Shown here: piece by piece, positions 1 to 64,000 of the stretch
Layout of the letters: each line of letters starts with the position of its first letter
How positions within the stretch are numbered: position 1 is the first letter of the stretch
From: Candidatus Eiseniibacteriota bacterium
GTDB lineage: Bacteria; Eisenbacteria; RBG-16-71-46; CAVPCR01
Assembly (NCBI GenBank): GCA_963702435.1
Contig: CAVPCR010000005.1
Span: 474,688 to 538,687, forward strand
Reading direction: 5' to 3'
DNA length: 64,000 nucleotides
Made by a program: the position numbers and the translations under genes
The notes under the pieces: generated by a model
Databases searched by the model: none
What the model was told of the DNA's origin: nothing
What the model saw: the letters and a program-made list of their open reading frames with translations, nothing else

Positions 1-2
1 AG

Positions 3-371
3 GTCCTGCCGATCCTCGACCGCGAGGGCTTCCGCATGAACATCTACGTGGTGACGAGCCCCGGGCTCTTCGATCTCCTGCCCGCGGCCGAGCGCGAGCG
101 CATCTTCCCGGACGCCCGCGCCCGCGAGGCGATGGGCATCACCGGCTTCACCATGGCGACCATGTATCGCTGGGTGACGTCGGCGGAGGGGCGCGCGTTG
201 AGCCTCCACGCCTTCGCGAAGGGGCGCTACCCGGGGAGCGGCCAGGCGCACAAGGTGCTCGAGGAAGCCGGGCTCGACGGCGCGGCGCAGTTCGCAGCGG
301 TGCGCCGCTACATCCAGGAGTTCGCAGCGCGCGGCGAGCACGGCGCCAAGGTGGCGCTCGAAACAGCCTGA
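3..371 (+). CDS. 3' end of a transketolase-like (ThDP-enzyme C-terminal domain) protein; 5' part lies outside the window
   Basis: Frame 3 is open from base 3 (VLPILDREGFRMNIYVV...) to the stop at 369-371. The pattern VVTSPGLFD...ERE..FP...GITGF...FAKGRYPGSGQAHKVLEEAGLD resembles the last ~120 aa of transketolase-family proteins. The family call rests on pattern memory only. Confidence 0.4.
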   Translation, partial: VLPILDREGFRMNIYVVTSPGLFDLLPAAERERIFPDARAREAMGITGFTMATMYRWVTSAEGRALSLHAFAKGRYPGSGQAHKVLEEAGLDGAAQFAAVRRYIQEFAARGEHGAKVALETA

Positions 372-402
372 GAACCGACGGCTGACAGGCGGGCTGGTAC
401 GA

Positions 403-825
403 TCAGGGCACGAGCGGCGCACCCGGGCGCCGCCGTGCCATCTCGGCGAGCGTCATCTCGCCCAGGAAGTCGAGGTAGGCCGTGATCACCGGCTTCCAGC
501 GGTCATGCACGTGGCAGGGATTCTCATCCGAGCAGACGGCCTGGCCGAGGAAGCACTCGCGGCGGGTCGCCGTGCCGTCGAAGAGCTTCACCACGTCGAG
601 GAGCGTCACCGTCTCCGGATCGACCGCGAGCTCGAAGCCGCCGCTCGCCCCGCGCGCCGAGGCGAGGACGCGCGATCGGGCGAGGAGATGCAGGATCTTC
701 GACAGGTAGTTGGCCGGCACCGCGAGCTCCTTGGAGATCTCGCGGGCGAGGACACGGCGGCCGCTCCCGTTCGCCGCGATGTAGGCGAGGGCGCGGATCG
801 CGTATTCGGCGGTCTGCGATATCAT
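403..825 (-). CDS. Rrf2 family transcriptional regulator, probably Fe-S binding
   Basis: 140 aa from the ATG at 825. It has the N-terminal wHTH MISQTAEYAIRALAYIA...ANYLSKILHLLARSRVLASARGASGGFEL typical of IscR/NsrR/Rrf2. Three Cys are spaced C-x6-C-x5-C (CFLGQAVCSDENPC). The listed 278-aa ORF is an upstream over-extension. Confidence 0.85.
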   Translation of the reverse strand: MISQTAEYAIRALAYIAANGSGRRVLAREISKELAVPANYLSKILHLLARSRVLASARGASGGFELAVDPETVTLLDVVKLFDGTATRRECFLGQAVCSDENPCHVHDRWKPVITAYLDFLGEMTLAEMARRRPGAPLVP

Positions 826-903
826 CGGGGGACCACTCGCGGGCAAGGATGCCCAGGGACCGGGACCGATCGGTGGGCGCGGCGCAGCGCGACACGCCCC
901 CGA

Positions 904-923
904 GATTTCATCATCAGCAAATC
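904..923. promoter_or_regulatory. Candidate operator: inverted repeat GATTT-N10-AAATC in the divergent Rrf2/GT2 intergenic region
   Basis: This is the only AT-richer patch (gagatttcatcatcagcaaatcctaatgg) in the 127-bp gap between divergent starts 825 and 953. The 5-bp arms are perfectly complementary. Confidence 0.2.
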
Positions 924-952
924 CTAATGGGCCCCGCGCCGGGCTGTCAAGG

Positions 953-1987
953 ATGGCCGAACCCGACCCCAAACCCCATCCCGAGATCAGCATCCTGACC
1001 GCCGTCCGCGACGGCCTCCCCCATCTCGAGGAGGCAGTCGCCTCGATCCGCGTGCAGACGCATCGCGCCTGGGAGTGGCTCGTCGTCGACGACGGGTCGA
1101 CGGACGGCACCGCGGAACACCTCGACGCCTGGGCGCGGCGCGAGCCCCGCCTCCATGTCATCCACGCGCCGCCGCGCGGTCTCGTCGCGAGCTTGAACGC
1201 AGGCCTCGCCGCCTGCCGCGCGCCGCTCGTCGCGCGCATGGATGCCGACGACGTGGCGCGCCCCGAGCGGCTCGCCGTGCAGATCGCTTATCTCGCCGCG
1301 CACCCGGAAGTCGCCGCGGCCGACGGCCTGGTCGCCCTCTGCGGCGGCCGGCGGAACGCCGGGATGCGCGCCTACGTGGAATGGGTGAACGCGCACGCGA
1401 CAGCGGCCGCAATCGCCGAGGATGTCTTCGTCGAGAGCCCGCTCGTGCATCCCGCCGTCTGCTTCCGCGCCGCCGCGGTGCGGGCGGCGGGCGGCTATCG
1501 GGACGGCGATTTCCCGGAGGACTACGACCTCTGGCTCCGCCTCCACGCAGCCGGACATGCGCTCGGCAAGGCGCCGGCGGTGGTCCTCGACTGGCGCGAC
1601 CGCGCGGGCCGCCTGAGCCGCATCGATCCCCGCTACCGGCGCGCCGCGTTCACCGCGCTCAAGCAGGAGCATCTCGCGGCCCTCGATGGCGAGGCCATTC
1701 GCGGCGCGGGCCTCGCCCTCGCCGGCGCCGCGCCCTTCGCGCGCCCGTGGCGGCAGTGGCTCCGCCGGATCGGCGCGCGCCCCGAGTTCATCGCCGAGAT
1801 CGAGCCGCGGCGGATCGGCGAGCGCATCCTCGACGCGCCGGTCGTCCCGATTGCGGAGCTCCGCGTGCGGCCCTGGCGCTATCTCCTCGTCACGGTGACG
1901 GGGCGTGCCGCGCGCGCGTCGCTCCGCGCGCTCCTCGCCGAGTGGGACCTCGCCGCCGCGCCCGATCGCCGCATCCGCTACGTGTGA
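953..1987 (+). CDS. Family 2 glycosyltransferase
   Basis: 344-aa ORF with ISILTAVRDG..., WLVVDDGSTDGT and ARMDADD motifs characteristic of GT2 (GT-A fold, DxD). Confidence 0.85.
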   Translation: MAEPDPKPHPEISILTAVRDGLPHLEEAVASIRVQTHRAWEWLVVDDGSTDGTAEHLDAWARREPRLHVIHAPPRGLVASLNAGLAACRAPLVARMDADDVARPERLAVQIAYLAAHPEVAAADGLVALCGGRRNAGMRAYVEWVNAHATAAAIAEDVFVESPLVHPAVCFRAAAVRAAGGYRDGDFPEDYDLWLRLHAAGHALGKAPAVVLDWRDRAGRLSRIDPRYRRAAFTALKQEHLAALDGEAIRGAGLALAGAAPFARPWRQWLRRIGARPEFIAEIEPRRIGERILDAPVVPIAELRVRPWRYLLVTVTGRAARASLRALLAEWDLAAAPDRRIRYV

Positions 1988-1997
1988 ACGGTCACGC

Positions 1998-4877
1998 ATG
2001 AACGGGCGCGTGCCGCTTTCACCCGGCGACCGGCTCGTCTATCATGCCCACGAGATGAGCAACGGCGCCGATCGCACATCGCTCTCCGCGCCCGCCGGCG
2101 ATGCGCTCAACCCGGCGGCGGAGGCCGTACATTACAGCCGCCAGGTCGAGGAGATCTGCAGAGCCCTGGCCACGCAGCTCGACCGCGGGCTCCCGGCTGC
2201 GGAGGCCGCGCGCCGCCTTCTCGAGCACGGCGAGAATCGTCTCCCCGAGCCGGCCCGCGTCTCGGCGCTCCGCCTCCTCGCCAAGCAGTTCACCGACTTC
2301 ATGGTGCTCATCCTGATCGGCGCAACGTTGCTCTCGCTCGCCATGCGCGACTTCGTCGACGCCGCCGTCATCGGCGTCGTCGTCCTCGTCAACGCCGCGA
2401 TCGGCTTCATCCAGGAATACAAGGCCGAGCGCACGCTCGCCTCGCTCCGGGACATGGCCGGACCCGAGGCCCGCGTGCGCCGCGACGGGCAGGTGGACCT
2501 GATACCCGCGACCGCTCTCGTGCCGGGCGACGTCGTGTTCCTCGATGAAGGAAACCAGGTGCCGGCCGACATCCGGCTGGCCGAGGTGGTCGGGCTCGAG
2601 ATCGAGGAGTCGGTGCTGACCGGCGAGTCCCTCCCGGTCGAAAAGGGCGTACAGGTCATCTTGAGCAAGCGGGTGCCGCTCGGCGATCGGCGCAACATGG
2701 CCTTCATGGGCACGGTCGTCACCGCCGGCCGCGGCCTGGGGATCGTGGTCGCCACGGGTCGGGCGACCCAGATCGGCCGCATCGCCGACGCGCTCGCCGT
2801 GCCGCTCGAGAAGCCGACGCCGCTCCAGCAGAAGCTCGCCGCCCTCGGCCGCCTCCTCGTGGTCCTGAGCATCGCTCTCTGCGCCCTGATCGCGGCGATC
2901 GGGATCGCGCAGGGACGGGCCATGGGCGAGGTCATCATGACCGCGGTGAGCCTGGCGGTCGCCGTCATTCCCGAAGGCCTCGTCGCCGTCGTCACCATCA
3001 CCATGGCCGTCGGCGTGCAGCGGATGGCCCGCCGCGGCGCCATCGTGCGCCACCTGCCCGCGGTCGAGACGCTCGGCTCGGTGACCACCATCTGTTCGGA
3101 CAAGACCGGGACGCTCACCGAGGGACGCATGTCGGCGACCGATCTGTGGGTGGCCGAGCGCGCGATCTCCGTGACCGGGACCGGCTATCGGCCGCAGGGT
3201 GAGTTCCAGATCGACGGCCGGCCGCTCGCCGAACGCGGCCCCGCCCTCGAGCTCGCGCTCCTGACCGCCGCCCTCTGCAACAACGCCGTGCTGCAGGAGG
3301 ATCCGACCGCCGGCTGGGAAGCGGTGGGGGACACGACCGAGGCCGCGCTCCAGGTGCTCGCCTGGAAGGCGGGGATGGGCAAGCCGCAGCTCGCGGCAAC
3401 GCACGAGTTCCTGACCGAGCTTCCCTTCGACAGCCAGCGCCGGCGGATGAGCGTGATCTACGCGGCGCCGGATGAACGCGTGCTCGTGCTGACCAAGGGC
3501 GCGCCCGAGTCGATCCTCGCCGTCTGTGCAGACTGGCAGCTCGACGATCGGCGCGTGCCGCTCGACGCCGCGGCGCGCCGCCGGATCGATCGCGGCGAAC
3601 AGCGACGCTGGCCGGGCGCGGACTGCGGGTGCTCGGTCTCGCCTGGCGCACGATCGGCGAGTACGATCTCGATCTGGAACCCGAGGATGCCGAGCGGGAG
3701 ATGTCCTTCATCGGACTCGTGGGGCTGAGCGATCCGCCGCGCCCGGAGGCGGCGGCCTCGGTGGCGAGCGCTGCACGCGGCCGGCATCCGGGTCCACATG
3801 ATCACCGGGGACCATCGCGCCACCGCGGCCGCCATCGCCGCCGAGACCGGGATCCTGCCGTCCGCGCCGGAAGCAGCCGACATCGCCGCGGACATCGCCG
3901 GGGCGGGCGCCGTCATCGCCAACGAGCAGCTCGATGCGATGTCCGAGGAATCGCTCGCCGAACTCGCCGTCTTTCCTGCCGTCTTCGCCCGGGTGAGCCC
4001 CGAGAACAAGCTCAAGATCGTGCACGCGCTGAGGAGGCAGGGCCAGATCGTGGCGATGACCGGCGACGGGGTCAACGATGCGCCGGCGATCAAGTACGCC
4101 AATGTCGGCGTCGCCATGGGACGCACCGGCAGCGACGTGACGAAACAGGCTGCAGATCTGATCCTGACCGATGACAACTTCGCGACGATCGTCACCGCGG
4201 TCGAGGAAGGGCGGCGCATCCTCGACAACATCCAGAAGTTCATCATCTATCTGCTTTCGTGCAACATGGCCGAGATCCTGCTCATGCTGCTGACGATGGT
4301 CGCCGGCCTGCCGCTCCCACTCACCGCGATCCAGATCCTCTGGCTCAACCTGGTGACCGACACGCCGCCGGCCCTCGCGCTCGGCGTCGATCCGCCCGAG
4401 CGCGACATCATGCGCCGGCCGCCCCGCCCGCCGCGCGCGAGCCTGTTCCCCGCGCCGGCGATCGTGAGCGTCCTCTATCACGGTCTCGCCATGAGTCTCA
4501 TCACGCTCGGCATTTTCCTGAGCGACGCCGGCGGGACCGAGCACGACATGGCCCGGGCGCGCACCGAGGCCTTCGCCACGCTCGCCATGCTCCAGCTCGT
4601 GCATGCCTTCAATGCGCGCCACGCGACGCGCTCGATCCTGCGCACGGGCCTCGCCTCGAACCGGTGGCTCCTCGCCGGCGTGGCCCTCTCGACCGCGCTC
4701 CTCCTCCTCGGGATCTACGAGCCGTTCCTGAATCGCGTCTTCGGGCAGGAGGAGCTCACCGCCGCGAGCTGGCTCAAGGTGGCGGCCGGCCTCGCCGTCT
4801 TCATGATGCTGGCCGAGGCGTTCAAGCTGGCACGACGGCGCGTACTCGAGCGAGACGACGAAGCCCCGTCCGCATGA
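1998..4877 (+). pseudogene. Cation-transporting P-type ATPase (type II, Ca/Mg-like) interrupted by a compensated frameshift segment
   Basis: Motifs present: ICSDKTGTLT, MITGDH, TGDGVNDAPA and C-terminal TM helices. The reading frame leaves frame 0 near 3594-3608. The conserved block GLRVLGLAWR...FIGLVGLSDPPRPEA is read in another frame (ORF 3629..). Frame 0 resumes near 3767 (ALHAAGIRVHMITGDH). The start is ATG 1998 or ATG 2055 (MSNGADR...). Confidence 0.85.
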
Positions 4878-4896
4878 AAGGGATGAGGAGGGTGCC

Positions 4897-5364
4897 ATGG
4901 CCATCGCGGAGATCCTGAATGAGGAATCGATCCTCCTCGATCTCGACGTGAACGAGAAGGCCGCCGTGCTCGCGGCGCTCGTCGCCCGCGCCGCGGCGGG
5001 CGGTCGCCTCGCGGCGCCGGATGAGACCTCGCGCATCCTCGCCGAGCGCGAGGCGCGGCAGAGCACCCTCGTGATCCCCGGCCTGGCTCTCCCGCACGCG
5101 CGCGTCCCCGGACTCGACCGCAGTCTCTGCGTTTGGGCCCGCCTCGCCCATCCCATATCGTGGGACGAGGAGACGGGCGCCCGCGCGCAGTTCGTCGTCC
5201 TCCTCCTCTCCCCGGTCGCCGATCAGGGCGAGCACTTGCGACTTCTCGCCGCCCTCGCGCGGCTGCTCAAGGACCCGCGCACCTGGGAGTCGCTCGGGAC
5301 CGCGACGTCGCCCGCCGGTCTCCTGGCGACCGTGCGCCGCTTCGAGTCGGCCCGCGTCCTCTAG
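4897..5364 (+). CDS. PTS EIIA type-2 domain protein (PtsN / EIIA-Ntr-like)
   Basis: 155 aa with a GAGGAGG Shine-Dalgarno sequence 7 nt upstream. The N-terminus ILNEESILLDLD and the phospho-His context GLALPHARV are typical of the PTS_EIIA_2 fold. It starts 20 nt after the ATPase stop. Confidence 0.8.
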   Translation: MAIAEILNEESILLDLDVNEKAAVLAALVARAAAGGRLAAPDETSRILAEREARQSTLVIPGLALPHARVPGLDRSLCVWARLAHPISWDEETGARAQFVVLLLSPVADQGEHLRLLAALARLLKDPRTWESLGTATSPAGLLATVRRFESARVL

Positions 5365-5462
5365 TCGGTCGGGGCGGGCCCGGGAACGAAGACGCGGGCG
5401 AGGTCGACTCCGGCGCCGGAACGCCGGATCGATCCCCGCCCGCGAAGGGTGGGCGGAGCGGA

Positions 5463-5597
5463 CTAGCGGACCTGGACCTCGATCTCGGGGGCGGCCGCTG
5501 CGGGATCGAAGGCCACTTGCACCTCCGCACATGCGAAGGCCAGACCGGCGCTCAGGATGAGAGCGAGCACGGCCAGGACATACGTGCGTATGGTCAA
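5463..5597 (-). CDS. Small (44 aa) putative secreted/lipoprotein-like peptide
   Basis: TTG start preceded by GAGGAGGA at 7-nt spacing. It encodes (M)TIRTYVLAVLALILSAGLAFAC-AEVQVAFDPAAAAPEIEVQVR, a hydrophobic signal-like segment ending in Cys. It sits in an otherwise empty intergenic region. The rest of the 637-aa ORF 5463..7376 is an antisense artefact. Confidence 0.35.
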   Translation of the reverse strand: MTIRTYVLAVLALILSAGLAFACAEVQVAFDPAAAAPEIEVQVR

Positions 5598-5822
5598 AGC
5601 GGTTATCCTCCTCAGCCTGTCAGGTCGGGGATCCCCGCGCCGGGGCGGGACGGAAGGAGCAGCAGGCGGCCATCTTGCAAATGATAGGATAGCACGCCGA
5701 TGCGCCTTGGACCCGCCTATGTTCTGAACAGGAGAGCCGGCGCCGACTACCGGCCCGAACCCTGCTGCGCGTCGGAGTAGTGACCGGATGGTTTTCCTGG
5801 GCCCTCTGGAGAGACCCGCATC

Positions 5823-6545
5823 ATGACCGCCGAGTCCCGTCTCTACTTCCGCCAGCTCCTGTGCGGCCGCGAGGTCGCGCCCCGCGACCCGATCGCGGCA
5901 CAGATGCTCAACTTCGTCTATCTGATCGGGGACCGAGAGAAAGGCGAATGCCTGGCCGTCGACCCGGCCTGGGACGTGGACGGCCTCCTCGCCGTGGCGG
6001 AGGCCGACGGCATGCGCGTGACCGGAGCGCTCGCCACGCACTATCACCCCGATCACGTGGGCGGGGACATGTTCGGACACTCGATCGCCGGGCTCGCCCG
6101 TCTCGTCGAGCTGGCCCCCGTGCGCGCGCACGCGCACAAGAACGAGGTCGCCGGCATCCGCCAGGTGACCGGCCTCGGCGCCAGCGACATCGTGCCGCAC
6201 GAGGGCGGCGACGTGATCCAGATTGGGGACGTGGCGATCGAGCTCGTGCACACGCCGGGACACACGCCCGGGAGCCAGTGCTTCCTCGTCGGCGGGCGGC
6301 TCGTCGCCGGGGACACGCTCTTCGTCCAGGGCTGCGGGCGCGTCGATCTTCCGGGCGGGGATCCCGACGAGATGTATCGCACGCTCACCCAGCGCCTCGC
6401 CCGGCTGCCGGAGACGACCGTCCTCTATCCGGGCCACGACTACGGCCCCACCCCCACGTCCACGCTCGCCGACGAGCGGCGAGCGAACGCCTACCTGCGC
6501 GTGCGCTCGCTCGAGGACTGGCGGCGCTTCATGGGCGACTCCTAG
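5823..6545 (+). CDS. MBL-fold metallo-hydrolase (glyoxalase II / persulfide dioxygenase-like)
   Basis: 240 aa with an HYHPDHVGG (HxHxDH) metal motif, a later HTPGHTPG and a GDTLF block. Confidence 0.85.
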   Translation: MTAESRLYFRQLLCGREVAPRDPIAAQMLNFVYLIGDREKGECLAVDPAWDVDGLLAVAEADGMRVTGALATHYHPDHVGGDMFGHSIAGLARLVELAPVRAHAHKNEVAGIRQVTGLGASDIVPHEGGDVIQIGDVAIELVHTPGHTPGSQCFLVGGRLVAGDTLFVQGCGRVDLPGGDPDEMYRTLTQRLARLPETTVLYPGHDYGPTPTSTLADERRANAYLRVRSLEDWRRFMGDS

Positions 6546-6560
6546 GAAGGAGCGCAGCCG

Positions 6561-6998
6561 ATGCTCAAGATCCTCTTCCTGTGTACAGGAAACTCCTGCC
6601 GGAGCCAGATGGCGGAGGGCTTCGCCCGCCATCTGCGCGGAGCCGAGATCGATGCGTACTCGGCCGGCACCGCCCCGCACGGGCTCGACCCGCGCGCGGT
6701 CCGGGTCATGGCCGAGGCCGGCATCGACATCGCGGCACAGCGCTCGAAACACGTGGCCGAGCTCGCGAAGATCGCCTTCGACTGGGTCGTCACGGTGTGC
6801 GGGCATGCCGACGAGCAATGCCCGACCTTTCCCGGCTCGACCCGCATCGTGCACGCCGGCTTCGACGACCCGCCGGCGCTCGCCCGCGCCGCAGCGAGCG
6901 AGGAGGAGGCGCTCGCCTCCTACCGGCGGGTGCGCGAGGAGATCCGCGCCTTCATCGAGACCCTGCCGGGATCGCTGGCGTCCCGTTCCTACCGGTAG
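6561..6998 (+). CDS. arsC: Arsenate reductase, LMW-PTPase (thioredoxin-coupled) type
   Basis: MLKILFLCTGNSCRSQMAEG P-loop (CX5R) plus downstream Cys pair CGHADEQCP, as in the Bacillus/Staphylococcus-type ArsC family. Confidence 0.8.
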   Translation: MLKILFLCTGNSCRSQMAEGFARHLRGAEIDAYSAGTAPHGLDPRAVRVMAEAGIDIAAQRSKHVAELAKIAFDWVVTVCGHADEQCPTFPGSTRIVHAGFDDPPALARAAASEEEALASYRRVREEIRAFIETLPGSLASRSYR

Positions 6999-9919
6999 GC
7001 GAAGATCACCGCGTAGATGATCAGCCCGACCAGCGAGCAGGCCGATCGCAGAGCGCGGTGAACCCGAAGATCCGCCAGCTGCGCACGGTCTTCGGGTCGA
7101 GCGGCGGATCGACGAGGTGGCTCTCGAGCGTGCCCGCTGGCCACCAGCTCCGCGTACTCGCGCGGCCGGTCGATCTTGAACTCCTCGAGCGGCACGCGGC
7201 CGGTGAAGATGACCGGGTCCATGGGGAACTTCTCCGGGCGGAAGTGCGTGTTGAAGAAGTGGATGGTGAAGATGAAGCCGACCGCGAGCAGCGCCTCGTC
7301 GCTGTGGATGATGGTGGCCACGTTGAGCAGCCGAGCCCGGCAGGAAGCGGGTGAAGAACTCGGGGAACCAGAGCATGAGCCCGGTCGACGCCGATCATCG
7401 CCACGCCCCAGAAGACCGCGAAGTAGTCGAACTTCTCCCAGTAGGTCCAGCGGCCGTAGTCGGGCCGCGGGCCCCGGCCGAGGAACCACTTGAGCGAGCC
7501 GACGAACTCCCTGCAGGTCGGTCGAGGTTCGGCAGCATGCTGTTCGGGCCGAGCGACGAGCTTCTTCATGCCGCCCGCCTCGCACGCGCTTGCGCCGCAG
7601 CAGGTCCCAGATGTGGAGCCCGAAGTAGGCGAAGGTGATGACCGCGCAGACGCGGTGGATGAAGCCGGCGGTCTCGAAGCCGCCGAAGAGCCGCGCCAGG
7701 ACGCTGCGCCCAGCCGGTGTAGGAGAACTTGAGCGTCATCCCGGTCAGCGCCAGCCCGAGGAAGCTCACGATCACCATCAGGTGGAGCTTGCGTGTAGAA
7801 CGGCGTGAACCGGCGCACGTACGTCTGGCCGGGGCGCTGCGCGTCGGCCTGCTTGAGCTGCCGGCGGTACTGCAGCGAGCGCGGGAGCCAGGCGAGCGTG
7901 TGCAGCCCCGCGAAGGTGAAGCGTCCCGACCAGGAGCCCCGTCATCCCCCAGAAGGTGTAGAAGAGGACCGGGTACTTGCTTCGGGTCGTGGTGCGTGGC
8001 GTGGGTCAGGTAGCCGGCGAAGCGCCGGTTCGAGCCGGGGTGGCACTGCGCGCAGGTCTTCACGATGTTGCTCGCGGCTCAGGTGCGACTTCGGGTTCCA
8101 CGTCGGCAGGATGTCGTGCGCGCCGTGGCAGTCGTAGCACTTGGCGGTCTTCACGTAGCCGAGCTTCGAGACCTTGCCGTGGTAGGTGTCGAAGTAGCTC
8201 TCGGTGATCTCCTCGTGGCAGTCGCCGCACTGCGTCATGATCGTGAGCTTGAAGTCGGTCGCGGTCGGTGCGCTTGATCTCGTGCGCCGAGTGGCAGTCG
8301 CTGCAGTCGGGCAGCTTCTCCTTCGTCTTGGAGACCGCCGGCGAGTGGATGCTGCTCGTCGAACAGCTCGTAGATCCCGCGGTGGCACTGGGCGCAGGTC
8401 TTGGCGACGTTCGCCCGGTTGACGGTCGAGGCCGGATCGCTCGCCGGCAGCTCGCCGTGGGCCGTGTGGCAGTTGGCGCAGGTGGCGGTGACGGTCAGCC
8501 CGCTCTCGAGCAGCCCCTTGCCGTGGATCGACTCGGTGTAGTCTCGACCATCCCGGTCTCGGTGCCCGTGTAGCGGACGCGCCGCCTTCTCTCCCTTGCG
8601 GTGGCACTGGCCGCAGAGGGTCGGGATGTTGCGCGGCGAAGGTCGGCGACTCGGTGTCGCGCCTTGCCCGAGGACGCCGTGGGTGCCGTGGCAGTCCTTG
8701 CAGACCGGGGCGTCGGGGCTGCCCGTCGGCGGCGAGCTTGCCGTGGGTGCTGTCCGGTACTGCTCCACCACCTCGGCGTGGCAGATCGAGCAGTCCACCT
8801 CTCGGCGCACGGTCGCGCAGGGGCGCTCCAGCGACGGCGAGCACTCGGTGTGGCACTGGACGCAGGCCATCCGGGCGTGGCGCGAGTGCGGCCAGCTCGT
8901 CCGCGTCGACGTGGAGCTCGGCGCTCTGGCCATCCCGGCGGTCGACTTGAGGTCGGTCGCGGGCGTGGCAGCTCATGCAGTCCCGGTCGGCCATGCCCTG
9001 CGTGTAGAACACCTTGCGCACCTTGTGCGGCGAGTGGCAGTCGACGCAGGCCGGGATCATGTGGGGCTGCTTCTCCCACAGCTCGCCGCGGATCACCTTG
9101 CGGTGCACGCGCTCGATCTGGGCGTGGCACTTGGTGCAGGTCTTGGCGACCTGTCCGTGCGCGATCGAGGAGCGCGGATCGGTGTGCGGCAGCACGTGGT
9201 GCGCGGTGTGGCAGCTCGTGCAGACCGCGGTGACGATCAGCCCCTTCTTGAACAGCCCCTCGCCGTGGATCGACTCCGAGTAGTTCTCGAGGATGCTGTC
9301 CTGCGGGATCGAGTGCGTGAGCTGGACCGGCGAGCCTTCGCGGTGGCAGCGTGCCGCAGAGGAGCGGGATGTTCATGACGGCGGTCTGGGCGAGCGGGGT
9401 CGGACGGGCGGCGCACGATCGTGCGTCGCCGTGGCAGCTCTTGCAGGTGGGGGCGAGCGGATCGCCGCGCTGCCCGGCCTGACCGTGCAGGCTCTCGTCG
9501 TACTGGGTCTGGATCTCGTCGTGGCAGGTGCCGCAGTCGACCGGCGCGAGCTTCTCCGGGTGCGGCATCTCGACGCCGGCGAGGTCCATGTGGCAGTCGG
9601 TGCAGGCCACCCCCGCATGCGGCGAGGCGAGGAGCGCCGCGGCATCGAACTTGGGCGGCTCGCCGGGGACGCGCCGCCCCTGGCGTCCGGCCACGTGGCA
9701 ATCGACGCAGCCCTCGGCGCCCGGCGGCAAGGCCGCGCTCGGCGTCTGCGCGACGGCCGCGGCGGGACCCACCGCGAGGCGGCCCGTCGAGCCGCGGAGA
9801 TCGGAGATCGAGGGGCCCGCGACCAGAACCGCCACGAGGACAGCAATCCCCGCGGCCGGGAGGATCCAGAACCGCGACCACCCGCGGCTGCGCTTCACAT
9901 CAACCTCGGCGTGTCGCAT
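6989..9919 (-). pseudogene. ~970-aa multiheme cytochrome c (about 19 CXXCH) fused to a cytochrome-b-like membrane domain; broken by at least ~20 frame changes
   Basis: Start MRHAEVDVKRSRGWSRFWILPAAGIAVLV (ATG 9919, SD GAGGTGG). The protein can only be followed by hopping between ORFs 8495..10141, 7942..9195, 8235..8933, 7566..8063, 7021..7818, 6989..7585 and the N-terminus of 5463..7376. One switch is exact: an extra base at 9349 splits a heme motif (tgc ggc acg C tgc cac = CGT-CH). The C-terminal part (..FVGSLKWFLGRGPRPDYGRWTYWEKFDYFAVFWGVAMIG.., ..LLNVATIIHSDEALLAVGFIFTIHFFNTHFRPEKFPMDP..) parallels the b-domain of the intact paralog 9900-11978. Confidence 0.8.
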
Positions 9920-11978
9920 CCTGTTCCACCTCTCGTACCGCCGTGCCGCCCACCCCCGGGTGGTTGCCGCCGTGGCCGTCGCTCGTCGCGCTCCCGGCGC
10001 CGCCGGCAGCGGCCCGGTGCTGATCGTGCTCGGCGGCCCGGTGCTCCCCGTGCCCGCCGTGTCCGCCGTGCCCGCCGTGCTCGGCATGCCCTCCCGCGTG
10101 CACCTTGCCGTAGAGCATCGCGGTGTCGAGCGGATAGACATCGGGATCGAAGATCACCGTGTAGAAGTGCCAGACGAGGATGGCGAGCGAGGCCAGCACC
10201 GCCTCGTAGTAGTGGATGTAGGTCGCCAGATCGGGCATCCAGGCCGGCAGGTTGGCGAGCGTCCAGTTCTTGAAGACGAGGAGCAGGCCGGTGAGCGTCA
10301 TCACCACGCTGCCCCAGACCAGCGCCCAGTACTCGGCCTTCGCCACGTAGCTGAACCCGTGCGGCTCGGGCGCGTGCATCGACGGCACCTTGCCGGTGAA
10401 GAACCCGAGCGCGTGCCCGACGTCCTGGATGCGGAAGGCGAGCCCGACGATGAGCCGCCGCCCCCGCGGCTTCAAGATCACTCGCACCGTGTGCTCGATG
10501 CTGAGGACGACGAAGATGATGGCGAAGAAGCGGTGGAAGTTGCCGCGGAAGGTCTCACCGCCGAGCCACTGGAAAGGCGCCGCCCACCACTCCTTGGGCC
10601 ACTTGATCGCGAAGCCGGAGTAGGCGAGCGCGATGAAGGAGACGAGCAGGAAGACGTGCTCCAGCCGCTCGACCGAGACCCAGCGCTCGTAGCGCCGCGT
10701 CACGCGTTCGCGGGCCAGGTGCCGGCGAAGCTTGCGGAAGAAGTCGAGCGCATGATGGAGGAGCATGCCGCCGATGATGACCGGGATCGCGATCTGGTAG
10801 AAGAGCACGACCCACTGGATGATCGGCACCGACTCCGCCGGGCCGCCGTGCACGGTGAAACCACTGAAGGTGGCTTCCGAGACTCCCGGATGGCACTGGC
10901 CGCAGGTCGTGGGCAGGTTCGCGGTGTTGACCATCGAGCGCGGATCGCTCGAGGGCAGGATGTCGTGCACGCCGTGGCAGCTCGCGCAGTTGGCGACCGT
11001 CGTCTGTCCCGCCTCGGCGGCCAGCCCGTGGTAGCTCTGGCTGTAGCTCTCGACCCGGTTGCCCGGGATCCCGAGCTTCGAGGTGAGCCGCTCGGTGGCA
11101 TGACACCGCGCACAGGTCTCGCTCGAGATCGCCGTCGCGAAGACCGAGGACTTGGGATCGGCGGGGCCGAGGATCGTGTGCTCGCCGTGGCAGTCGGTGC
11201 AGGTGGCTGACTCATCGATCCCGCGGGCGAGCGCCACACCGTGGATGCTCTGGTTGTACGCGGCAGCGATATCACCGTGGCACTTGCTGCAGGTGGCGGC
11301 GATGTTCATGCGGTTGGTCGGCGACTGCGGATTGAGGGGCTTCGAGATGTGGTGCGCCCCATGGCAATCGCTGCAGCTCGCCGCATCGAGATTCCCGCGC
11401 TCGAGGATCGCCCGGCCGTGCACGGTATGCGCATAGCCGGTGCTCGGCATGCTCATGGCGACATCGGGCGGAGTCGCGCTCTCGTGGCAGGTGGCGCACT
11501 GCTTGGGCATGTTCTTCTTGTGCATGAGCGAGCGCTCGTCGCTCGCCGGCAGGAGCGAGTGCACCTCGCCGTGGCACATGGTGCAGGAGAGCGCGCCGGG
11601 TCGCTCCCCGCCATGTCCGTGGTCGCTCGCCCGCACCTCCTTGTCCGCGTCCTCGTGACAGGTCGCGCAGCTCACGACCGGGAGGTCGGGATCGTGCTCG
11701 ACGCCGACCCCCGCATGGCAGTCGACGCAGCTGAACCCGCCGTGCGCCGAGCCGGCAAAGACCGCCGGATCGACCGAGATCGAGATCTCCTGGCCGGCGG
11801 CATTGGTCCCGGTGAGTCCCTCGCTGCCGTGGCAGGCCAGGCAGTCCTCGCTCGTCGGCTGCGCGACCGCGGCGCCGGCGGCGAGGGCCAGGGCGGCGAG
11901 CAACGCGGCCAGCAGGACGGCGCCAGGCGCCGCCCGCCGCCGCGACCCGTTTCCGCTCTTCTCGATCATGCTTCCCAT
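9900..11978 (-). CDS. 11-heme cytochrome c fused to a 5-TM diheme cytochrome-b-like (HydC/FdnI-type) domain; CbcL-like architecture; His-rich C-terminal tail
   Basis: ATG 11978 (MGSMIEK) with an AAGGAG SD, and a signal/anchor LLAALLAALALAAGAAVA. There are 11 CXXCH motifs (CLACH, CVDCH, CATCH, CTMCH, CATCH, CSDCH, CSKCH, CTDCH, CARCH, CASCH, CGQCH). These are followed by 5 hydrophobic helices carrying conserved His (LLHHAL, LEHVF, FHRFF, IEHTV, YIHYYE). The tail is HAGGHAEHGGHGGHGGHGEH. Confidence 0.85.
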   Translation of the reverse strand: MGSMIEKSGNGSRRRAAPGAVLLAALLAALALAAGAAVAQPTSEDCLACHGSEGLTGTNAAGQEISISVDPAVFAGSAHGGFSCVDCHAGVGVEHDPDLPVVSCATCHEDADKEVRASDHGHGGERPGALSCTMCHGEVHSLLPASDERSLMHKKNMPKQCATCHESATPPDVAMSMPSTGYAHTVHGRAILERGNLDAASCSDCHGAHHISKPLNPQSPTNRMNIAATCSKCHGDIAAAYNQSIHGVALARGIDESATCTDCHGEHTILGPADPKSSVFATAISSETCARCHATERLTSKLGIPGNRVESYSQSYHGLAAEAGQTTVANCASCHGVHDILPSSDPRSMVNTANLPTTCGQCHPGVSEATFSGFTVHGGPAESVPIIQWVVLFYQIAIPVIIGGMLLHHALDFFRKLRRHLARERVTRRYERWVSVERLEHVFLLVSFIALAYSGFAIKWPKEWWAAPFQWLGGETFRGNFHRFFAIIFVVLSIEHTVRVILKPRGRRLIVGLAFRIQDVGHALGFFTGKVPSMHAPEPHGFSYVAKAEYWALVWGSVVMTLTGLLLVFKNWTLANLPAWMPDLATYIHYYEAVLASLAILVWHFYTVIFDPDVYPLDTAMLYGKVHAGGHAEHGGHGGHGGHGEHRAAEHDQHRAAAGGAGSATSDGHGGNHPGVGGTAVREVEQDATRRG

Positions 11979-12003
11979 GTCCGCTACTCCTTGCGCGAGG
12001 GGC

Positions 12004-13446
12004 TCACTCGGCATAGAGCCGGCTCACGATCTCCGGGTTGACTTCCTCGATCGCCAGGAGATGGTGGCAGTTCGTGCACTCCTGGCTGATGGTCTTGCCG
12101 TCCGAGCTCACGTGCTGCTCGTCGTGACAGCGGAAGCAACCCGGGGCGCTCTCGTGACCGATGTGGTTCGGATAGGTTCCCCAGGTGACCTTCATTTCGG
12201 GGAACACGTTCCGCCCGTAGATGGTCTTGATCGACTCGACGGCCCGCTCCACCTGGGCGGGGTTCTGTCCCGGCTCCGAGTCACGGTAGAAGGCCCGGAT
12301 CTCGGTGTCGATGGTGGCGAAAGCGGTCTTGCGGTCCGGATACTCGGTCGACAGCACGCGCTCCGCCTCGCGGCGGATGAACGGCAGGTTGCGCGGAATG
12401 GTGCCCAGCCAAATGGCGTCGTTGATGGCCTTGGCCAGCGGCTCGAAGGCGTGGGTCGGCCGGTTGTGGCAGTCCATGCAGTCGAGGGAACGCCGTTCGA
12501 CCCCGGGGCGGGCCTTGGGATCGAAGTCGAGCCCCTCCTTGAGATACTCGGTCGTGTTGCCGGCCGGGTCGGTGACGCCGACCCAGTACATCTCGGTGCG
12601 CGTCGAATCGGCGATGTACTCGATCCGGTTGGCGATGTTCATGTGCCAGTGGATGCCCTCGGCAAAGCCCGACTCGAGGCTGCCGCCGCCGACCTTCAGG
12701 AGCAGCATGGTCGTGAGCTCGGTGTTCTCCCGGTCGCTCGCGAAGCTCTTCTTCACCTTGACGCGATCGCCGTGGAACTTGGCCGGCCAGTGGCACTGCT
12801 CGCAGGTCTCGCGCGCGGGGCGCAGGTTGTGCACCGGATTCGGCAGCGGCCGGTGGTACGTATCGAGCGTCACCGCCACCACCTGGCGGAGTCCGGAGAG
12901 CTTCGACTTGACGAACCACCCGGCGCCCGGACCGATGTGGCAGTCCACGCACTCGACGCGGGCGTGCGGCGACGCCTCATAGGCGGTGTACTCGGGGATC
13001 ATCACCTTGTGGCAGACGAGCCCGCAGAACTCGCTCGAGTCCATGTAGTGCACCGCCTGGAACCCGGCCACGCCCAGGATCATGAGGCTGAGCGCGCTCA
13101 TGATGAGGACGGCGTTCAGCCGCCGCCGGTGATCGGGGCGGTTCAGATCGATGATGGCGAAGGGGGCCCTGCCCTGGGCCTCCTTCTGCCGCATGTAGAG
13201 GCGCCGGCCGATGATGATGAGGATGATGCCGAAGACGAAGAGCCCAGGCAGCACCAGGTAGGCCAGGATGCCGATGTACGGGTTGGTCTCGACGCCGATC
13301 AGCTCGACCACGAGGAAGAACAGGAAGAGGACCACCGAGAACATGACCAGGTTCGCCCCGAGGAGCCCCACCGGGTGGCGCGAGGCGTGGCTCATCAGGT
13401 CGCGGATGCTCCCGATCGCGGTCTTCACCGGTCTGAGCGGACTCAT
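12004..13446 (-). CDS. Membrane-anchored 6-heme NapC/NirT-like cytochrome c (ImcH-like architecture)
   Basis: 480 aa with three N-terminal hydrophobic helices, then CGLVCH directly after the last helix (the NapC/NirT hallmark). Further motifs are CVDCH, CEQCH, CMDCH, CFRCH and CTNCH. Confidence 0.8.
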   Translation of the reverse strand: MSPLRPVKTAIGSIRDLMSHASRHPVGLLGANLVMFSVVLFLFFLVVELIGVETNPYIGILAYLVLPGLFVFGIILIIIGRRLYMRQKEAQGRAPFAIIDLNRPDHRRRLNAVLIMSALSLMILGVAGFQAVHYMDSSEFCGLVCHKVMIPEYTAYEASPHARVECVDCHIGPGAGWFVKSKLSGLRQVVAVTLDTYHRPLPNPVHNLRPARETCEQCHWPAKFHGDRVKVKKSFASDRENTELTTMLLLKVGGGSLESGFAEGIHWHMNIANRIEYIADSTRTEMYWVGVTDPAGNTTEYLKEGLDFDPKARPGVERRSLDCMDCHNRPTHAFEPLAKAINDAIWLGTIPRNLPFIRREAERVLSTEYPDRKTAFATIDTEIRAFYRDSEPGQNPAQVERAVESIKTIYGRNVFPEMKVTWGTYPNHIGHESAPGCFRCHDEQHVSSDGKTISQECTNCHHLLAIEEVNPEIVSRLYAE

Positions 13447-13537
13447 CGTTTCTCCTCTGGCCCCTTCTCTTCTCTGTTCTCTCTACGGTCTTCTCGTCCC
13501 GAGTCCTCTCGACGCGAACCGCCCGCGAAACGGGCGG
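13447..13537 (-). other. Intercistronic leader: ~64-nt polypurine (GA-rich) tract plus a 7-bp GC hairpin upstream of the NapC/NirT-like gene
   Basis: The plus strand at 13447-13510 is almost pure C/T (tttctcctctggccccttctcttctctgttctctctacggtcttctcgtcccgagtcctctc), so it is G/A-rich on the coding strand. Hairpin CCGCCCG-cgaaa-CGGGCGG lies at 13519-13537. Confidence 0.3.
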
Positions 13538-13635
13538 AGCCCGAGCCCGGTCCCGACGTCAGACTGGGCTCGAGCTCCAGCACGGTCAGGGCTAGAGAAG
13601 GCAGGGCGCCGGGCGCCCCGCCGGTCCTTTCGCCG

Positions 13636-15300
13636 TCAATCACGCAGGATGTACGCCCGGCGTGGCATCTTCCCCGGATTCAGCGCCAGCGTGCTCTGCT
13701 GGAGAAGCTGGATCGCGTAGGTCGTGTTGTGCACGCCGTGCGATCCGTCGTATTCGACGAAGAAGTAATTGTATCCCGCCTCGCGCTGATCGCGGGTCGT
13801 GATGTTGGTATCCCCGACCGCGACCGAGAATTCCTCGGCGGTGACCAGGGCCAGGCTGTCCTCAGGGCTCGCGCTGGCGTCGATGATCGCCGTCTTGAGG
13901 ATCCCGAGGAGGCCGTGGATCTCGTCCTGCACGCCCTGGATCTGGCCGCTTCCGTCGAAGTCCTCCTTGGCCAGGATCTGGTCGAAGTCGGTGATCGCGC
14001 CGTGACACTCGGCGCACGCCTCGACGGTCGGGAGGAAGCCGTGTCCGGTGTAGACCACGTCCCCCTCGTGTCCGTGCGTGTGGCAGTGCACGCAGCCCTC
14101 GCGCACCGCGAGGTGCCGGCTCGAGGTCCACGGGAACCCCGGCATGAGACCCTCGTAGGCGCCGGTACCGGCGAGCATGTCGCCCTGATTCGAGTGATGC
14201 GGACCGAAGTGCTCGCTGCCGTTCGCGAGCTGGCCCTCGATGCTGGTCGGCGTCCGCCGGCCGTTGTGGCAGGCCATGCAGAGCCGGCCGGCGCCCGCCT
14301 CCGGTACCACGCTCCCGTCAGGGAGGACGACGTCGGTGGCCGCGGCGTTGCGCAGGTTGGCGAGGTTGTCGTTCCCGTGCGGGTCGTGGCACACGGCGCA
14401 GGTGATGGCCAGCGTGTCCTCGACCGCAGGCGGGTTCACGAAGCCGCCGGGGTTGTCCAGATACGTGCCGGCGTAGACGCCGTTGTGGCACTTGGCGCAG
14501 CCGGCGCTCTCCGCCGCCTCCACGATCACGCTGTTGTGCGGCGACGAACCCCACTCGTCGAAGGTCGGATGGTGCGGCCCGTTGTGGCAGGAACCGCACA
14601 ACCCGGCCGCCGTCACCACGTCCACCGAGCCGGGATCGGGGTTCGGATGCGAGCTCCCCGGACCGTGGCAGTTCTCGCATTGCACGCCGTAGAGGCGGGC
14701 GACTGCCATCTCGTCGTACCCGCCGTTGTTGAGCGCCGGATCGGCATTGACCGCCTTCGCGCCGACGGTGTGGCAGGGTAAGCAGACGTTGTTCCGCCCG
14801 TTGCCGATCGCATTCAGGGTCTCCCAGGCCCCCTGATGCCCCGTCTGCTCCCACGCATCGTACACATCGTCATGGCAGCCGTTGCAGTAGCTCGCCCCGC
14901 GATAGTACGGGCTGGCCGCCGGCACATAGGTGTCGACCCCGAGCGTCCTGGTCCCGACTCCCGCGTCCTGGTTGTTCGTCACGGTGCAAGCGATGTCGTA
15001 GAGCCCCGAGGCCTCGGGCGCCGTCCACTGGGTGGTGTCATTCGACGTGGTCGCGAACGAGCCCCCGCTCGCCGCCCAGCTGTAGGTCAAGGGCGCCGTG
15101 GACCCGCTCTCGACGTCGGCCTTGGCCACGAGCGTGACCGTGCCCCCACCCGCCACCGAATCGGCCGTTGAGGAGACCGTGACCGTGATCGCCGGTGCCG
15201 GCACCACGATCTCGTCATCGCCCTCGCAGCCGCCCAGCAGGGCCATGGCCGCAAGCGCGGCCAGCGCGAGATGAATGAATGGACGAACCGATCGCATCAT
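13636..15300 (-). CDS. 9-heme cytochrome c lipoprotein with an N-terminal Ig-like (PKD/Big-like) domain
   Basis: Signal plus lipobox MMRSVRPFIHLALAALAAMALLGGC. A ~100-aa beta-rich domain follows (TVTVSSTADSVAGGGTVTLVAKA...YDIACTVTNNQ). There are 9 CXXCH motifs (CNGCH, CLPCH, CENCH, CGSCH, CAKCH, CAVCH, CMACH, CVHCH, CAECH). SD GGAGGGAGG precedes the ATG. Confidence 0.85.
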   Translation of the reverse strand: MMRSVRPFIHLALAALAAMALLGGCEGDDEIVVPAPAITVTVSSTADSVAGGGTVTLVAKADVESGSTAPLTYSWAASGGSFATTSNDTTQWTAPEASGLYDIACTVTNNQDAGVGTRTLGVDTYVPAASPYYRGASYCNGCHDDVYDAWEQTGHQGAWETLNAIGNGRNNVCLPCHTVGAKAVNADPALNNGGYDEMAVARLYGVQCENCHGPGSSHPNPDPGSVDVVTAAGLCGSCHNGPHHPTFDEWGSSPHNSVIVEAAESAGCAKCHNGVYAGTYLDNPGGFVNPPAVEDTLAITCAVCHDPHGNDNLANLRNAAATDVVLPDGSVVPEAGAGRLCMACHNGRRTPTSIEGQLANGSEHFGPHHSNQGDMLAGTGAYEGLMPGFPWTSSRHLAVREGCVHCHTHGHEGDVVYTGHGFLPTVEACAECHGAITDFDQILAKEDFDGSGQIQGVQDEIHGLLGILKTAIIDASASPEDSLALVTAEEFSVAVGDTNITTRDQREAGYNYFFVEYDGSHGVHNTTYAIQLLQQSTLALNPGKMPRRAYILRD

Positions 15301-15480
15301 GACGCAACCTCCCTCCGGTTGCTTGAACCCGCTCCCCGGCCCCCCGGTCGGGTGAGCGGAGCATCCCTGCCCGGGACCTGGTCAGGAGCCCGAGGATGGG
15401 TCCGGACCAGCCAGTTCTCTGGTTGCACCGCGCGTGCCGCCACCCCGCACGGTGTCCAGAAGGCACTGCATACACGTAAG

Positions 15481-15497
15481 ATATTGTTTTACAATAT
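15481..15497. promoter_or_regulatory. Perfect palindrome ATATTGT-TTT-ACAATAT in the AT-rich core of the divergent cytochrome promoter region
   Basis: The arms are 7 bp with a 3-bp spacer. It is embedded in acacgtaagATATTGTTTTACAATATtttacagaatacc, the lowest-GC stretch seen in the window. It also overlaps a direct repeat TTTTACA x2. Confidence 0.35.
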
Positions 15498-15636
15498 TTT
15501 ACAGAATACCACGCCGGGCCCCATGGTCCGCCGGATCGGATCACTGCCCCGGCTCTCCAGACAAGATCGCGGAATGGATTCAACACTACCGACAAGATGT
15601 CAAGACCGACGGTCGGAAAGTCCCGACTTGTCCACA

Positions 15637-15685
15637 CTCTGACCAGAGGGCACTATGTCAGAGGAATCAAACCAGCCCTCTGACA
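15637..15685 (+). promoter_or_regulatory. Nested, mutually exclusive inverted repeats sharing a CTCTGAC/GTCAGAG core (possible leader RNA switch or operator cluster)
   Basis: CAGAGGGC (15644-15651) pairs with GCCCTCTG (15675-15682). TGTCAGAGG (15656-15664) pairs with CCTCTGACA (15677-15685), so the 3' arm is shared. A third copy, CTCTGAC, lies at 15637-15643. The cluster is ~210 nt upstream of the barrel-cytochrome operon start. Confidence 0.3.
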
Positions 15686-15892
15686 GATTGTCTTTCGCTC
15701 GGGCCCGAGACGTCCGAAACGACCGCGGATAGGCCACCTAAATGACACTTCACCAATTACTTAGGAAGTCGTCGCGGCATCCCGGCCGTTGGTGCATCCT
15801 TCTTGCGTTGCATGTCCAAGGCAAACGGTCCCGGATCACGCCCCTGTAGAATGCCCCCGGGCGGCAGCATGCCCGGTCCAGGGAGGAAGGTC

Positions 15893-17227
15893 ATGAAGCT
15901 CTCCGCGCGCATCCCCCCGCTCGCGGCCATCGCCCTCACCGTCGTAGTCGCAGCTCTGGCGGCGCTGCCGGCCAGCGGGCAGACCTTTCACGGACGCCTG
16001 ACCACCTCGTTCTACCGCTATGACCGGGCGCCGACCGATTCGACCGATCACGACTACGTCCGGGCCTACGCGCTCGGCATCTTCCACCTCGAAGGGCTCG
16101 CCGACCGGCGCTTCTCGCTGCACACCTACCTGAACGGCCAGCAAGATCTCGCCACGGTGAACCACGACGAATTCGACTACCGCGTGCTGAACCTCTACGC
16201 GCAGTGGAAGGACAAGCCGCAGGGGTACGAGCTCCGCGGCGGGCGCATGCGCATCTTCGCCGGCGTCGCCAACGTGGCCCTCGACGGCGGATACGGGAGC
16301 TACCGCTTCCGCGATCTGGCGACCCTCGAGGCCTTCGTCGGGGTGCAGGCGCCGCTCACCGGGGCGTTCAAGGTCGCCGACTGGGACAACAGCTCCTACG
16401 GCGGCCGGCTCACCTTGCACACGCCCGCGAACCTGACGACCGCCGTGAGCTTCGCCCGCCAGAACCGCGAGCCGTTCACCTATGGCGAGCCCGGCGAGTT
16501 CACCGGACGCGAGCTCGAACTGCCGGCGGACCAGGAAGAGCTCTACGGCGCGAACGCCTCCTGGCGCTTCGAGCCGGGATCGACGGTGTACGGGCGCGTC
16601 GAGTGGGATCGGCTGCAGTGGCGCCTCAAGTACGTCGGCGGCGCGCTCAACATGGCGCGCCCCGGAGAGAAGTGGAGCACCGATCTCGAGTACTTCCACC
16701 GGGCGCCCTCGCTCTACGCCAACTCGCTCCTCTCGGTCTTCAACCAGGGCGACATCGATGAGATCGGAGTCCGGGCGAGCTACCTCGTGACGCCCGCGGT
16801 TCGCGCCTTCGGCAACGTGAACCTCACCTACCTCGACGGCGACTCGGGCCAGCGCTTCGGGGTCGGCGCCGGGCAGGGGCCCTGGAGCGTCTCCTACACG
16901 CACCGCATGGGCTACACCGGCGACTCCGACGCGGTGATCGGGTCCTACCAGCGCGAGATCACCGCGGAGGCCGGCGTCCGCGCCCAGATCGGCTACACGA
17001 GCTACGAGCTCTACGCCGATCAGGAGGAGCGCAACGACTCGTTCGTCCTCGGCCTCGGCGGTGAGCTCCGGCCGCTGCGCACGCTGGCCTTCGACCTGGA
17101 GATCCAGAACCTGAGTCAGGAACTGAGCACGCAGCCGGCATTCGCCGGCTACGAACATGACTGGCGCGGGCACGTTCGCATCACCTACTGGTTCTTCACC
17201 GGGCGCGGTCTCACGGAGGTCTTCTGA
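15893..17227 (+). CDS. Putative outer-membrane beta-barrel (porin-like) protein of the cytochrome operon
   Basis: ATG 15893 with a GGGAGGAAGG SD, and signal peptide MKLSARIPPLAAIALTVVVAALAALPASGQ. The 444-aa protein is rich in alternating hydrophobic/polar strands (VSFARQN, ASWRFE, VYGRVEW, VRASYLV, VNLTYLD, WSVSYTH, RAQIGYTSYELY, LAFDLEIQNL, HVRITYWFF) and ends in ...EVF. Its stop overlaps the next start (TGATG). No family is recognised. Confidence 0.6.
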   Translation: MKLSARIPPLAAIALTVVVAALAALPASGQTFHGRLTTSFYRYDRAPTDSTDHDYVRAYALGIFHLEGLADRRFSLHTYLNGQQDLATVNHDEFDYRVLNLYAQWKDKPQGYELRGGRMRIFAGVANVALDGGYGSYRFRDLATLEAFVGVQAPLTGAFKVADWDNSSYGGRLTLHTPANLTTAVSFARQNREPFTYGEPGEFTGRELELPADQEELYGANASWRFEPGSTVYGRVEWDRLQWRLKYVGGALNMARPGEKWSTDLEYFHRAPSLYANSLLSVFNQGDIDEIGVRASYLVTPAVRAFGNVNLTYLDGDSGQRFGVGAGQGPWSVSYTHRMGYTGDSDAVIGSYQREITAEAGVRAQIGYTSYELYADQEERNDSFVLGLGGELRPLRTLAFDLEIQNLSQELSTQPAFAGYEHDWRGHVRITYWFFTGRGLTEVF

Positions 17228-18483
17228 TGGGACTCGGTGGCCGGATCCAATCGCGCCGCGGTCTGCGGATCGGTCTCCTCGTGGCCGGCGCGCTCATCCT
17301 CACGGCCGGCGCGGTCGCCGCGGCCCGCTACCGGGCGGCCGGGAGCTGGGCGAGCCCACAGGATGAAAGCGCCCTCATCAACTTCTCCCACCAGAAGCAC
17401 GCGGCCATCGGCACCGCCTGTCAGGAATGCCACGGCGGCATCGAGGCGAGCACGAAAGCCGCGGACGACTTCACGCCGCGCATGAAGACCTGCTACGCGT
17501 GCCACGACGAGAACTCGACCGAGTGCTCGTTCTGCCACAAGGAGCCGGGCCCGGAGTACACGGCCTTCGCCCCGGCCGAGCGCGAGGTCCTCTTCAATCA
17601 CAAGCTCCACGTCGAGAAGGGGCTAACCTGCGACCACTGCCATCGCGGCGTCGCCGCGGTCGACCACGCCGGTGCCGCGCAGATGCCGATGATGGCCGAC
17701 TGCACGACCTGCCACGACGGGGCGCAGGCGCCGGCCAACTGCGAGATCTGCCACTCGAACCTGAGCGACCTGTGGCCGAGCACGCATACCGATGAGTGGA
17801 TGCACCGCCATCAGAGCTTCACGAGCGACGACGCGAAGGACGATTGCGCGGCGTGCCACGGCGCCCGCTCCGCCGGGATCACCGACTGCCAGGAGTGCCA
17901 CGAGGGTGAGGTGCTGGCGCGCTCGGGCACGAAGTCCGCCGATCACTTCGCGCCCTACGATCCAAACGCCGCGCGCCGCGGCAAGCCGCTCGTGCTCGAG
18001 CGGGTGCACGCCCTCGACTACGCCTACACCCACGGCCAGGATGCCCGCGGCAAGGAGACCGATTGCCAGTCCTGCCACGAGCCGGCCACCTTCTGCGCCG
18101 AGTGCCATCAGGGGCAGGGCGGAATCCCCCAGGCCAGGCCGCTCTGGCACGGCGGGGCCGACTGGGGCGCCGTTTCCGGCGGCGTGGGTACGGGCGGCGG
18201 CCGGCACGGCGAGATGGCCCGGCGCGACATCGAGAACTGCGCCGCGTGCCATGACGTGCAGGGCCAGGATCCGGTCTGCCTCAGCTGCCACATGGACCGG
18301 CAGCCCGGCGTCGGCAACGATCCGCGCACGCACGAGTCGGGCTTCATGCGCGACGTGAAGGGGCCGTGGCACTACGACCTGAACGAGACCTGCTTCGCTT
18401 GCCACCAGCCTTCGCCGTTCTCGGCGCCCGGTTTCTGCACGTACTGCCACGGGCCACAAGAGCAAGGGAAGGAGGGGAGGTAG
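17227..18483 (+). CDS. 14-heme periplasmic cytochrome c (c3/c7-type repeats)
   Basis: 418 aa with an N-terminal anchor/signal LRIGLLVAGALILTAGAVAAA. There are 14 CXXCH motifs (CQECH, CYACH, CSFCH, CDHCH, CTTCH, CEICH, CAACH, CQECH, CQSCH, CAECH, CAACH, CLSCH, CFACH, CTYCH). Confidence 0.9.
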   Translation: MGLGGRIQSRRGLRIGLLVAGALILTAGAVAAARYRAAGSWASPQDESALINFSHQKHAAIGTACQECHGGIEASTKAADDFTPRMKTCYACHDENSTECSFCHKEPGPEYTAFAPAEREVLFNHKLHVEKGLTCDHCHRGVAAVDHAGAAQMPMMADCTTCHDGAQAPANCEICHSNLSDLWPSTHTDEWMHRHQSFTSDDAKDDCAACHGARSAGITDCQECHEGEVLARSGTKSADHFAPYDPNAARRGKPLVLERVHALDYAYTHGQDARGKETDCQSCHEPATFCAECHQGQGGIPQARPLWHGGADWGAVSGGVGTGGGRHGEMARRDIENCAACHDVQGQDPVCLSCHMDRQPGVGNDPRTHESGFMRDVKGPWHYDLNETCFACHQPSPFSAPGFCTYCHGPQEQGKEGR

Positions 18484-18485
18484 CC

Positions 18486-18881
18486 ATGGAGCGACGTCGT
18501 GGGTTCCGGGGTACTACCTCGGTGATCGCCCTCGCCGCGATCGCCCTGGCCGCGGCCTGCGCCGAGCGGCGCGATCTGCCGGCCTCGCCGGCCCCTCCCG
18601 ACCGCGTGACCTATGAGGCCGACGTCAAATCGATCTTCGACGCGAGATGCATCTCGTGTCACAGCGGAGCCAGCCCGGCTGGGCAATACGACATGACGAC
18701 TCTCGACGGGATCCAGGGCAACGGGCTCGACGGCACGCCGAACGCGATCGCCGGCGACCCGCAAAGCCTGCTTATCGTCGAGTCGCAGCCGGGTGGTAGC
18801 ATGAACTCGTTTTACTCCAGTCCGGACGAGGTGGCGCTGGTCGAGCGCTGGGTAGTGGAGGACAGCCTGGCTGCGCGCTAA
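18486..18881 (+). CDS. Monoheme cytochrome c lipoprotein (planctomycete-type cytochrome c domain-like)
   Basis: ATG 18486 lies 2 nt after the upstream stop, behind a GGAAGGAGGGGAGG SD. Lipobox IALAAAC. Single motif VKSIFDARCISCHSG. Confidence 0.7.
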   Translation: MERRRGFRGTTSVIALAAIALAAACAERRDLPASPAPPDRVTYEADVKSIFDARCISCHSGASPAGQYDMTTLDGIQGNGLDGTPNAIAGDPQSLLIVESQPGGSMNSFYSSPDEVALVERWVVEDSLAAR

Positions 18882-18944
18882 CAGCCAGGCCGGGACCGGA
18901 CCGGAGATGTACGCAAGGCCCCGAGCAAGGAGGAGGAAGTCAAG

Positions 18945-19550
18945 GTGAGAGCAACCTACCTGTTGGTTCTCGGACTCGTCGCATTCGTGGTCCTGGCCGC
19001 CTACTGGTTCACGCCGACCCCGGCGGTCGGCGCCGACGAGCCGGCCAAGGCCCCCGCGGCAGCGACCGGCAAGTTCGACTACGTCGGTTCGGCCAAGTGT
19101 GGGATGTGCCACAAGAGCGACGCCAAGGGCAACCAGCTCAAGGTGTGGCAGGCGAGCCCGCATGCCAAGGCGTATGCGACGCTCCAGGGCGAAGCGGCCA
19201 AGAAGATCGCCACGGAGAAGAAGCTGGCCAAGCCGGCCCACGAGTCGCCCGAGTGCCTGAAGTGCCATGCGACCGCGGCGATGACGGCCGCTCCGGCCAC
19301 CGCCAAGGTCAAGATGGACGAGGGCGTGAGCTGCGAGTCCTGCCACGGCCCGGGCAGCGCCTACCAGGCGATGAACGTCATGAAGGCGATCACGGCCGGC
19401 ACCCAGGACGTGAAGGCGGTCGGCTTCGTCAAGGCCGACGCGACGACCTGCACCAAGTGCCACAACGATCAGAGCCCGACCTTCAAGGGCTTCAAGTACG
19501 AAGAGTACGTGAAGAAGATCGCCCACCCGGATCCGACCCAGAAGAAGTAG
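18945..19550 (+). CDS. Tetraheme cytochrome c (c554-like family)
   Basis: GTG start behind an AAGGAGGAGGAAG SD, and signal LLVLGLVAFVVLAAYWF. Motifs CGMCH, CLKCH, CESCH and CTKCH. The context GSAKCGMCH...W..S.HA..Y is typical of the cytochrome c554/multiheme family. Confidence 0.8.
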   Translation: MRATYLLVLGLVAFVVLAAYWFTPTPAVGADEPAKAPAAATGKFDYVGSAKCGMCHKSDAKGNQLKVWQASPHAKAYATLQGEAAKKIATEKKLAKPAHESPECLKCHATAAMTAAPATAKVKMDEGVSCESCHGPGSAYQAMNVMKAITAGTQDVKAVGFVKADATTCTKCHNDQSPTFKGFKYEEYVKKIAHPDPTQKK

Positions 19551-19606
19551 GCAGATCCGGACGCTCGGCCCCCTCGGCGCGACTGGACACGGAAAGGGAG
19601 ACAGCA

Positions 19607-20956
19607 TTGAGAGCGCTGTGGAAGACCCTTAACTCGACCAGGTTCGTCATCATCCTGCTCATTCTCCTGGCGGTGGCGTCGATCGGCGGCATCGTGCTCG
19701 GCGAGAAGTTTCCCGTCGGGTTCTACGGGGCCGAGGAGCACTACCGCGCCAAGTACGGAGATCGCACCTTCGAGACGCTGGCCGCGCTGGGGGTCTTCCA
19801 GCCGTTCCGGTCGTTCTGGTTTCACACGCTCCTCACCCTGCTCTCGGCCAGCCTCGTGGCGTGCAGCGTGAGCCGTCTCCGCGTGACCGTGAAGACCGCC
19901 CTCGGCCTTCACTTCCGGCAGTCACCGGGGGAGCTCATGAGCTTGAAGCACCACGCGCGGCTGGCTCTCGCGGACGGTGCGAGCGCCGATGCCGAGAAGA
20001 TCGGCCGGGCGCTCCGCCGGCGCGGCTTCGCGGTGCGGCGAGCGCCGGGCTCCGAAAGCACGGCGCTCGCCGCATCCCGCGGCGGCCTGTCCCGGACCGG
20101 GCCCTATCTCACGCATGTGGGTCTCCTTCTCCTCATCTTCGGCGGCATGGCGAGCGGCATCCTCGGCCGCTCCGAGTGGGTGTGGCTCGAGCCCGGCGAG
20201 ACCTGGTCCGGGATGGGGAAGGACTTCTCGATCAAGCTCGCCCGCTTCGAGGTGCCGGCGAACGCGCGCGGCGAGATCATGCAGTTCAACTCGACGGTCG
20301 AGGTGACCGCCCCCGGCCGCGAGAGCTTCACCCAGACGATCGCGGTCAACCACCCGCTCCGCCTCGACGGAGTGAGCTTCTACCAGTCGTCGTACAAGAC
20401 CTTGCCCGGGAAGGTTGCGAGCCTGGATCTGAAGATCGGGGACCGCGTGGTGAGTGTCCCCTTCGACGCGCAGACCACGCTTCCTGACGGCCGCACGATC
20501 GCCGTCGACCAGTTCGTGGCCGACTTCCGCATGACGGCGGACGGCATCGTCTCGGCCTCCGATGAGCTCAGGAATCCCGCCGTGCGCGTCGTCCTCTACG
20601 AGGGCGGCGAGGCGGCCGGGGCCCGCTGGCTCTTTCTCCATCATCCGGAGTTCGCTCACGCCGGATCCGGCCTCGGCGATCTGAGCCTGGCCGGCGCCAC
20701 GCCCGTCTATTCAACCGGGCTCCAGGCCCGCACGAGCCCCGGGAGCCCCCCCATCTGGGCCGGCTTCGTGGTCGCCACCCTCGGTCTCATCTTCTCCTTC
20801 TATCTGACGCACCGGAAGGTGTGGGTCGTCCTCGAGCCCGGCGCCGTCTACCTGGCCGGTCTCACGAGCGGCAATCGCGACGCCTTCCGCCGCGAGTTCG
20901 CGGCGATCGAGAACGCGATCGCGGCGACCATCGAGCAGCAGAGGAAAGCAGCATGA
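19607..20956 (+). CDS. resB: Cytochrome c biogenesis protein ResB/Ccs1 (System II)
   Basis: TTG start after GGAAAGGGAG. The N-terminus LRALWKTLNSTRFVIILLILLAVASIGGIV...FQPFRSFWFHTLLTLLSASLVACS is characteristic of ResB, followed by a large periplasmic domain and a C-terminal TM. The upstream part of the 619-aa ORF overlaps the previous gene out of frame. Confidence 0.8.
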   Translation: MRALWKTLNSTRFVIILLILLAVASIGGIVLGEKFPVGFYGAEEHYRAKYGDRTFETLAALGVFQPFRSFWFHTLLTLLSASLVACSVSRLRVTVKTALGLHFRQSPGELMSLKHHARLALADGASADAEKIGRALRRRGFAVRRAPGSESTALAASRGGLSRTGPYLTHVGLLLLIFGGMASGILGRSEWVWLEPGETWSGMGKDFSIKLARFEVPANARGEIMQFNSTVEVTAPGRESFTQTIAVNHPLRLDGVSFYQSSYKTLPGKVASLDLKIGDRVVSVPFDAQTTLPDGRTIAVDQFVADFRMTADGIVSASDELRNPAVRVVLYEGGEAAGARWLFLHHPEFAHAGSGLGDLSLAGATPVYSTGLQARTSPGSPPIWAGFVVATLGLIFSFYLTHRKVWVVLEPGAVYLAGLTSGNRDAFRREFAAIENAIAATIEQQRKAA

Positions 20957-21762
20957 CGCCCGACGTTCATCTGTTCACCGTGAGCCTCTGGCTCTACCTG
21001 GCCGCTTTCGTCCTGTTCACGGCCTACTTCGCGCTCCGCCACGTGAGCCTCGGCCGGCTCGCTGCCGTCGTGCTCTTCGCCGGCGGCGGTTTCCAGACCG
21101 CGGGCCTCGGCCTGCGCTGGAACCTGGCCGGGCACATCCCGCTCTCGAACATGTTCGAGTACGCGACGGCGATGTCCTGGATGGCCGTGGTGTCATTCGG
21201 GCTGCTCCTCTGGCGCTACCGGAAGCTCGTGGTCGGCGTCTTCGTGGCGCCGCTCGTCTTCGCGCTCGTCGTCGCCGCCTCGATGCTGCCGAAGGACATC
21301 ACGCAGCAGCTCGTGCCGGCTCTCCAGAGCTACTGGCTCACGATCCACGTCTCGCTCGCCGCCCTCGGCGAGGGCGCCTTCGCCGTCGCCTTCGCGGTGA
21401 GCGTCATGTACCTCGTGACCGCGAGGCTCGGCGGCGGCGGCAAACGACGGCTGCCTTCTCCGGACCTGCTCGACGAGATCAACTACCGCGCGATCGCCAT
21501 CGGGTACCCGCTGTTCACGATCGGCGCCCTCTTCGCCGGCGCCATCTGGGCGCACAACGCCTGGGGCGCCTTCTGGAGCTGGGATCCGAAGGAAGTCGGG
21601 TCGCTCATCATCTGGCTCTTCTACACCGGCTACCTGCACGCCCGCCTGCAGCGCGACTGGCGCGGCACGCGCGCCGCCTGGATGTCGATCATCGGCTTCC
21701 TGATGACGGTGCTCTCCTTCGTCGGCAACATCTTCCTGGGCGGCAATCACGCCTACGGTTAG
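20953..21762 (+). CDS. ccsA: Cytochrome c assembly protein CcsA/ResC (System II heme lyase subunit)
   Basis: ATGA overlap with resB. Polytopic membrane protein with the W-rich heme-handling motif WAHNAWGAFWSWDPKE and conserved His residues. Confidence 0.85.
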   Translation: MTPDVHLFTVSLWLYLAAFVLFTAYFALRHVSLGRLAAVVLFAGGGFQTAGLGLRWNLAGHIPLSNMFEYATAMSWMAVVSFGLLLWRYRKLVVGVFVAPLVFALVVAASMLPKDITQQLVPALQSYWLTIHVSLAALGEGAFAVAFAVSVMYLVTARLGGGGKRRLPSPDLLDEINYRAIAIGYPLFTIGALFAGAIWAHNAWGAFWSWDPKEVGSLIIWLFYTGYLHARLQRDWRGTRAAWMSIIGFLMTVLSFVGNIFLGGNHAYG

Positions 21763-21851
21763 AGCCGGGCGCGCGCGGGCCGGCCGGGATGCCGGCCCGC
21801 TCCTCTCGGCAGCTCGAGCCGGCGCTGCGAACCCGGCCCTGGAGATCGGAC

Positions 21852-22970
21852 ATGGATCGCGCTCGTTTGCGCCGCCCGCGCCGCGCGAGACTCGCTCTCG
21901 CCGCGCGCGGGCTTCTTCTGGTCGCCGCCGTTCTCGCGGCAGCGGGCGCCGGCTGCCAGCGCTCGGCCCGGGAGAAGGCGCCGGCCACGGTGAACTGGGA
22001 AGCGGATAACCCGGTCGTTCCCCTGCCCACGCCCCCGCTCGGCGTCGAGGCCGACTTCTCGGCGCTCGAGTTCGTGACGCCGGAGAAGGTGCGACTCGGG
22101 AGGTGGCTCTTCTACGATCCGCGGCTGTCGAGCGACGGCCGGGTGTCGTGCGCCACCTGCCACCGCCCGGAGAACGCCTTCTCCGAGCCGACCCCCCATT
22201 CGACGGGGGTCGGCGGGCAGATCGGAACGCGGAAGTCTCCCACCTTCGTCAACGGAGCCTGGCCCCTCTACGACCACTTCTTCTGGGACGGGCGCGCGCG
22301 CTCCCTCATCGAACAGGCGCAAGGACCGATGGCGAACCCGGCCGAGATGGGCAGCACGCACGAGGTCGTGGTCTCGACGGTGAGCGGGATCGCCGGCTAC
22401 CGGCGGATGTTCGCCGCGGTCTACAGCGACGAGACGATCGACATCGATCGCATCGCGGAATCGCTTGCCGCCTACGAGGCGACCCGCCTCTCCGGCAACT
22501 CGCCCTGGGACCGCTACGAGAACGGCGATCGCTCGGCGCTCTCACCCGCGGCGAAGCTCGGGGCCGAGCTCTTCTACGGCCGGGCCGAGTGCAGCCAGTG
22601 TCACGTCGGCTGGAACTTCACCGATTCCAAGTTCCACAATCTCGGGATCGGCTGGGATCAGGCGGCCGGAGTCTTCGCCGACTCGGGACGCGTCCGCGTG
22701 AGCGGCTTGCCCGAGGACACGGGCGCATTCAAGACGCCCACGCTCCGCGAGGTGACGAAGCACGCCCCCTACATGCACGACGGGTCGGTCGGCACGCTCG
22801 CCGAGACGGTCGAGCACTACAACCGCGGTGGGACGCCGAACCCGCACCTGAGCCCGAAGGTCCGCCCGCTCGGTCTCTCTCCGCGCGAGGTGGAGGCCCT
22901 CGTCGCCTTCATGCAGGCGCTCGACGGCGAGGGATATCTGGATACGCCGCCCGGGTCGTTCCCGCAGTAA
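21852..22970 (+). CDS. Diheme cytochrome c peroxidase (CCP/MauG family), lipoprotein
   Basis: Lipobox AAAGAGC. Motifs CATCHRPENAFSEP and CSQCHVGWNFTD, plus FKTPTLREVTKHAPYMHDGS, are hallmarks of bacterial CCP. Confidence 0.9.
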   Translation: MDRARLRRPRRARLALAARGLLLVAAVLAAAGAGCQRSAREKAPATVNWEADNPVVPLPTPPLGVEADFSALEFVTPEKVRLGRWLFYDPRLSSDGRVSCATCHRPENAFSEPTPHSTGVGGQIGTRKSPTFVNGAWPLYDHFFWDGRARSLIEQAQGPMANPAEMGSTHEVVVSTVSGIAGYRRMFAAVYSDETIDIDRIAESLAAYEATRLSGNSPWDRYENGDRSALSPAAKLGAELFYGRAECSQCHVGWNFTDSKFHNLGIGWDQAAGVFADSGRVRVSGLPEDTGAFKTPTLREVTKHAPYMHDGSVGTLAETVEHYNRGGTPNPHLSPKVRPLGLSPREVEALVAFMQALDGEGYLDTPPGSFPQ

Positions 22971-22972
22971 GG

Positions 22973-23040
22973 GGCGCCGCGAGCAGAGCGGTGCGGCGCG
23001 GGTGGCTCTCCGCGCCGGCGAGCGGCGCGCTCGCGGCGCC
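22973..23040. terminator. Long GC-rich hairpin between convergent genes (candidate bidirectional terminator)
   Basis: The outer arms GGCGCCGCGAGC (22973-22984) and GCTCGCGGCGCC (23029-23040) are perfect complements. There is an inner pair CGGCGCGG/CCGCGCCG. There is no U-tract. Confidence 0.4.
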
Positions 23041-23047
23041 GCCCGCG

Positions 23048-23467
23048 CTACGACAGGAACCGGACCTTGATCTCGCCCCAGGTCTGATTCCTGATGTGAC
23101 CGGCGAACCCGCCGCGCGCCTCCGGCGACTCCCGGCACCAGCGCGCGACCGCGGCCCGGAAGGCCGGATGCCGCGTCGTCAGGCAACCCGCCGTGCGGAG
23201 CGCCGCGCGCTCCGGCGCCGGCAGGGCGAGAATGAGCGTGTGCACATCATCGGGATCCGTGATCCGCGCGATCTCGATGCCGCCCACCTCGAGCACGAGC
23301 GGCGGCACGGCGTACTCCGGACGCACGGCCGCGGGGGCGAGCGGCCGCTCACCCGAGCAGCCGGCACCGAGGATAGAGGTGAGGAGCGGGAGAATCGCGG
23401 CGCGGAGAACGAGCCCGCGCCACGCGGGCGTACGGGACAACGTGCAAGAGCGGTCCGAGCGAGGCAT
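23048..23467 (-). CDS. Hypothetical lipoprotein
   Basis: 139 aa from ATG 23467. The signal plus lipobox is WRGLVLRAAILPLLTSILGAGCSG. No family is recognised, and the upstream part of ORF 23048..23773 is discarded. Confidence 0.45.
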   Translation of the reverse strand: MPRSDRSCTLSRTPAWRGLVLRAAILPLLTSILGAGCSGERPLAPAAVRPEYAVPPLVLEVGGIEIARITDPDDVHTLILALPAPERAALRTAGCLTTRHPAFRAAVARWCRESPEARGGFAGHIRNQTWGEIKVRFLS

Positions 23468-23756
23468 TGGCCACCTCCGGAACTGCACATGATGGTCGCC
23501 GCGGGTCGCCTCGGATCGGAAAGCAAGTCCCGGGCCAGACCGGACATGACGGCGCTCGGGGCCTGGACCGCAGCAGGCCACTGGATCGGGACGCCGCCGT
23601 GTCGCGCCGCCGACAGCGCGTCGGCTCCGGCCCACGGGAGTCACGCGCAGCACGGCTCGCCTTCCACGCGGTAACGTGGTGTGATATCCGGGCGCCACGA
23701 CGCGAGGAATCGAGCCGGCGCTGCGTTGCCGCCCGGGGCGCACGACCGCTGGAGGA

Positions 23757-24461
23757 GTGGAACCGATGGCCACGGTCGGACTGGTCGGCGGGCTGGGTCC
23801 GGAATCGACGATCGACTACTACCGCCGCATTCTCGAGCTGTGGGAGAAGGAGAATCCTTCCACCGCCCCCTCGGTCGTCATCGACAGCCTCGATGTGCGC
23901 CGGGCTCTCCGCCTGGTCGCCGAGGACAAGGGCGCGCTGACCGAGTACCTGTCGGAATCGCTCCGCCGGCTCGCGGGAGCGGGGGTCGACTTCGCCGCGA
24001 TCACCGCCAATACGCCCCACATCGTGTTCGACGACCTCGCGGCGCGCTCACCGGTGCCCCTGGTAAGCATCGTGGACGCATGCGCCCGCCATGTGCGCGA
24101 GCGCGGCCTCGTCCGCCTGGCGCTCCTCGGCACGCGGTTCACCATGGAGGCCCCCTTCTATCCCACGGTGTGCGCGCGCCACGGCATCGCCGTCATCAGT
24201 CCCGATGCGTCGGAGCGGGCCTGGGTTCACGAGCGGTACGTGGGGGAGCTCTTGCGGGGCGACTTCCGCGATGACACCCGGCGGCTGTTCATCTCGCTCA
24301 TCGACCGTCTTCGGGAGCGGGAAGCCGTCGACGGAGTCATCCTCGCGGGGACCGAGCTGCCCTTGCTCCTGTCCACGCCCGTGATCGCCGGGCTTCCCGC
24401 GCTCGACACCACGGCGCTGCATGTCGCCGCGATCGTCGCGCGGATGCGACTCCTCGAGTGA
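23757..24461 (+). CDS. Aspartate/glutamate racemase family protein
   Basis: The N-terminus VGLVGGLGPESTIDYYRRI and the second half-domain GVILAGTELPLL match the Asp/Glu/hydantoin racemase fold. Confidence 0.8.
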   Translation: MEPMATVGLVGGLGPESTIDYYRRILELWEKENPSTAPSVVIDSLDVRRALRLVAEDKGALTEYLSESLRRLAGAGVDFAAITANTPHIVFDDLAARSPVPLVSIVDACARHVRERGLVRLALLGTRFTMEAPFYPTVCARHGIAVISPDASERAWVHERYVGELLRGDFRDDTRRLFISLIDRLREREAVDGVILAGTELPLLLSTPVIAGLPALDTTALHVAAIVARMRLLE

Positions 24462-24465
24462 GCCC

Positions 24466-26571
24466 TCAGCGCCGTGCTGCGGCCACGGCCTCGAGCTCGG
24501 CCAGCATCACGGCGGCATCGCTCGTCGGCAGCCGGCAGGCATGGTCGCGGCAAACATAGGCTAGTCCCCCCTCGCCCGCCGGCGCATGGGCGGCGAGGAA
24601 AGGAGCGAGCTCCGCCAGTCGGGCGCCCGCCGCGCCGCCGGGATGGAGCGCGGCGACCACATGCGGCAGGAAGCGCCGGTCGAGCGCCGCCCGGAACGCC
24701 ATGATCGCGGGATGCTCCGGCTTTCCGGCGAGGACCACCTCGGCACCCGGCCCGTGCGCGAAATCGAGCGCGATGAGCATCTGCGGGAAGGCGAGGGGGC
24801 TCGCCTCGAGGACCCCGGCGAAGGCGTTCACGATGTCGCGCCCCGCGGCCGCGAGCTCCGGATCCGCGAGGAGCGCGCCGAGCCGGAGGAGAACGAGCGC
24901 CGCGATCGCGTTTCCCGAGGGGACGGCGCCGTCGTAGACCTCCTTGGTGCGGACGAGAAGGCTCTCGCCGTCGCTCGCGCTGAAGAAGAGACCGCCGTCC
25001 TTCTCGTCGTGAAACAGGCGCAGCATGTCGCGGGCGAGCGCGCGCGCCTGCTCTAGGTGGAGGGGATCGAAGGTCGCCGCGTAGAGCTCGAGAAGCCCGT
25101 GGGCGAGGAAGGCGTGATCGTCGAGATAGGCGGGAATCGCCGCCTCGCCGTCGCGGTACCGGCGGAGGAGCCGGCCATCGGCCCGCCGGAGCTTGGTCGC
25201 GATGAACGCGGCGGCCCGCTCGGCCGCGCTCATGTACTCCGGCACACCGAGGATGCGTCCGGCGGCGGCCATGGTGCCGATCATGAGCCCGTTCCAGTCG
25301 GTCAGGATCTTGTCGTCGCGGTGCGGCCGGATGCGCTGATTGCGTGTTGCCAGGAGCGCCCCGCGCGCACGGTCGAGGCGCGCGGCGAGCGCGGCCTCCG
25401 TGCTTCCCTGCGCCGCGGCCACGGCGGAAAGCGGGCGCGGCAGGTGCAGGATGCTGCTCCCATGCTCGAAATTTCCCTGGGCGGTCACTCCATACACGGC
25501 GCCAAAGAAGTCGCCCTCCTCGCGCCCGAGGACGGTCTGGATCTCCTCCGGCGTGAAGACGTAGAACTTCCCCTCCTCCCCCTCCGAGTCGGCATCCTCG
25601 GCCGCATAGAAGCCGCCCTCGGGCGAGGTGAGGTCGCGGAGCACGTAGTCGAGGGTGCGGCGGGCGACCCGGGCGTACTCCTCCTTCCCCGTGACCTGAT
25701 GGGCCTCGAGATACGTGCGCGCGAGCAGCGCCTGGTCGTAGAGCATCTTCTCGAAATGCGGGACCAGCCAGCGCTCGTCGGTCGAGTAGCGATGGAAGCC
25801 GCCGCCCAGGTGATCCTGGAGGCCGCCGCGCGCCATGCGGTCGAGCGTCACCTCGACCATGCCGAGGGTGTCCGGATCGCCGCTCCGCGCGTGCGCCGCG
25901 AGGAGGAAGGAGAGCCCGTGGCTTCGCGGGAACTTGGGAGCAGGACCGAATCCGCCGTGGACCGCGTCGAAACGCGCCCGCGACTGCTCGACGCCGCGCT
26001 GGATTGTCGCCGCGCCGAGCGGCGCCTTGGCGGCCGTGTGCGCCGCCCTGCTCTGCTCCTCGACGTGGGCCATGAGCTTGGCGGCGGAGTCGAGGATCTC
26101 CGCGCGCCGCGTCCGCCAGGTATCGGCGAGCGCGATCAGGATGCGGCGGAACCCGGGGCGGCCGTAGCGATCGTCCGGCGGAAAGTAGGTGCCCCCCCAG
26201 AACGGGCGGCCGTCCGCGGCGAGAAAGGCCGAGAGCGGCCAGCCGCCCTGGCCGGTCATGATCTGGATCGCCTGCATGTAGACCTGGTCCACATCCGGCC
26301 GCTCCTCGCGATCCACCTTGATCGGCACATAGAGCGCATTGAGGAGCGCGGCGGTCTCCTCGTCCTCGAACGACTCCCGCTCCATCACATGGCACCAGTG
26401 ACAGGTCGAGTAGCCGATCGAGAGGAAGACGGGCTTGTCCTCCGCCCGGGCCCTGGCGAACGCCTCCTCGCCCCACGGGAACCAGTCCACCGGATTGTGC
26501 GCGTGCTGGAGGAGATAGGGGCTCTTCTCGTGGATCAGTCGGTTCGGAGTCCGATCGGCCTGGCTGGACAT
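24466..26571 (-). CDS. Thioredoxin-domain protein (DUF255/YyaL-like) with an (alpha/alpha)6 barrel
   Basis: [59 protein letters not shown] is the hallmark N-terminus of this family. About 700 aa. ATG 26571 (MSSQADR) is preferred over 26607. Confidence 0.85.
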
Positions 26572-26667
26572 GGCGTGGATTCCCCGGCGCGAACGCCTCG
26601 AGCGCAAAACGAAGGCGCCAGGCGCGGGACTCCGGGCGGAGTCGCGGGCCTGGCGCGCGGCGGGTCG

Positions 26668-27324
26668 TTACTTGCCGGCGGCTTCTGTGGTCTTCTGCAC
26701 CGCCTCGATCGCGATCTCGACCGCGACGTCGTCACCGAGCAGGGTACCACCCTGGTCGAACGTCTTGTTCCACTCGATGCCGAAGTCCTTGCGGTTGATG
26801 GTCGTCGACGCCGTGAACCCGGCGCGCTTGGCGCCCCCGGGGCCGGCCATGGTGCCGCCGACCTCGCCGGTGAGCGTGACCGGCCTGGTCACCCCGTGCA
26901 TGGTGAGGTCGCCTTCCACCGCGAGCTTCTTGCCGTCGATCTTGACCGCCCGTGACTTGAAGCGCATCTCCGGATTCTTGCCGACATCGAAGAAGTCTGG
27001 ACTCTGGAGATGGCCGTCGCGCTTGGCGTCGTTGGTATCGATGCTCGCGGGATCAATCGTGACCTCGACGCTCGAGGCCGCCGGATTCGCCTCATCGTGA
27101 ACGATGGTGCCCGCGAACTTGTTGAACTGCCCCGAGACCCGGCCGACCAGATGGCGGATCTGGAACCCGACGTGGGAGTGGGAGACATCGATCTCGTACG
27201 TCTCGGGCGTGGCCTGGGCGGGCCGCGGGCCCGCCACCGGAAGCGGCGCCGTGCCGAGCAGAAGGGCCGCCAGCAGCGCCAGGGCGCCCGCGGGGCGAGC
27301 CAGGAAGGGGCGAATGGAAGCCAA
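26668..27324 (-). CDS. YceI family periplasmic protein (copy 1)
   Basis: TTG start with an AAGGAGA SD. Signal ASIRPFLARPAGALALLAALLLG. YEID.SHS.VGF.I.HL.V..V.G.F..F and TMHGVT motifs of YceI. Confidence 0.85.
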   Translation of the reverse strand: MASIRPFLARPAGALALLAALLLGTAPLPVAGPRPAQATPETYEIDVSHSHVGFQIRHLVGRVSGQFNKFAGTIVHDEANPAASSVEVTIDPASIDTNDAKRDGHLQSPDFFDVGKNPEMRFKSRAVKIDGKKLAVEGDLTMHGVTRPVTLTGEVGGTMAGPGGAKRAGFTASTTINRKDFGIEWNKTFDQGGTLLGDDVAVEIAIEAVQKTTEAAGK

Positions 27325-27510
27325 GAGCGTATCTCCTTCGCGAAATGGGTGGAAAACGTGGATTGCGGGGGCCCGATTCGACTCCTTGGACCCCAAGGGC
27401 CGGAGGCCGACTGTCCTGCTACTGACTAGGACAGCGCCAACGGCGCCGGCGTTTGTAAACAACATATGAAGAGACGGGAGGGTCGGTGCCGGGCCCCACA
27501 CGCGGCGGCC

Positions 27511-27573
27511 CTAGGGTGCGGTCTCCACCGCGGCCAACGGCCGGTAGGCCATGCCGAGCTCGGTCAACGCGAT
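27511..27573 (-). pseudogene. Duplicated fragment of the 3' end of the S9 peptidase gene (last ~20 codons plus stop)
   Basis: It reads IALTELGMAYRPLAAVETAP*, versus the genuine C-terminus FLVTELGVAYRPVAGAEGAETAP* ending at 28435. The flanking ggcggccctaggg is identical at both sites. This marks the edge of a ~925-bp tandem duplication. Confidence 0.6.
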
Positions 27574-27594
27574 CTACCTGGCGCCGCCGGTCTC

Positions 27595-28260
27595 CTATGT
27601 CTTCAGCACCGCCTCGATCGCGATCTCAACTTCGACGTCCTTGTCCAGGAGCGTGCCGCCCTCGTAGCTCTTGGTGGTCGAGGCCTTCGGTGGATTGGCC
27701 TGATCGAACGTCTTGTTCCACTGGACACCGAAGTCCTCGCGGTTGATCGTGGTCGCCACCGTGAACCCGGCGCGCTTGGCCTCGCCGGAGCCCTGCACGA
27801 TGCCGCCGACCTCGCCGGTGAGCGCGACCGGCTTGGTCACCCCGTGCATGGTGAGATCGCCTTCCACCGAGAGCTTCGCGCCGTCGATCTTGATCGCCCG
27901 CGACTTGAACCGCATTTCCGGATAGGTGGCGACATCGAAGAAGTCGGGGCTCCGGAGATGGCCGTCGCGCTTCGCGTCGTTGGTGTCGATGCTCGCCGGA
28001 TCGATCGTGACCTCGACACTGGAGGCCGCCGGGTTTTCCTCATCGTAGACGACGGTGCCCGCAAACTTGTTGAACTGCCCGGAGACCTTGCCGACGAGGT
28101 GGCCGATCCGGAATCCGACATAGGAGTGAGACTGGTCGATCTCGTACGTGTCGGGAGCCGCCTGGGCGGGACGCAGGCCGGCGACCGGAAGCGGCGCGGC
28201 GCCGAGAAGGAGTGCGAACGCGAACGCGGGGCGAGCAAAGAAGGGGCGAGTGGAATTCAA
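27595..28260 (-). CDS. YceI family periplasmic protein (copy 2)
   Basis: TTG start with a GAGGGAGA SD. It appears ~80% identical by eye to copy 1, with a 12-aa insertion (ANPPKASTTKSYE) near the C-terminus. Confidence 0.85.
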   Translation of the reverse strand: MNSTRPFFARPAFAFALLLGAAPLPVAGLRPAQAAPDTYEIDQSHSYVGFRIGHLVGKVSGQFNKFAGTVVYDEENPAASSVEVTIDPASIDTNDAKRDGHLRSPDFFDVATYPEMRFKSRAIKIDGAKLSVEGDLTMHGVTKPVALTGEVGGIVQGSGEAKRAGFTVATTINREDFGVQWNKTFDQANPPKASTTKSYEGGTLLDKDVEVEIAIEAVLKT

Positions 28261-28434
28261 AAGGCTTGTTCTCCCTCGATGGATGGAAGCAGGGGGCCGA
28301 CTCGGCGCCCGAGGCCACGCCGGCATGCAGCCGGCTGTCCCGACGTTGTTTGGGACAACCGCACCCGGCTGGCGGTCGCAGACTATACCTCGAGTCGGAC
28401 GGAGGATGTGATCCCGGTGCCGAGCCCGGCGGCC

Positions 28435-30671
28435 CTAGGGCGCGGTCTCCGCGCCCTCGGCCCCGGCGACCGGCCGGTAGGCCACGCCCAGCTCGGTGAC
28501 GAGAAAGGCGTAGGCGTCGGCCTCCTCCGCGTTCCGGCTTGCGAGCGGTGTGCCGATCCCATGCCCCGTGTGGGCGTCCGTCCGGAGGAGAACGGGTCGG
28601 CCGGAGCTCGTCGCCGCCTTGAGCCGCGCGGTCATCTTCCGCGAGTGCATGGGATCGACCCGCGGGTCGTTGGCCCCGGTCATGAACAGGACCGCCGGAT
28701 AGGGCGTGCCCTCCCGCACGTGGTGGTACGGCGAATAGGCGGAGAGCGCCATGAACTGCTCCCGGTCCTTCACCGTTCCGAACTCGGTCGTGTTGAACTC
28801 GCCATTCGGGGTCTCCTCGGCCCGGAGCATGTCGTAGACCCCCACCCGGGACACGACGGCGCGGCAGAGATCCGGGTGCTGGACGAGGGTCGCGCCCATC
28901 AACGTCCCGCCGTTCGAGGCGCCGGCGGCAGCCAGCCGCTCCCGCGACGTGTAGCGATTCGCGATCAAGTACTCGGCGCACGCGGCGAAATCGTCGAACA
29001 CGTTCTGCTTCCGCGTCAGGTTCCCCGCGTGATGCCACGAGCGGCCGAATTCTCCCCGCCGCGCAGGTTGGCCACGGCGTAGATCCCGCCCTGCTCGAGC
29101 CACAGGCGGCGGGTCGCATCGAAGCCCGGCTTCTCGGCGATGCCGTAGCCGCCATAGCCATAGAGGATCGCCGGCGCCGTGCCGTCGACCGGGGTGCCCT
29201 TGCGGAGAAGAATGTTGATGGGAATGCGGGTGCCGTCCTTCGACAGCGCGAACTCGCGGCGGACCTCGACATCGCTGAAGTCCGCGGGGGAGCGCATGAG
29301 GAGCCGCGTCGGGACGACCTTCCAGGTCGCGGGATCGAAGCGATACCAGCCGCCGGGCTCCACGTAGCTCTCGCGCTCGAAGAGAAGATCGTCGACGGCG
29401 AGCGGCACGAGCCGGCGGACCGCGGCATGGACCGGCAAGGGAACGAACCCGAGCTGCGTCCCCGCGTGATCGAAGACGCGGAGCCGCGAGGGTCCGCCCG
29501 CCTGGTCGAGCACGTAGAGGCGGGTGGCCGCCACCGCGAAGTCCTCGATCGCAACATCGCTTCCCGGCACGGCGATCTCGGCCCGCGCCAGATCCGGCGC
29601 GCCGAGCGGCAGGCGCAGGATCTTCCCGTTCGGCGTACCCTGATAGGACAGGAGGTAGAGGCTCCGATCGAGGCCGGCCCCGAGGCGGGCGCGCAAGCAT
29701 TCATCGCCGAAGGTGGTCAGCTGTCGCCAGGCCCCGGTGTCCGGGTCGAGGAGCCAGAACGCGTGCTCGCCGCCGTCGCCGTTCAGCACGTCGGCGAGTA
29801 TCTCGCGACCGCCGTCCCGCGTCGTGAGCAGGATCTCGGCGATGCGCGGGAACTCGCGTCCGAGCACATGAGCTGTCGTCCCCGGCCGCGGTGCCGAGCC
29901 GATGATGGAAGATCTGCTGGTGGAAGCAATGCGCGTCCGGCGAATGCGGATCCGGATCGGGATAGCGCGTGTGATAGAAGCCCTGTCCGTCCGCCGTCCA
30001 GGCCACCGCCCCGCCCGCCGTCCCGCCGTGACGCGCGGCACCGAGTCGGGAAGACGCTGTCCGCCGACCGTCTCGAACACGGAGACCGTGCCGTCCTCGG
30101 TCCCGCCGGTCGACAGCGAGACGGCAACCAGGGATCCGTCCGGTGACGGCTCGAAGAAATCGATCGACGTGTCGCCGCTCGGATCGAGGACGTTCGGATC
30201 GACGAGGACGCGCTCGCTCGCCGGATCGGTCAGGGAATCGAAGACGATGAGGAATGGCTGTTGCTTCGGCGGCTCATCCTTGAGCGCGAAGAACCGCGCG
30301 CCGCGGCGGACCAGACCGAAGTAGCTCGGTGCGAGGTGCCGCGTGAGCGCGTCGAGCCGGGCGAGGATGGCGGGGCGCGCCGGCACCCGGTCGAAATAGG
30401 CGCGCGCGCGGGCGTTCTCGGCATCGCTCCAGGCCTGAACGCGAGGATCGCTCCCGTCCTCGAGCCATTGATAGTCGTCAGCGACGGTGACCCCGTGGTA
30501 GGTGGTGGTCACAGGCTGCTTCATGGTCGTGGCCTCCGTGGCGCGCGCGGTGTCGCGGCCGGCGGTGAAGGCGAGGGCGGTGATGGCGAGGGCGGTGATC
30601 AAGAGGATGATCGGCAGAGCGAGAATCGCCCCGGGCATGAAGGCGGCTCCAGGCGAGCACGGTCGGCGCAT
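28435..30671 (-). pseudogene. Prolyl oligopeptidase family (S9A) serine peptidase with three frameshifts
   Basis: Signal MRRPCSPGAAFMPGAILALPIILLITALAITALA. N-terminus YHGVTVADDYQWLED, beta-propeller region, and catalytic part GGEFGRSWHHAGNLTRKQNVFDDF...GASNGGTLMGA...DPRV...HGIG. Frame changes occur near 30028 and 29872 (the out-of-frame block AVAWTADGQGFYHTRYPDPDPHS... is read by ORF 29701..30006). A third is at the C4 run 29054-29057, where RGGGEFG requires five C. Confidence 0.8.
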
Positions 30672-30783
30672 GACACCACTCCTCCCTGCGCGGGAGCATA
30701 TCGGCAGCCTCCGGAACCGGCAATCGTGTATCATCGGGCAGGTCCACCATCCTGGCACATCCCTGTGACCGAAGAGGTCGTTC

Positions 30784-31932
30784 ATGTCTGCCCTGCCGAA
30801 ACTCTCGACATCGAGCCTGATCGCGCTCCTGATCCCGGCCCTGTCCCTCGCCGCCACGATCCGCGTGCCGGCCGATCAGCCCACCATCCAGGCCGGCATC
30901 GACGCTGCGGCTACCGGCGACGAGGTCCTGGTCGCCGCGGGCACCTACACGGGCCCCGGCAACCGCGATCTCGATTTCGGGGGTAAGACGATCGCGCTGC
31001 GCTCCGAGGCGGGCGCCGCCGCGACCGTCATCGACTGCCAGAGCCAGGGTCGCGGGCTGTGGCTCCACTCGGGGGAGCCGAGCGCGGCGACGGTCGATGG
31101 CTTCACGATCACCGGCGGCCTGGCCGACGAGGGTGGCGGCATGCTCCTCGCGGGCGCCTCGCCCACCATCCGCAACTGCGTCTTCACGCTCAACTACTCG
31201 GCCGATATCGGCGGCGGGGCGATCAGCAGCGAGGGCGGCTCGCCGGCGTTCATCGACTGCGTGTTCGCCGAGAACGTGGGCGACCATGGCAATGGCGGCG
31301 CCGTTCTGTGCCAAGGCGGAGCGATGACCTTCACGCGATGTGAATTCCGGCGCAACAACTCCTCCTTCCAGGGCGGCTGCTTCTACGTGCAGTCGGCGAG
31401 CGTGACGCTCGTCGACTGCGTCCTCGACCGGAACAGGACGCTCGGCTATGGCGGCGCCCTGCTCACCAAGTCGACCACCCTGGTCCTCGATCGGTGCACG
31501 CTGTACGGCAACGCGGCGACCTTCGGTGGCGGCGGCGGCGGCCTGAGCCTCGATGACGCCTCGACCGCGACCATCACGAACACGATCATCGCCTTCTCGG
31601 CCGACGGCGAGGCGGTGAACTGCCGGGACGGCTCAAGCGCGACGCTCGTTTGCTGCGACGTGTTCGGGAACGCGGACGGCGACTGGACGAGCTGTCTTGC
31701 GGGCCAGCAGGGACAGAACGACAACTTCGCGCTCGATCCGCTCTTCTGCGACGCCCCGAACGGCGATCTGAGCCTGAACGCCGCCTCGCCCTGCCAGCCG
31801 GCGAATGCGCCCGGCGCGTGCGGGCTCATCGGAGCGCTCGGCGTCGGATGCGGGACGGCGGCGGTGCCCGACCCGGGCGCAGCCCCGCTCACACCCTCGA
31901 CGTGGGGCGCGATCAAGGCGCGCGGGCGCTAG
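30784..31932 (+). CDS. Secreted right-handed parallel beta-helix (PbH1/pectate-lyase-fold) repeat protein
   Basis: Signal LIALLIPALSLAATIRVP, start motif IQAGIDAAATGDEVLVAAGTY, and repeated GGA(I/L)...S.(P/V).(I/L).(N/D)C.F..N coils. Confidence 0.7.
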   Translation: MSALPKLSTSSLIALLIPALSLAATIRVPADQPTIQAGIDAAATGDEVLVAAGTYTGPGNRDLDFGGKTIALRSEAGAAATVIDCQSQGRGLWLHSGEPSAATVDGFTITGGLADEGGGMLLAGASPTIRNCVFTLNYSADIGGGAISSEGGSPAFIDCVFAENVGDHGNGGAVLCQGGAMTFTRCEFRRNNSSFQGGCFYVQSASVTLVDCVLDRNRTLGYGGALLTKSTTLVLDRCTLYGNAATFGGGGGGLSLDDASTATITNTIIAFSADGEAVNCRDGSSATLVCCDVFGNADGDWTSCLAGQQGQNDNFALDPLFCDAPNGDLSLNAASPCQPANAPGACGLIGALGVGCGTAAVPDPGAAPLTPSTWGAIKARGR

Positions 31933-31938
31933 TCCAGT

Positions 31939-33249
31939 CTAGGAGCTCGCGGTGCCCGATCCCGCCGCGCTCGACCCGGCCTCGCCCGATCCCGCCGCGG
32001 CCAGCCGGCCGATCGCGGGCACCAGCTGCGCGAGCGCATGGGCGGCGGGCGGCAAGAGACACGGCAAGAGCACGAAGCTGTAGCGCGCCTCGGTCACCGT
32101 GAGCGAGTAGAGCGCCGCGTGGTAGAGAACGAGGAGCCAGAGCAGGCGCCCCGCTGCAACCCACGGCCCGCGGTGGCGGAGGAACGCCAGCGCCACGAGC
32201 GCGAGCAGGAAGCCCTGGATCCAGAACACGCCCCAGCTCCGCCACGAGATCTCCCCGTAGCCGAAGCTCAGCTGCAGGAAGAACCGGAGGAGCTTCGGAC
32301 CCACGCTCAGCACATACAGCCCCGGGTGCTCGCGGATCACCTCGACCGCGCTCTCGCGCATGTACTTCTCGCCAGCCACTTCCCCGAGCTCGCGCCAGCG
32401 CTCCCAGTCCGCGGCCGGAATGGAGTGCAGCCCCGTCATCGACCACCAGTCCCCGACCCGGATCCCGCCCACGCCCTCGTTGAGCACCACCCCGCCCAGC
32501 GTCGATAGCGGCACGAACGCGTGGTGCACGCGGTAATTGCGGACCGCCCACGGCGCGATCACAAGGAAGCAGGCGAGGGCGAGCGCAAGCGCGGCGCCGG
32601 CGCGGCGGAGGAGCGGCGGTCGAGCGCGCGGAACCGCCTGCGTCGCGCCGACGCCGGAGAGCGTCGGGAGGAGGACGAAGACCATGGCGAAGGGCAGGAA
32701 GAGCTGCGGCGTCGGACGGACGAGGAGATCGAGACCGAAGACCAGCCCGGCGAGCGCGCCGCGACCGACAGTCGGCCGTTCCGCCGCGCGAAAGGTCAGG
32801 ATGAGAAACGAGGTGAGCAGGAAGGCGGCCAGCGCCTCGGTGCCGAGCGCCGCCACCTGGATCGCGGGCAGCGGATGCAGCGCGTAGGCGAGCCCGGCGA
32901 GCCAGGCGATGCGGGCGGGAAACAGCCGCCGCCCGAGCACGACGACGAGGAGCGCCGTCGCCGCGTCGATGAACGCCTGCGATATCTGGACCGGGCGGCG
33001 AGCCGGACCGAACAGGCCCGCATGAGCGGCGAGGAAGAGCGGATACCCGGGCGTGCGCCAGCTCTTCGGATGCCATAGCGGATCGCCGGGCGTGCCCGAG
33101 TCGAAGCCCGCTCCGCGGAGGATGTTGGTCGCGATGCGCTGGTACTCGGCGGCATCCCCGGTCGGCAGGAAGCCCGGGTCGACGGCGACCACCGCGAACC
33201 GCACCAGGAGACCGAGCGCAAAGAGGATGAGGAGGCTTCTTCTGGACAT
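31939..33249 (-). CDS. GT-C fold membrane glycosyltransferase (ArnT/PMT_2, GT39/83-like)
   Basis: ATG 33249 with a GGGAGGAG SD. 436 aa with more than 9 hydrophobic helices. The first loop GDAAEYQRIATNIL matches the D/E-x-x-Y loop of this family. The 748-aa ORF is over-extended upstream. Confidence 0.7.
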   Translation of the reverse strand: MSRRSLLILFALGLLVRFAVVAVDPGFLPTGDAAEYQRIATNILRGAGFDSGTPGDPLWHPKSWRTPGYPLFLAAHAGLFGPARRPVQISQAFIDAATALLVVVLGRRLFPARIAWLAGLAYALHPLPAIQVAALGTEALAAFLLTSFLILTFRAAERPTVGRGALAGLVFGLDLLVRPTPQLFLPFAMVFVLLPTLSGVGATQAVPRARPPLLRRAGAALALALACFLVIAPWAVRNYRVHHAFVPLSTLGGVVLNEGVGGIRVGDWWSMTGLHSIPAADWERWRELGEVAGEKYMRESAVEVIREHPGLYVLSVGPKLLRFFLQLSFGYGEISWRSWGVFWIQGFLLALVALAFLRHRGPWVAAGRLLWLLVLYHAALYSLTVTEARYSFVLLPCLLPPAAHALAQLVPAIGRLAAAGSGEAGSSAAGSGTASS

Positions 33250-33341
33250 GAGCTCCTCCCGATCGGCGCCGCGCCGTGCGGCGCGCGGCGGCATCATAGC
33301 GCAGGCCACGCCGGCGCGGGCACCTGTGTTATCCTCGCGAC

Positions 33342-33713
33342 ATGAGCGCGGATCCGCTGACGAGCCCGACCCGACCGGTCGACATCGCCCAGATCGGGCG
33401 GGCCGCGCTGCGCGTGAGCTGGGCCGATGGACATGCGAGCGAGTTTCCGCTGCCGCTCCTCCGGCGGAACTGCCGCTGCGCCGCCTGCCGGGACGCGGAA
33501 CAGACGCCGGCGAGCGCGAGCCCATTCCGGGTGCTCGGGCCCGAGCCGGCGACCGCCCCGGCCGCGCTCGAGCAGGTCGGCAACTACGGCCTCGGCGTGC
33601 ACTGGGCCGACGGTCACTACTCGATCTATGCGTTCGACGCGCTGCGCAACGACTGCCCGTGCCCGCAGTGCCGGCACGGAGCGGCGGCACAGCGCAGCGC
33701 GACCTCATCCTGA
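33342..33713 (+). CDS. DUF971 domain protein (gamma-butyrobetaine hydroxylase N-terminal-like, zinc-binding)
   Basis: Duplicated W.DGH.S.(F/Y) motifs (VSWADGHASEF, VHWADGHYSIY) with Cys pairs CRCAAC and CPCPQC. Confidence 0.7.
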   Translation: MSADPLTSPTRPVDIAQIGRAALRVSWADGHASEFPLPLLRRNCRCAACRDAEQTPASASPFRVLGPEPATAPAALEQVGNYGLGVHWADGHYSIYAFDALRNDCPCPQCRHGAAAQRSATSS

Positions 33714-33723
33714 TCCTCCCGCG

Positions 33724-34383
33724 ATGCCCGCCTCGAATGCCGACCGCACCCCGCTCGCTTCCGCCGAGATGGTCCCGATCGTGCTCGCCGGCGGGAGGGG
33801 CGAGCGTTTGGGCGGAAACAAGGCGCTCCTCGACGTGGCCGGCCGGCCGGCGCTCTGCCGCATCCTCCGCGCCGCGGCCGGCGCCGGGCTCGGGCGGCCG
33901 GTGGTCGTGCTCGGACATGCCGCCGAGCGCGTTCGCGCCATGATTGACGCCGAAGCGCAAGAGTTTGCGGTGCGCTGCGTGGTGAACCCGGACCCCGACC
34001 GCGGGCAGACCAGCTCGGTCCAGTGCGGCATCGCGGCGCTCGCCGCCGGCGCCGGGGCTGCGCTCGTGTGGCCGGTGGATCATCCGCTCGTCACGAGCGA
34101 TGACGCGGCGGCCATCGCCGCGGCAGCCTCCGCCCATCCGGGAGCTACGGTCGTCCTTCCAGTTCACGGCGGCCGGGCCGGACATCCGGTCCTCATCCGC
34201 CGCGCGCTCTTTCCGGCCGTCGTCGCGCTCGACGCCGGTGCGCCGCTTCGCGATCTCCTCCGTAGCGAGCGGGAGCGCACCGTCTTCGTCGAGCGGCCGA
34301 CCGATCTCGTCCTCCGTGATCTCGACACCCCGGCGGACCTCGCGGCCGCGCGGGCGCTCCTCGGCCAGGAACCGCCGGCATGA
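33724..34383 (+). CDS. MobA/MocA-like nucleotidyltransferase (molybdenum cofactor cytidylyl/guanylyl-transferase family)
   Basis: IVLAGGRGERLGGNKALL (the LAGG.S.R.G signature), a later VWPVDHPLV, and C-terminal DLDTPADL. ATG 33724. Confidence 0.75.
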   Translation: MPASNADRTPLASAEMVPIVLAGGRGERLGGNKALLDVAGRPALCRILRAAAGAGLGRPVVVLGHAAERVRAMIDAEAQEFAVRCVVNPDPDRGQTSSVQCGIAALAAGAGAALVWPVDHPLVTSDDAAAIAAAASAHPGATVVLPVHGGRAGHPVLIRRALFPAVVALDAGAPLRDLLRSERERTVFVERPTDLVLRDLDTPADLAAARALLGQEPPA

Positions 34384-35174
34384 ATCCCGCGCTCCTCGCG
34401 GCGATCGTGGATCTCGAGCGGCGAGGCGTGCGCTTCGCGGTCGCGACCGTGGTCGAGACCGTGGGCTCGGTCCCGGGAAAGCTCGGCGCCCGCCTGATCC
34501 TCACCGCCGACGGGCACGAGCTCGGCACGGTGGGCGGCGCCGGGCTCGAGGAGAAGGTGCAGGCGCTCCTCCGCGCGGCGCTCGCCGGCGGGCGCGGCGC
34601 CGGACTCCATCGCTTCGATCTCGCCCGGCAGAAGCCGGACGGGCTCGACTCGGTCTGTGGCGGCTCCGCAACCATCTTCATCGAGATCATGAATCCGAGA
34701 CCTCACCTCGTCCTCTTCGGCGGCGGGCACGTCGCGCTCGCCGTGGCTCGCCTCTGCGATCTCCTCGAGTACCGCTACACGGTCGTCGACGACCGGTCCG
34801 ACTACGCGACGCGCGAGCGCTTCCCGCACGCGATCGAGACGATCGCCGGCCACGCCGAGGACTTCTTCCGCGGGCGCGACTTGACGCCTTACACGCACGT
34901 CTATGTGCTCGGCTATTCGCACCACGAGGACGAGGCGACCCTCGCCGCGGCGCTCTCCGCGTTCACCGGCCCGATCGGGCTCATCGGCTCGCGGGCCAAA
35001 CGCGAGGATCTCCGCGTGCGCATCGCCGCGCGCGGGATCGATGCCGCCACCTTCGATGCCCGCGTCAGCTGCCCGATAGGACTCCCGATCGGCGCGGAGA
35101 CGCCGGCCGAGATCGCGGTCGCGATCCTCGGCGAGGTGATCAAGGGCTACCGCGCCGCGAGCGCGCCGCGCTAG
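34380..35174 (+). CDS. XdhC/CoxI family molybdoenzyme maturation protein
   Basis: ATGA overlap with the previous gene. The N-terminal domain is FAVATVVETVGSVPGKLGARLILTADG...GTVGGAG, followed by the Rossmann part LVLFGGGHVALAVARL. Confidence 0.8.
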   Translation: MNPALLAAIVDLERRGVRFAVATVVETVGSVPGKLGARLILTADGHELGTVGGAGLEEKVQALLRAALAGGRGAGLHRFDLARQKPDGLDSVCGGSATIFIEIMNPRPHLVLFGGGHVALAVARLCDLLEYRYTVVDDRSDYATRERFPHAIETIAGHAEDFFRGRDLTPYTHVYVLGYSHHEDEATLAAALSAFTGPIGLIGSRAKREDLRVRIAARGIDAATFDARVSCPIGLPIGAETPAEIAVAILGEVIKGYRAASAPR

Positions 35175-35258
35175 AATACCGCCGCGTCCAGCGGCGTCCC
35201 GGGTCCTTCTTCACGCCGTTGTCACGTCACGCCAAACAAGACAGAGGAGAAAATCAAC

Positions 35259-35923
35259 ATGCCTTCAAGGCTGGACTTCCGCCATTCCGGCCGCTTGCCC
35301 TCGTGGCTGGCATCACCGTTCTGTGTGCGGCCGCTCCTGATCGCCGGCTGTCAATCGCAGCCCGGCGGGGAGACCCCGCAGTCGGGCGCGCCGGCGGCAA
35401 CAAGCGCGGCAGCCGCGGCGAGCGCGGCAGCTGCGGTCGATCCCGTCGCGCGCGGCCAGTATCTCGTCAATGCGATCGGCTGCGACGACTGCCACACGCC
35501 CGCACAAGCTCGGCCCGAACGGCCTCGAGCCCGACCTGGAACGCCGCCTCTCCGGGCATCCGGCCTCGCTCATCTTGCCGCCGCCGCCCGCGCTCGGCGA
35601 CGGGCCCTGGGTCGCTTCGGTCACGGGCACCCTCACCGCGTACGCCGGACCCTGGGGGATCTCCTACGCCTCGAACCTGACCCCGCACGAGCCGACGGGG
35701 CTCGCGGTGTGGACCGAGGAGATGTTCCTGCAGGCGATGCGCACCGGGCGGCACATGGGGACCTCGCGTCCGATCATGCCGCCCATGCCGTGGCGCTACT
35801 ACGGCCGCCTGAACGATGAAGATCTGAAGGGCATCTTCGCCTACCTGCGCACGCTGCCGCCGATCGAGAACCGCGTCCCGAGAACGCGCCGCCGACCGCG
35901 CGCCGGCGGCGGGAGCAGACTAG
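35259..35923 (+). pseudogene. Lipoprotein c-type cytochrome, frameshifted
   Basis: Lipobox LLIAGCQS and heme motif GCDDCHTP. One extra base at ~35502 moves the conserved continuation HKLGPNGLEPDLERRLSGHP...WTEEMFLQAMRTGRHMG..RPIMPPMPWRYYGRLNDEDLKGIFAYLRTLPPIENRVP into ORF 35470... The end at TAG 35921-35923 is inferred from the hairpin that follows and would need a further shift. The signal peptide may also be shifted, because an alternative frame reads FKAGLPPFRPLALVAGITVLCAAAP. Confidence 0.6.
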
Positions 35924-35944
35924 GCCCATGGCAGCGCGAAGAAA

Positions 35945-35972
35945 GCGGGGCAGGCCGACAAGCCTGCCCCGC
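35945..35972 (+). terminator. Perfect 11-bp GC hairpin (candidate terminator) after the cytochrome c gene
   Basis: GCGGGGCAGGC-cgacaa-GCCTGCCCCGC. It is followed by cttcgcttg, so the U-tract is weak. Confidence 0.5.
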
Positions 35973-35993
35973 CTTCGCTTGTCCAGGTCGGAA

Positions 35994-36022
35994 TTGCGTC
36001 GAAACGTCAGGTCGTCTAGATT
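35994..36022 (+). promoter_or_regulatory. Candidate sigma70-type promoter for the MacAB-like operon
   Basis: TTGCGT-N17-TAGATT, followed by an 8-bp palindrome TTGATCAA (36021-36028), in a locally AT-rich patch ~115 nt upstream of ATG 36137. Confidence 0.3.
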
Positions 36023-36136
36023 GATCAATACTATATCCGGGACACTGAAGGTCGTCGCTGAACGAAGAAGCGTCGCCCGGGGGTCGCCTAGCGGGCGCCC
36101 CCGCGGGGACCCTGCCCCTCCCGCAGGGAATCGCCC

Positions 36137-37477
36137 ATGACCCTGAACATCGATCGGATTACCGTGGCACCTGCCAAGCCTCTGCCGGAGAAGAACCTCG
36201 CGGAAGACCTCGCGCGCCTGCGCATCGATCGGGGGCCGCTCGCCACCGGATCGGGCGAAGGCCAACAGGGTCTCCGGAGGCGGCGGCGGCGCTCGCGCCT
36301 CCTGCCCTGGGTCGTCGTGGCCGTACTCCTCGGAGCGGCGTATCTGCTCTTCTCGAGCGACCTCCTCCCCTTCCGCCGGCCGCTCGTGACGGTCGCCCTC
36401 GCCCGCGCCACCGAGAACGGCGGAGGCCCCGCGGCCGGGGCACCGATCCTCTCGGCCACGGGCTACGTGGTCGCGCGCGTGCGAGCGGCGGTGGCGCCCG
36501 AGGTGACGGGCCGTCTCGTCGAGCTCCGCGCCGATGTCGGCGATCAAGTCGCGAAGGGCGCCCTGATCGGACGCCTCGCCGACGAGGACCTCGTCGCCCG
36601 CGCCCGCGAGGCCGAGGCCGTGATCGCCGCTGCCGAGGCGGCGCTCGTCGAGGAGACGGTGCGGCGCGACGATCTCGTGCGCGAGGCGACGCGCCAGCGC
36701 GAGCTCCTCGCCCGCGGGCTCACCTCGCAGTCGCGGCACGATGCGGTCGCTACCGACGCCGCGGCGGCCGAGGCGCGCATCGCCTCCGCCGCCGCCCGCC
36801 TCGAAACGGGGCGCGCGAGCCTGAACGTGGTGCGCGCGCAGATCGAGAAGATGCGGATCCGCGCCCCGTTCGACGGCACGGTGCTCGAGAAGAACGCGGA
36901 GCTCGGCGAGGTCGTCGGTCCCGCGTTCGGCGGCTCGGCGGCGAGCGGGGGCGGCGTGCCGGTCGTCACGATGGCCGATCTCGCGTCCACCGAGGTCGAG
37001 GTGGACGTGAACGAGACCTACATCGGGCGCCTGACCCCGGGCATGCCGGCGACGATCACCCTCGACGCGTACCCCGACCACAACTACCCGGCCGAGGTGC
37101 GTCAGATCGTGCCCACGGCCGACCGCCAGAAGGCGACCGTGCAGGTGAAGGTCGCCTTCCGCGAGCGCGACGTGCGCGTCCTCCCGGAGATGGGGGCGCG
37201 GGTCTCGTTCCTGTCGCCGGCGCCCGCGGCGGGCAGCGTCGAGCGGAGCGTGCAGGTCTGGGTCCCGCGCGACGCGGTGCGCCGCGACGCGCAGAACGGG
37301 ACCGCCGTATATCTCCTGCGCGAGGATCGCGTGGTCTCGACGCCGGTCGAGGTCGGCCCGCAGGTCGGCGGCGACGTGCAGATCTTGAGCGGGATCGGTC
37401 CCGGCGAGCGTGTGGTGGTCGGCAACGAGCCGGCGGTCGCGCCCGGCCAGCGGGTGCGCGTGCGCCAGTCGTCGTAG
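36137..37477 (+). CDS. Efflux transporter periplasmic adaptor (HlyD/MacA family)
   Basis: 446 aa with an N-terminal TM (LLPWVVVAVLLGAAYLLF), a lipoyl-like segment GRLVELRADVGDQVAKGALIGRL, a long coiled-coil, then IRAPFDGTVLEKNAELGEVV. Confidence 0.85.
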   Translation: MTLNIDRITVAPAKPLPEKNLAEDLARLRIDRGPLATGSGEGQQGLRRRRRRSRLLPWVVVAVLLGAAYLLFSSDLLPFRRPLVTVALARATENGGGPAAGAPILSATGYVVARVRAAVAPEVTGRLVELRADVGDQVAKGALIGRLADEDLVARAREAEAVIAAAEAALVEETVRRDDLVREATRQRELLARGLTSQSRHDAVATDAAAAEARIASAAARLETGRASLNVVRAQIEKMRIRAPFDGTVLEKNAELGEVVGPAFGGSAASGGGVPVVTMADLASTEVEVDVNETYIGRLTPGMPATITLDAYPDHNYPAEVRQIVPTADRQKATVQVKVAFRERDVRVLPEMGARVSFLSPAPAAGSVERSVQVWVPRDAVRRDAQNGTAVYLLREDRVVSTPVEVGPQVGGDVQILSGIGPGERVVVGNEPAVAPGQRVRVRQSS

Positions 37478-37570
37478 CTCTCTCGAGAGCACAAGCGAAG
37501 TCCCAGGTCCCGGTTGCTGGTCGCTAGCCCCGCGCTTACGGCGGGGGGCGGGTGGGCAAGGAGAAGAAAG

Positions 37571-38293
37571 ATGCGCCTCGTCGAGCTCAAGGATGTGACC
37601 AAGGTCTATCACCGGGACGACTTCGAAATCCCGGTCCTCAAGGGCATCAACCTCGATGTCGAGAAGGGCGACTTCTTCGCCCTCATGGGTCCTTCCGGCT
37701 CCGGGAAGACGACCATCCTGAACCTGGTCGGCGGCATCGATGTCGCGAGCTCGGGGCAGGTGATCGTGAACGGGAAGGACCTCGGCACCCTCAACCGGAA
37801 GCAGCTCGCCGAGTACCGCGCCCACAACGTGGGTTTCATCTTCCAGCTCTACAACCTGATCCCGGTCCTGACCGCGTTCCAGAACGTCGAGCTGCCGCTC
37901 CTCCTGCACAAGATGTCGGCGAAGGAGCGGAAGGAACGGGCGCTGACCGCGCTCTCGATCGTCGGCCTCGCGGACCGTGCCGATCACTACCCCCGGCAGC
38001 TCTCCGGCGGGCAGGAGCAGCGAGTCGCCATTGCGCGGGCGGTCGTCGCCGATCCCACCGTGCTCCTCGCGGATGAGCCGACCGGGGATCTCGACTCGCA
38101 GTCGGCGCGCGAGATCCTCGATCTCCTCGATCAGCTCAACCAGCAGTTCGAGAAGACCATCATCATGGTCACGCACGACCCGCATGCCGCCGAGCGCGCC
38201 CACCACATGATCCACCTCGACAAGGGCGTCCTCTCGCGCATCGAGACCTCGCCCCGCCAGCGCGAGCGCGCCGCCGCCAGGGCCGAGGCATGA
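37571..38293 (+). CDS. ABC transporter ATP-binding protein (MacB/LolD-type)
   Basis: Walker [11 protein letters not shown]-loop, signature [14 protein letters not shown], Walker [12 protein letters not shown] and H-loop MVTHD. ATG 37571 with an AAGGAGAAG SD. Confidence 0.9.
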
Positions 38294-39435
38294 AGCTCCT
38301 CGGCCTCGCGCGCATGAACATGCTCCGGAGCAAGCGCCGGACCATCCTCACCATCCTTAGCGTGATGGTGGCGCTCTTTCTCTACTCGACGCTGCGCACC
38401 GTGATCACCTCGTTCCAGGCCGGGGTCGACTTTGCCGACGTGAACCGGCTCGTGGTGCGGAACGCGACGAGCCTCATCTTCACGGTCCCGCTCGCCTACC
38501 GGGAGCGCATCGCAGGAGTGGACGGCATCTCGGCCGTCACCCACGCCAACTGGTTCGGCGGCACCTACATCGACGAGCGCAACTTCTTCGCCCAGTTCGC
38601 GGTCGACCGCGACACCTACTTCGAGCTCTACCCCGAGCTCGTGATCCCGCCCGATCAGCTCGCCGAGTGGAAGCGCGAGCGCACCGCCGCCATCGCCGGC
38701 GAGGGCCTCGCCAACGAGTTCGGCTGGAAGATCGGCGATCGGATCACGCTCAAGGGCACCATCTACCCGGGCGACTGGGAGCTCACGATCCGCGGCATCT
38801 ACAAGGGCGCCAACGACACGGTCGACAAGCGCCAGCTCTTCTTCCACTGGGACTACCTCGACGAGCGGAACTTCATGGGCCGCGGCAACGTCGGCGTCTA
38901 CATCGTCCAGGTGCGCGACGCGAGCCTGGTGCCGGCGGTGAGCCAGAAGATCGACGCCCTCTTCGCCAACTCCTCGACCGAGACCCGCACCGAGACAGAA
39001 GAGGCGTTCCAGATGGGCTTCATCTCGATGCTCGGGAACATCCAGTTCGCGGTGAACCTGATCGGCTTCGCGGTCATCGTCGCCATCATCCTGGTCGCCA
39101 TGAACACGATGATGATGGCCGCCCGCGAGCGCACGGCGGAGATCGGCGTGCTCAAGATCCTCGGCTTCGAGGACAGCGCCGTCGTGGCCATGCTGGTGGC
39201 GGAGGCGATGCTCATCGCGCTCATCGGCGGCGGGCTCGGCATCCTGATCGCGCGCGTGCTCTTCGATCGCATCGGCTTCACGGGCGGCGGCTTCTTTCCG
39301 AGCTTCATCGTCCAGGAGTCGACCATGCTCGAGGGGCTCGTGATCTCGCTCCTCCTCGGCGCGCTCGCCGCCCTGTGGCCGGCCATTCGTGCGGCGCGGC
39401 TCCGCGAGGTCGAAGCGCTCAGGAACCTGTCGTAG
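38290..39435 (+). CDS. ABC transporter permease, FtsX/MacB-like (1)
   Basis: ATGA overlap with the ATPase gene. An N-terminal TM is followed by a large periplasmic domain and a C-terminal FtsX 3-TM bundle (ERTAEIGVLKILGF). Confidence 0.85.
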   Translation: MKLLGLARMNMLRSKRRTILTILSVMVALFLYSTLRTVITSFQAGVDFADVNRLVVRNATSLIFTVPLAYRERIAGVDGISAVTHANWFGGTYIDERNFFAQFAVDRDTYFELYPELVIPPDQLAEWKRERTAAIAGEGLANEFGWKIGDRITLKGTIYPGDWELTIRGIYKGANDTVDKRQLFFHWDYLDERNFMGRGNVGVYIVQVRDASLVPAVSQKIDALFANSSTETRTETEEAFQMGFISMLGNIQFAVNLIGFAVIVAIILVAMNTMMMAARERTAEIGVLKILGFEDSAVVAMLVAEAMLIALIGGGLGILIARVLFDRIGFTGGGFFPSFIVQESTMLEGLVISLLLGALAALWPAIRAARLREVEALRNLS

Positions 39436-39462
39436 GGCGCCCGGGGCGCTGAGGAGAACGTC

Positions 39463-40635
39463 ATGCAGGCCATGCCGATCGTCTACAACATCCGCAACCT
39501 CGCCGTGCGCAAGGCGTCCACGTTGTTCACCGCGTTCGGGATCGCGCTGGTCGTGTTCATCTTCACCTCGATGCTGGCCTTCGAGCAGGGGCTCCGTGGC
39601 GCGCTGGTCAAGACCGGCCATCCCGAGAACGTGATCGTTCTCCGCGGCGGCGCGACCGGTGAGATCTCGAGCTACGTCCCGCGCGAGGATGCCGCCCTGA
39701 TCCGCGGCCTCCCCGAGGTGGCGCGCGATGCGGGCGGGCAGCCGCTCCTCACGGCCGACCTCCTCGTCGTCGTCAATCATCCGAAGCGCGGCGACGGCGC
39801 GCCGACCAACGTCTCGGTGCGCGGCATCTCGCCGCAAGCCTTCGCCCTCCGCCCGGAGGTCGAGGTCGTGGAGGGGCGCGCCTTCCGCCCTGGCGTGGCC
39901 GAGGTGATGGTCGGCAAGAGCCTCTCGCGCCGCATCCGGGACACCGGCCTCGGGGATCGCATCCGCTTCGGCGGTCAGGAGTGGCAGGTGGTCGGCATCT
40001 TCGCCGCGGACGGCTCGGCGTACGAATCCGAGATCTGGGGCGATGTCGAGCTCTTCCTCCCCGCCTTCGACCGCCCCGGCTATCAGTCCGCCACCTTCCG
40101 CCTCGCCGACCCGGGGCGCTTCGACGAGTTGAAGCGCCGGATCGAGGAGGAGCCGCAGCTCGAGGTGCAGGTGAAGCGCGAGAGCGAGTTCTACGCCGGG
40201 CAGTCGAAGGGCCTCGTCGCGTTGTTGCGAACGCTCGCGGTCTTCATCGGGATCATCATGTCGATCGGAGCGGTCTTCGGCGCCGTGAACACGATGTACG
40301 CGGCGGTCGCGGCGCGCACCCGCGAGATCGGCACGCTCATCGCGCTCGGCTTCACGCCGGGGGCCGTGCTTCGCTCCTTCGTGCTCGAGTCGATGATGAT
40401 CGCCGCGCTCGGTGGCGTGATCGGCTCGCTCCTCGCCTTCCTCGTCACCAACGGCCGCTCGACCGGCACGACGAACTGGGACAACTTCTCCGAGATCACC
40501 TTCCGCCTCGCCGTGACGCCGGGAGTGGTCGGCGCCGGGATCCTGTTCGCGCTCCTCATGGGGCTCGTCGGCGGCTACCTGCCGGCCCGCCGGGCAGCAC
40601 GGCTCCCGGTGGCGGAGGCTGTCCGCGCCGTGTGA
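39463..40635 (+). CDS. ABC transporter permease, FtsX/MacB-like (2)
   Basis: Same architecture as the previous permease, with ARTREIGTLIALGF in the FtsX domain. Confidence 0.85.
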   Translation: MQAMPIVYNIRNLAVRKASTLFTAFGIALVVFIFTSMLAFEQGLRGALVKTGHPENVIVLRGGATGEISSYVPREDAALIRGLPEVARDAGGQPLLTADLLVVVNHPKRGDGAPTNVSVRGISPQAFALRPEVEVVEGRAFRPGVAEVMVGKSLSRRIRDTGLGDRIRFGGQEWQVVGIFAADGSAYESEIWGDVELFLPAFDRPGYQSATFRLADPGRFDELKRRIEEEPQLEVQVKRESEFYAGQSKGLVALLRTLAVFIGIIMSIGAVFGAVNTMYAAVAARTREIGTLIALGFTPGAVLRSFVLESMMIAALGGVIGSLLAFLVTNGRSTGTTNWDNFSEITFRLAVTPGVVGAGILFALLMGLVGGYLPARRAARLPVAEAVRAV

Positions 40636-40693
40636 CGAGACGGGATCGGTGTGGTGGCCCCCTTGCCGGGCTCGCAGCGACCTGGTCAGCCCC

Positions 40694-41321
40694 GCGTCAA
40701 ACGCTGTCGGGTCTTGTGAACTCTCCCTTGGCCGACCCCGCCTGATCGCCCGCGACCTCAGCTGCCCCGCCTTTGGCCGCGGCGCCCGCGCGCGTCAACC
40801 GCTGTCGGGTCTTGTGAACTCTCCTTGGCCGACCCCGCCTGATCGCCCGCGACCTCCGCTGCCCCACCTTGGCCGCGGCGCCCGCGCGCGTCAAACGCTG
40901 TCGGGTCTTGTGAACTCTCCCTTGGCCGACCCCGCCTGATCGCCCGCGACTTCCGCCGCCCCACCTTTGGCCGCGGCGCCCGCGCGCGTCAACCGCTGTC
41001 GGGTCTTGTGAACTCTCCCTTGGCCGACCCCGCCTGATCGCCCGCGACCTCCGCTGCCCCACCTTGGCCGCGGCGCCCGCGCGCGTCAAACGCTGTCGGG
41101 TCTTGTGAACTCTCCTTGGCCGACCCCGCCTGATCGCCCGTGACCCCCGCTGCCCCACCTTGGCCGCGGCGCCCGCGCGCGTCAAACGCTGTCGGGTCTT
41201 GTGAACTCTCCTTGGCCGACCCCGCCTGATCGCCCGCGACCTCAGCTGCCCCGCCTTTGGCCGCGGCGCCCGCGCGCGTCAACCGCTGTCGGGTCTTGTG
41301 AACTCTCCTTGGCGACCCACC
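40694..41321. repeat. Tandem repeat array: 6 full plus 1 partial copies of a 96-98-bp unit (minisatellite)
   Basis: The unit is gcgtcaaMcgctgtcgggtcttgtgaactctcc(c)ttggccgaccccgcctgatcgcccgcgacYYCMgcYgccccRcctt(t)ggccgcggcgcccgcgc. Units start at 40694, 40792, 40888, 40986, 41083, 41179 and 41276. Only about 7 positions vary. A degenerate partial copy precedes the array at ~40660. Confidence 0.9.
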
Positions 41322-41865
41322 TTCCAAGCACAAGACCACGCAAGCGGATCTCGTGATCCGAGCGTTGGCTGCGCTCACACCGATGAATTGCACAAAACGT
41401 GCCACTCCACCACGCGAGATGCGCGATGCCAAAGGCGAATCCGCGCCTGGGGTTCTCCCCTGGCGACCCCGCCACCGAGGTGCGCACGCCGTTGTCACTG
41501 TCGACAACCTCGTTACCAGAACGCCATCGTCGCCAACGCCCGGCGTCGCCGCATCGCTGCCAGCGCCACCACCGCCGCTCGCCCATGCTGCCCACCTACG
41601 AGGAACTCCGGGGCGGCCTCATGGGCGCGAAAGAGCCCGCCGAGCGCGCGCCCGAGCTCGCGCTTACCGCGCTTGGGCTCATCGAACCGCGCCCGCTCCG
41701 GCGCGGGGGAGCTCCCCCGCGAGATCGTGGAAGAGCGCCTCCAGATCGTCGTCGAGCAAGGGGAGAGAGCAAAACCAAGCCTGCGGCCTGCCGATCGCGA
41801 ACACTCCAATCCCGTGGACCCGCGAGAGTCCGAGGAGTAGGATCGATTCATCCGTGCGGTGACTG

Positions 41866-44352
41866 ATGGCGGTCCAGCTAGTCGCAAAGGAGCTGCCCGT
41901 GCCCTCGCCCTTTCGCATACTCGCTTGCGTTTGCCTCATCGTGCCCGCCGCGCACACGGCGTCCGCGATCCCACTCCTCACCGCGCCCTACCTATCGTTC
42001 GATACCGGCATCTTCCCGTCTTCCGTGGCGATCGGCGATCTCGACGGCGACGGGGAGCCGGACCTGGCAGTCGCCAACGAACAGGGGTACACGGTGTCGG
42101 TCCTGCTGGGCAGCGGCGGCGGCGCTTTCGAACCCAAGACCAGCTACGCGACGGCCGGACAGTCCTACTCGGTGGCGATGGGCGATGTGAATGGGGACAG
42201 CAAGCTCGACTTGGTGCTGGCATGTTGGTCCGCCGGCGCGGTATCGGTCCTGCTCGGAAACGGCGATGGAACGTTCGGACCGAGAGCCGACTTCCCCGCC
42301 GGAAACACCACGCTCTCGGTGGCGATCGGGGATCTGAACGGCGACGGCGAGCCCGATCTGGCCGCAGCGAACTACGGTTCGAACGACGTGTCCGTGCTCA
42401 TCGGAAATGGCGACGGCACGTTCGCTCCGAAGACGGACTACGTCGTGGGTCCGGGCGCCAACTTCGTGGTGATAGAAGACATGAACAGAGACGGCCGGCG
42501 GGATCTGGTCGTGTCGGTTTCGAGCTCCAACGCGATCGCGGTCCTGGCGGGAATTGGCAACGGGGCGTTTCTGCCGGCGACCTACACGGCAACCCCCGGC
42601 CCTGCTCAGTCGGTGGCGCTCGGTGACCTCGACGGGGATGGGAAAGTGGACCTCGTGGCGGCGATCAGTCCCAACGCGACGGTGGTGTTGATGGGCCACG
42701 GGGATGGGACGTTCGGAGCGCCGGGCACCTACCACGTGGGCGGCCGGTTCGCGGCGAGCGGAGACCTCAACGGCGACCGGAAGCCGGACATGGCGGCGGT
42801 GGCCGCCTCGTACAATGGCGGCGTATCGGTGCTCCTCGGGCATGGTGACGGCACGTTCGGGCCGCCGGCGACGTTCTCAACGGGAAGGCAGCCCATGTTC
42901 GTGACCGTCGGCGACCTCGACCGGGACGGGCAGCCGGAACTCGCCGTCGCAAACCGCCTGTCCAGTACGGTGACCGTACACCACGGGAATGGAGATGGGA
43001 CGTTTGGACTTGATCGCCAGTGCGAAACGGGATTGAGGCCGCGGTCGGTGGCAATCGGCGATCTGAATGGTGATGGTCTGCTGGATCTCGCCAGCGCGAA
43101 CGAGAACGCGAACACCGCGTCGGTGCTGCTGGCGACCAGCCCCGCGACATTCGGGCCGAAGGTCGATCTTGCGGCCGGACTCCGTCCCCACTTCGTGGCC
43201 CTCGAGGACTTGAACGCCGACGCCAAGCGGGACCTGCTCGTGGGCAACCTGAGCTCGAACACCGTGACCGTGAGGCTCGGCAACGGCGACGGATCATTTG
43301 GCACCGGACTCGATTTCGAAACCGGCGGCGCTCCCATCGCCAGCGCGATCGCCGACCTCAACGGCGACGGGAGGCCTGATCTCGCGGTGGCGGACACGCT
43401 GCGGGCGGTGTCGGTGCTGCTGGGGCGGGGGGATGGGACGTTTGCGCTGCGGACCGACTACGCGACCGGGGATTACTGCGCTTCGGTGGCCGTGGCGGAC
43501 CTCAACGGCGATGACAAGAACGACCTGGTCACCGCGAACGCGGGTAGCCCGCCAAGCTATGTCGGGTCGCTCTCGATCCTGCTCGGAAACGGCGATGGGA
43601 CCTTCGGCCCGAAGACGGATGTCTTTCCCGGAGCTGGGAGCCGGCCTCAATCCGTGGCGATCGGGGATCTTGACCGGGATGGGAAGCAGGATCTTGTCGT
43701 GGCGCTCGGCCGGCTGGCGGTGTTTCGCGGGAATGGCGACGGGACGTTCGGACCCAGGAGCGATGTGGGCCTGCTGCAGAGCGCCCGGTTCGTCGCGACG
43801 CTGGATCTGAACGGCGACGGAATGCTCGACCTCGCGGCGGCGACCGGCTTCTCGTCGATCGACGTCGTGGCGGTGCTGCTCGGCAGCGGGGACGGCACGT
43901 TCGGGACGCGAGTCGACTACGGCGCGGCACAGAATCCTGTGTCGCTGGCGAGCGGGGATCTCAATCGCGATGGCCGGCCCGACCTGGCGGTAGCAAACGC
44001 CAGCTCGAACACGATATCGCTGCTCCTGTCCGCTGCCCCTCCGGTGGTCGCCGTCCCGCCCGGAGCCGCGCCGCACCCGCTCGTGTCGGCTCGCGTCCAT
44101 CCAACACCCGCGCCCGGCGACCTCACCATCGAATTCGCGCTGCCACGTCCCGCCGAAGCGACGATCCGAGTCTACGACGCCACGGGCCGGCTTGTGCGGA
44201 CGCTCGGCGGTGGCGTGTTCGCTGCAGGCGAGCATGCCGTGCGCTGGGATCGGCGCGGCGTACACGGCGCGGCCGCGCCGCCGGGCGTCTACTTTGTCGA
44301 GCTCCGGGTGGGCCGCGAGCGGGTGTCGAAGCAGGCGGTGCTGGTTCGATAG
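41866..44352 (+). CDS. Secreted 14-repeat FG-GAP/VCBS beta-propeller protein with a FlgD/T9SS-type C-terminal sorting domain
   Basis: 828 aa. There are 14 repeats of ..(G/A)DLNGDG.PDL(A/V)VAN....VSVLLG.GDGTF. The C-terminus PGDLTIEFALPRPAEATIRVYDATGRLVRTL...HAVRWDRRG..GAAAPPGVYFVELRVG matches the Por_Secre_tail/FlgD-Ig pattern. Confidence 0.85.
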   Translation: MAVQLVAKELPVPSPFRILACVCLIVPAAHTASAIPLLTAPYLSFDTGIFPSSVAIGDLDGDGEPDLAVANEQGYTVSVLLGSGGGAFEPKTSYATAGQSYSVAMGDVNGDSKLDLVLACWSAGAVSVLLGNGDGTFGPRADFPAGNTTLSVAIGDLNGDGEPDLAAANYGSNDVSVLIGNGDGTFAPKTDYVVGPGANFVVIEDMNRDGRRDLVVSVSSSNAIAVLAGIGNGAFLPATYTATPGPAQSVALGDLDGDGKVDLVAAISPNATVVLMGHGDGTFGAPGTYHVGGRFAASGDLNGDRKPDMAAVAASYNGGVSVLLGHGDGTFGPPATFSTGRQPMFVTVGDLDRDGQPELAVANRLSSTVTVHHGNGDGTFGLDRQCETGLRPRSVAIGDLNGDGLLDLASANENANTASVLLATSPATFGPKVDLAAGLRPHFVALEDLNADAKRDLLVGNLSSNTVTVRLGNGDGSFGTGLDFETGGAPIASAIADLNGDGRPDLAVADTLRAVSVLLGRGDGTFALRTDYATGDYCASVAVADLNGDDKNDLVTANAGSPPSYVGSLSILLGNGDGTFGPKTDVFPGAGSRPQSVAIGDLDRDGKQDLVVALGRLAVFRGNGDGTFGPRSDVGLLQSARFVATLDLNGDGMLDLAAATGFSSIDVVAVLLGSGDGTFGTRVDYGAAQNPVSLASGDLNRDGRPDLAVANASSNTISLLLSAAPPVVAVPPGAAPHPLVSARVHPTPAPGDLTIEFALPRPAEATIRVYDATGRLVRTLGGGVFAAGEHAVRWDRRGVHGAAAPPGVYFVELRVGRERVSKQAVLVR

Positions 44353-44415
44353 CGGCACTGCCTGGCGACAATCGATCACGTCCGATCCAGAACGACCGGT
44401 GAACTTGTCCAGCAA

Positions 44416-44443
44416 GCGGCCCCGCTCGGCTGAGCGGGGCCGC
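44416..44443. terminator. Perfect 12-bp hairpin between convergent genes (bidirectional terminator candidate); member of a repeated hairpin sequence
   Basis: GCGGCCCCGCTC-ggct-GAGCGGGGCCGC. A near-identical 27-mer recurs at 49232-49258. Confidence 0.55.
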
Positions 44444-44503
44444 ACCGCGTGTGGGGGATGAGTCGCCGGAGCGTCGGCCGGCGGCCCCCCAGGTCACGCG
44501 AGC

Positions 44504-46549
44504 CTACTTGAGAATGATCATCCGGCGGGTTTCCGCCATCCCTCCCGCCTCCAGACGATAGGCGTAGATGCCGCTCGGCACCCGCTCTCCGTCCGCATCA
44601 CGGCCGTCCCACCGGACCTCGTGCCTCCCGCTCCCGACCATCTCATTGACGAGCGTCCGCACCGCGCGCCCGGTGACGTCGTAGATGGTGAGCCGAGCGC
44701 GCATCGGAGCCGCCAGCTCGAAGGCGATCTCGGTCGCCGGATTGAAGGGGTTCGGCTGGTTCTGCTCGAGCCGGAGCAACGTGGCGCCGCCGCCGGCCTG
44801 CGGAGTCGGGATCGGGTCCATGATCCCCGCCGTGGCGCGCCCGCACGCGCGCACGTTGTCGATCCAGAGCTCTTGCCCGCCGATCGCGAACTCCTCGATC
44901 GGGCCGACCGCGTAGAGCATGCCGCAGCTCTGCCCGCTCTCGTCGAAGTCGGCGACGATCACCCGCACCCCGCCCACGTTGGCGGTGTTGAGAGCGTTCA
45001 AGTTGTCGACGTTCCGGCAGTCCCCGTTGATCCTCAAGTTCACGTTGCCGCCGAGCTCCCCGTAGTTGAGGACGAGCCAGTCGACCGTGGCGCCGAAATC
45101 GATTCCCACGTTCACGTTGTTCAGTCTGAGCTCGTTGCCGTTGACGCAAGCGACGCCGCCGTTCTCGACCCGGGCTCCAGCGCCGATCACCGGATTCGCG
45201 CAGCCGGCCCCCTGCGGATAGAAGGGGCGGACCCGGTAGGTCGCGGCGCCGCTTGCGAACTGATCGCCGACGCGATAACCCGTCCCCGCCACCTGGTCCT
45301 CGAAGGCCGAACGCAGGAGCGAGGGGCAGTCCTGGCAGTAGCTCAGCGCATCGATGAAGAGACTCTGGCCGCCGATCGAGAGCTCGGTGATCTCGCCGAG
45401 GAGGCGGATGACACCGCAGCCGCCGGGGTCCCCCGAATCGAAGACGCTGATCGCGACTCCGCCCTGGAAGGTGCCATCGAGCGCGGGGAAGTCCTCGACG
45501 GTCTCGCAGTCGCCGTTCACCCCGAGCGACACGGTGCCCGTGTAGTCTCCGTAGTAGATGACGACGTCGTTCACCGTGCCTCCGAAGTCGAATCCGAGGC
45601 TCACGTCGTCGAGGAGGATCTCGTTCCCGGTCCGGCAGGCGTTCTGGAGGCCGGGAACAACCACGGCGGTGCCGCTCGAGAAGAGGCCGCTGCAGGGCCC
45701 GGGCGTGAAGAAGAAGGAGTCGACGTTGACGATCACACCCTCCGCCGCGAAGCTCGAGAACACGGGGTAGATGGCCCCCGGGGTCAGGGCTTCGAACGCC
45801 AGGCGATCGCACGGCTCCTCGTCGCAGATGGTCTCGTTGATCGTGAGATTGTCGATGGCCCCGGTGACCCGCGCCGGCGCCGGGGTGACCGGCGTCGTGA
45901 CCCGGATGCCTTCGACGAGGTCCGTCGATCCGAAGGAGTCATCCCAGGCCAGCTGACCGTCGAGGAGGATCACCCAGCGGTCGTTGACGAGGTCGATCTC
46001 GACCTGGAGGTGAACGACATCGCCCAGGGTGTAGGTGCCGATCACACCGGTGGCACCGTCGGCGAGCCAGACCCTGATCTCGCCGTTCGACTCAAAGTGG
46101 ATACTGCGCACGCCATTGGGCTCGGTGTCGATATCGAAGGTCAGGTCGGCATCCAGATTGTTCTGGGCCTGCGTCACGAGAACGTCCGACTGGAGGCAGT
46201 AGAAGCTCGACGCGGGGAGGTCGTCGAGCCGCAGATCGATCTGATCGCCCCGGCCGTCGAAGCTATCGAGCTTGAGCGGCTGATCGGTGAGCGCACCGAG
46301 GCTCGCGACCACGGTGGGCGTGCCGAACACAATCTCGGAGACCGTCTCCCTGGGGGCCGGGCCGGAGCCGGTGGCCGGCGGCTGCCCGACCGTGTGCGGG
46401 GGAGTCGAGAAGTCCACGTCGTAGAGAAGCGCGTTGGCATCGCGGGCGACGGCGAGCGTGACGCCAGCGACGCAAGCGAGAGTGAGAAGGCGGGTAGCCA
46501 TCCGGCGGGTCGTGATCGGGCATCGATCCAGATGCGGGACGGATCGCAT
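44504..46549 (-). CDS. Secreted protein of unknown function, paralog A: N-terminal jelly-roll-like domain, two internal ~165-aa Cys-bracketed repeats, and a T9SS/FlgD-type C-terminal domain
   Basis: ATG 46549 (MRSVPH) behind an AAGGAGGA SD, with signal ...LLTLACVAGVTLAVARDANA. The internal repeat is visible as ..NGNE(I/L).L(D/N).V..G.DFG.TV....(I/L).YG...G.V.L..NGDC..V......L.....GV...V.D.....CG......I.E..IGGQ.L.ID...C. The C-terminus is LEQNQPNPFNPATEIAFELAAPMRARLTIYDVTGRAV...WDGRDADGERVPSGIYAYRLEAGG...RRMIILK. Confidence 0.75.
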   Translation of the reverse strand: MRSVPHLDRCPITTRRMATRLLTLACVAGVTLAVARDANALLYDVDFSTPPHTVGQPPATGSGPAPRETVSEIVFGTPTVVASLGALTDQPLKLDSFDGRGDQIDLRLDDLPASSFYCLQSDVLVTQAQNNLDADLTFDIDTEPNGVRSIHFESNGEIRVWLADGATGVIGTYTLGDVVHLQVEIDLVNDRWVILLDGQLAWDDSFGSTDLVEGIRVTTPVTPAPARVTGAIDNLTINETICDEEPCDRLAFEALTPGAIYPVFSSFAAEGVIVNVDSFFFTPGPCSGLFSSGTAVVVPGLQNACRTGNEILLDDVSLGFDFGGTVNDVVIYYGDYTGTVSLGVNGDCETVEDFPALDGTFQGGVAISVFDSGDPGGCGVIRLLGEITELSIGGQSLFIDALSYCQDCPSLLRSAFEDQVAGTGYRVGDQFASGAATYRVRPFYPQGAGCANPVIGAGARVENGGVACVNGNELRLNNVNVGIDFGATVDWLVLNYGELGGNVNLRINGDCRNVDNLNALNTANVGGVRVIVADFDESGQSCGMLYAVGPIEEFAIGGQELWIDNVRACGRATAGIMDPIPTPQAGGGATLLRLEQNQPNPFNPATEIAFELAAPMRARLTIYDVTGRAVRTLVNEMVGSGRHEVRWDGRDADGERVPSGIYAYRLEAGGMAETRRMIILK

Positions 46550-46627
46550 TGCAGGAATCCTCCTTGTGTACTTGGGCATCGGCGTGGCGGATGGACGGAC
46601 GATGGCTGTCGAGGAGCCCTCGCACAG

Positions 46628-48664
46628 CTACTTGAGAACGATCATGCGGCGGGTCGCGGCGCGGTCCCCCGCCTCGAGGCGGTAGGCATAGACCCCGCTC
46701 GGTACGCGATCGCCATGCGCATCGCGGCCGTCCCAGCGGACTTCGTGCCGGCCGCCCGCGAGCATCCCGTCGACGAGGGTCTGCACGACCCGCCCGGCGA
46801 CGTCGTAGATGGTGAGCCGGGCGCGCATCGGAGTCGCCAGCTCGAAGGCGATCCCGGTCGCCGGATTGAAGGGGTTCGGCTGGTTCTGCTCGAGCCGCGG
46901 CAAGGCCGCACTCCCGCCGGCCTGGGGAGTCGGGACCGGATCCTCGATCCCGACCGTGGCGCTGGTGCACGCCCGCACGTTGTCGATCAACAAGGTCCCA
47001 CCGATCCCGAACTGGTTGATCGGGCCGATGGCGTAGAACGTGCCGCAGCTCTGTCCGGGGGGGCCGAAGTCGGCGACGATCACCCGCACCCCACCCACTT
47101 CGGCGCCGTTCAGCGCGTTCAAGTTGTCGACGTTCCGGCAGTCACCGTTGATCTGGAGGTTCCTGTTGGTGTTGACGCCGAACTCGCGGTAGTTGAGGAC
47201 GATCCAGTCGGCGGTGTCCCCGAAGTCGATCCGCACATTGGCGAGGATCAAGGCAATCTCGTTCCCGGCGCCGCAAGCTCCCTGGCCGTTCTGGATCTCG
47301 ACCCGGCCATTCACCGCAACCGTACAGCCAGCTCCCGGGGGATAGAACGGGCGGACTTCGTACCTCGCTTCGCCGCTCACGAATTGATCTCCGGACTGGT
47401 AGATCGTCCCCACGGTTTGGTCGTCGAAGGCCGAGTGCAGGCGCGCCGGGCAGCTCCGGCAGTAGCTCAGGGCGTCGATCCAGAGATCCTGCCCGCCGAT
47501 CTTGAGCTCGCTGATCTCTCCGAGGAGGCGGATGGCGCCGCAGCCCCCCGGGGGCCCGTAATCGAAGACCCTGATCGCGACCCCGTTCTGATCGGTGCCG
47601 TCGAGGAGCGGGAAGTCGGCAACCGTCTCGCATTCGCCGTTCACCCCGATTGAGACGGTGCCGCTCAACTCCCCGTAGTAGATGACGACGTCGTTCACCG
47701 GGCCGCCGAAGTCGAAGTCGAGGCTCACGCCGTCGAGATGGATCTCGTTCCCCGTCCGGCAGGCGTTCTGGAGGCCGACCTCGACGTGGGCCGAACCGCT
47801 CGAGAGGATGCCGCTGCAGGGTCCTGGCAGTATGAAGTGGGGATCGACGTCGATGGTCACACCCTCCGAAACGAAGCTCGAGAACACCGGGTAGCTGCTC
47901 CCCGCCGCGAGGTCGTCGAACGCCAGTCGATCGCAGAGCTGATCGCTGCACACGGTCTCATTGACCGTCAGGTTGTCGATGCCTCCCCTGACCCTGGCCG
48001 GTCCCGTGACGCCGGCCGTCGCGACGCGGACCGCCTGGATGGCGTCCACCCAGCCGATCGAGTCATCCAGGGCCAGCTGGCCGTCGAGAGTGATCGTCCA
48101 GTGATCGGTGCCGAGGTCGATTCCGACCTGGAGGCTGACGATGTCGCCGATCGTGTAGTTGCCGATCAGAACCGGAGCCGACGTCACGCCGGAGACGAAG
48201 ATCGCGACCGTGCCATCGCCCTGGAAATGAATGGTGGGAAGGGTCGCGGCGTCGATGGTGAAGTCGAGCTGACCATTCGCATCGGCCTGCGTCACGAGGA
48301 CGTCCGCCTCGAGGCAGTAGTAGTCAGCGGCCGGGAGGTCGTCGATCCGGAAGCTGACCTGGTCTCGCGTGCCGTCGTAGCTCGTGAGCCGGAGGGGCTG
48401 ATCGGTGAGGGCGCCGAGGCTGGCGACGACGGTCGGATTGCCGGCTACGACCTGGGAGACGGTTTCGCGGGGGGCCGGGCCCGCACCGGTGGCCGGTGGC
48501 AGCCCGATCGTGTGCGGGGGAGTCGAGAAGTCCACATCGTAGAGGAGCGCGTGCGCGTCCTGAGCGGCGGCGAGCGCGGCAGAGACCACGATGAGGAGGA
48601 GAAGCGGCCGGGCCATGCGTTGGGCCGTGATCGGCCGGCGGTCGGAGTTCGTGGCGGGTCCCAT
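46628..48664 (-). CDS. Secreted protein of unknown function, paralog B (tandem duplicate of 44504-46549)
   Basis: ATG 48664 (MGPATNS) 7 nt after a GAAGGAGG SD. It has the same domain order and length (678 vs 681 aa) and is collinear with paralog A throughout. The C-terminal domain ends ...RRMIVLK. Confidence 0.75.
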   Translation of the reverse strand: MGPATNSDRRPITAQRMARPLLLLIVVSAALAAAQDAHALLYDVDFSTPPHTIGLPPATGAGPAPRETVSQVVAGNPTVVASLGALTDQPLRLTSYDGTRDQVSFRIDDLPAADYYCLEADVLVTQADANGQLDFTIDAATLPTIHFQGDGTVAIFVSGVTSAPVLIGNYTIGDIVSLQVGIDLGTDHWTITLDGQLALDDSIGWVDAIQAVRVATAGVTGPARVRGGIDNLTVNETVCSDQLCDRLAFDDLAAGSSYPVFSSFVSEGVTIDVDPHFILPGPCSGILSSGSAHVEVGLQNACRTGNEIHLDGVSLDFDFGGPVNDVVIYYGELSGTVSIGVNGECETVADFPLLDGTDQNGVAIRVFDYGPPGGCGAIRLLGEISELKIGGQDLWIDALSYCRSCPARLHSAFDDQTVGTIYQSGDQFVSGEARYEVRPFYPPGAGCTVAVNGRVEIQNGQGACGAGNEIALILANVRIDFGDTADWIVLNYREFGVNTNRNLQINGDCRNVDNLNALNGAEVGGVRVIVADFGPPGQSCGTFYAIGPINQFGIGGTLLIDNVRACTSATVGIEDPVPTPQAGGSAALPRLEQNQPNPFNPATGIAFELATPMRARLTIYDVAGRVVQTLVDGMLAGGRHEVRWDGRDAHGDRVPSGVYAYRLEAGDRAATRRMIVLK

Positions 48665-49070
48665 AGGAAAGCCCTCCTTCGGGCACGGATATGGAGGCGG
48701 CGGACGCACGCGCGAATGGCGAGGCGCGGGGAGCCCGGGGTGGGCCCGGCGTGGCTCCCTCTACCGGGGAAGGCGGGATTCCGGGCCGGGGGCGGACATT
48801 CGTGGGGAAGGCCCACGCCGACCGCGGCGAGCGGGGGACGTGGCGGCGGGGAGGGCACGCGGGTCTGCGGCGGGCACGTGGGTCCGGGGCGGGGACGCAG
48901 GCGTAGTTGCCGGCCATCGCAACCCCGAGAGCCTGGCCGGGCGGATCGACGCTGCCGACGATCAACGGCGCGGTGCCCGCGCCGTTGCCGGCTCGGCGCC
49001 GGGGTCCCAATCGCCATGTCCGCCCGCGGCTGGGGATTCCGCCTTCTCCGGCAGAGCGCCCGGGCGCACG

Positions 49071-49290
49071 GACCCGCGCCCCCGGCCACCGAGATCGCCT
49101 TCGAGCTGGCGGTGCCGATGCGCGCCCGGCTCATGATCTACAAGATGAGCGGGCGGGCGGTGGGACCCTGGTCGACGAGACGGTCGGAGCCGGCAAGCAT
49201 GAGGTCCGCTGATGGCCGCGACGCACGCGGGGCGGCCCTGCTCAGCCGAGCGGGGCCGGGCTCCGCTCCCAAGAAGGATGATCCCATCCC
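49071..49290 (+). pseudogene. Orphan, decayed FlgD/T9SS-type C-terminal domain coding remnant with no protein body upstream
   Basis: It reads ..ATEIAFELAVPMRARLMIYKMSGRAVG / TLVDETVGAGKHEVR / DGRDARG...RRMI only when three frames are combined. It is highly similar at DNA level to the C-terminal domain of 46628-48664 but lacks ~30 nt. Confidence 0.55.
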
Positions 49291-49434
49291 GGGCGCCACG
49301 GTGCGTCTATGGATGGAGGGAGCGGCGCCCCCCCCCGTGCGGGCGGCTCGCCCAGGCGGCGGGCGCCGTCCCCTGGCCTGTCGTGTTCGCCACCAACTAC
49401 TGCTGACCAAACTGAGTCTCCTGGAGGTGCCTCC

Positions 49435-50547
49435 ATGATCCCCAAGTCCCGCTCCGATGAGCGCCAGCCTCGGCGTCCAGGCCGTCACCACCGTTCTGCG
49501 CGCCGGGTCTCAGCGGCCGTGCTCGCGATCACCGGCGCGGCGGCGCTCGCGATCCCCGCTCCTTCCTCCGGCCAGGCCCTTCCCGGCGACGTGTACTTCT
49601 CCGCCGATGTCTTCCAGAGGTTCAAGTACTACGTGTTCGCAAGCAACTACGTCCAATGGGAGGACGAGACCATCGAGGGCACGTCGCTCGTGTACAGCGC
49701 CGTCCACGACACCACGACCCAGCACGGCTCCATTCACATCTCGACCGACGTGCTGGCGGAAGCCGGACGTCTCGAGTTCAACTTGAACTCCGAGATGTCG
49801 CTCAGTGCGCAATTCGGCGTCTTCCACGAAACGTACAACAACCTCACCGCGCGCCTGTACATTCGCGGGCCGAGCGGCACCCCGTACGACATGACGATCA
49901 CGACGAGCGGTATCCTCGAGGCATCACGTGAAGGCGGCCTCCCGGGTACGCTCCGGCCGGTGAACGGCACCTCGATCGCGCAGTTCGAAGAGGACAGGCT
50001 CTGGATCCAGAACGGCGGCACGTTCTCCCTGCCGCTCGATGATTTCGAGGTCGTGTCGGGCACGACCGGCCCGGAGATCCTCATCGACGGCGAGACGTAT
50101 TCCCGGGTCATCCAGCGCGTCTTCACGAGCTACGGCAGCATCTCGCAGGCGCTGTGCGTCCTGGGCTGCATGCAGGCGCCGGCGACCTTCCACTCCCTCG
50201 TCGACGCCCACGTGGCGATCAATGTGTACCCCGGCGGTGTTGCCGGCATGGGCGACGCGGCGGAGGGCCCGGAGCCCGCGGCCACCCCTCGCCTCACGCT
50301 GGCCGCCGCCCCGAACCCGGCCCGCGGCACGACCACCGTCTCCTTCGCCGCGCCTGCGGGCGACGGCGCGGTGGTCGACGTTCTCGACGTCAGCGGCCGG
50401 AAGATCGCGCGGCTCTTCGCCGCGCCGGCCACCGGCCACACGCAGACCGTCTCCTGGGACGCCGCAGGCATCCCCGCCGGCATCTACTTCTTGCGCGCCG
50501 AACAGGGCTCCGCCGCCACGACGACGAAGCTCACGCTGGTAAAATGA
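49435..50547 (+). CDS. Secreted protein of unknown function with a T9SS/FlgD-type C-terminal domain
   Basis: ATG 49435 behind a GGAGG SD, with signal VSAAVLAITGAAALAIPAPSSGQA. The ~270-aa body has no recognised motif. The C-terminus is LAAAPNPARGTTTVSFAAPAGDGAVVDVLDVSGRKIARL...VSWDAAGIPAGIYFLRAEQG...KLTLVK. Confidence 0.7.
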   Translation: MIPKSRSDERQPRRPGRHHRSARRVSAAVLAITGAAALAIPAPSSGQALPGDVYFSADVFQRFKYYVFASNYVQWEDETIEGTSLVYSAVHDTTTQHGSIHISTDVLAEAGRLEFNLNSEMSLSAQFGVFHETYNNLTARLYIRGPSGTPYDMTITTSGILEASREGGLPGTLRPVNGTSIAQFEEDRLWIQNGGTFSLPLDDFEVVSGTTGPEILIDGETYSRVIQRVFTSYGSISQALCVLGCMQAPATFHSLVDAHVAINVYPGGVAGMGDAAEGPEPAATPRLTLAAAPNPARGTTTVSFAAPAGDGAVVDVLDVSGRKIARLFAAPATGHTQTVSWDAAGIPAGIYFLRAEQGSAATTTKLTLVK

Positions 50548-50574
50548 AGATCACGGTCCTGCGGGCGCGGTCGA

Positions 50575-51171
50575 TCACGCTTCCTTGAGCTCTTGCCACA
50601 GCCAAGCCTTGGCGAACTGCCAGTCGCGGCGCACCGTGCGCTCGTTCACTCCGAGCGCGGACGCCGCCTCCTCCTCGGTCAGGCCGGCGAAGTAGATCAT
50701 CTCGACCACTTGCACCTTGCGGGGGTGGGCCTGGCCGAGTCGCTCGAGGGCCCGCTCGAGATCGAGGAGATCCACCGGCGAGCCCGTTTCGTCGAGCAGG
50801 CTCTCACTCAGGGTGACCCGCTCGAGGCCTCCGCCGCGCTTGGCGGCGCGGCGCGCTCGGGCGTAGTCGATGAGCACCCGCCGCATCACGTTGGCGGTGA
50901 CGGCAAGCAGGTGCTCCCGGCCTTGCGGCTGGAAGCCGGCGGCGCCGGCCAGGCGCAGATAGGCCTCATGGGCGAGAGCGGTCGGACGCAGCGTGCGGGC
51001 CGAGCGCTCGCCGCGGAGGAGATAGGCCGCGAGGACACGCATTTCGTCGTACACGGCGGGCAGGAGCTCGTCGAGCGCGGTGGCCGCGGTCTGCGTGGCA
51101 CGGCTCATCACCTCGCGGGCGAACTGCTCGACCAGAGCCGCCTCGCTCCCTGGCCCCGGCGTCTTCTCCAT
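50575..51171 (-). CDS. ECF sigma factor of the Ser/Thr-kinase-associated type (ECF43-like)
   Basis: 198 aa from ATG 51171. Region 2 is ELLPAVYDEMRVLAAYLLRGERSARTLRPTALAHEAYLRL. Region 4 is VEMIYFAGLTEEEAASALGVNERTVRRDWQFAKAWLWQEL. No anti-sigma gene is adjacent. Confidence 0.85.
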   Translation of the reverse strand: MEKTPGPGSEAALVEQFAREVMSRATQTAATALDELLPAVYDEMRVLAAYLLRGERSARTLRPTALAHEAYLRLAGAAGFQPQGREHLLAVTANVMRRVLIDYARARRAAKRGGGLERVTLSESLLDETGSPVDLLDLERALERLGQAHPRKVQVVEMIYFAGLTEEEAASALGVNERTVRRDWQFAKAWLWQELKEA

Positions 51172-51282
51172 TCGACGATCCTCGACTGCCGCCCGGCCGC
51201 CCTGGTGGAAAGCACGTCCCCGGCGGGAGGGGACCATTCTATGCGGCGCCGCGCCGGTGGTCCACCGAGCCGAGGAACGCGT

Positions 51283-54200
51283 TCAGGGCTGTGTATCGAA
51301 GCGGGCCAGGAACGCGGCGAGATCCTGCGTCGCGCCGCGCGCGAAGATGCGGGCGGCCTCCTCGTCGCCGAGCGTGCGCACGAGCTCCTCGCGGAACGGG
51401 AGGAATGACTGGTAGCGGTTCTTGCGCAGGGCGAACTCGCCCGCAAGCCTGCGCTCGGCCCCGCCGACAACTTCCGCGGCCAGCTCTGCGCGCCCATCGC
51501 GGGCGGCGATGCGAGCGAGGGAGATGAGCGTGTAGGCCAACCCCACCCGGTCACCCAGCCGGGACATGAGCCGCGCGGACCGCACCAGGTAGGCGCGCGC
51601 CGGCTCGATCTCGCCTTGCGCCAGGTAGAACTCCCCGAGCTGCTTCTGAGAAGCCGCGATGCCGTGCAGGTCGCGGGTTCCTTCCTGGATCGCCACCGAC
51701 TCCTCGAGCGCAGACCTCGCCTCCTCCACCCGTCCGAGCTGCGTCGCCTCCCACGCGATGTTCGCCAGCGCTTTGGATTGCGTCAGCCGATCGCCCATGT
51801 CCCGGCCCAAGCGCAAGTGCTCCTTGTGATGCTGGAGGGCGGATTCATGGTCTCCGCGCATGCCATGTGCCATCCCGATCCTTCCCGTGCACACCGCCAC
51901 GGCTCTCCGATCCCCCGTTTGCTCGAAACAGCTTCTCGCCTCTCTCCCGTGCCTTTCGGTGCCGTCGGCGTCGCCACCGAGCCAGGCCGCGATGCTCGCC
52001 GCCGCGTGCGCCGTCCCCAGGGACTCCGCATCGCCCACCTCCTGCCCGAGCGCGAGCGCCTCGGCGATCAGGCCGGCGGCCCGCTCCCGCTCCCTGAGGA
52101 GCACGGACAAGAGGCCGGCGTGGCTCAGGATCCTGACCTCCGTGGCGCGCATGGCGTGATCGCCATCACCACTCCCCCCGGCCCGCTGCTCGATCACCCG
52201 ATCCAGCCATCGCCGCCCCTCGTTCCACTGGCCGGTCTGCACCCAGTACATGCCGAGGTGATCCGCCAGCGACCGCGCGACGTCGGTCGGGCCGTCGGCG
52301 AGGGCCATGTCGATCGCGTGGACCAGGTTGGCATACTCCACCTCGATTCGCCCAAACCACACGTTCGGGTCGCTCTTCTCTTCCGGCCGGATCGCCGCGA
52401 TGGAAGCGCAGTGATCGAGGTACCGGCCGCGAACCCCCGACTTCTCTCCCGGATCCTGCCGCAGCCGGTCGCCGGCGAAGGTGCGTATCGTCTCGAGCAT
52501 GCGATAGCGCGCGGGCTGGTTGTCCGCTTCCAGCTCCGCTTCCGCCGGGGCGTCCAGCTCGACGAGGGACCGCTCAGCGAGACGAGCGAGGAGGTCACAT
52601 GCCTCCCACACCTCGATGCCGCCCCACCCGCCGCAGACCTGCTCGGCGGCGGCGAGCGTGCATCCACCGCGGAAGACCGAGAGCCGACGGAGGAAAGCCT
52701 GCTCCTCGGGGGCGAGGAGGCGGTAGCTCCAATCGACCAGCTCGCCAAGCGAGCGATGTCGCGGATGATCGGAGGGCGCCGGCCGGGCCAGCGAATGGCC
52801 CTCGGTCACGCGGCGCAGAATCTCCTCGAGCGGAAACGACCGCGTGTGGCTCGCCGCCAGCTCGATCGCCAGCGGGAGTCCGTCGAGCCCTCTGCAGATG
52901 GCGGCCACGAGATCCATGCCCTTCACGCCCGGGCCGAAGTCCGGCGCCCGCCGCCGCGCCCGCTGGAGGAAGAGCTGAACGGACTCGACATCGGCGACGG
53001 CCCCCGCATCCGCCGCGGGAAGCGCGAGCGGCCGGAGCGGGACCGCCTGCTCCCCCGGCAGGCCGAGCGGCTGGCGGCTGGTGGCCAGGACGACGGCCGG
53101 CGCCGCACGAAGCAAGAGACGCTCGACGAACCCGGTGGCACCGGGGAGCACATGCTCGCAGTTGTCCAGGATGAGGAGCATTCGCTCATCCTGCGCGGCC
53201 GCCGCCACCGCATCCACCACCGCGTCTACGTGGATCTCCCCGCTCGTCTCGCGCACTCCCATCGACCGGGCGACCGCACCGGGGACCGCGGCGGAGTCGA
53301 CGACGCTCGCCAGATCCACGAACCAGCGGCCGCCGGGGAAGAGATGTCCGCAGCGCGACCCGAGCTCAAGGGCGGTGCGGGTCTTGCCCACGCCGCCGGG
53401 CCCCACCAATGTCACGAGGCGCGAGGCGGCGAGATGACGCTCGAGATCCAGGAGCAGCGTCTCGCGCCCGACATACGAGGACCACGGAAGCGGCAAGTTG
53501 TCGCCGCGAGCGCCACCCGCCGCCGGTTGCCCGCTGCGAGGGGCGGGTGCGGGGAAGTAGGTGCGGACCTTGAGCCGGAGGTGCTCCTCTTCGAGCACCT
53601 GCCGCGCAATGGTGGCGGATGCGAGTCGCTGTTCCCGCTCGGGGGCGAGACAGGCGCGCACGAGCTCCGCAACCCGCTCGGACGGAGCCGCCGCCAGACG
53701 GTCGAGGCGTACCTCGCCGCGCGCGTTGGCCCGCAGGAGTTCCTCGAGGGAGTCCCCGCGCACCGCCGGACTCCCCACCAGGCACTCATAGAGGATCGCG
53801 CCGAATGCCCACAGGTCGGTCCGCGAGTCCACGTCCTCTTCCCGGCACTGCTCGGGGCTCATGTAGCCCGGCGTGCCTCCCGGGGATGAAGAGCCTTGCC
53901 GGCCCGCATCCGGCGCCTGGAGCAGCCGCGCGAGCCCGAAGTCGAGGACCTTGACCCAGCCCCCGGGGGAGATCCGGATGTTCTGCGGCTTCAAGTCGCG
54001 ATGCACCACCGACCGGGCATGGGCGGCTTCGAGCGCCGCCGCGATCTGCCGGCCGTAGTCGAGACACAGCTCGGCGGAGAGCGGACCTTCCTCGAGCCTC
54101 TCCGCGAGCGTGGCCCCGGCGACGTACTCCATCGTCAGGATCGTCAGAGGATGGCGTCCGGCGGCCTCCACTTCTTCGACGGAGTGAACCTGCGCCACGT

Positions 54201-54582
54201 TCGGGTGATTGATCCTGGCGAGCGTCCGCGCCTCGTCGCGCAGCCGCGCCGCCAGCGAACGTCCCAGCGCCGCCCGCGCCAGGACCTTGATCGCCACGAA
54301 GCGGCCGAGATCGGGATCGTGTCCGCGATACACGACGCCGAACGCGCCCCGGCCGATCGTGCCCTCGATCGCGTACTTCCCGAGGTGGGTGGGGACTTCG
54401 GCGGAGCCCGCGGGCGGCGGCGCCAGGAATCCCTGGGCCTCGGCGGCGGCCTCGAGCAGACGATTGAGCCTGTCGTGGAGATCCGGGTCGCTCTGCCGGA
54501 GCGCGCGGAGGCGTTCGCGTCGCCCGCCGGCATCGAGGTCGATCAGATCGTTGAACAGCGTTTCGAGCAGGTGGTCGTGCAT
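51283..54582 (-). CDS. Ser/Thr protein kinase fused to a P-loop NTPase (STAND/AAA-like) module and a long TPR array (kinase 1, RD-type)
   Basis: 1099 aa. Kinase motifs are GRGAFGVVY, AIKV, HRDLKPQNI, DFGLAR and GYMSPEQ. These are followed by Walker A GPGGVGKT, Walker B-like LLILDNCEHV, and then >450 aa of TPR-like helices. Confidence 0.9.
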   Translation of the reverse strand: MHDHLLETLFNDLIDLDAGGRRERLRALRQSDPDLHDRLNRLLEAAAEAQGFLAPPPAGSAEVPTHLGKYAIEGTIGRGAFGVVYRGHDPDLGRFVAIKVLARAALGRSLAARLRDEARTLARINHPNVAQVHSVEEVEAAGRHPLTILTMEYVAGATLAERLEEGPLSAELCLDYGRQIAAALEAAHARSVVHRDLKPQNIRISPGGWVKVLDFGLARLLQAPDAGRQGSSSPGGTPGYMSPEQCREEDVDSRTDLWAFGAILYECLVGSPAVRGDSLEELLRANARGEVRLDRLAAAPSERVAELVRACLAPEREQRLASATIARQVLEEEHLRLKVRTYFPAPAPRSGQPAAGGARGDNLPLPWSSYVGRETLLLDLERHLAASRLVTLVGPGGVGKTRTALELGSRCGHLFPGGRWFVDLASVVDSAAVPGAVARSMGVRETSGEIHVDAVVDAVAAAAQDERMLLILDNCEHVLPGATGFVERLLLRAAPAVVLATSRQPLGLPGEQAVPLRPLALPAADAGAVADVESVQLFLQRARRRAPDFGPGVKGMDLVAAICRGLDGLPLAIELAASHTRSFPLEEILRRVTEGHSLARPAPSDHPRHRSLGELVDWSYRLLAPEEQAFLRRLSVFRGGCTLAAAEQVCGGWGGIEVWEACDLLARLAERSLVELDAPAEAELEADNQPARYRMLETIRTFAGDRLRQDPGEKSGVRGRYLDHCASIAAIRPEEKSDPNVWFGRIEVEYANLVHAIDMALADGPTDVARSLADHLGMYWVQTGQWNEGRRWLDRVIEQRAGGSGDGDHAMRATEVRILSHAGLLSVLLRERERAAGLIAEALALGQEVGDAESLGTAHAAASIAAWLGGDADGTERHGREARSCFEQTGDRRAVAVCTGRIGMAHGMRGDHESALQHHKEHLRLGRDMGDRLTQSKALANIAWEATQLGRVEEARSALEESVAIQEGTRDLHGIAASQKQLGEFYLAQGEIEPARAYLVRSARLMSRLGDRVGLAYTLISLARIAARDGRAELAAEVVGGAERRLAGEFALRKNRYQSFLPFREELVRTLGDEEAARIFARGATQDLAAFLARFDTQP

Positions 54583-54861
54583 GGGTTCGCGGGCCGGGTC
54601 CGACGCGATCGATGGCGGCGACGGTCACTGCGCCGTCCTGGGGAGCAGGCTCCACTATAGCTCGAATCGCCGAGTGGTGGCTCGGTTGCCATGGTCCACC
54701 CTGCGCCCCCACCGGCACCGCGACGCGCTGCCGCCGATCACGGCGCGCCGGTGGCAGGCTGCACCCTCAACCGCGCAGACAGGCTTTCCCGAAGACCTGA
54801 AGCGCCTCGGAGTCAAAGCGATCAGGCGAAGCGGCGGCGGCCGGCACCCCAGCACGAACCA

Positions 54862-56475
54862 TCATCGCCGCGTGAGTTCCAGCCGGACGAGGAAGGTCGT
54901 GTACGCCGAGAGGGACTGACCCGATGTCCACCACAACGGAGCATCGACCGGTTGGAAGTAGGCGATACTCATGACATGGATCCAGCTCGTCTTCGTCCAG
55001 TCGGTCTCCGCGTCGAGCGATGAGACACGGGAGCAGTCGAGAGTGATCTCGTGGACTTCCGTGCCGAGGTCCTGATCGGGGATCAGGAGCGGCTCGAGGG
55101 AGATCATGTTGGCGGTGACGTTGATCTCCTGGACCTCGGCGCACGCCGCAAGCTCCGGGCCCGCGATATGGAACCAGTCGGTTTCTCCTCCCGCAGGCAG
55201 GTTCCGCTGGAACGTCCCACCCGTGAACTCCCCGCTCGACGTCTTGATGACGGACGTCGCGGTGACCCGGAACTCCCGGCCTTTCGGCTCCTCGCCCGAA
55301 TCACCGTCGTAATCCACTATGTAGCCCACCCGACGGAACTGGCCGGTGAGTCGGACGTAAGTCTTCAGGTGCTCGGTGTCTAGCTGCAGCTCGTCGTCGT
55401 CGAGGCGGACGCCGACGACCTTGTCGTCGGTGGGTTGCCCGTTGACCTCGAATGCGCTCTTCACCTGCGTGTGCACGAACGCATGGGCGAAGCGGGTAGC
55501 CACCGCCCCGAAGTTGGCCGGCGGATAGGCGCCGCCGGGGTCAAGGGTCGAGCTAGATTCGAGCTGCGCCAGGAGCGAATCGAATGCCGCCCTCCCCGCG
55601 GTGTCATCCCGGCGGATCATCCCGGTGCTCGTGAGCTTGTACGAGGTGACCGCCTTGGCCCGGAAGCGGAAGGCGACTCGCGGCCGCGAGTTGAGGCGCT
55701 GGTTGACCACATCCGCCGTCGCGTTGAAGAGGAACCTCTGCTTCGCTCCCTCCTGCCAGTGGGTGGGCGTGACGTAGACCACCATGGAGAGCCCCTCGAC
55801 GTCCCATGCATCACTCCCCCGCCTGAACTCGTAGGCGTAGTCCTCGGCCATCCGGAAGGTGAGGGCGATGCTGCCGCCGAAACGGGATGTGTAGCTGAGC
55901 GAGTGGAGCCTGAGGAGGAGTTCGTAGATGCGCGGGCTCTGGGGGTTCGGCGAGCCCTGTACGGTGGGCATCGCCCCGGGTACGAGACCGACCGCGGGGG
56001 TGGACTCGATCGGCTGGTTCGCGCCGTAGCGCTGGTAGATCGGAAGGTCGGCGTTCCCGTCGAAGAACTTGTTGAAATACCACCTAGCCGATGCGTCGCC
56101 TCCGGGCGAAGAGCTCAGGAGCACCTGGATCTCCTCGAATCCGTACCCCTCCACGAAGGGCCCCATCGATCCGCGGATCTGGATTCCCGTCGGCCGGCTC
56201 GGGCGAGGCAGCTGCGCGATCCGAGCCATCTCGGCCGCCGCTTCCTCAGGGGTCAATGCCCGCGTTTCCATCCGCATGTATTCGCGGGTGGGGACGAGCA
56301 GCTCTCCGAGCTGGTTCATCTGCAAGTTTGGGAGGGCGGTGTGGATCCCCTCTCGCTTCTGGACCTTCACCGCCTCGCGCTTGTCAGCCGTGGCGGCGGG
56401 CTGCTGCTGGGCCGCAGCCATGGGGACCATGAGAACGCAGGACCAGGCGGCAACCAGCGTGGCGATCCGGCGCAT
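54862..56475 (-). CDS. Secreted protein of unknown function (no recognisable domain), lower GC than flanks
   Basis: ATG 56475 with a GAGGGGA SD, and signal MRRIATLVAAWSCVLMVPMAAAQQQ. 537 aa. Sampled 60-nt lines are ~62-63% GC, versus ~75% in the adjacent kinase genes. The upstream 48 codons of the ORF are discarded. Confidence 0.65.
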   Translation of the reverse strand: MRRIATLVAAWSCVLMVPMAAAQQQPAATADKREAVKVQKREGIHTALPNLQMNQLGELLVPTREYMRMETRALTPEEAAAEMARIAQLPRPSRPTGIQIRGSMGPFVEGYGFEEIQVLLSSSPGGDASARWYFNKFFDGNADLPIYQRYGANQPIESTPAVGLVPGAMPTVQGSPNPQSPRIYELLLRLHSLSYTSRFGGSIALTFRMAEDYAYEFRRGSDAWDVEGLSMVVYVTPTHWQEGAKQRFLFNATADVVNQRLNSRPRVAFRFRAKAVTSYKLTSTGMIRRDDTAGRAAFDSLLAQLESSSTLDPGGAYPPANFGAVATRFAHAFVHTQVKSAFEVNGQPTDDKVVGVRLDDDELQLDTEHLKTYVRLTGQFRRVGYIVDYDGDSGEEPKGREFRVTATSVIKTSSGEFTGGTFQRNLPAGGETDWFHIAGPELAACAEVQEINVTANMISLEPLLIPDQDLGTEVHEITLDCSRVSSLDAETDWTKTSWIHVMSIAYFQPVDAPLWWTSGQSLSAYTTFLVRLELTRR

Positions 56476-56825
56476 GGTAGTTCCCCTCGCGCCCCCGACA
56501 GGGGTTCTCGCGCCTGACCCGCGGCCCCCTTGAGGGCGTCTACGTCGCGGGACTGGCGTCGCCCTCCGCCGCGGAGCGGCGGCGTATGGACGACGGGGGG
56601 ATGATGCGCGCCGCTCCATCCTGAAGGGCGCGTCCGGGAGGGTTGATGACGCGGCGATTCTCCGCCTCCCCCGTCCCGGAAGTCAAGGCGGCACCTGGCC
56701 CCTTGCCGGCAACCTGGCCATTTGCCTGGTGACTGACTCTTGACCAGTCCGAGCCGTCCGGCTTCCGGGGTGGCTCCCCTTTGCCGCAGGAGGATGACGC
56801 TACGAGAGGGCCGAGAATCGCGGGA

Positions 56826-59800
56826 TCACGGCGGGTCTCGCTCGAGATCCAGGCGAAGCCGGGCCAGCATCTTCCCCAGCTCGGATTCGGGGCCGGCGCC
56901 CAGCTCGGCGGCCACAGCTTCAGCCTCGGCGAGAGTGGCGCGCGCCCGGGCGAGGTCACCGCTCGCGCGCTGCAGCTCGGAGCTGATGCAGAGGGCCTTG
57001 GCGAAAGCCGTCCGGTCTGTGTTGCGGAGGATCGCCTGGGCCTGATCGAGAATGTCTCGCGCCGCGTCGAGCCGGCCTTGCTGGAACTGCAAGTGACCGA
57101 GGTTGCCGAGGGAAGCACCCTCGGTCCGCCGGTCGCTCACCTCGCGGGCGATGGCGAGTGCCGCTTCATACTGGGTGCGCGCCTCCTCCATTCGCCCATC
57201 GTCGCGGTGGATGCTGCCGAGAATGTTGCGGACGATAGCCTCGGAGCGCCGGTCGCCCACCTCGCGGTGGATGGCGAGCGCCTCATCCAGGTATGCGCGC
57301 GCTTCCGTCGGGCGCTGCTGTTCGAGACTCACGAGACCCAAGTTGTCGAGGATGATACCCCCGACCCTGCGGTCGCCGAACTCGCGAGCTATGGCCAGCG
57401 CTTGCTCGAAGCAGGCACGTGCCTCCTCCATCCGTCCCTGTTCGGCGTTGAGAGCGCCCAGGATGTTGATCGCAGAACCCTCGCCTGCCCGATCCCCCAG
57501 CTCCCGTGCCAACTCGAGCGCCTCTTCAAGCCGGGCCCTGGCCGACTCGACCCGGCCTTGCTCACGGTCGAGGGATCCCATGTTGAGCAGAGCGATACGT
57601 TCACCGGACCGATCGCCCGCTTCGCGCTTGATGGCGAGCGCGGCCTCATGTGTCGCGCGAGCCTCCTCGGCGCGACCGTGCCGGCTCAGCACCAAACCCA
57701 GGTTTTCCAGGACCACGCTCTCGTGAAGCCGGTCGCCCAGCTCACGGGTCAAGGGAAGAGCCGCTGCGAAACGGCTCAGCGCTTGCTCCATCTTCCCGCA
57801 GCGCCACTCCGCCAGACCGAGCGTGACGAGCGTACTCGCCCGGTCCGCCGGCCCGAGGCCCGGCATTCCCAAAACCTCTTGCCCGAGTTCGACGGCCGCC
57901 CCGAGCGGACCCTTGGCTTCGAGCGCCGCCCACGTAGCTCGCAGCGCCATCGCCGCGACCTCGCCGTCCCCTCGCGCCACACCACGCCGGCACGCCGAGA
58001 CGAGGTTCTCGATCTCCCGACCGAGCACGCGATGCTTCGCGGCTCCTCCGGCGCGGTTCAGCCCCGCCATGGCTTCTTGGGTTCCATGTCGTGCGAACCA
58101 CCGCCCATGCCGCTCCTCCACCGCCCGCGCCAGATCCGGCCCGCTCTCACGCAGCCGCTCTCGCGCGTACTCCTGCAGGCTCAAGTACATCCCGAACCGC
58201 ACATCAGGAGCCGGTCCCTCGGCGCCGCCGTCCGGCACCCACACTCGCAGCAGGCTCTTGTCCACCAGGGACTGCACGACGTCCACCACCCATGGCGCTT
58301 CGGGCCAGGGCGAGAGGTCCACGACCGCCTCCGCCGCTTCCAGGGTGAACCCGGCTTCGAACACGGCGCATTGCGCCCATGCCGCCTGCTCCCACGGAGT
58401 CAAGAGCTCCCATGACACCTCGATCGCCGCCCGGAGACTTGCGTGCCGACCTCGGCGTCCGCCCTGTAGCACCTGCCACCGCTCGCGCATCCGCTTGACG
58501 AGCTCGCGCGGCGTCATGACGCTCATGCGCGCCGCCGCGAGCTCGATCGCAAGCGGCATTCCTTCCGCTTGCCGCACGACCTCGCGCACGGCCGCGAGAT
58601 CCGCGCTCGCAGTCGTGAGACCGGGGTGCTGTCGACCCGCCCGCTCCAGGAACAGCTCCACCCCCGGCTCGAGCCCCAGCGGTTCGACAGCCAGCACTTC
58701 TTCGCCGTGCACCCGGAGCCGCTCGCGGCTGGTCACCAAGAAACGCGCCCGCGCCGCCCGCTCGAGCCAGCAGCTCACGATCTCCGCAGCGTGCGCCGCG
58801 ACCTGCTCGCAGTTGTCGAGGATCACGAGACACCGCTCACGTCCCGCAATCGCGTGCCCGAGCTGTGCGATCGGATCGGCCTTCCCCAACGGCACTCCCA
58901 ACGCAGAGGCCACCGCCGACAGGATCCCGTTCACGCTCCTCGCCTCGGCGAGGTCGCAGACCCAGACTCCACCCGGCCAGTCCATGCGGCTCTGCCACCC
59001 GTAGCGCACCGCGAGCCGCGTCTTCCCCATGCCCGCCGGTGCCAGGAGCGTCACCAGACGCGACCCGCGCGCGAAGCGCGCGGCCATATCCGCGAGCTCC
59101 GCGCCGCGTCCGATGAATGCGTCTCGTTCCGCCGGTAACGCATGGCGCACCTGGGTCGTCGCTTCGCGTGCGCTCGCCGCCACCTGGGTCGACCGCTCGG
59201 CGGTGAGGGTCTCCGCCACCTCCTCGACCCGGGCGAACCGCTCGCGCGGCGAGAGCGCGAGGCAGCGCAGGATGACCGCTTCCCAGCGCGAGTCGAGATC
59301 GGGGACATGGAGGCGCGGGGACGGTGCGGCATCCGTCAGACGGCGCTCCGCCACCTCGAGCGGTGTGCGGCCCGCGAAGGGCAGCTTCGCAGTCATCATC
59401 TCGTAGAGGACCACACCGAGAGCGTAGATGTCCGCCGCCGGTCCCGCGGCCTCCCCTCGCACCTGCTCGGGCGCCATGTAATCGGGCGTCCCGGCGATCC
59501 GGGGCGCCGCCACCGCCTCCTCTGCGCCTGCGAGCCACGAGGCCGCCGCCGGCCCAGCGGTGCGCGCAAGCCCGAAGTCGGTCACCACCGCCCGCTCACC
59601 CGGCCCGTCCCCGATCAGCATGACATTCCCGCTCTTGAAATCGAGGTGCACGACCCCGGCGCGGTGCGCGGCGGCGAGCCCGGCCACCATCTGTTCGACG
59701 AGCAGCATCGCTGCTGTTTCGGTGAACCGCCCGCGGTGCCGCAGGCGGTCGCGGAGCGTCTCCCCGCGCAGGAGCTCCATCGTCAGGAACCACACCGCTC

Positions 59801-60197
59801 CGCCGTTCATCCCATGGCGGCCAAGATCGTAGACGCGGCAGACATGGGGGTGACTGATGGAGCGGGCCAGCAGCAGCTCCAGCTTCAAGCGGCGCAGCGC
59901 GGCCTCGTCCCCGGCGAGGTGGGCGCGAAGAGCTTTCAGCGCCACCGGGACCGAAAGCTCCATGTCGCGGGCTTCGTACACCTCCCCCATACCCCCGGCG
60001 CCAAGGAGCTGCTCGACGCGGTAACGCCCGGCCACGCGCTGGCCGGGCGAAAAGGCGGGAGCCCTCAAGTGGGGAACGGCAAACGCATGAGGCGGCGCAG
60101 TTTCGCTCGCGGAGGCGCTCGGGGCAGAACTCGCAAGCGACAGCAACGCTTCCCCACCAGGACGGTGGTCTCTGCGGCGGCGGCGGTTCTCGCTCAT
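56826..60197 (-). CDS. Ser/Thr protein kinase fused to a P-loop NTPase module and a highly regular TPR array (kinase 2, non-RD)
   Basis: 1123 aa. Kinase motifs are GAGGMGEVY, ALKAL, catalytic loop HLDFKSGNV (Leu replaces the Arg of HRD), DFGLAR and DYMAPEQ. These are followed by Walker A APAGMGKT, LVILDNCEQV, and ~10 near-regular 40-aa TPR units (..A..ALAI.RE.GDR..E...L.NLG...). Confidence 0.9.
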   Translation of the reverse strand: MSENRRRRRDHRPGGEALLSLASSAPSASASETAPPHAFAVPHLRAPAFSPGQRVAGRYRVEQLLGAGGMGEVYEARDMELSVPVALKALRAHLAGDEAALRRLKLELLLARSISHPHVCRVYDLGRHGMNGGAVWFLTMELLRGETLRDRLRHRGRFTETAAMLLVEQMVAGLAAAHRAGVVHLDFKSGNVMLIGDGPGERAVVTDFGLARTAGPAAASWLAGAEEAVAAPRIAGTPDYMAPEQVRGEAAGPAADIYALGVVLYEMMTAKLPFAGRTPLEVAERRLTDAAPSPRLHVPDLDSRWEAVILRCLALSPRERFARVEEVAETLTAERSTQVAASAREATTQVRHALPAERDAFIGRGAELADMAARFARGSRLVTLLAPAGMGKTRLAVRYGWQSRMDWPGGVWVCDLAEARSVNGILSAVASALGVPLGKADPIAQLGHAIAGRERCLVILDNCEQVAAHAAEIVSCWLERAARARFLVTSRERLRVHGEEVLAVEPLGLEPGVELFLERAGRQHPGLTTASADLAAVREVVRQAEGMPLAIELAAARMSVMTPRELVKRMRERWQVLQGGRRGRHASLRAAIEVSWELLTPWEQAAWAQCAVFEAGFTLEAAEAVVDLSPWPEAPWVVDVVQSLVDKSLLRVWVPDGGAEGPAPDVRFGMYLSLQEYARERLRESGPDLARAVEERHGRWFARHGTQEAMAGLNRAGGAAKHRVLGREIENLVSACRRGVARGDGEVAAMALRATWAALEAKGPLGAAVELGQEVLGMPGLGPADRASTLVTLGLAEWRCGKMEQALSRFAAALPLTRELGDRLHESVVLENLGLVLSRHGRAEEARATHEAALAIKREAGDRSGERIALLNMGSLDREQGRVESARARLEEALELARELGDRAGEGSAINILGALNAEQGRMEEARACFEQALAIAREFGDRRVGGIILDNLGLVSLEQQRPTEARAYLDEALAIHREVGDRRSEAIVRNILGSIHRDDGRMEEARTQYEAALAIAREVSDRRTEGASLGNLGHLQFQQGRLDAARDILDQAQAILRNTDRTAFAKALCISSELQRASGDLARARATLAEAEAVAAELGAGPESELGKMLARLRLDLERDPP

Positions 60198-60229
60198 GGT
60201 CGCCCCGCGAGCTTATCAGTTTTCCCTTG

Positions 60230-60407
60230 TCGTCGCGGGTCGCTTGCCGGCGAGGTGGGCCTACCTTGCCAGGCGATGCGCCGCGCTGGCCCGCACGAGC
60301 TGCGGTGGGACGGGCGCGATGACGCCGGCACTCGCGTCGCCGCCGGGATCTACTTCGTGCGCATGGTCGCGGCCTCCGGGACAGCGTCCGCGCGTCTCGT
60401 CCTGGCG
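60230..60407 (+). pseudogene. Orphan remnant of the last part of a T9SS/FlgD-type C-terminal domain
   Basis: It reads ...AGPHELRWDGRDDAGTRVAAGIYFVRMVAASGTASARLVLA (best block 60294-60407). No gene body lies upstream, because the kinase-2 start is at 60197 on the other strand. It overlaps the 3' end of 60350-61594 in antisense. Confidence 0.45.
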
Positions 60408-61594
60408 CCAACTCCCCGCAGCAGGTCGCGGCCGCCCGCCACGAAGAAGGGGATCAAGAGAAAGGAGCAGGATGCGAAGTACCGGGGGGTGGTGTAGATG
60501 GCCGCGTAGAGCACGGACACGTAGACGCAGTAGATGAGGACGATCCGGTGGGCGGCCGAGAGCGGCCAGGCGTGACGAAGGAAGTGCAGGAGAACGACGG
60601 CAAGGAATCCGAGGCGAACCAGGAACAGGAGCGCGTACTTGACGCTCGTTGGCTGGCCGACGAGGAGCACAAAGAGCCGGAAGCCGGCCTGCAGCGCCGC
60701 CCGGCCCGGGTCCGCCCTCATCTCCTGCCAGGCGAGCCGCGCCAGGTAGGCATCGGCCTCGTGCGGCTTGAGACGGAGGGTCGCGGTGCGCACCGCCGGC
60801 GGGATCCTCTCGTCCGAGATGTGGGGAATCTGCTCGCCGAGAATCAAGCTGCCGCGGTAGAGCGAGGTTCCGCTGTTCACGGTCGAGACGATCAAGGCGT
60901 CGAATGTCCTCACGTTGCGCGCAGTCCACAGCGCCGGCAGGCCGAGTCCGACGAGCAGCAACACGAGGATCTGGATGCCGCGCCCGGCGGCGACCGCGCG
61001 CCGCACGCTGAGGGCGGCGATCACCAGCGGGAAGAACACCATGACCGCCTTGATCAGGCCGGCGAGGCCGGCGAGGACCGCGGTCCCGAGCAACGATCGC
61101 CACCCCCATCGCCCGTACCAGCCGAGGAACGCCGCGATGAGGAGCGTCACCAGCAGGATGAAGGTCACCTCCGGCAGCAGCAGGAACACGAAGTGGACGA
61201 GCGGCAGGTAGAGCCCCGCCACGAGGACGGTCCACCAGGATTCGGCTGCACCGAACTGCCGCCTGGCCATCGCCGCCAGCACCCAGGCCGCGCCAAGGTA
61301 CATCGCAATCTGCAGGGCCAGCATCGGGGCGAGGTTGCGAGTCGACATCGTGAACGGACCGACGATCCCCATGCGCATGAACGACGCGATCAAGAGCGGG
61401 TAGAGCGGCTCGCGTCGCGCACTCGGCGTCAGGCCATCGAGGGAGAAGTGCCCCGCCGTCGTCAGATGACTGGCCAGGAGAATGTAGCTTTCGCTGTCCG
61501 GAGCGAACGGGGAACTGCTGTCAACCCGGTAGAGGAAGGCGAGTAACCCCCCGTAGAGGAGCGCAAGGCAAGCGAGGAGAAGGGCCAGACGCAT
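60350..61594 (-). CDS. Polytopic membrane protein, probable GT-C fold glycosyltransferase
   Basis: 414 aa with ~10 hydrophobic helices. The first loop PDSESYILLASHL resembles the D/E-x-x-Y loop of ArnT/PMT_2-type enzymes. It lies directly downstream of a membrane GT2. The function call is weak. Confidence 0.55.
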   Translation of the reverse strand: MRLALLLACLALLYGGLLAFLYRVDSSSPFAPDSESYILLASHLTTAGHFSLDGLTPSARREPLYPLLIASFMRMGIVGPFTMSTRNLAPMLALQIAMYLGAAWVLAAMARRQFGAAESWWTVLVAGLYLPLVHFVFLLLPEVTFILLVTLLIAAFLGWYGRWGWRSLLGTAVLAGLAGLIKAVMVFFPLVIAALSVRRAVAAGRGIQILVLLLVGLGLPALWTARNVRTFDALIVSTVNSGTSLYRGSLILGEQIPHISDERIPPAVRTATLRLKPHEADAYLARLAWQEMRADPGRAALQAGFRLFVLLVGQPTSVKYALLFLVRLGFLAVVLLHFLRHAWPLSAAHRIVLIYCVYVSVLYAAIYTTPRYFASCSFLLIPFFVAGGRDLLRGVGARTRRADAVPEAATMRTK

Positions 61595-61625
61595 GCGAGA
61601 CCGCTGCTCCTTCCTGAGTTCGCGC

Positions 61626-62993
61626 CTAGGTCCTCTTGAGCATGTGGGCGGTGATGACGTGGGTCACGATGAGGAGCCCGTTGGCGCCGAAGGCGGTGAC
61701 AGCCAGGGTCTCCTTCTCGAGCGCCAGGAACATGAAGCCGTTGGCCGCCCAGCGGAGAACGATATGCAAGAACATCGTGATGCTGGCCAGGGCGAAGACG
61801 AGCGACCACCAGAACAGATGGTCCTCACGCAGCCCGAGAATGCGGCGGAGCAGACGCCCGCCGACGCCGGTCCGCAGGCGCCCACCGCCCCCGGTCCGCG
61901 CCGCGAGGACGAGGCCGACGCCCCACATCTGGAGGCCGAAACAGCTGCCCAGGAGCGCGAACATCATGCTGTGGACGCCGCAGATCGAGGCGAATCCCAC
62001 CCTGAACGGTCCGGCCCACAGGCCGATCATCAGGACAAGCCAGCTCGCCGCCAGGAGCGTCAGCCCGAGCGTGGTGAAGAACTCCGGCGAGCCGAGGAAG
62101 ATCTGCAGCAGGTGCCGCATGCCGTCCCGCCAGGTCCGGAGGTGCGGCACCCGCTCGCGCCGGTCCGGCCGCAGCGTGATCGGCACGTGCGAGATGCGGG
62201 CGCCGGTCTTGAGCGCCTTCACCAGCATCTCGGAGGCGAACTCCATCCCCGTGGTCTCGACGGTCCAGCGCCGGAATACGTCCCGCTTGAAGCAGCGGAA
62301 TCCGGAATTGCAGTCCGTCACCTTGGTGCCGCCATGCGCGTACAGCAGGTTGATGAAGAAGTTGAGCACGGGGGTGCCCAGCCGGCGGTGGAGAACCGGC
62401 ATCGCCCCCGGCCGGATGTTGCCGCCGAGCCGCGAGCCGATGACGAGGTCCCGGTCGTTCGCTTCGAGCTCGGCGACAAGGCGCGGGGTCTCGCTGAAGT
62501 CGTAGGTGTTGTCGGCGTCGGCGAAGACGATCACGGCATGCCGCGCGTGCCGGATGCCGCAACGCAGCGCTGCGCCGTAGCCGCGCTCGGCGCAGCGCAC
62601 GACGCGGGCGCCGTGCGCCAGTGCGATGCTCACCGAGTCGTCCGTGCTGCCGTTGTCGGACACCACCACCTCGATCTCCCGGTCCCCGAGCGCGGTGGCC
62701 GAGACGTGGTTGACCGTGTCGAGCACGAGCGGCAGGGTTGCCTGCTCGTTGAGGCAGGGTATGACGAACGAGATCGAGTGGTGAACGGGTCCGCTAGCCG
62801 GCGCGGGATCGGCGGCCGGAGGGGCGGAACGCCGGTGCCGCCCGCGGAGGCTGGGCGCGGCGGCCACGACTGCCAATCCGGCGAGGAGCACCGGCATGTG
62901 CGCCAGCATGACATCGAGCATGCGGTGACGGCCGGCGGCAGCGATGAGCAGCGAGAAGGAGCCGGCGAGGGCGGGGACATGGAGATCGACCAT
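61626..62993 (-). CDS. Family 2 glycosyltransferase with C-terminal TM helices (polyprenyl-phosphate sugar synthase, ArnC/DPM1-like)
   Basis: ISFVIPCLNEQATL, VVVSDNGSTDDS, FADADNTYD (DxD) and ARISHVPITLRPD, followed by 4 TM helices. ATG 62993 (MVDLHV) was chosen, and the ORF extension to 63320 is Arg/Gly/Pro-rich junk. Confidence 0.8.
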   Translation of the reverse strand: MVDLHVPALAGSFSLLIAAAGRHRMLDVMLAHMPVLLAGLAVVAAAPSLRGRHRRSAPPAADPAPASGPVHHSISFVIPCLNEQATLPLVLDTVNHVSATALGDREIEVVVSDNGSTDDSVSIALAHGARVVRCAERGYGAALRCGIRHARHAVIVFADADNTYDFSETPRLVAELEANDRDLVIGSRLGGNIRPGAMPVLHRRLGTPVLNFFINLLYAHGGTKVTDCNSGFRCFKRDVFRRWTVETTGMEFASEMLVKALKTGARISHVPITLRPDRRERVPHLRTWRDGMRHLLQIFLGSPEFFTTLGLTLLAASWLVLMIGLWAGPFRVGFASICGVHSMMFALLGSCFGLQMWGVGLVLAARTGGGGRLRTGVGGRLLRRILGLREDHLFWWSLVFALASITMFLHIVLRWAANGFMFLALEKETLAVTAFGANGLLIVTHVITAHMLKRT

Positions 62994-63082
62994 GAGATCA
63001 TCCTCCAGCGCTTGATGGGCGCCGCGGGAGCTTACAGCCAGCGAGGCGGCAGTCAAGCGGGGCTCGCCGGGAGGGTGTGGGG

Positions 63083-63122
63083 CTCGCGCCGCCCCGCCTC
63101 GCCTCGCGCCGCCCCGCCTCGC
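63083..63122. repeat. Perfect 20-bp tandem duplication (ctcgcgccgccccgcctcgc x2)
   Basis: The direct repeat was read off the sequence in the intergenic region between divergent genes. Confidence 0.8.
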
Positions 63123-63416
63123 CCCTCTCGACGCCGGCCAAGATCGGATGGAAGAGGCACCTGCCAGCTTCGAGCGAGTGCGCCGCACCGGGCCTCCTGA
63201 GCGGGACCAATGCTCTTTGCAAGGGCGAGGGCGATAGGCTCCGCGCTCCGGAGCGGGGCAGCGTTGTAAGTGAAGCGTTCCCACCCGGTCAGCCCGCCGT
63301 CCGATCCACCGCTGAGACACCTCGCCATCGCCCCGGGGGCATGGCGCTTGCAGGCGTCACCGCTGGTTCGCGATCAGCCACGCCGCCCGGTGTGGGAAAC
63401 CGAGGAGGAGGTCGAC

Positions 63417-64000
63417 ATGGCCGCAGCAGCCGCCAACACGAAGAACGCGTTCAGCCAGGGTCCGCTCGATCTGGAACATGCCCGGTTCGATGGCGGCTCA
63501 GCCCCGGCGCTCACCTGTGAGTGCTGCAGCCAGGCCATCGCCCGCGTCTACTTCACAGCCAACAAGAAGGTGCTGTGCGCCTCGTGCAAGGAGAAGCTGA
63601 CGGCGCCGCCCACGGGGAGCGCCGCCGGACGGTGGCTGCGGGCTACGGGCCTTGGCCTCGTGGCGGCGGCCGTGGGCGCCGGGATCTGGTATGCGGTGCG
63701 CGCCCTCACCGGCTACGAGTTCGGGCTGATCGCCGTCGTGATCGGCTTCCTGGTCGGCGCCGCGGTGCGCTTCGGAGCACAAGGCCGCGGTGGGCTCGCG
63801 TATCAGCTGCTGGCTGTCTTCCTCACCTACACGAGCATCACCTCGACCAACGTGCCCTTGATCCTCGAAGAGCTCAAGCAGCAGTCAACAGTCGATGTCG
63901 CCGCGCCGGGAGGAGCCGGTACACCGATCTCCGATCCGGCCGGCGTGGAACCGGATGGGGCGGTCTCCGCCGCGACCTCTCCGGCGGCGGCCGCCGAGGC
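63417..64000 (+). CDS. Membrane protein with an N-terminal CxxC...CxxC zinc-ribbon; 3' end lies outside the window
   Basis: ATG 63417 lies 6 nt after a GAGGAGGAG SD. The frame is open to the window end and is not in the ORF track because there is no stop. It encodes MAAAAANTKNAFSQGPLDLEHARFDGGSAPALTCECCSQAIARVYFTANKKVLCASCKEKL, then two hydrophobic helices (LGLVAAAVGAGIWYAV, FGLIAVVIGFLVGAAV). Confidence 0.6.
   Translation, partial: MAAAAANTKNAFSQGPLDLEHARFDGGSAPALTCECCSQAIARVYFTANKKVLCASCKEKLTAPPTGSAAGRWLRATGLGLVAAAVGAGIWYAVRALTGYEFGLIAVVIGFLVGAAVRFGAQGRGGLAYQLLAVFLTYTSITSTNVPLILEELKQQSTVDVAAPGGAGTPISDPAGVEPDGAVSAATSPAAAAE

Follow-up and report, generated by a model that had tools for sequence, protein, structure and literature searches.

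A predicted switch of a STAND-type Ser/Thr kinase and an ECF43-type sigma factor beside type IX secretion cargo genes in an uncultured Eisenbacteria-like bacterium

Known phospho-activated sigma factors and STAND proteins

The acidic DAED/DxxD patch of sigma factor region 2.2 normally grips the beta-prime clamp of RNA polymerase. In ECF43 sigma factors, this patch is replaced by an uncharged motif with the consensus QTTA, the third-position Thr of which is phosphorylated; in EcfP/PknT from Vibrio parahaemolyticus and EcfK/PknS from Xanthomonas citri, phosphorylation by a Hanks-type kinase activates the sigma factor (PMC13147305, PMC8999054). Here we describe a related arrangement in a 64,000-nucleotide stretch of DNA (the window) from a different kind of host, an uncultured Eisenbacteria-like bacterium. 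Its sigma factor resembles EcfP and EcfK in having only sigma regions 2 and 4, in lacking the acidic sigma2.2 motif and in carrying a Thr at the phospho-position, and it shares with EcfK (T106) a conserved Ser/Thr in the linker between sigma2 and sigma4. As in both systems, a Hanks kinase (kinase 1) is encoded alongside and an anti-sigma factor is not; in kinase 1, as in PknS, a conserved N-terminal extension precedes the kinase domain. PknS is a membrane receptor and PknT is also membrane-bound, whereas no transmembrane segment was found in kinase 1, whose predicted sensor is a cytoplasmic STAND NTPase with TPR repeats. The outputs differ as well: polymyxin resistance and T6SS in the EcfP and EcfK systems versus predicted T9SS cargo here.

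A kinase of similar construction, PknK of Mycobacterium tuberculosis, is a soluble cytoplasmic protein of about 1100 aa, in which an N-terminal Hanks kinase is fused to a MalT-like region consisting of a P-loop NTPase and a helical-repeat C-terminus. PknK regulates transcription through transcription factor phosphorylation, the known substrate being an AraC-type regulator rather than an ECF sigma factor. Kinase 1 and a second kinase in the window, kinase 2, equal PknK in size and layout, a likeness at the domain level. Both also share with AfsR, the SARP-NOD-TPR STAND regulator of Streptomyces (PDB 8K60/8JKE), the succession of Walker A, hhhhDN Walker B, GxPLA and TPR. AfsR acts through a DNA-binding SARP domain and is itself phosphorylated by a kinase; the proteins described here carry a Hanks kinase as effector instead, and their predicted output is a separate sigma factor. 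Coupling of STAND NTPase and TPR modules to sigma-70-family or ECF-type sigma factors has a parallel in cyanobacteria, where sigma factors are fused to NB-ARC and TPR_MalT domains (PMC11119718). There the STAND module is joined to the sigma factor, whereas here it is joined to a kinase predicted to act on one. SigP of Porphyromonas gingivalis is reportedly under two-component rather than Ser/Thr kinase control and is said to target T9SS machinery genes, unlike the Ser/Thr kinase control and cargo gene targets predicted here. Both cases would nevertheless tie an ECF sigma factor to type IX secretion within the FCB superphylum (for SigP with PorXY, described in part in PMC12152298).

The sigma factor and kinase 1

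An ORF check of the window showed four co-directional genes on the minus strand, encoding kinase 2, an exported protein, kinase 1 and the sigma factor (Table 1). An independent gene caller, run on a Logan assembly of the same DNA, gave identical lengths of 1123, 537, 1099 and 198 aa. The recomputed intergenic gaps are 350 bp (56476-56825), 279 bp (54583-54861) and 111 bp (51172-51282), and the ORFs, sizes, gaps and motifs given in the original prediction all hold.

Table 1. Genes and candidate promoter elements at the sigma factor locus, in window coordinates
Feature	Position	Strand	Basis or remark
Tandem paralogue (67% identical) of the 46628..48709 protein	44504..46627	-	T9SS cargo, predicted
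T9SS type-A CTD protein, ~660-693 aa, predicted regulon member	46628..48709	-	FlgD_ig 2.8e-11; likely start 48616
Motif copy TGTCCG-N17-CGCCTT…GGTAGAG, facing the ~700-aa tail-bearing gene pair	48759..48798	-	Pattern match
Second motif copy TGTCCG-N17-CGCCTT…GGCAGAG, facing the Por_Secre_tail gene convergent with sigma	49017..49056	+	Pattern match
T9SS type-A CTD protein, 370-412 aa, predicted regulon member, convergent with sigma	49309..50547	+	Por_Secre_tail 2.3e-7
ECF43-type sigma factor, 198 aa	50575..51171	-	PF07638, TIGR02999, T64 conservation
Sigma-70-like promoter candidate TGGACC-17-TAGAAT, upstream of the sigma gene	51236..51264	-	Consensus match only
Kinase 1, soluble Hanks-type Ser/Thr kinase, 1099 aa	51283..54582	-	Pkinase, motifs, synteny with sigma
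Sec-exported protein, uncharacterised family, 537 aa	54862..56475	-	N-terminal signal peptide
Sigma-70-like promoter candidate TTGACT-18-GAGAAT, upstream of the 537-aa gene	56657..56686	-	Consensus match only
Kinase 2, divergent paralogous kinase-STAND-TPR protein, 1123 aa	56826..60197	-	Pkinase, motifs, orthologues

The sigma factor passed the thresholds of both PF07638 (E 4e-46) and TIGR02999 (180 bits, cut-off 126). In region 2.2, the uncharged RPT64A stands in place of the acidic motif and lines up with STTA of EcfP, QATE of EcfK and the ECF43 consensus QTTA (motifs per PMC8999054 and PMC13147305). The candidate phospho-acceptor T64, within RTLRPT64ALAHEAY, is kept in 119 of 120 aligned homologues, A65 in 114/120 and the linker Ser/Thr, T120 in this protein, in 100/120. 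The 198-aa start is backed by the alignment, in which homologues start there or further downstream; an alternative longer ATG at 51237 falls within the -10-like TAGAAT. The Pfam/TIGRFAM matches, the sigma2.2 motif and the genomic context, on which the class assignment rests, support an ECF43-type sigma factor of the anti-sigma-less, kinase-paired kind, as had been proposed; no anti-sigma domain is encoded in the window.

Both large proteins matched Pkinase (E 1e-45 and 1e-40), followed by a P-loop/NB-ARC-like region and TPR. Kinase 1 comprises an N-terminal helical extension of ~65 aa, an RD kinase domain (70-328; HRDLKPQN), a STAND NTPase with Walker A at 394 (GPGGVGKT), Walker B at 469 (LLILDN) and GLPLA at 568, a winged helix and TPR. 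Kinase 2 has the equivalent APAGMGKT, LVILDN and GMPLA motifs, and its NTPase region (residues ~341-655) matches the AfsR NOD (residues 276-597, E 6e-12). The STAND-like character noted earlier is thus evident in both, and judging by their sequences they are soluble proteins in which a Hanks kinase is joined to an AfsR/NB-ARC-type STAND NTPase and TPR. The earlier figure of >400 aa of TPR was generous: TPR is present, but Pfam recognises ~200-330 aa of it and the remainder is helical.

A kinase of the kinase 1 type adjoins the sigma gene in eight of ten related loci (L002, L003, L004, L005, L021, L022, L024 and the P0027 locus), and the two genes overlap by 4-7 bp in five of them (L004, L005, L021, L022 and the P0027 locus). 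The sigma-adjacent kinases of L002-L005, L021, L022 and L024 are 44-49% identical to kinase 1 over the full length and only ~30% identical to kinase 2. All five sigma-coupled kinases examined have the N-terminal extension, which kinase 2 and its uncoupled L012 orthologue lack. Kinase 1 is therefore the predicted cognate kinase of the sigma factor. In most relatives the kinase and sigma genes are translationally coupled; in the window, 111 bp with a promoter-like site separate the two.

A promoter-like motif upstream of T9SS-tailed genes

A promoter-like motif, TGTC[CG]G-N17-CGCYT…GGYAGAG, occurs upstream of sigma-flanking T9SS-tailed genes in six genomes. It was first spotted by visual inspection of a few loci and then refined. 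The full three-part motif, present in three genomes, occurs four times in 290.6 kb versus 0.04 expected from shuffles, and the core eight times versus 2.0. The out-of-sample loci are only L005 (PWM), L021 (at the predicted region) and L023 (pre-specified pattern), where sites not used in defining the motif lie at predicted places, upstream of orthologous operons. In alignments of orthologous upstream regions the motif forms a conserved island, and the 48759..48798 copy is the longest identical block shared with the L002 region.

The window has two exact matches. Both fall between divergently transcribed CTD genes, in the intergenic region 48710-49308, and each points at one of them. The assignment of the 49017..49056 copy is less secure because it lies far from the start codon (257-380 nt; the gene caller starts the 49309..50547 gene at 49435). 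The proteins encoded at 46628..48709 and 49309..50547 scored 25.2 and 33.7 bits against TIGR04183 (cut-off 23), and orthologues of the former adjoin the sigma gene in L002 (64% identity) and L024 (44%); the 44504..46627 paralogue is probably in the same operon. All CTD genes of the window fall within 41.8-50.5 kb, adjoining the sigma gene, and the motif is absent from the upstream regions of CTD genes without a sigma gene beside them (L010, the window FG-GAP gene, and the L005 FG-GAP and PETase genes). If tail-bearing genes are common in this lineage, the adjacency of sigma and CTD genes may partly be due to chance.

The original prediction suggested looking for a shared ECF-type promoter and named, as possible output, either the 537-aa protein or the neighbouring tail-bearing secretome. 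The motif is found at the CTD genes flanking the sigma gene, which favours the latter, but the window has no copy upstream of the 537-aa gene or of the sigma gene. From motif conservation and position, the kinase 1/sigma pair most likely switches on the neighbouring secreted-protein genes through this shared promoter.

The extent of the functional unit

Kinase 2 belongs to a different clade, with ~31% identity to kinase 1; the two are paralogues, as had been noted, but stem from an old rather than a recent duplication. The reported contrast between RD kinase 1 and non-RD kinase 2 (HLDFKSGN) is real. Since all its orthologues are HRD (L012-L015, 46-50% identity, RD kinases), the non-RD state is a private, derived change in this genome. 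Without an adjacent sigma gene, a docking-like N-terminal helix or the RD arginine, kinase 2 is most likely not the dedicated kinase of the sigma factor; with every other catalytic residue retained, it could still phosphorylate it. Kinase 2 looks like an unrelated neighbour of the pair. It is also fast-evolving and partner-less.

Searches of Pfam, NCBIfam and PADLOC with the 537-aa protein gave no match. An exhaustive HMMER search returned 86 cluster representatives, so the protein is not an orphan. Its AF2 model (pLDDT 78) had no fold match in PDB or BFVD. Relatives occur in unrelated contexts (Gemmatimonadota, Desulfobacterales and an Eisenbacteria-like contig), and none of three such loci has a kinase or sigma gene. 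The promoter candidate at 56657..56686 suggests an independent transcription unit, and the gene is probably a passenger outside the signalling pair. The compositional distinctness claimed for it is weak: its G+C is 0.675 versus 0.70-0.72, but the first-codon-position value of 0.63 equals that of the window's other exported proteins.

The original prediction treated all four genes as a self-contained sensing module, with two STAND kinases acting on one sigma factor and the secreted protein as output or co-factor. Co-directionality, with no intrinsic terminators detected between the genes, and complete catalytic and NTPase motifs in both kinases fit such a module. So does L014, where the kinase 2 orthologue overlaps its own ECF sigma gene, implying that this clade can work with ECF43-type sigma factors, and tandem kinase-TPR paralogues also exist elsewhere (L013). 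Against this, the triplet of sigma, kinase and unknown protein, whose absence from relatives the original prediction had itself named as counting against it, was found in no sampled related locus, nor was the quartet. Neither a second, kinase 2-type kinase nor the 537-aa protein occurs in any of nine related sigma loci with searchable DNA; a tenth, represented by a gene table, has no second Pkinase protein, and the 537-aa protein is absent from all three kinase 2 orthologue loci with downstream sequence. The 279-350 bp gaps carry sigma-70-like promoter candidates, and the dispersal of the 537-aa family, its motif-free upstream region and the missing kinase 2 extension also speak against a module, which we consider quite improbable. 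Only kinase 1 and the sigma factor make a conserved signalling pair. Still less credible is that one or both kinase-STAND-TPR proteins are Avs-like antiviral or conflict sensors with a kinase effector, adjacent to the sigma gene incidentally. An N-terminal effector, STAND NTPase and C-terminal TPR are indeed the layout of Avs/NLR-like defence proteins, the kinase domains match the PADLOC PD-T4-6, mad6 and PglW kinase models, and the rapid divergence and solitary state of kinase 2 would suit such a role. These matches, however, are limited to the generic kinase domain (residues ~50-350) with no match to Avs/NTPase models, and the window has no other defence genes. For kinase 1, synteny and frequent translational coupling with the sigma gene across genomes make a defence role unlikely.

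It is somewhat easier to imagine, though we still think it unlikely, that the motif is read by another regulator or sigma factor for a subset of secreted genes, the regulon of the pair lying elsewhere in the genome. The link between sigma and motif is indirect, the -35 element is atypical in lacking the 'AAC' core of many ECF promoters, and the motif is absent from the window's sigma and kinase genes and from the sequence searched at four sigma loci (L004, L007, L022 and L024). On the other hand, seven of the eight core sites, in six genomes, lie within a few kb of a sigma/kinase pair, mostly directly beside it, upstream of at least three non-orthologous gene families. The bipartite structure of the motif, with 17 nt between its elements, is more in keeping with recognition by a sigma factor than with binding of a dimeric repressor, and a second copy in L003 faces the kinase gene, as would be expected for feedback.

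We thus regard it as fairly probable that kinase 1 and the ECF43-type sigma factor work as a two-gene switch with a local regulon, and that this, not the four-gene block, is the functional unit. With RPTA in place of the acidic patch, the sigma factor would be made in an inactive state. A cytoplasmic ligand or partner protein would engage the TPR/NOD region of kinase 1, and nucleotide-dependent opening or oligomerisation of its AfsR/NB-ARC-type sensor would activate the kinase domain. Phosphorylation of Thr64, and perhaps of Ser/Thr120, would then restore the negative charge, allowing the sigma factor to bind core polymerase and the holoenzyme to transcribe the 44504-48709 and 49309-50547 cargo genes from their motif-bearing promoters. 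Kinase 2 would represent another clade of the kinase-STAND-TPR superfamily, some members of which have their own sigma factor, its partner, N-terminal extension and RD arginine having been lost here, and the independently transcribed, Sec-exported 537-aa protein would lie between the kinases by chance. While phospho-activated ECF43 systems themselves are already known, the regulon predicted for this one is a secretome.

Genes of the block and their protein architecture

All four predicted minus-strand genes, listed in the table below with other features of the window, are present at the expected sizes, and recomputing the gaps between them gave the same values of 350, 279 and 111 bp. Identical ORF lengths came from an independent gene caller applied to a Logan assembly of the same DNA, and codon-position G+C, in a window of ~70% G+C, indicates that all four genes are real. 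Scanned for Rfam families and tRNAs, the window gave no matches.

Coordinates of the genes and regions discussed, as positions within the window.
Feature	Position	Strand	Description
P-type cation ATPase gene	1899-4877
Multihaem c-type cytochrome cluster	7942-21762
Multihaem c-type cytochrome	7942-9372
MtrC-like/cytochrome b561 fusion	9900-12023
NapC/NirT-type cytochrome	12004-13482
Multihaem c-type cytochrome	13636-15381
Multihaem c-type cytochrome	17161-18483
ResB	18800-20956		system II cytochrome c maturation pair with CcsA-like protein
CcsA-like protein	20566-21762		system II cytochrome c maturation pair with ResB
DUF255 thioredoxin-domain protein gene	24466-26667
Two tandem YceI-like genes	26668-28434
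MacAB-type efflux operon	36092-40635
FG-GAP protein	41863-44352		T9SS type-A sorting domain above TIGR04183 cut-off
First tandem ~700-aa paralogue	44504-46627		T9SS type-A sorting domain above TIGR04183 cut-off
Second tandem ~700-aa paralogue	46628-48709		T9SS type-A sorting domain above TIGR04183 cut-off
Divergent intergenic region	48710-49308		both exact motif matches
Tail-bearing gene	49309-50547		T9SS type-A sorting domain above TIGR04183 cut-off
Sigma	50575-51171	-	198-aa ORF
Kinase 1	51283-54582	-	1099-aa ORF
537-aa exported protein	54862-56475	-	537-aa ORF, counted from MRRIATL
Kinase 2	56826-60197	-	1123-aa ORF
Polytopic membrane protein and GT2 glycosyltransferase	60350-63356	-	upstream of kinase 2

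Family models identify the sigma factor as an ECF sigma with sigma2 and sigma4 only (PF07638, 157.6 bits, cut-off 21.1; TIGR02999, 179.7 bits, cut-off 126.15; TIGR02937, 50.5 bits, cut-off 42.9), and its named close homologues are from Candidatus Eisenbacteria MAGs. ECF43 sigma factors have uncharged residues in place of the acidic DAED/DxxD patch of region 2.2. The motif at this patch is STTA in EcfP, QATE in EcfK and QTTA in the group consensus; phosphorylation falls on its third-position Thr, and a further Ser/Thr, located in the sigma2-sigma4 linker (T106 of EcfK), can matter as well (PMC13147305, PMC8999054). The acidic motif is likewise replaced by uncharged residues in the window sigma, which reads RTLRPT64ALAHEAY. 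Of 120 homologues, 119 keep T64, 114 have Ala at position 65 and 115 have Q, R or G at position 62; a Ser/Thr at linker position 120 is shared by 100. No anti-sigma domain was found in the ~40 window genes scanned, and the direct flanks of the sigma gene are kinase 1 and a convergent gene with a type IX secretion (T9SS) sorting domain. Judged by its motif, family models and genomic context, the protein can be labeled ECF43-type. The original prediction of an ECF43-like, kinase-paired sigma without an anti-sigma is supported by the family models, the RPT64A motif, the conserved kinase neighbor and the lack of an anti-sigma in the window.

Both kinases carry the G-loop, the VAIK Lys, the catalytic Asp/Lys/Asn, DFG and APE in a motif check, and the catalytic loops and Walker A/B motifs were all found as first described: HRDLKPQN in kinase 1, an RD kinase, and HLDFKSGN in the non-RD kinase 2. 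The kinase (effector) domain is followed in both by Walker A, an hhhhDN Walker B, GxPLA, a winged helix (HTH_77, weak) and TPR, so that the STAND motifs stand in the right order (GPGGVGKT at 394, LLILDN at 469 and GLPLA at 568 in kinase 1; APAGMGKT, LVILDN at 457 and GMPLA at 546 in kinase 2). Kinase 2 matches PF00931 NB-ARC (26.8 bits, cut-off 23.5), and its NTPase region matches the AfsR NOD (8K60/8JKE) at 6e-12. The NOD of kinase 1 is matched by AAA_22 alone, below cut-off, with a weak HTH_77; its alignment with kinase 2, however, extends over this entire domain, and kinase 1 orthologues match AAA_16 and HTH_77. TPR_12 scores 157 bits over five stretches of kinase 2 and 61 bits over two stretches of kinase 1. 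Neither protein has a transmembrane segment (maximum 19-residue hydropathy 1.47 for kinase 1 and 1.26 for kinase 2), which, together with the STAND motifs and TPR, makes both soluble kinase-STAND-TPR proteins. The earlier description of STAND-like kinases with Walker A/B and TPR is upheld by GxPLA, the NB-ARC/AfsR NOD match and TPR_12.

The probable sigma partner and the likely bystander genes

Ten related sigma loci from other genomes and contigs (numbered L0xx here, plus the P0027 locus) were fetched for a pairing survey. A gene for a ~1000-1130-aa Pkinase-AAA-HTH_77-TPR protein adjoins the sigma gene in eight of the ten, as it does in the window. The two genes overlap by 4-7 bp in L004, L005, L021, L022 and the P0027 locus, the sigma start is the last base of the kinase gene in L024, and the pair is convergent in L002 and L003; an adjacent kinase is absent at the sigma of L007 and of the fragmented L023. 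Seven of the sigma-adjacent kinases, full-length except for the truncated L004 and L022, were compared by DNA, and all are orthologues of kinase 1 (44-49% identity, ~30% to kinase 2). The original description of the kinase as duplicated holds insofar as there are two paralogues, but these share only 31% identity and are old paralogues and not a recent duplication.

Orthologues of kinase 2 (L012-L015, 46-50% identity) were found in metagenomes. In L014 the kinase gene overlaps the stop codon of an ECF sigma gene of its own, whose product shares 40% identity with the window sigma; the orthologues in L012, L013 and L015 have no sigma within the available sequence. All of them are RD (HRD) kinases with a GPGGxGKT P-loop, whereas the window kinase 2 has HLD and APAGMGKT. 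Every sigma-coupled kinase examined, including that of L014 from the kinase 2 clade, has a ~60-residue N-terminal helical extension (…LFxxLxELxxxxRxxRL…PxLxxxLxxLL…). PknS carries a conserved N-terminal extension too; the window kinase 2 is without the ~60-residue one. We infer from this distribution that the extension may be a sigma-docking element, in which case kinase 1 would be the dedicated partner of the sigma and kinase 2 would not; kinase 2 is then probably a bystander. Kinase 2-clade genes also stand in tandem with kinase or TPR paralogues: the clade member of L013 is directly preceded by the C-terminus of a TPR protein (2-517 and 474-4010), and a divergent extra kinase adjoins the sigma in L014 (402-1199, minus strand). 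Such arrangements suggest a large family that is expanding locally.

The 537-aa protein, originally described as an unknown secreted protein, does have a signal peptide (predicted export) and no match in Pfam, NCBIfam or PADLOC, but it is not an orphan. Word-indexed searches, with the single sequence or with a 42-member profile, returned the query alone, and a genome scan with a narrow alignment gave only two loci; an exhaustive HMMER search retrieved 86 cluster representatives, of which 45 reach E ≤ 1e-10. The top-ranking relative (P0122) is 35% identical by HMMER search and 31% by tblastn. Members are ~460-530 aa long, most with a lipobox-like N-terminus, and share a core with an SRYGGS-like motif, two invariant Cys and an invariant G105-P106; Pfam domains were detected in none of 42. 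A confident AF2 model built from the family alignment (pLDDT 78, pTM 0.74) is mostly beta. It has no meaningful match among PDB and BFVD folds (query-normalised TM <=0.16), only a faint C2-like beta-sandwich similarity, and the family profile retrieved nothing from PDB sequences. With its 86 cluster representatives, this uncharacterised family of exported proteins or lipoproteins has neither a Pfam model nor a structural relative in PDB/BFVD.

Relatives of the 537-aa protein occur in unrelated neighborhoods: among Tox-REase-9, GmrSD_N, RiboL-PSP HEPN and Schlafen/AlbA_2 genes in a Gemmatimonadota MAG (L008, 1-10131 of JBGOUQ010000047.1), among metabolic genes in a Desulfobacterales contig (L009), and among tail-bearing RCC1, LVIVD and FG-GAP proteins and an M14 peptidase in an Eisenbacteria-like contig (L010). 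The first of these neighborhoods is defence-island-like. Neither a kinase nor a sigma lies near the relatives in any of the three, and the three kinase 2 orthologue loci with downstream sequence have no relative of the 537-aa protein downstream. In the window the 537-aa gene has its own sigma-70-like promoter candidate. These three lines of evidence suggest that the protein is a passenger and not a component of the switch. Instead of the proposed self-contained four-gene module, we obtain a core of two genes, kinase 1 and sigma, with the 537-aa gene and kinase 2 as likely bystanders.

A promoter-like motif beside predicted T9SS cargo genes

The four tail-bearing genes next to the sigma (TIGR04183 scores of 25.2, 24.0, 33.7 and 24.6 bits, cut-off 23) encode proteins with hydrophobic N-termini, predicted T9SS cargo. 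No other tail-bearing genes and no T9SS machinery genes were found in the window. The ~700-aa cargo is kept beside the sigma in the window, in L002 (64%) and in L024 (44-48%). Its sole match among PDB sequences is to its C-terminal FlgD_ig tail, and a model from a two-sequence alignment was unusable (pLDDT 36).

Elsewhere the window carries genes for multihaem cytochromes, cytochrome c maturation, MacAB-type efflux, glycosyltransferases and other functions. The MacAB-type operon (HlyD-family adaptor, ABC ATPase and two FtsX/MacB permeases) directly adjoins the tail-bearing cluster on its upstream side. On the other side of the block, the 414-aa polytopic membrane protein (weak PMT_2) and GT2 glycosyltransferase genes precede kinase 2; a GT2 gene also abuts the sigma in L003, and such neighbors could be related to glycosylation of T9SS cargo. 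The cytochrome cluster resembles a module for extracellular or periplasmic electron transfer, and the two YceI-like genes adjoin the DUF255 gene. The frame of the P-type ATPase gene shifts out at ~3.59 kb and back at ~3.76 kb, with its conserved …EREMSFIGLVGLSDPPRPE… segment in another frame and an in-frame TGA at 3726-3728; the gene could be a pseudogene or contain two compensating MAG assembly errors.

Comparison of upstream regions yielded the motif (AATCG)nATGTCCG-N17-CGCYTY…GGYAGAG. Its only two exact matches in the window are both in the divergent intergenic region of the cargo cluster, each facing a tail-bearing gene. Exact copies also precede a tail-bearing gene in L002, where it abuts the sigma, and another in L003, where it is divergent from the kinase. 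A weight matrix from these four sites located an independent site in L005, upstream of an operon convergent with that sigma. The orthologous operon of L021 carries TGTCGG-N17-CGCGTG…GGCAGAG, which the strict matrix missed, and the matrix was replaced by simpler core and tripartite patterns with shuffle statistics. The core pattern, specified beforehand, has one match in L023, in an intergenic region upstream of a gene orthologous (50-52% identity) to the one that opens the L005/L021 operon. For a motif defined partly post hoc, on a small locus sample with short contigs, the tripartite pattern has four matches in 290.6 kb against 0.04 in shuffles, and the core pattern eight against 2.0 expected, seven of the eight being intergenic near a sigma/kinase pair. 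The motif elements stand out as conserved islands when orthologous upstream regions are aligned, and the genes downstream belong to at least three non-orthologous families.

The motif is absent at tail-bearing genes not adjacent to a sigma, upstream of the sigma, both kinases and the 537-aa gene in the window, and, within the available sequence, at four sigma loci. L003 contains a second core-motif copy (13955-13982, minus strand) in a divergent intergenic region, facing the kinase gene; this arrangement, which has no counterpart in the window, is suggestive of a positive feedback loop acting on the L003 kinase. With two short boxes, a 17-nt spacer and a distance of 50-150 nt to most start codons, the geometry is that of an ECF-type promoter, and its co-location with the sigma across six genomes suggests that the window sigma reads it.

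A separate candidate was the element GGTGGACCA, shared by the regions upstream of sigma (51256-51266) and kinase 1 (54692-54700), its only two exact copies in the window. It was rejected as evidence, since by our estimate one 9-mer in common to two intergenic regions rich in GC is within chance, and copies with <=1 mismatch are not enriched (21 vs 13.6 ± 3.8). The copy at sigma forms a near-palindrome, GGTGGACCACC, and the placement of the two copies is suggestive.

The proposed switch and related systems

In the mechanism that we propose, a cytoplasmic signal would be sensed by the TPR/NOD part of kinase 1, and a nucleotide-dependent STAND switch would then activate the kinase. Kinase 1 would phosphorylate the sigma at T64 and possibly at T120, and the sigma would bind core RNA polymerase and transcribe the adjacent T9SS cargo genes. 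The phospho-switch logic is borrowed from experiments on EcfP and EcfK.

Other readings were weighed against this two-gene switch. STAND architecture could indicate an antiviral, Avs-like defence protein; PADLOC, however, matches only the generic kinase domain and no Avs model, which leaves this reading without specific support, and the kinases have no defence-gene neighbors within the window. We rejected it. A broader reading involves all four genes in an NLR-like cascade that remodels the T9SS surface. Its cytoplasmic STAND pattern sensor, in which NOD and TPR would work as they do in NLRs of plants and animals, would cause neither cell death nor DNA binding; its effect would be to activate the Hanks kinase fused to it, and the kinase would switch on the “extracytoplasmic function” sigma by phosphorylation. 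Kinase 2, non-RD and with an altered P-loop and no sigma partner, would form hetero-oligomers with kinase 1 and in this way modulate the same sigma, either as a decoy or as a second sensor. The exported protein wedged between the kinases, with its novel fold, would serve this response as a periplasmic component specific to the lineage. Taken jointly, we consider these propositions unlikely.

The two-gene switch resembles known systems. Experimental reports of direct sigma activation by Ser/Thr phosphorylation cover only a few ECF43 pairs, namely EcfP/PknT, EcfK/PknS and one from Hyphomonas neptunium. The pair described here would work alike, and every ECF43 feature tested was found at the window locus. 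It differs in its sensor, a soluble STAND-TPR module in kinase 1 whereas PknS is a membrane receptor kinase, in its predicted regulon of T9SS cargo, and in belonging to an uncultured lineage. Related ideas are found separately in the STAND regulator AfsR, in PknK, a kinase-MalT-like fusion, in SigP/PorXY, where an ECF sigma is linked to T9SS, and in cyanobacterial sigma-NB-ARC-TPR fusions.

The most useful new output is the candidate promoter and regulon, together with the reduction of a four-gene module to a two-gene core. A candidate target promoter and a predicted surface-protein regulon are generally lacking in the ECF43 field for uncultured lineages, and this prediction is testable in vitro with three purified components. 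The same sigma chemistry is combined with a soluble STAND-NTPase/TPR kinase in the window and in relatives from at least eight further genomes, where an “extracytoplasmic function” sigma is apparently driven by an intracellular, nucleotide-gated sensor.
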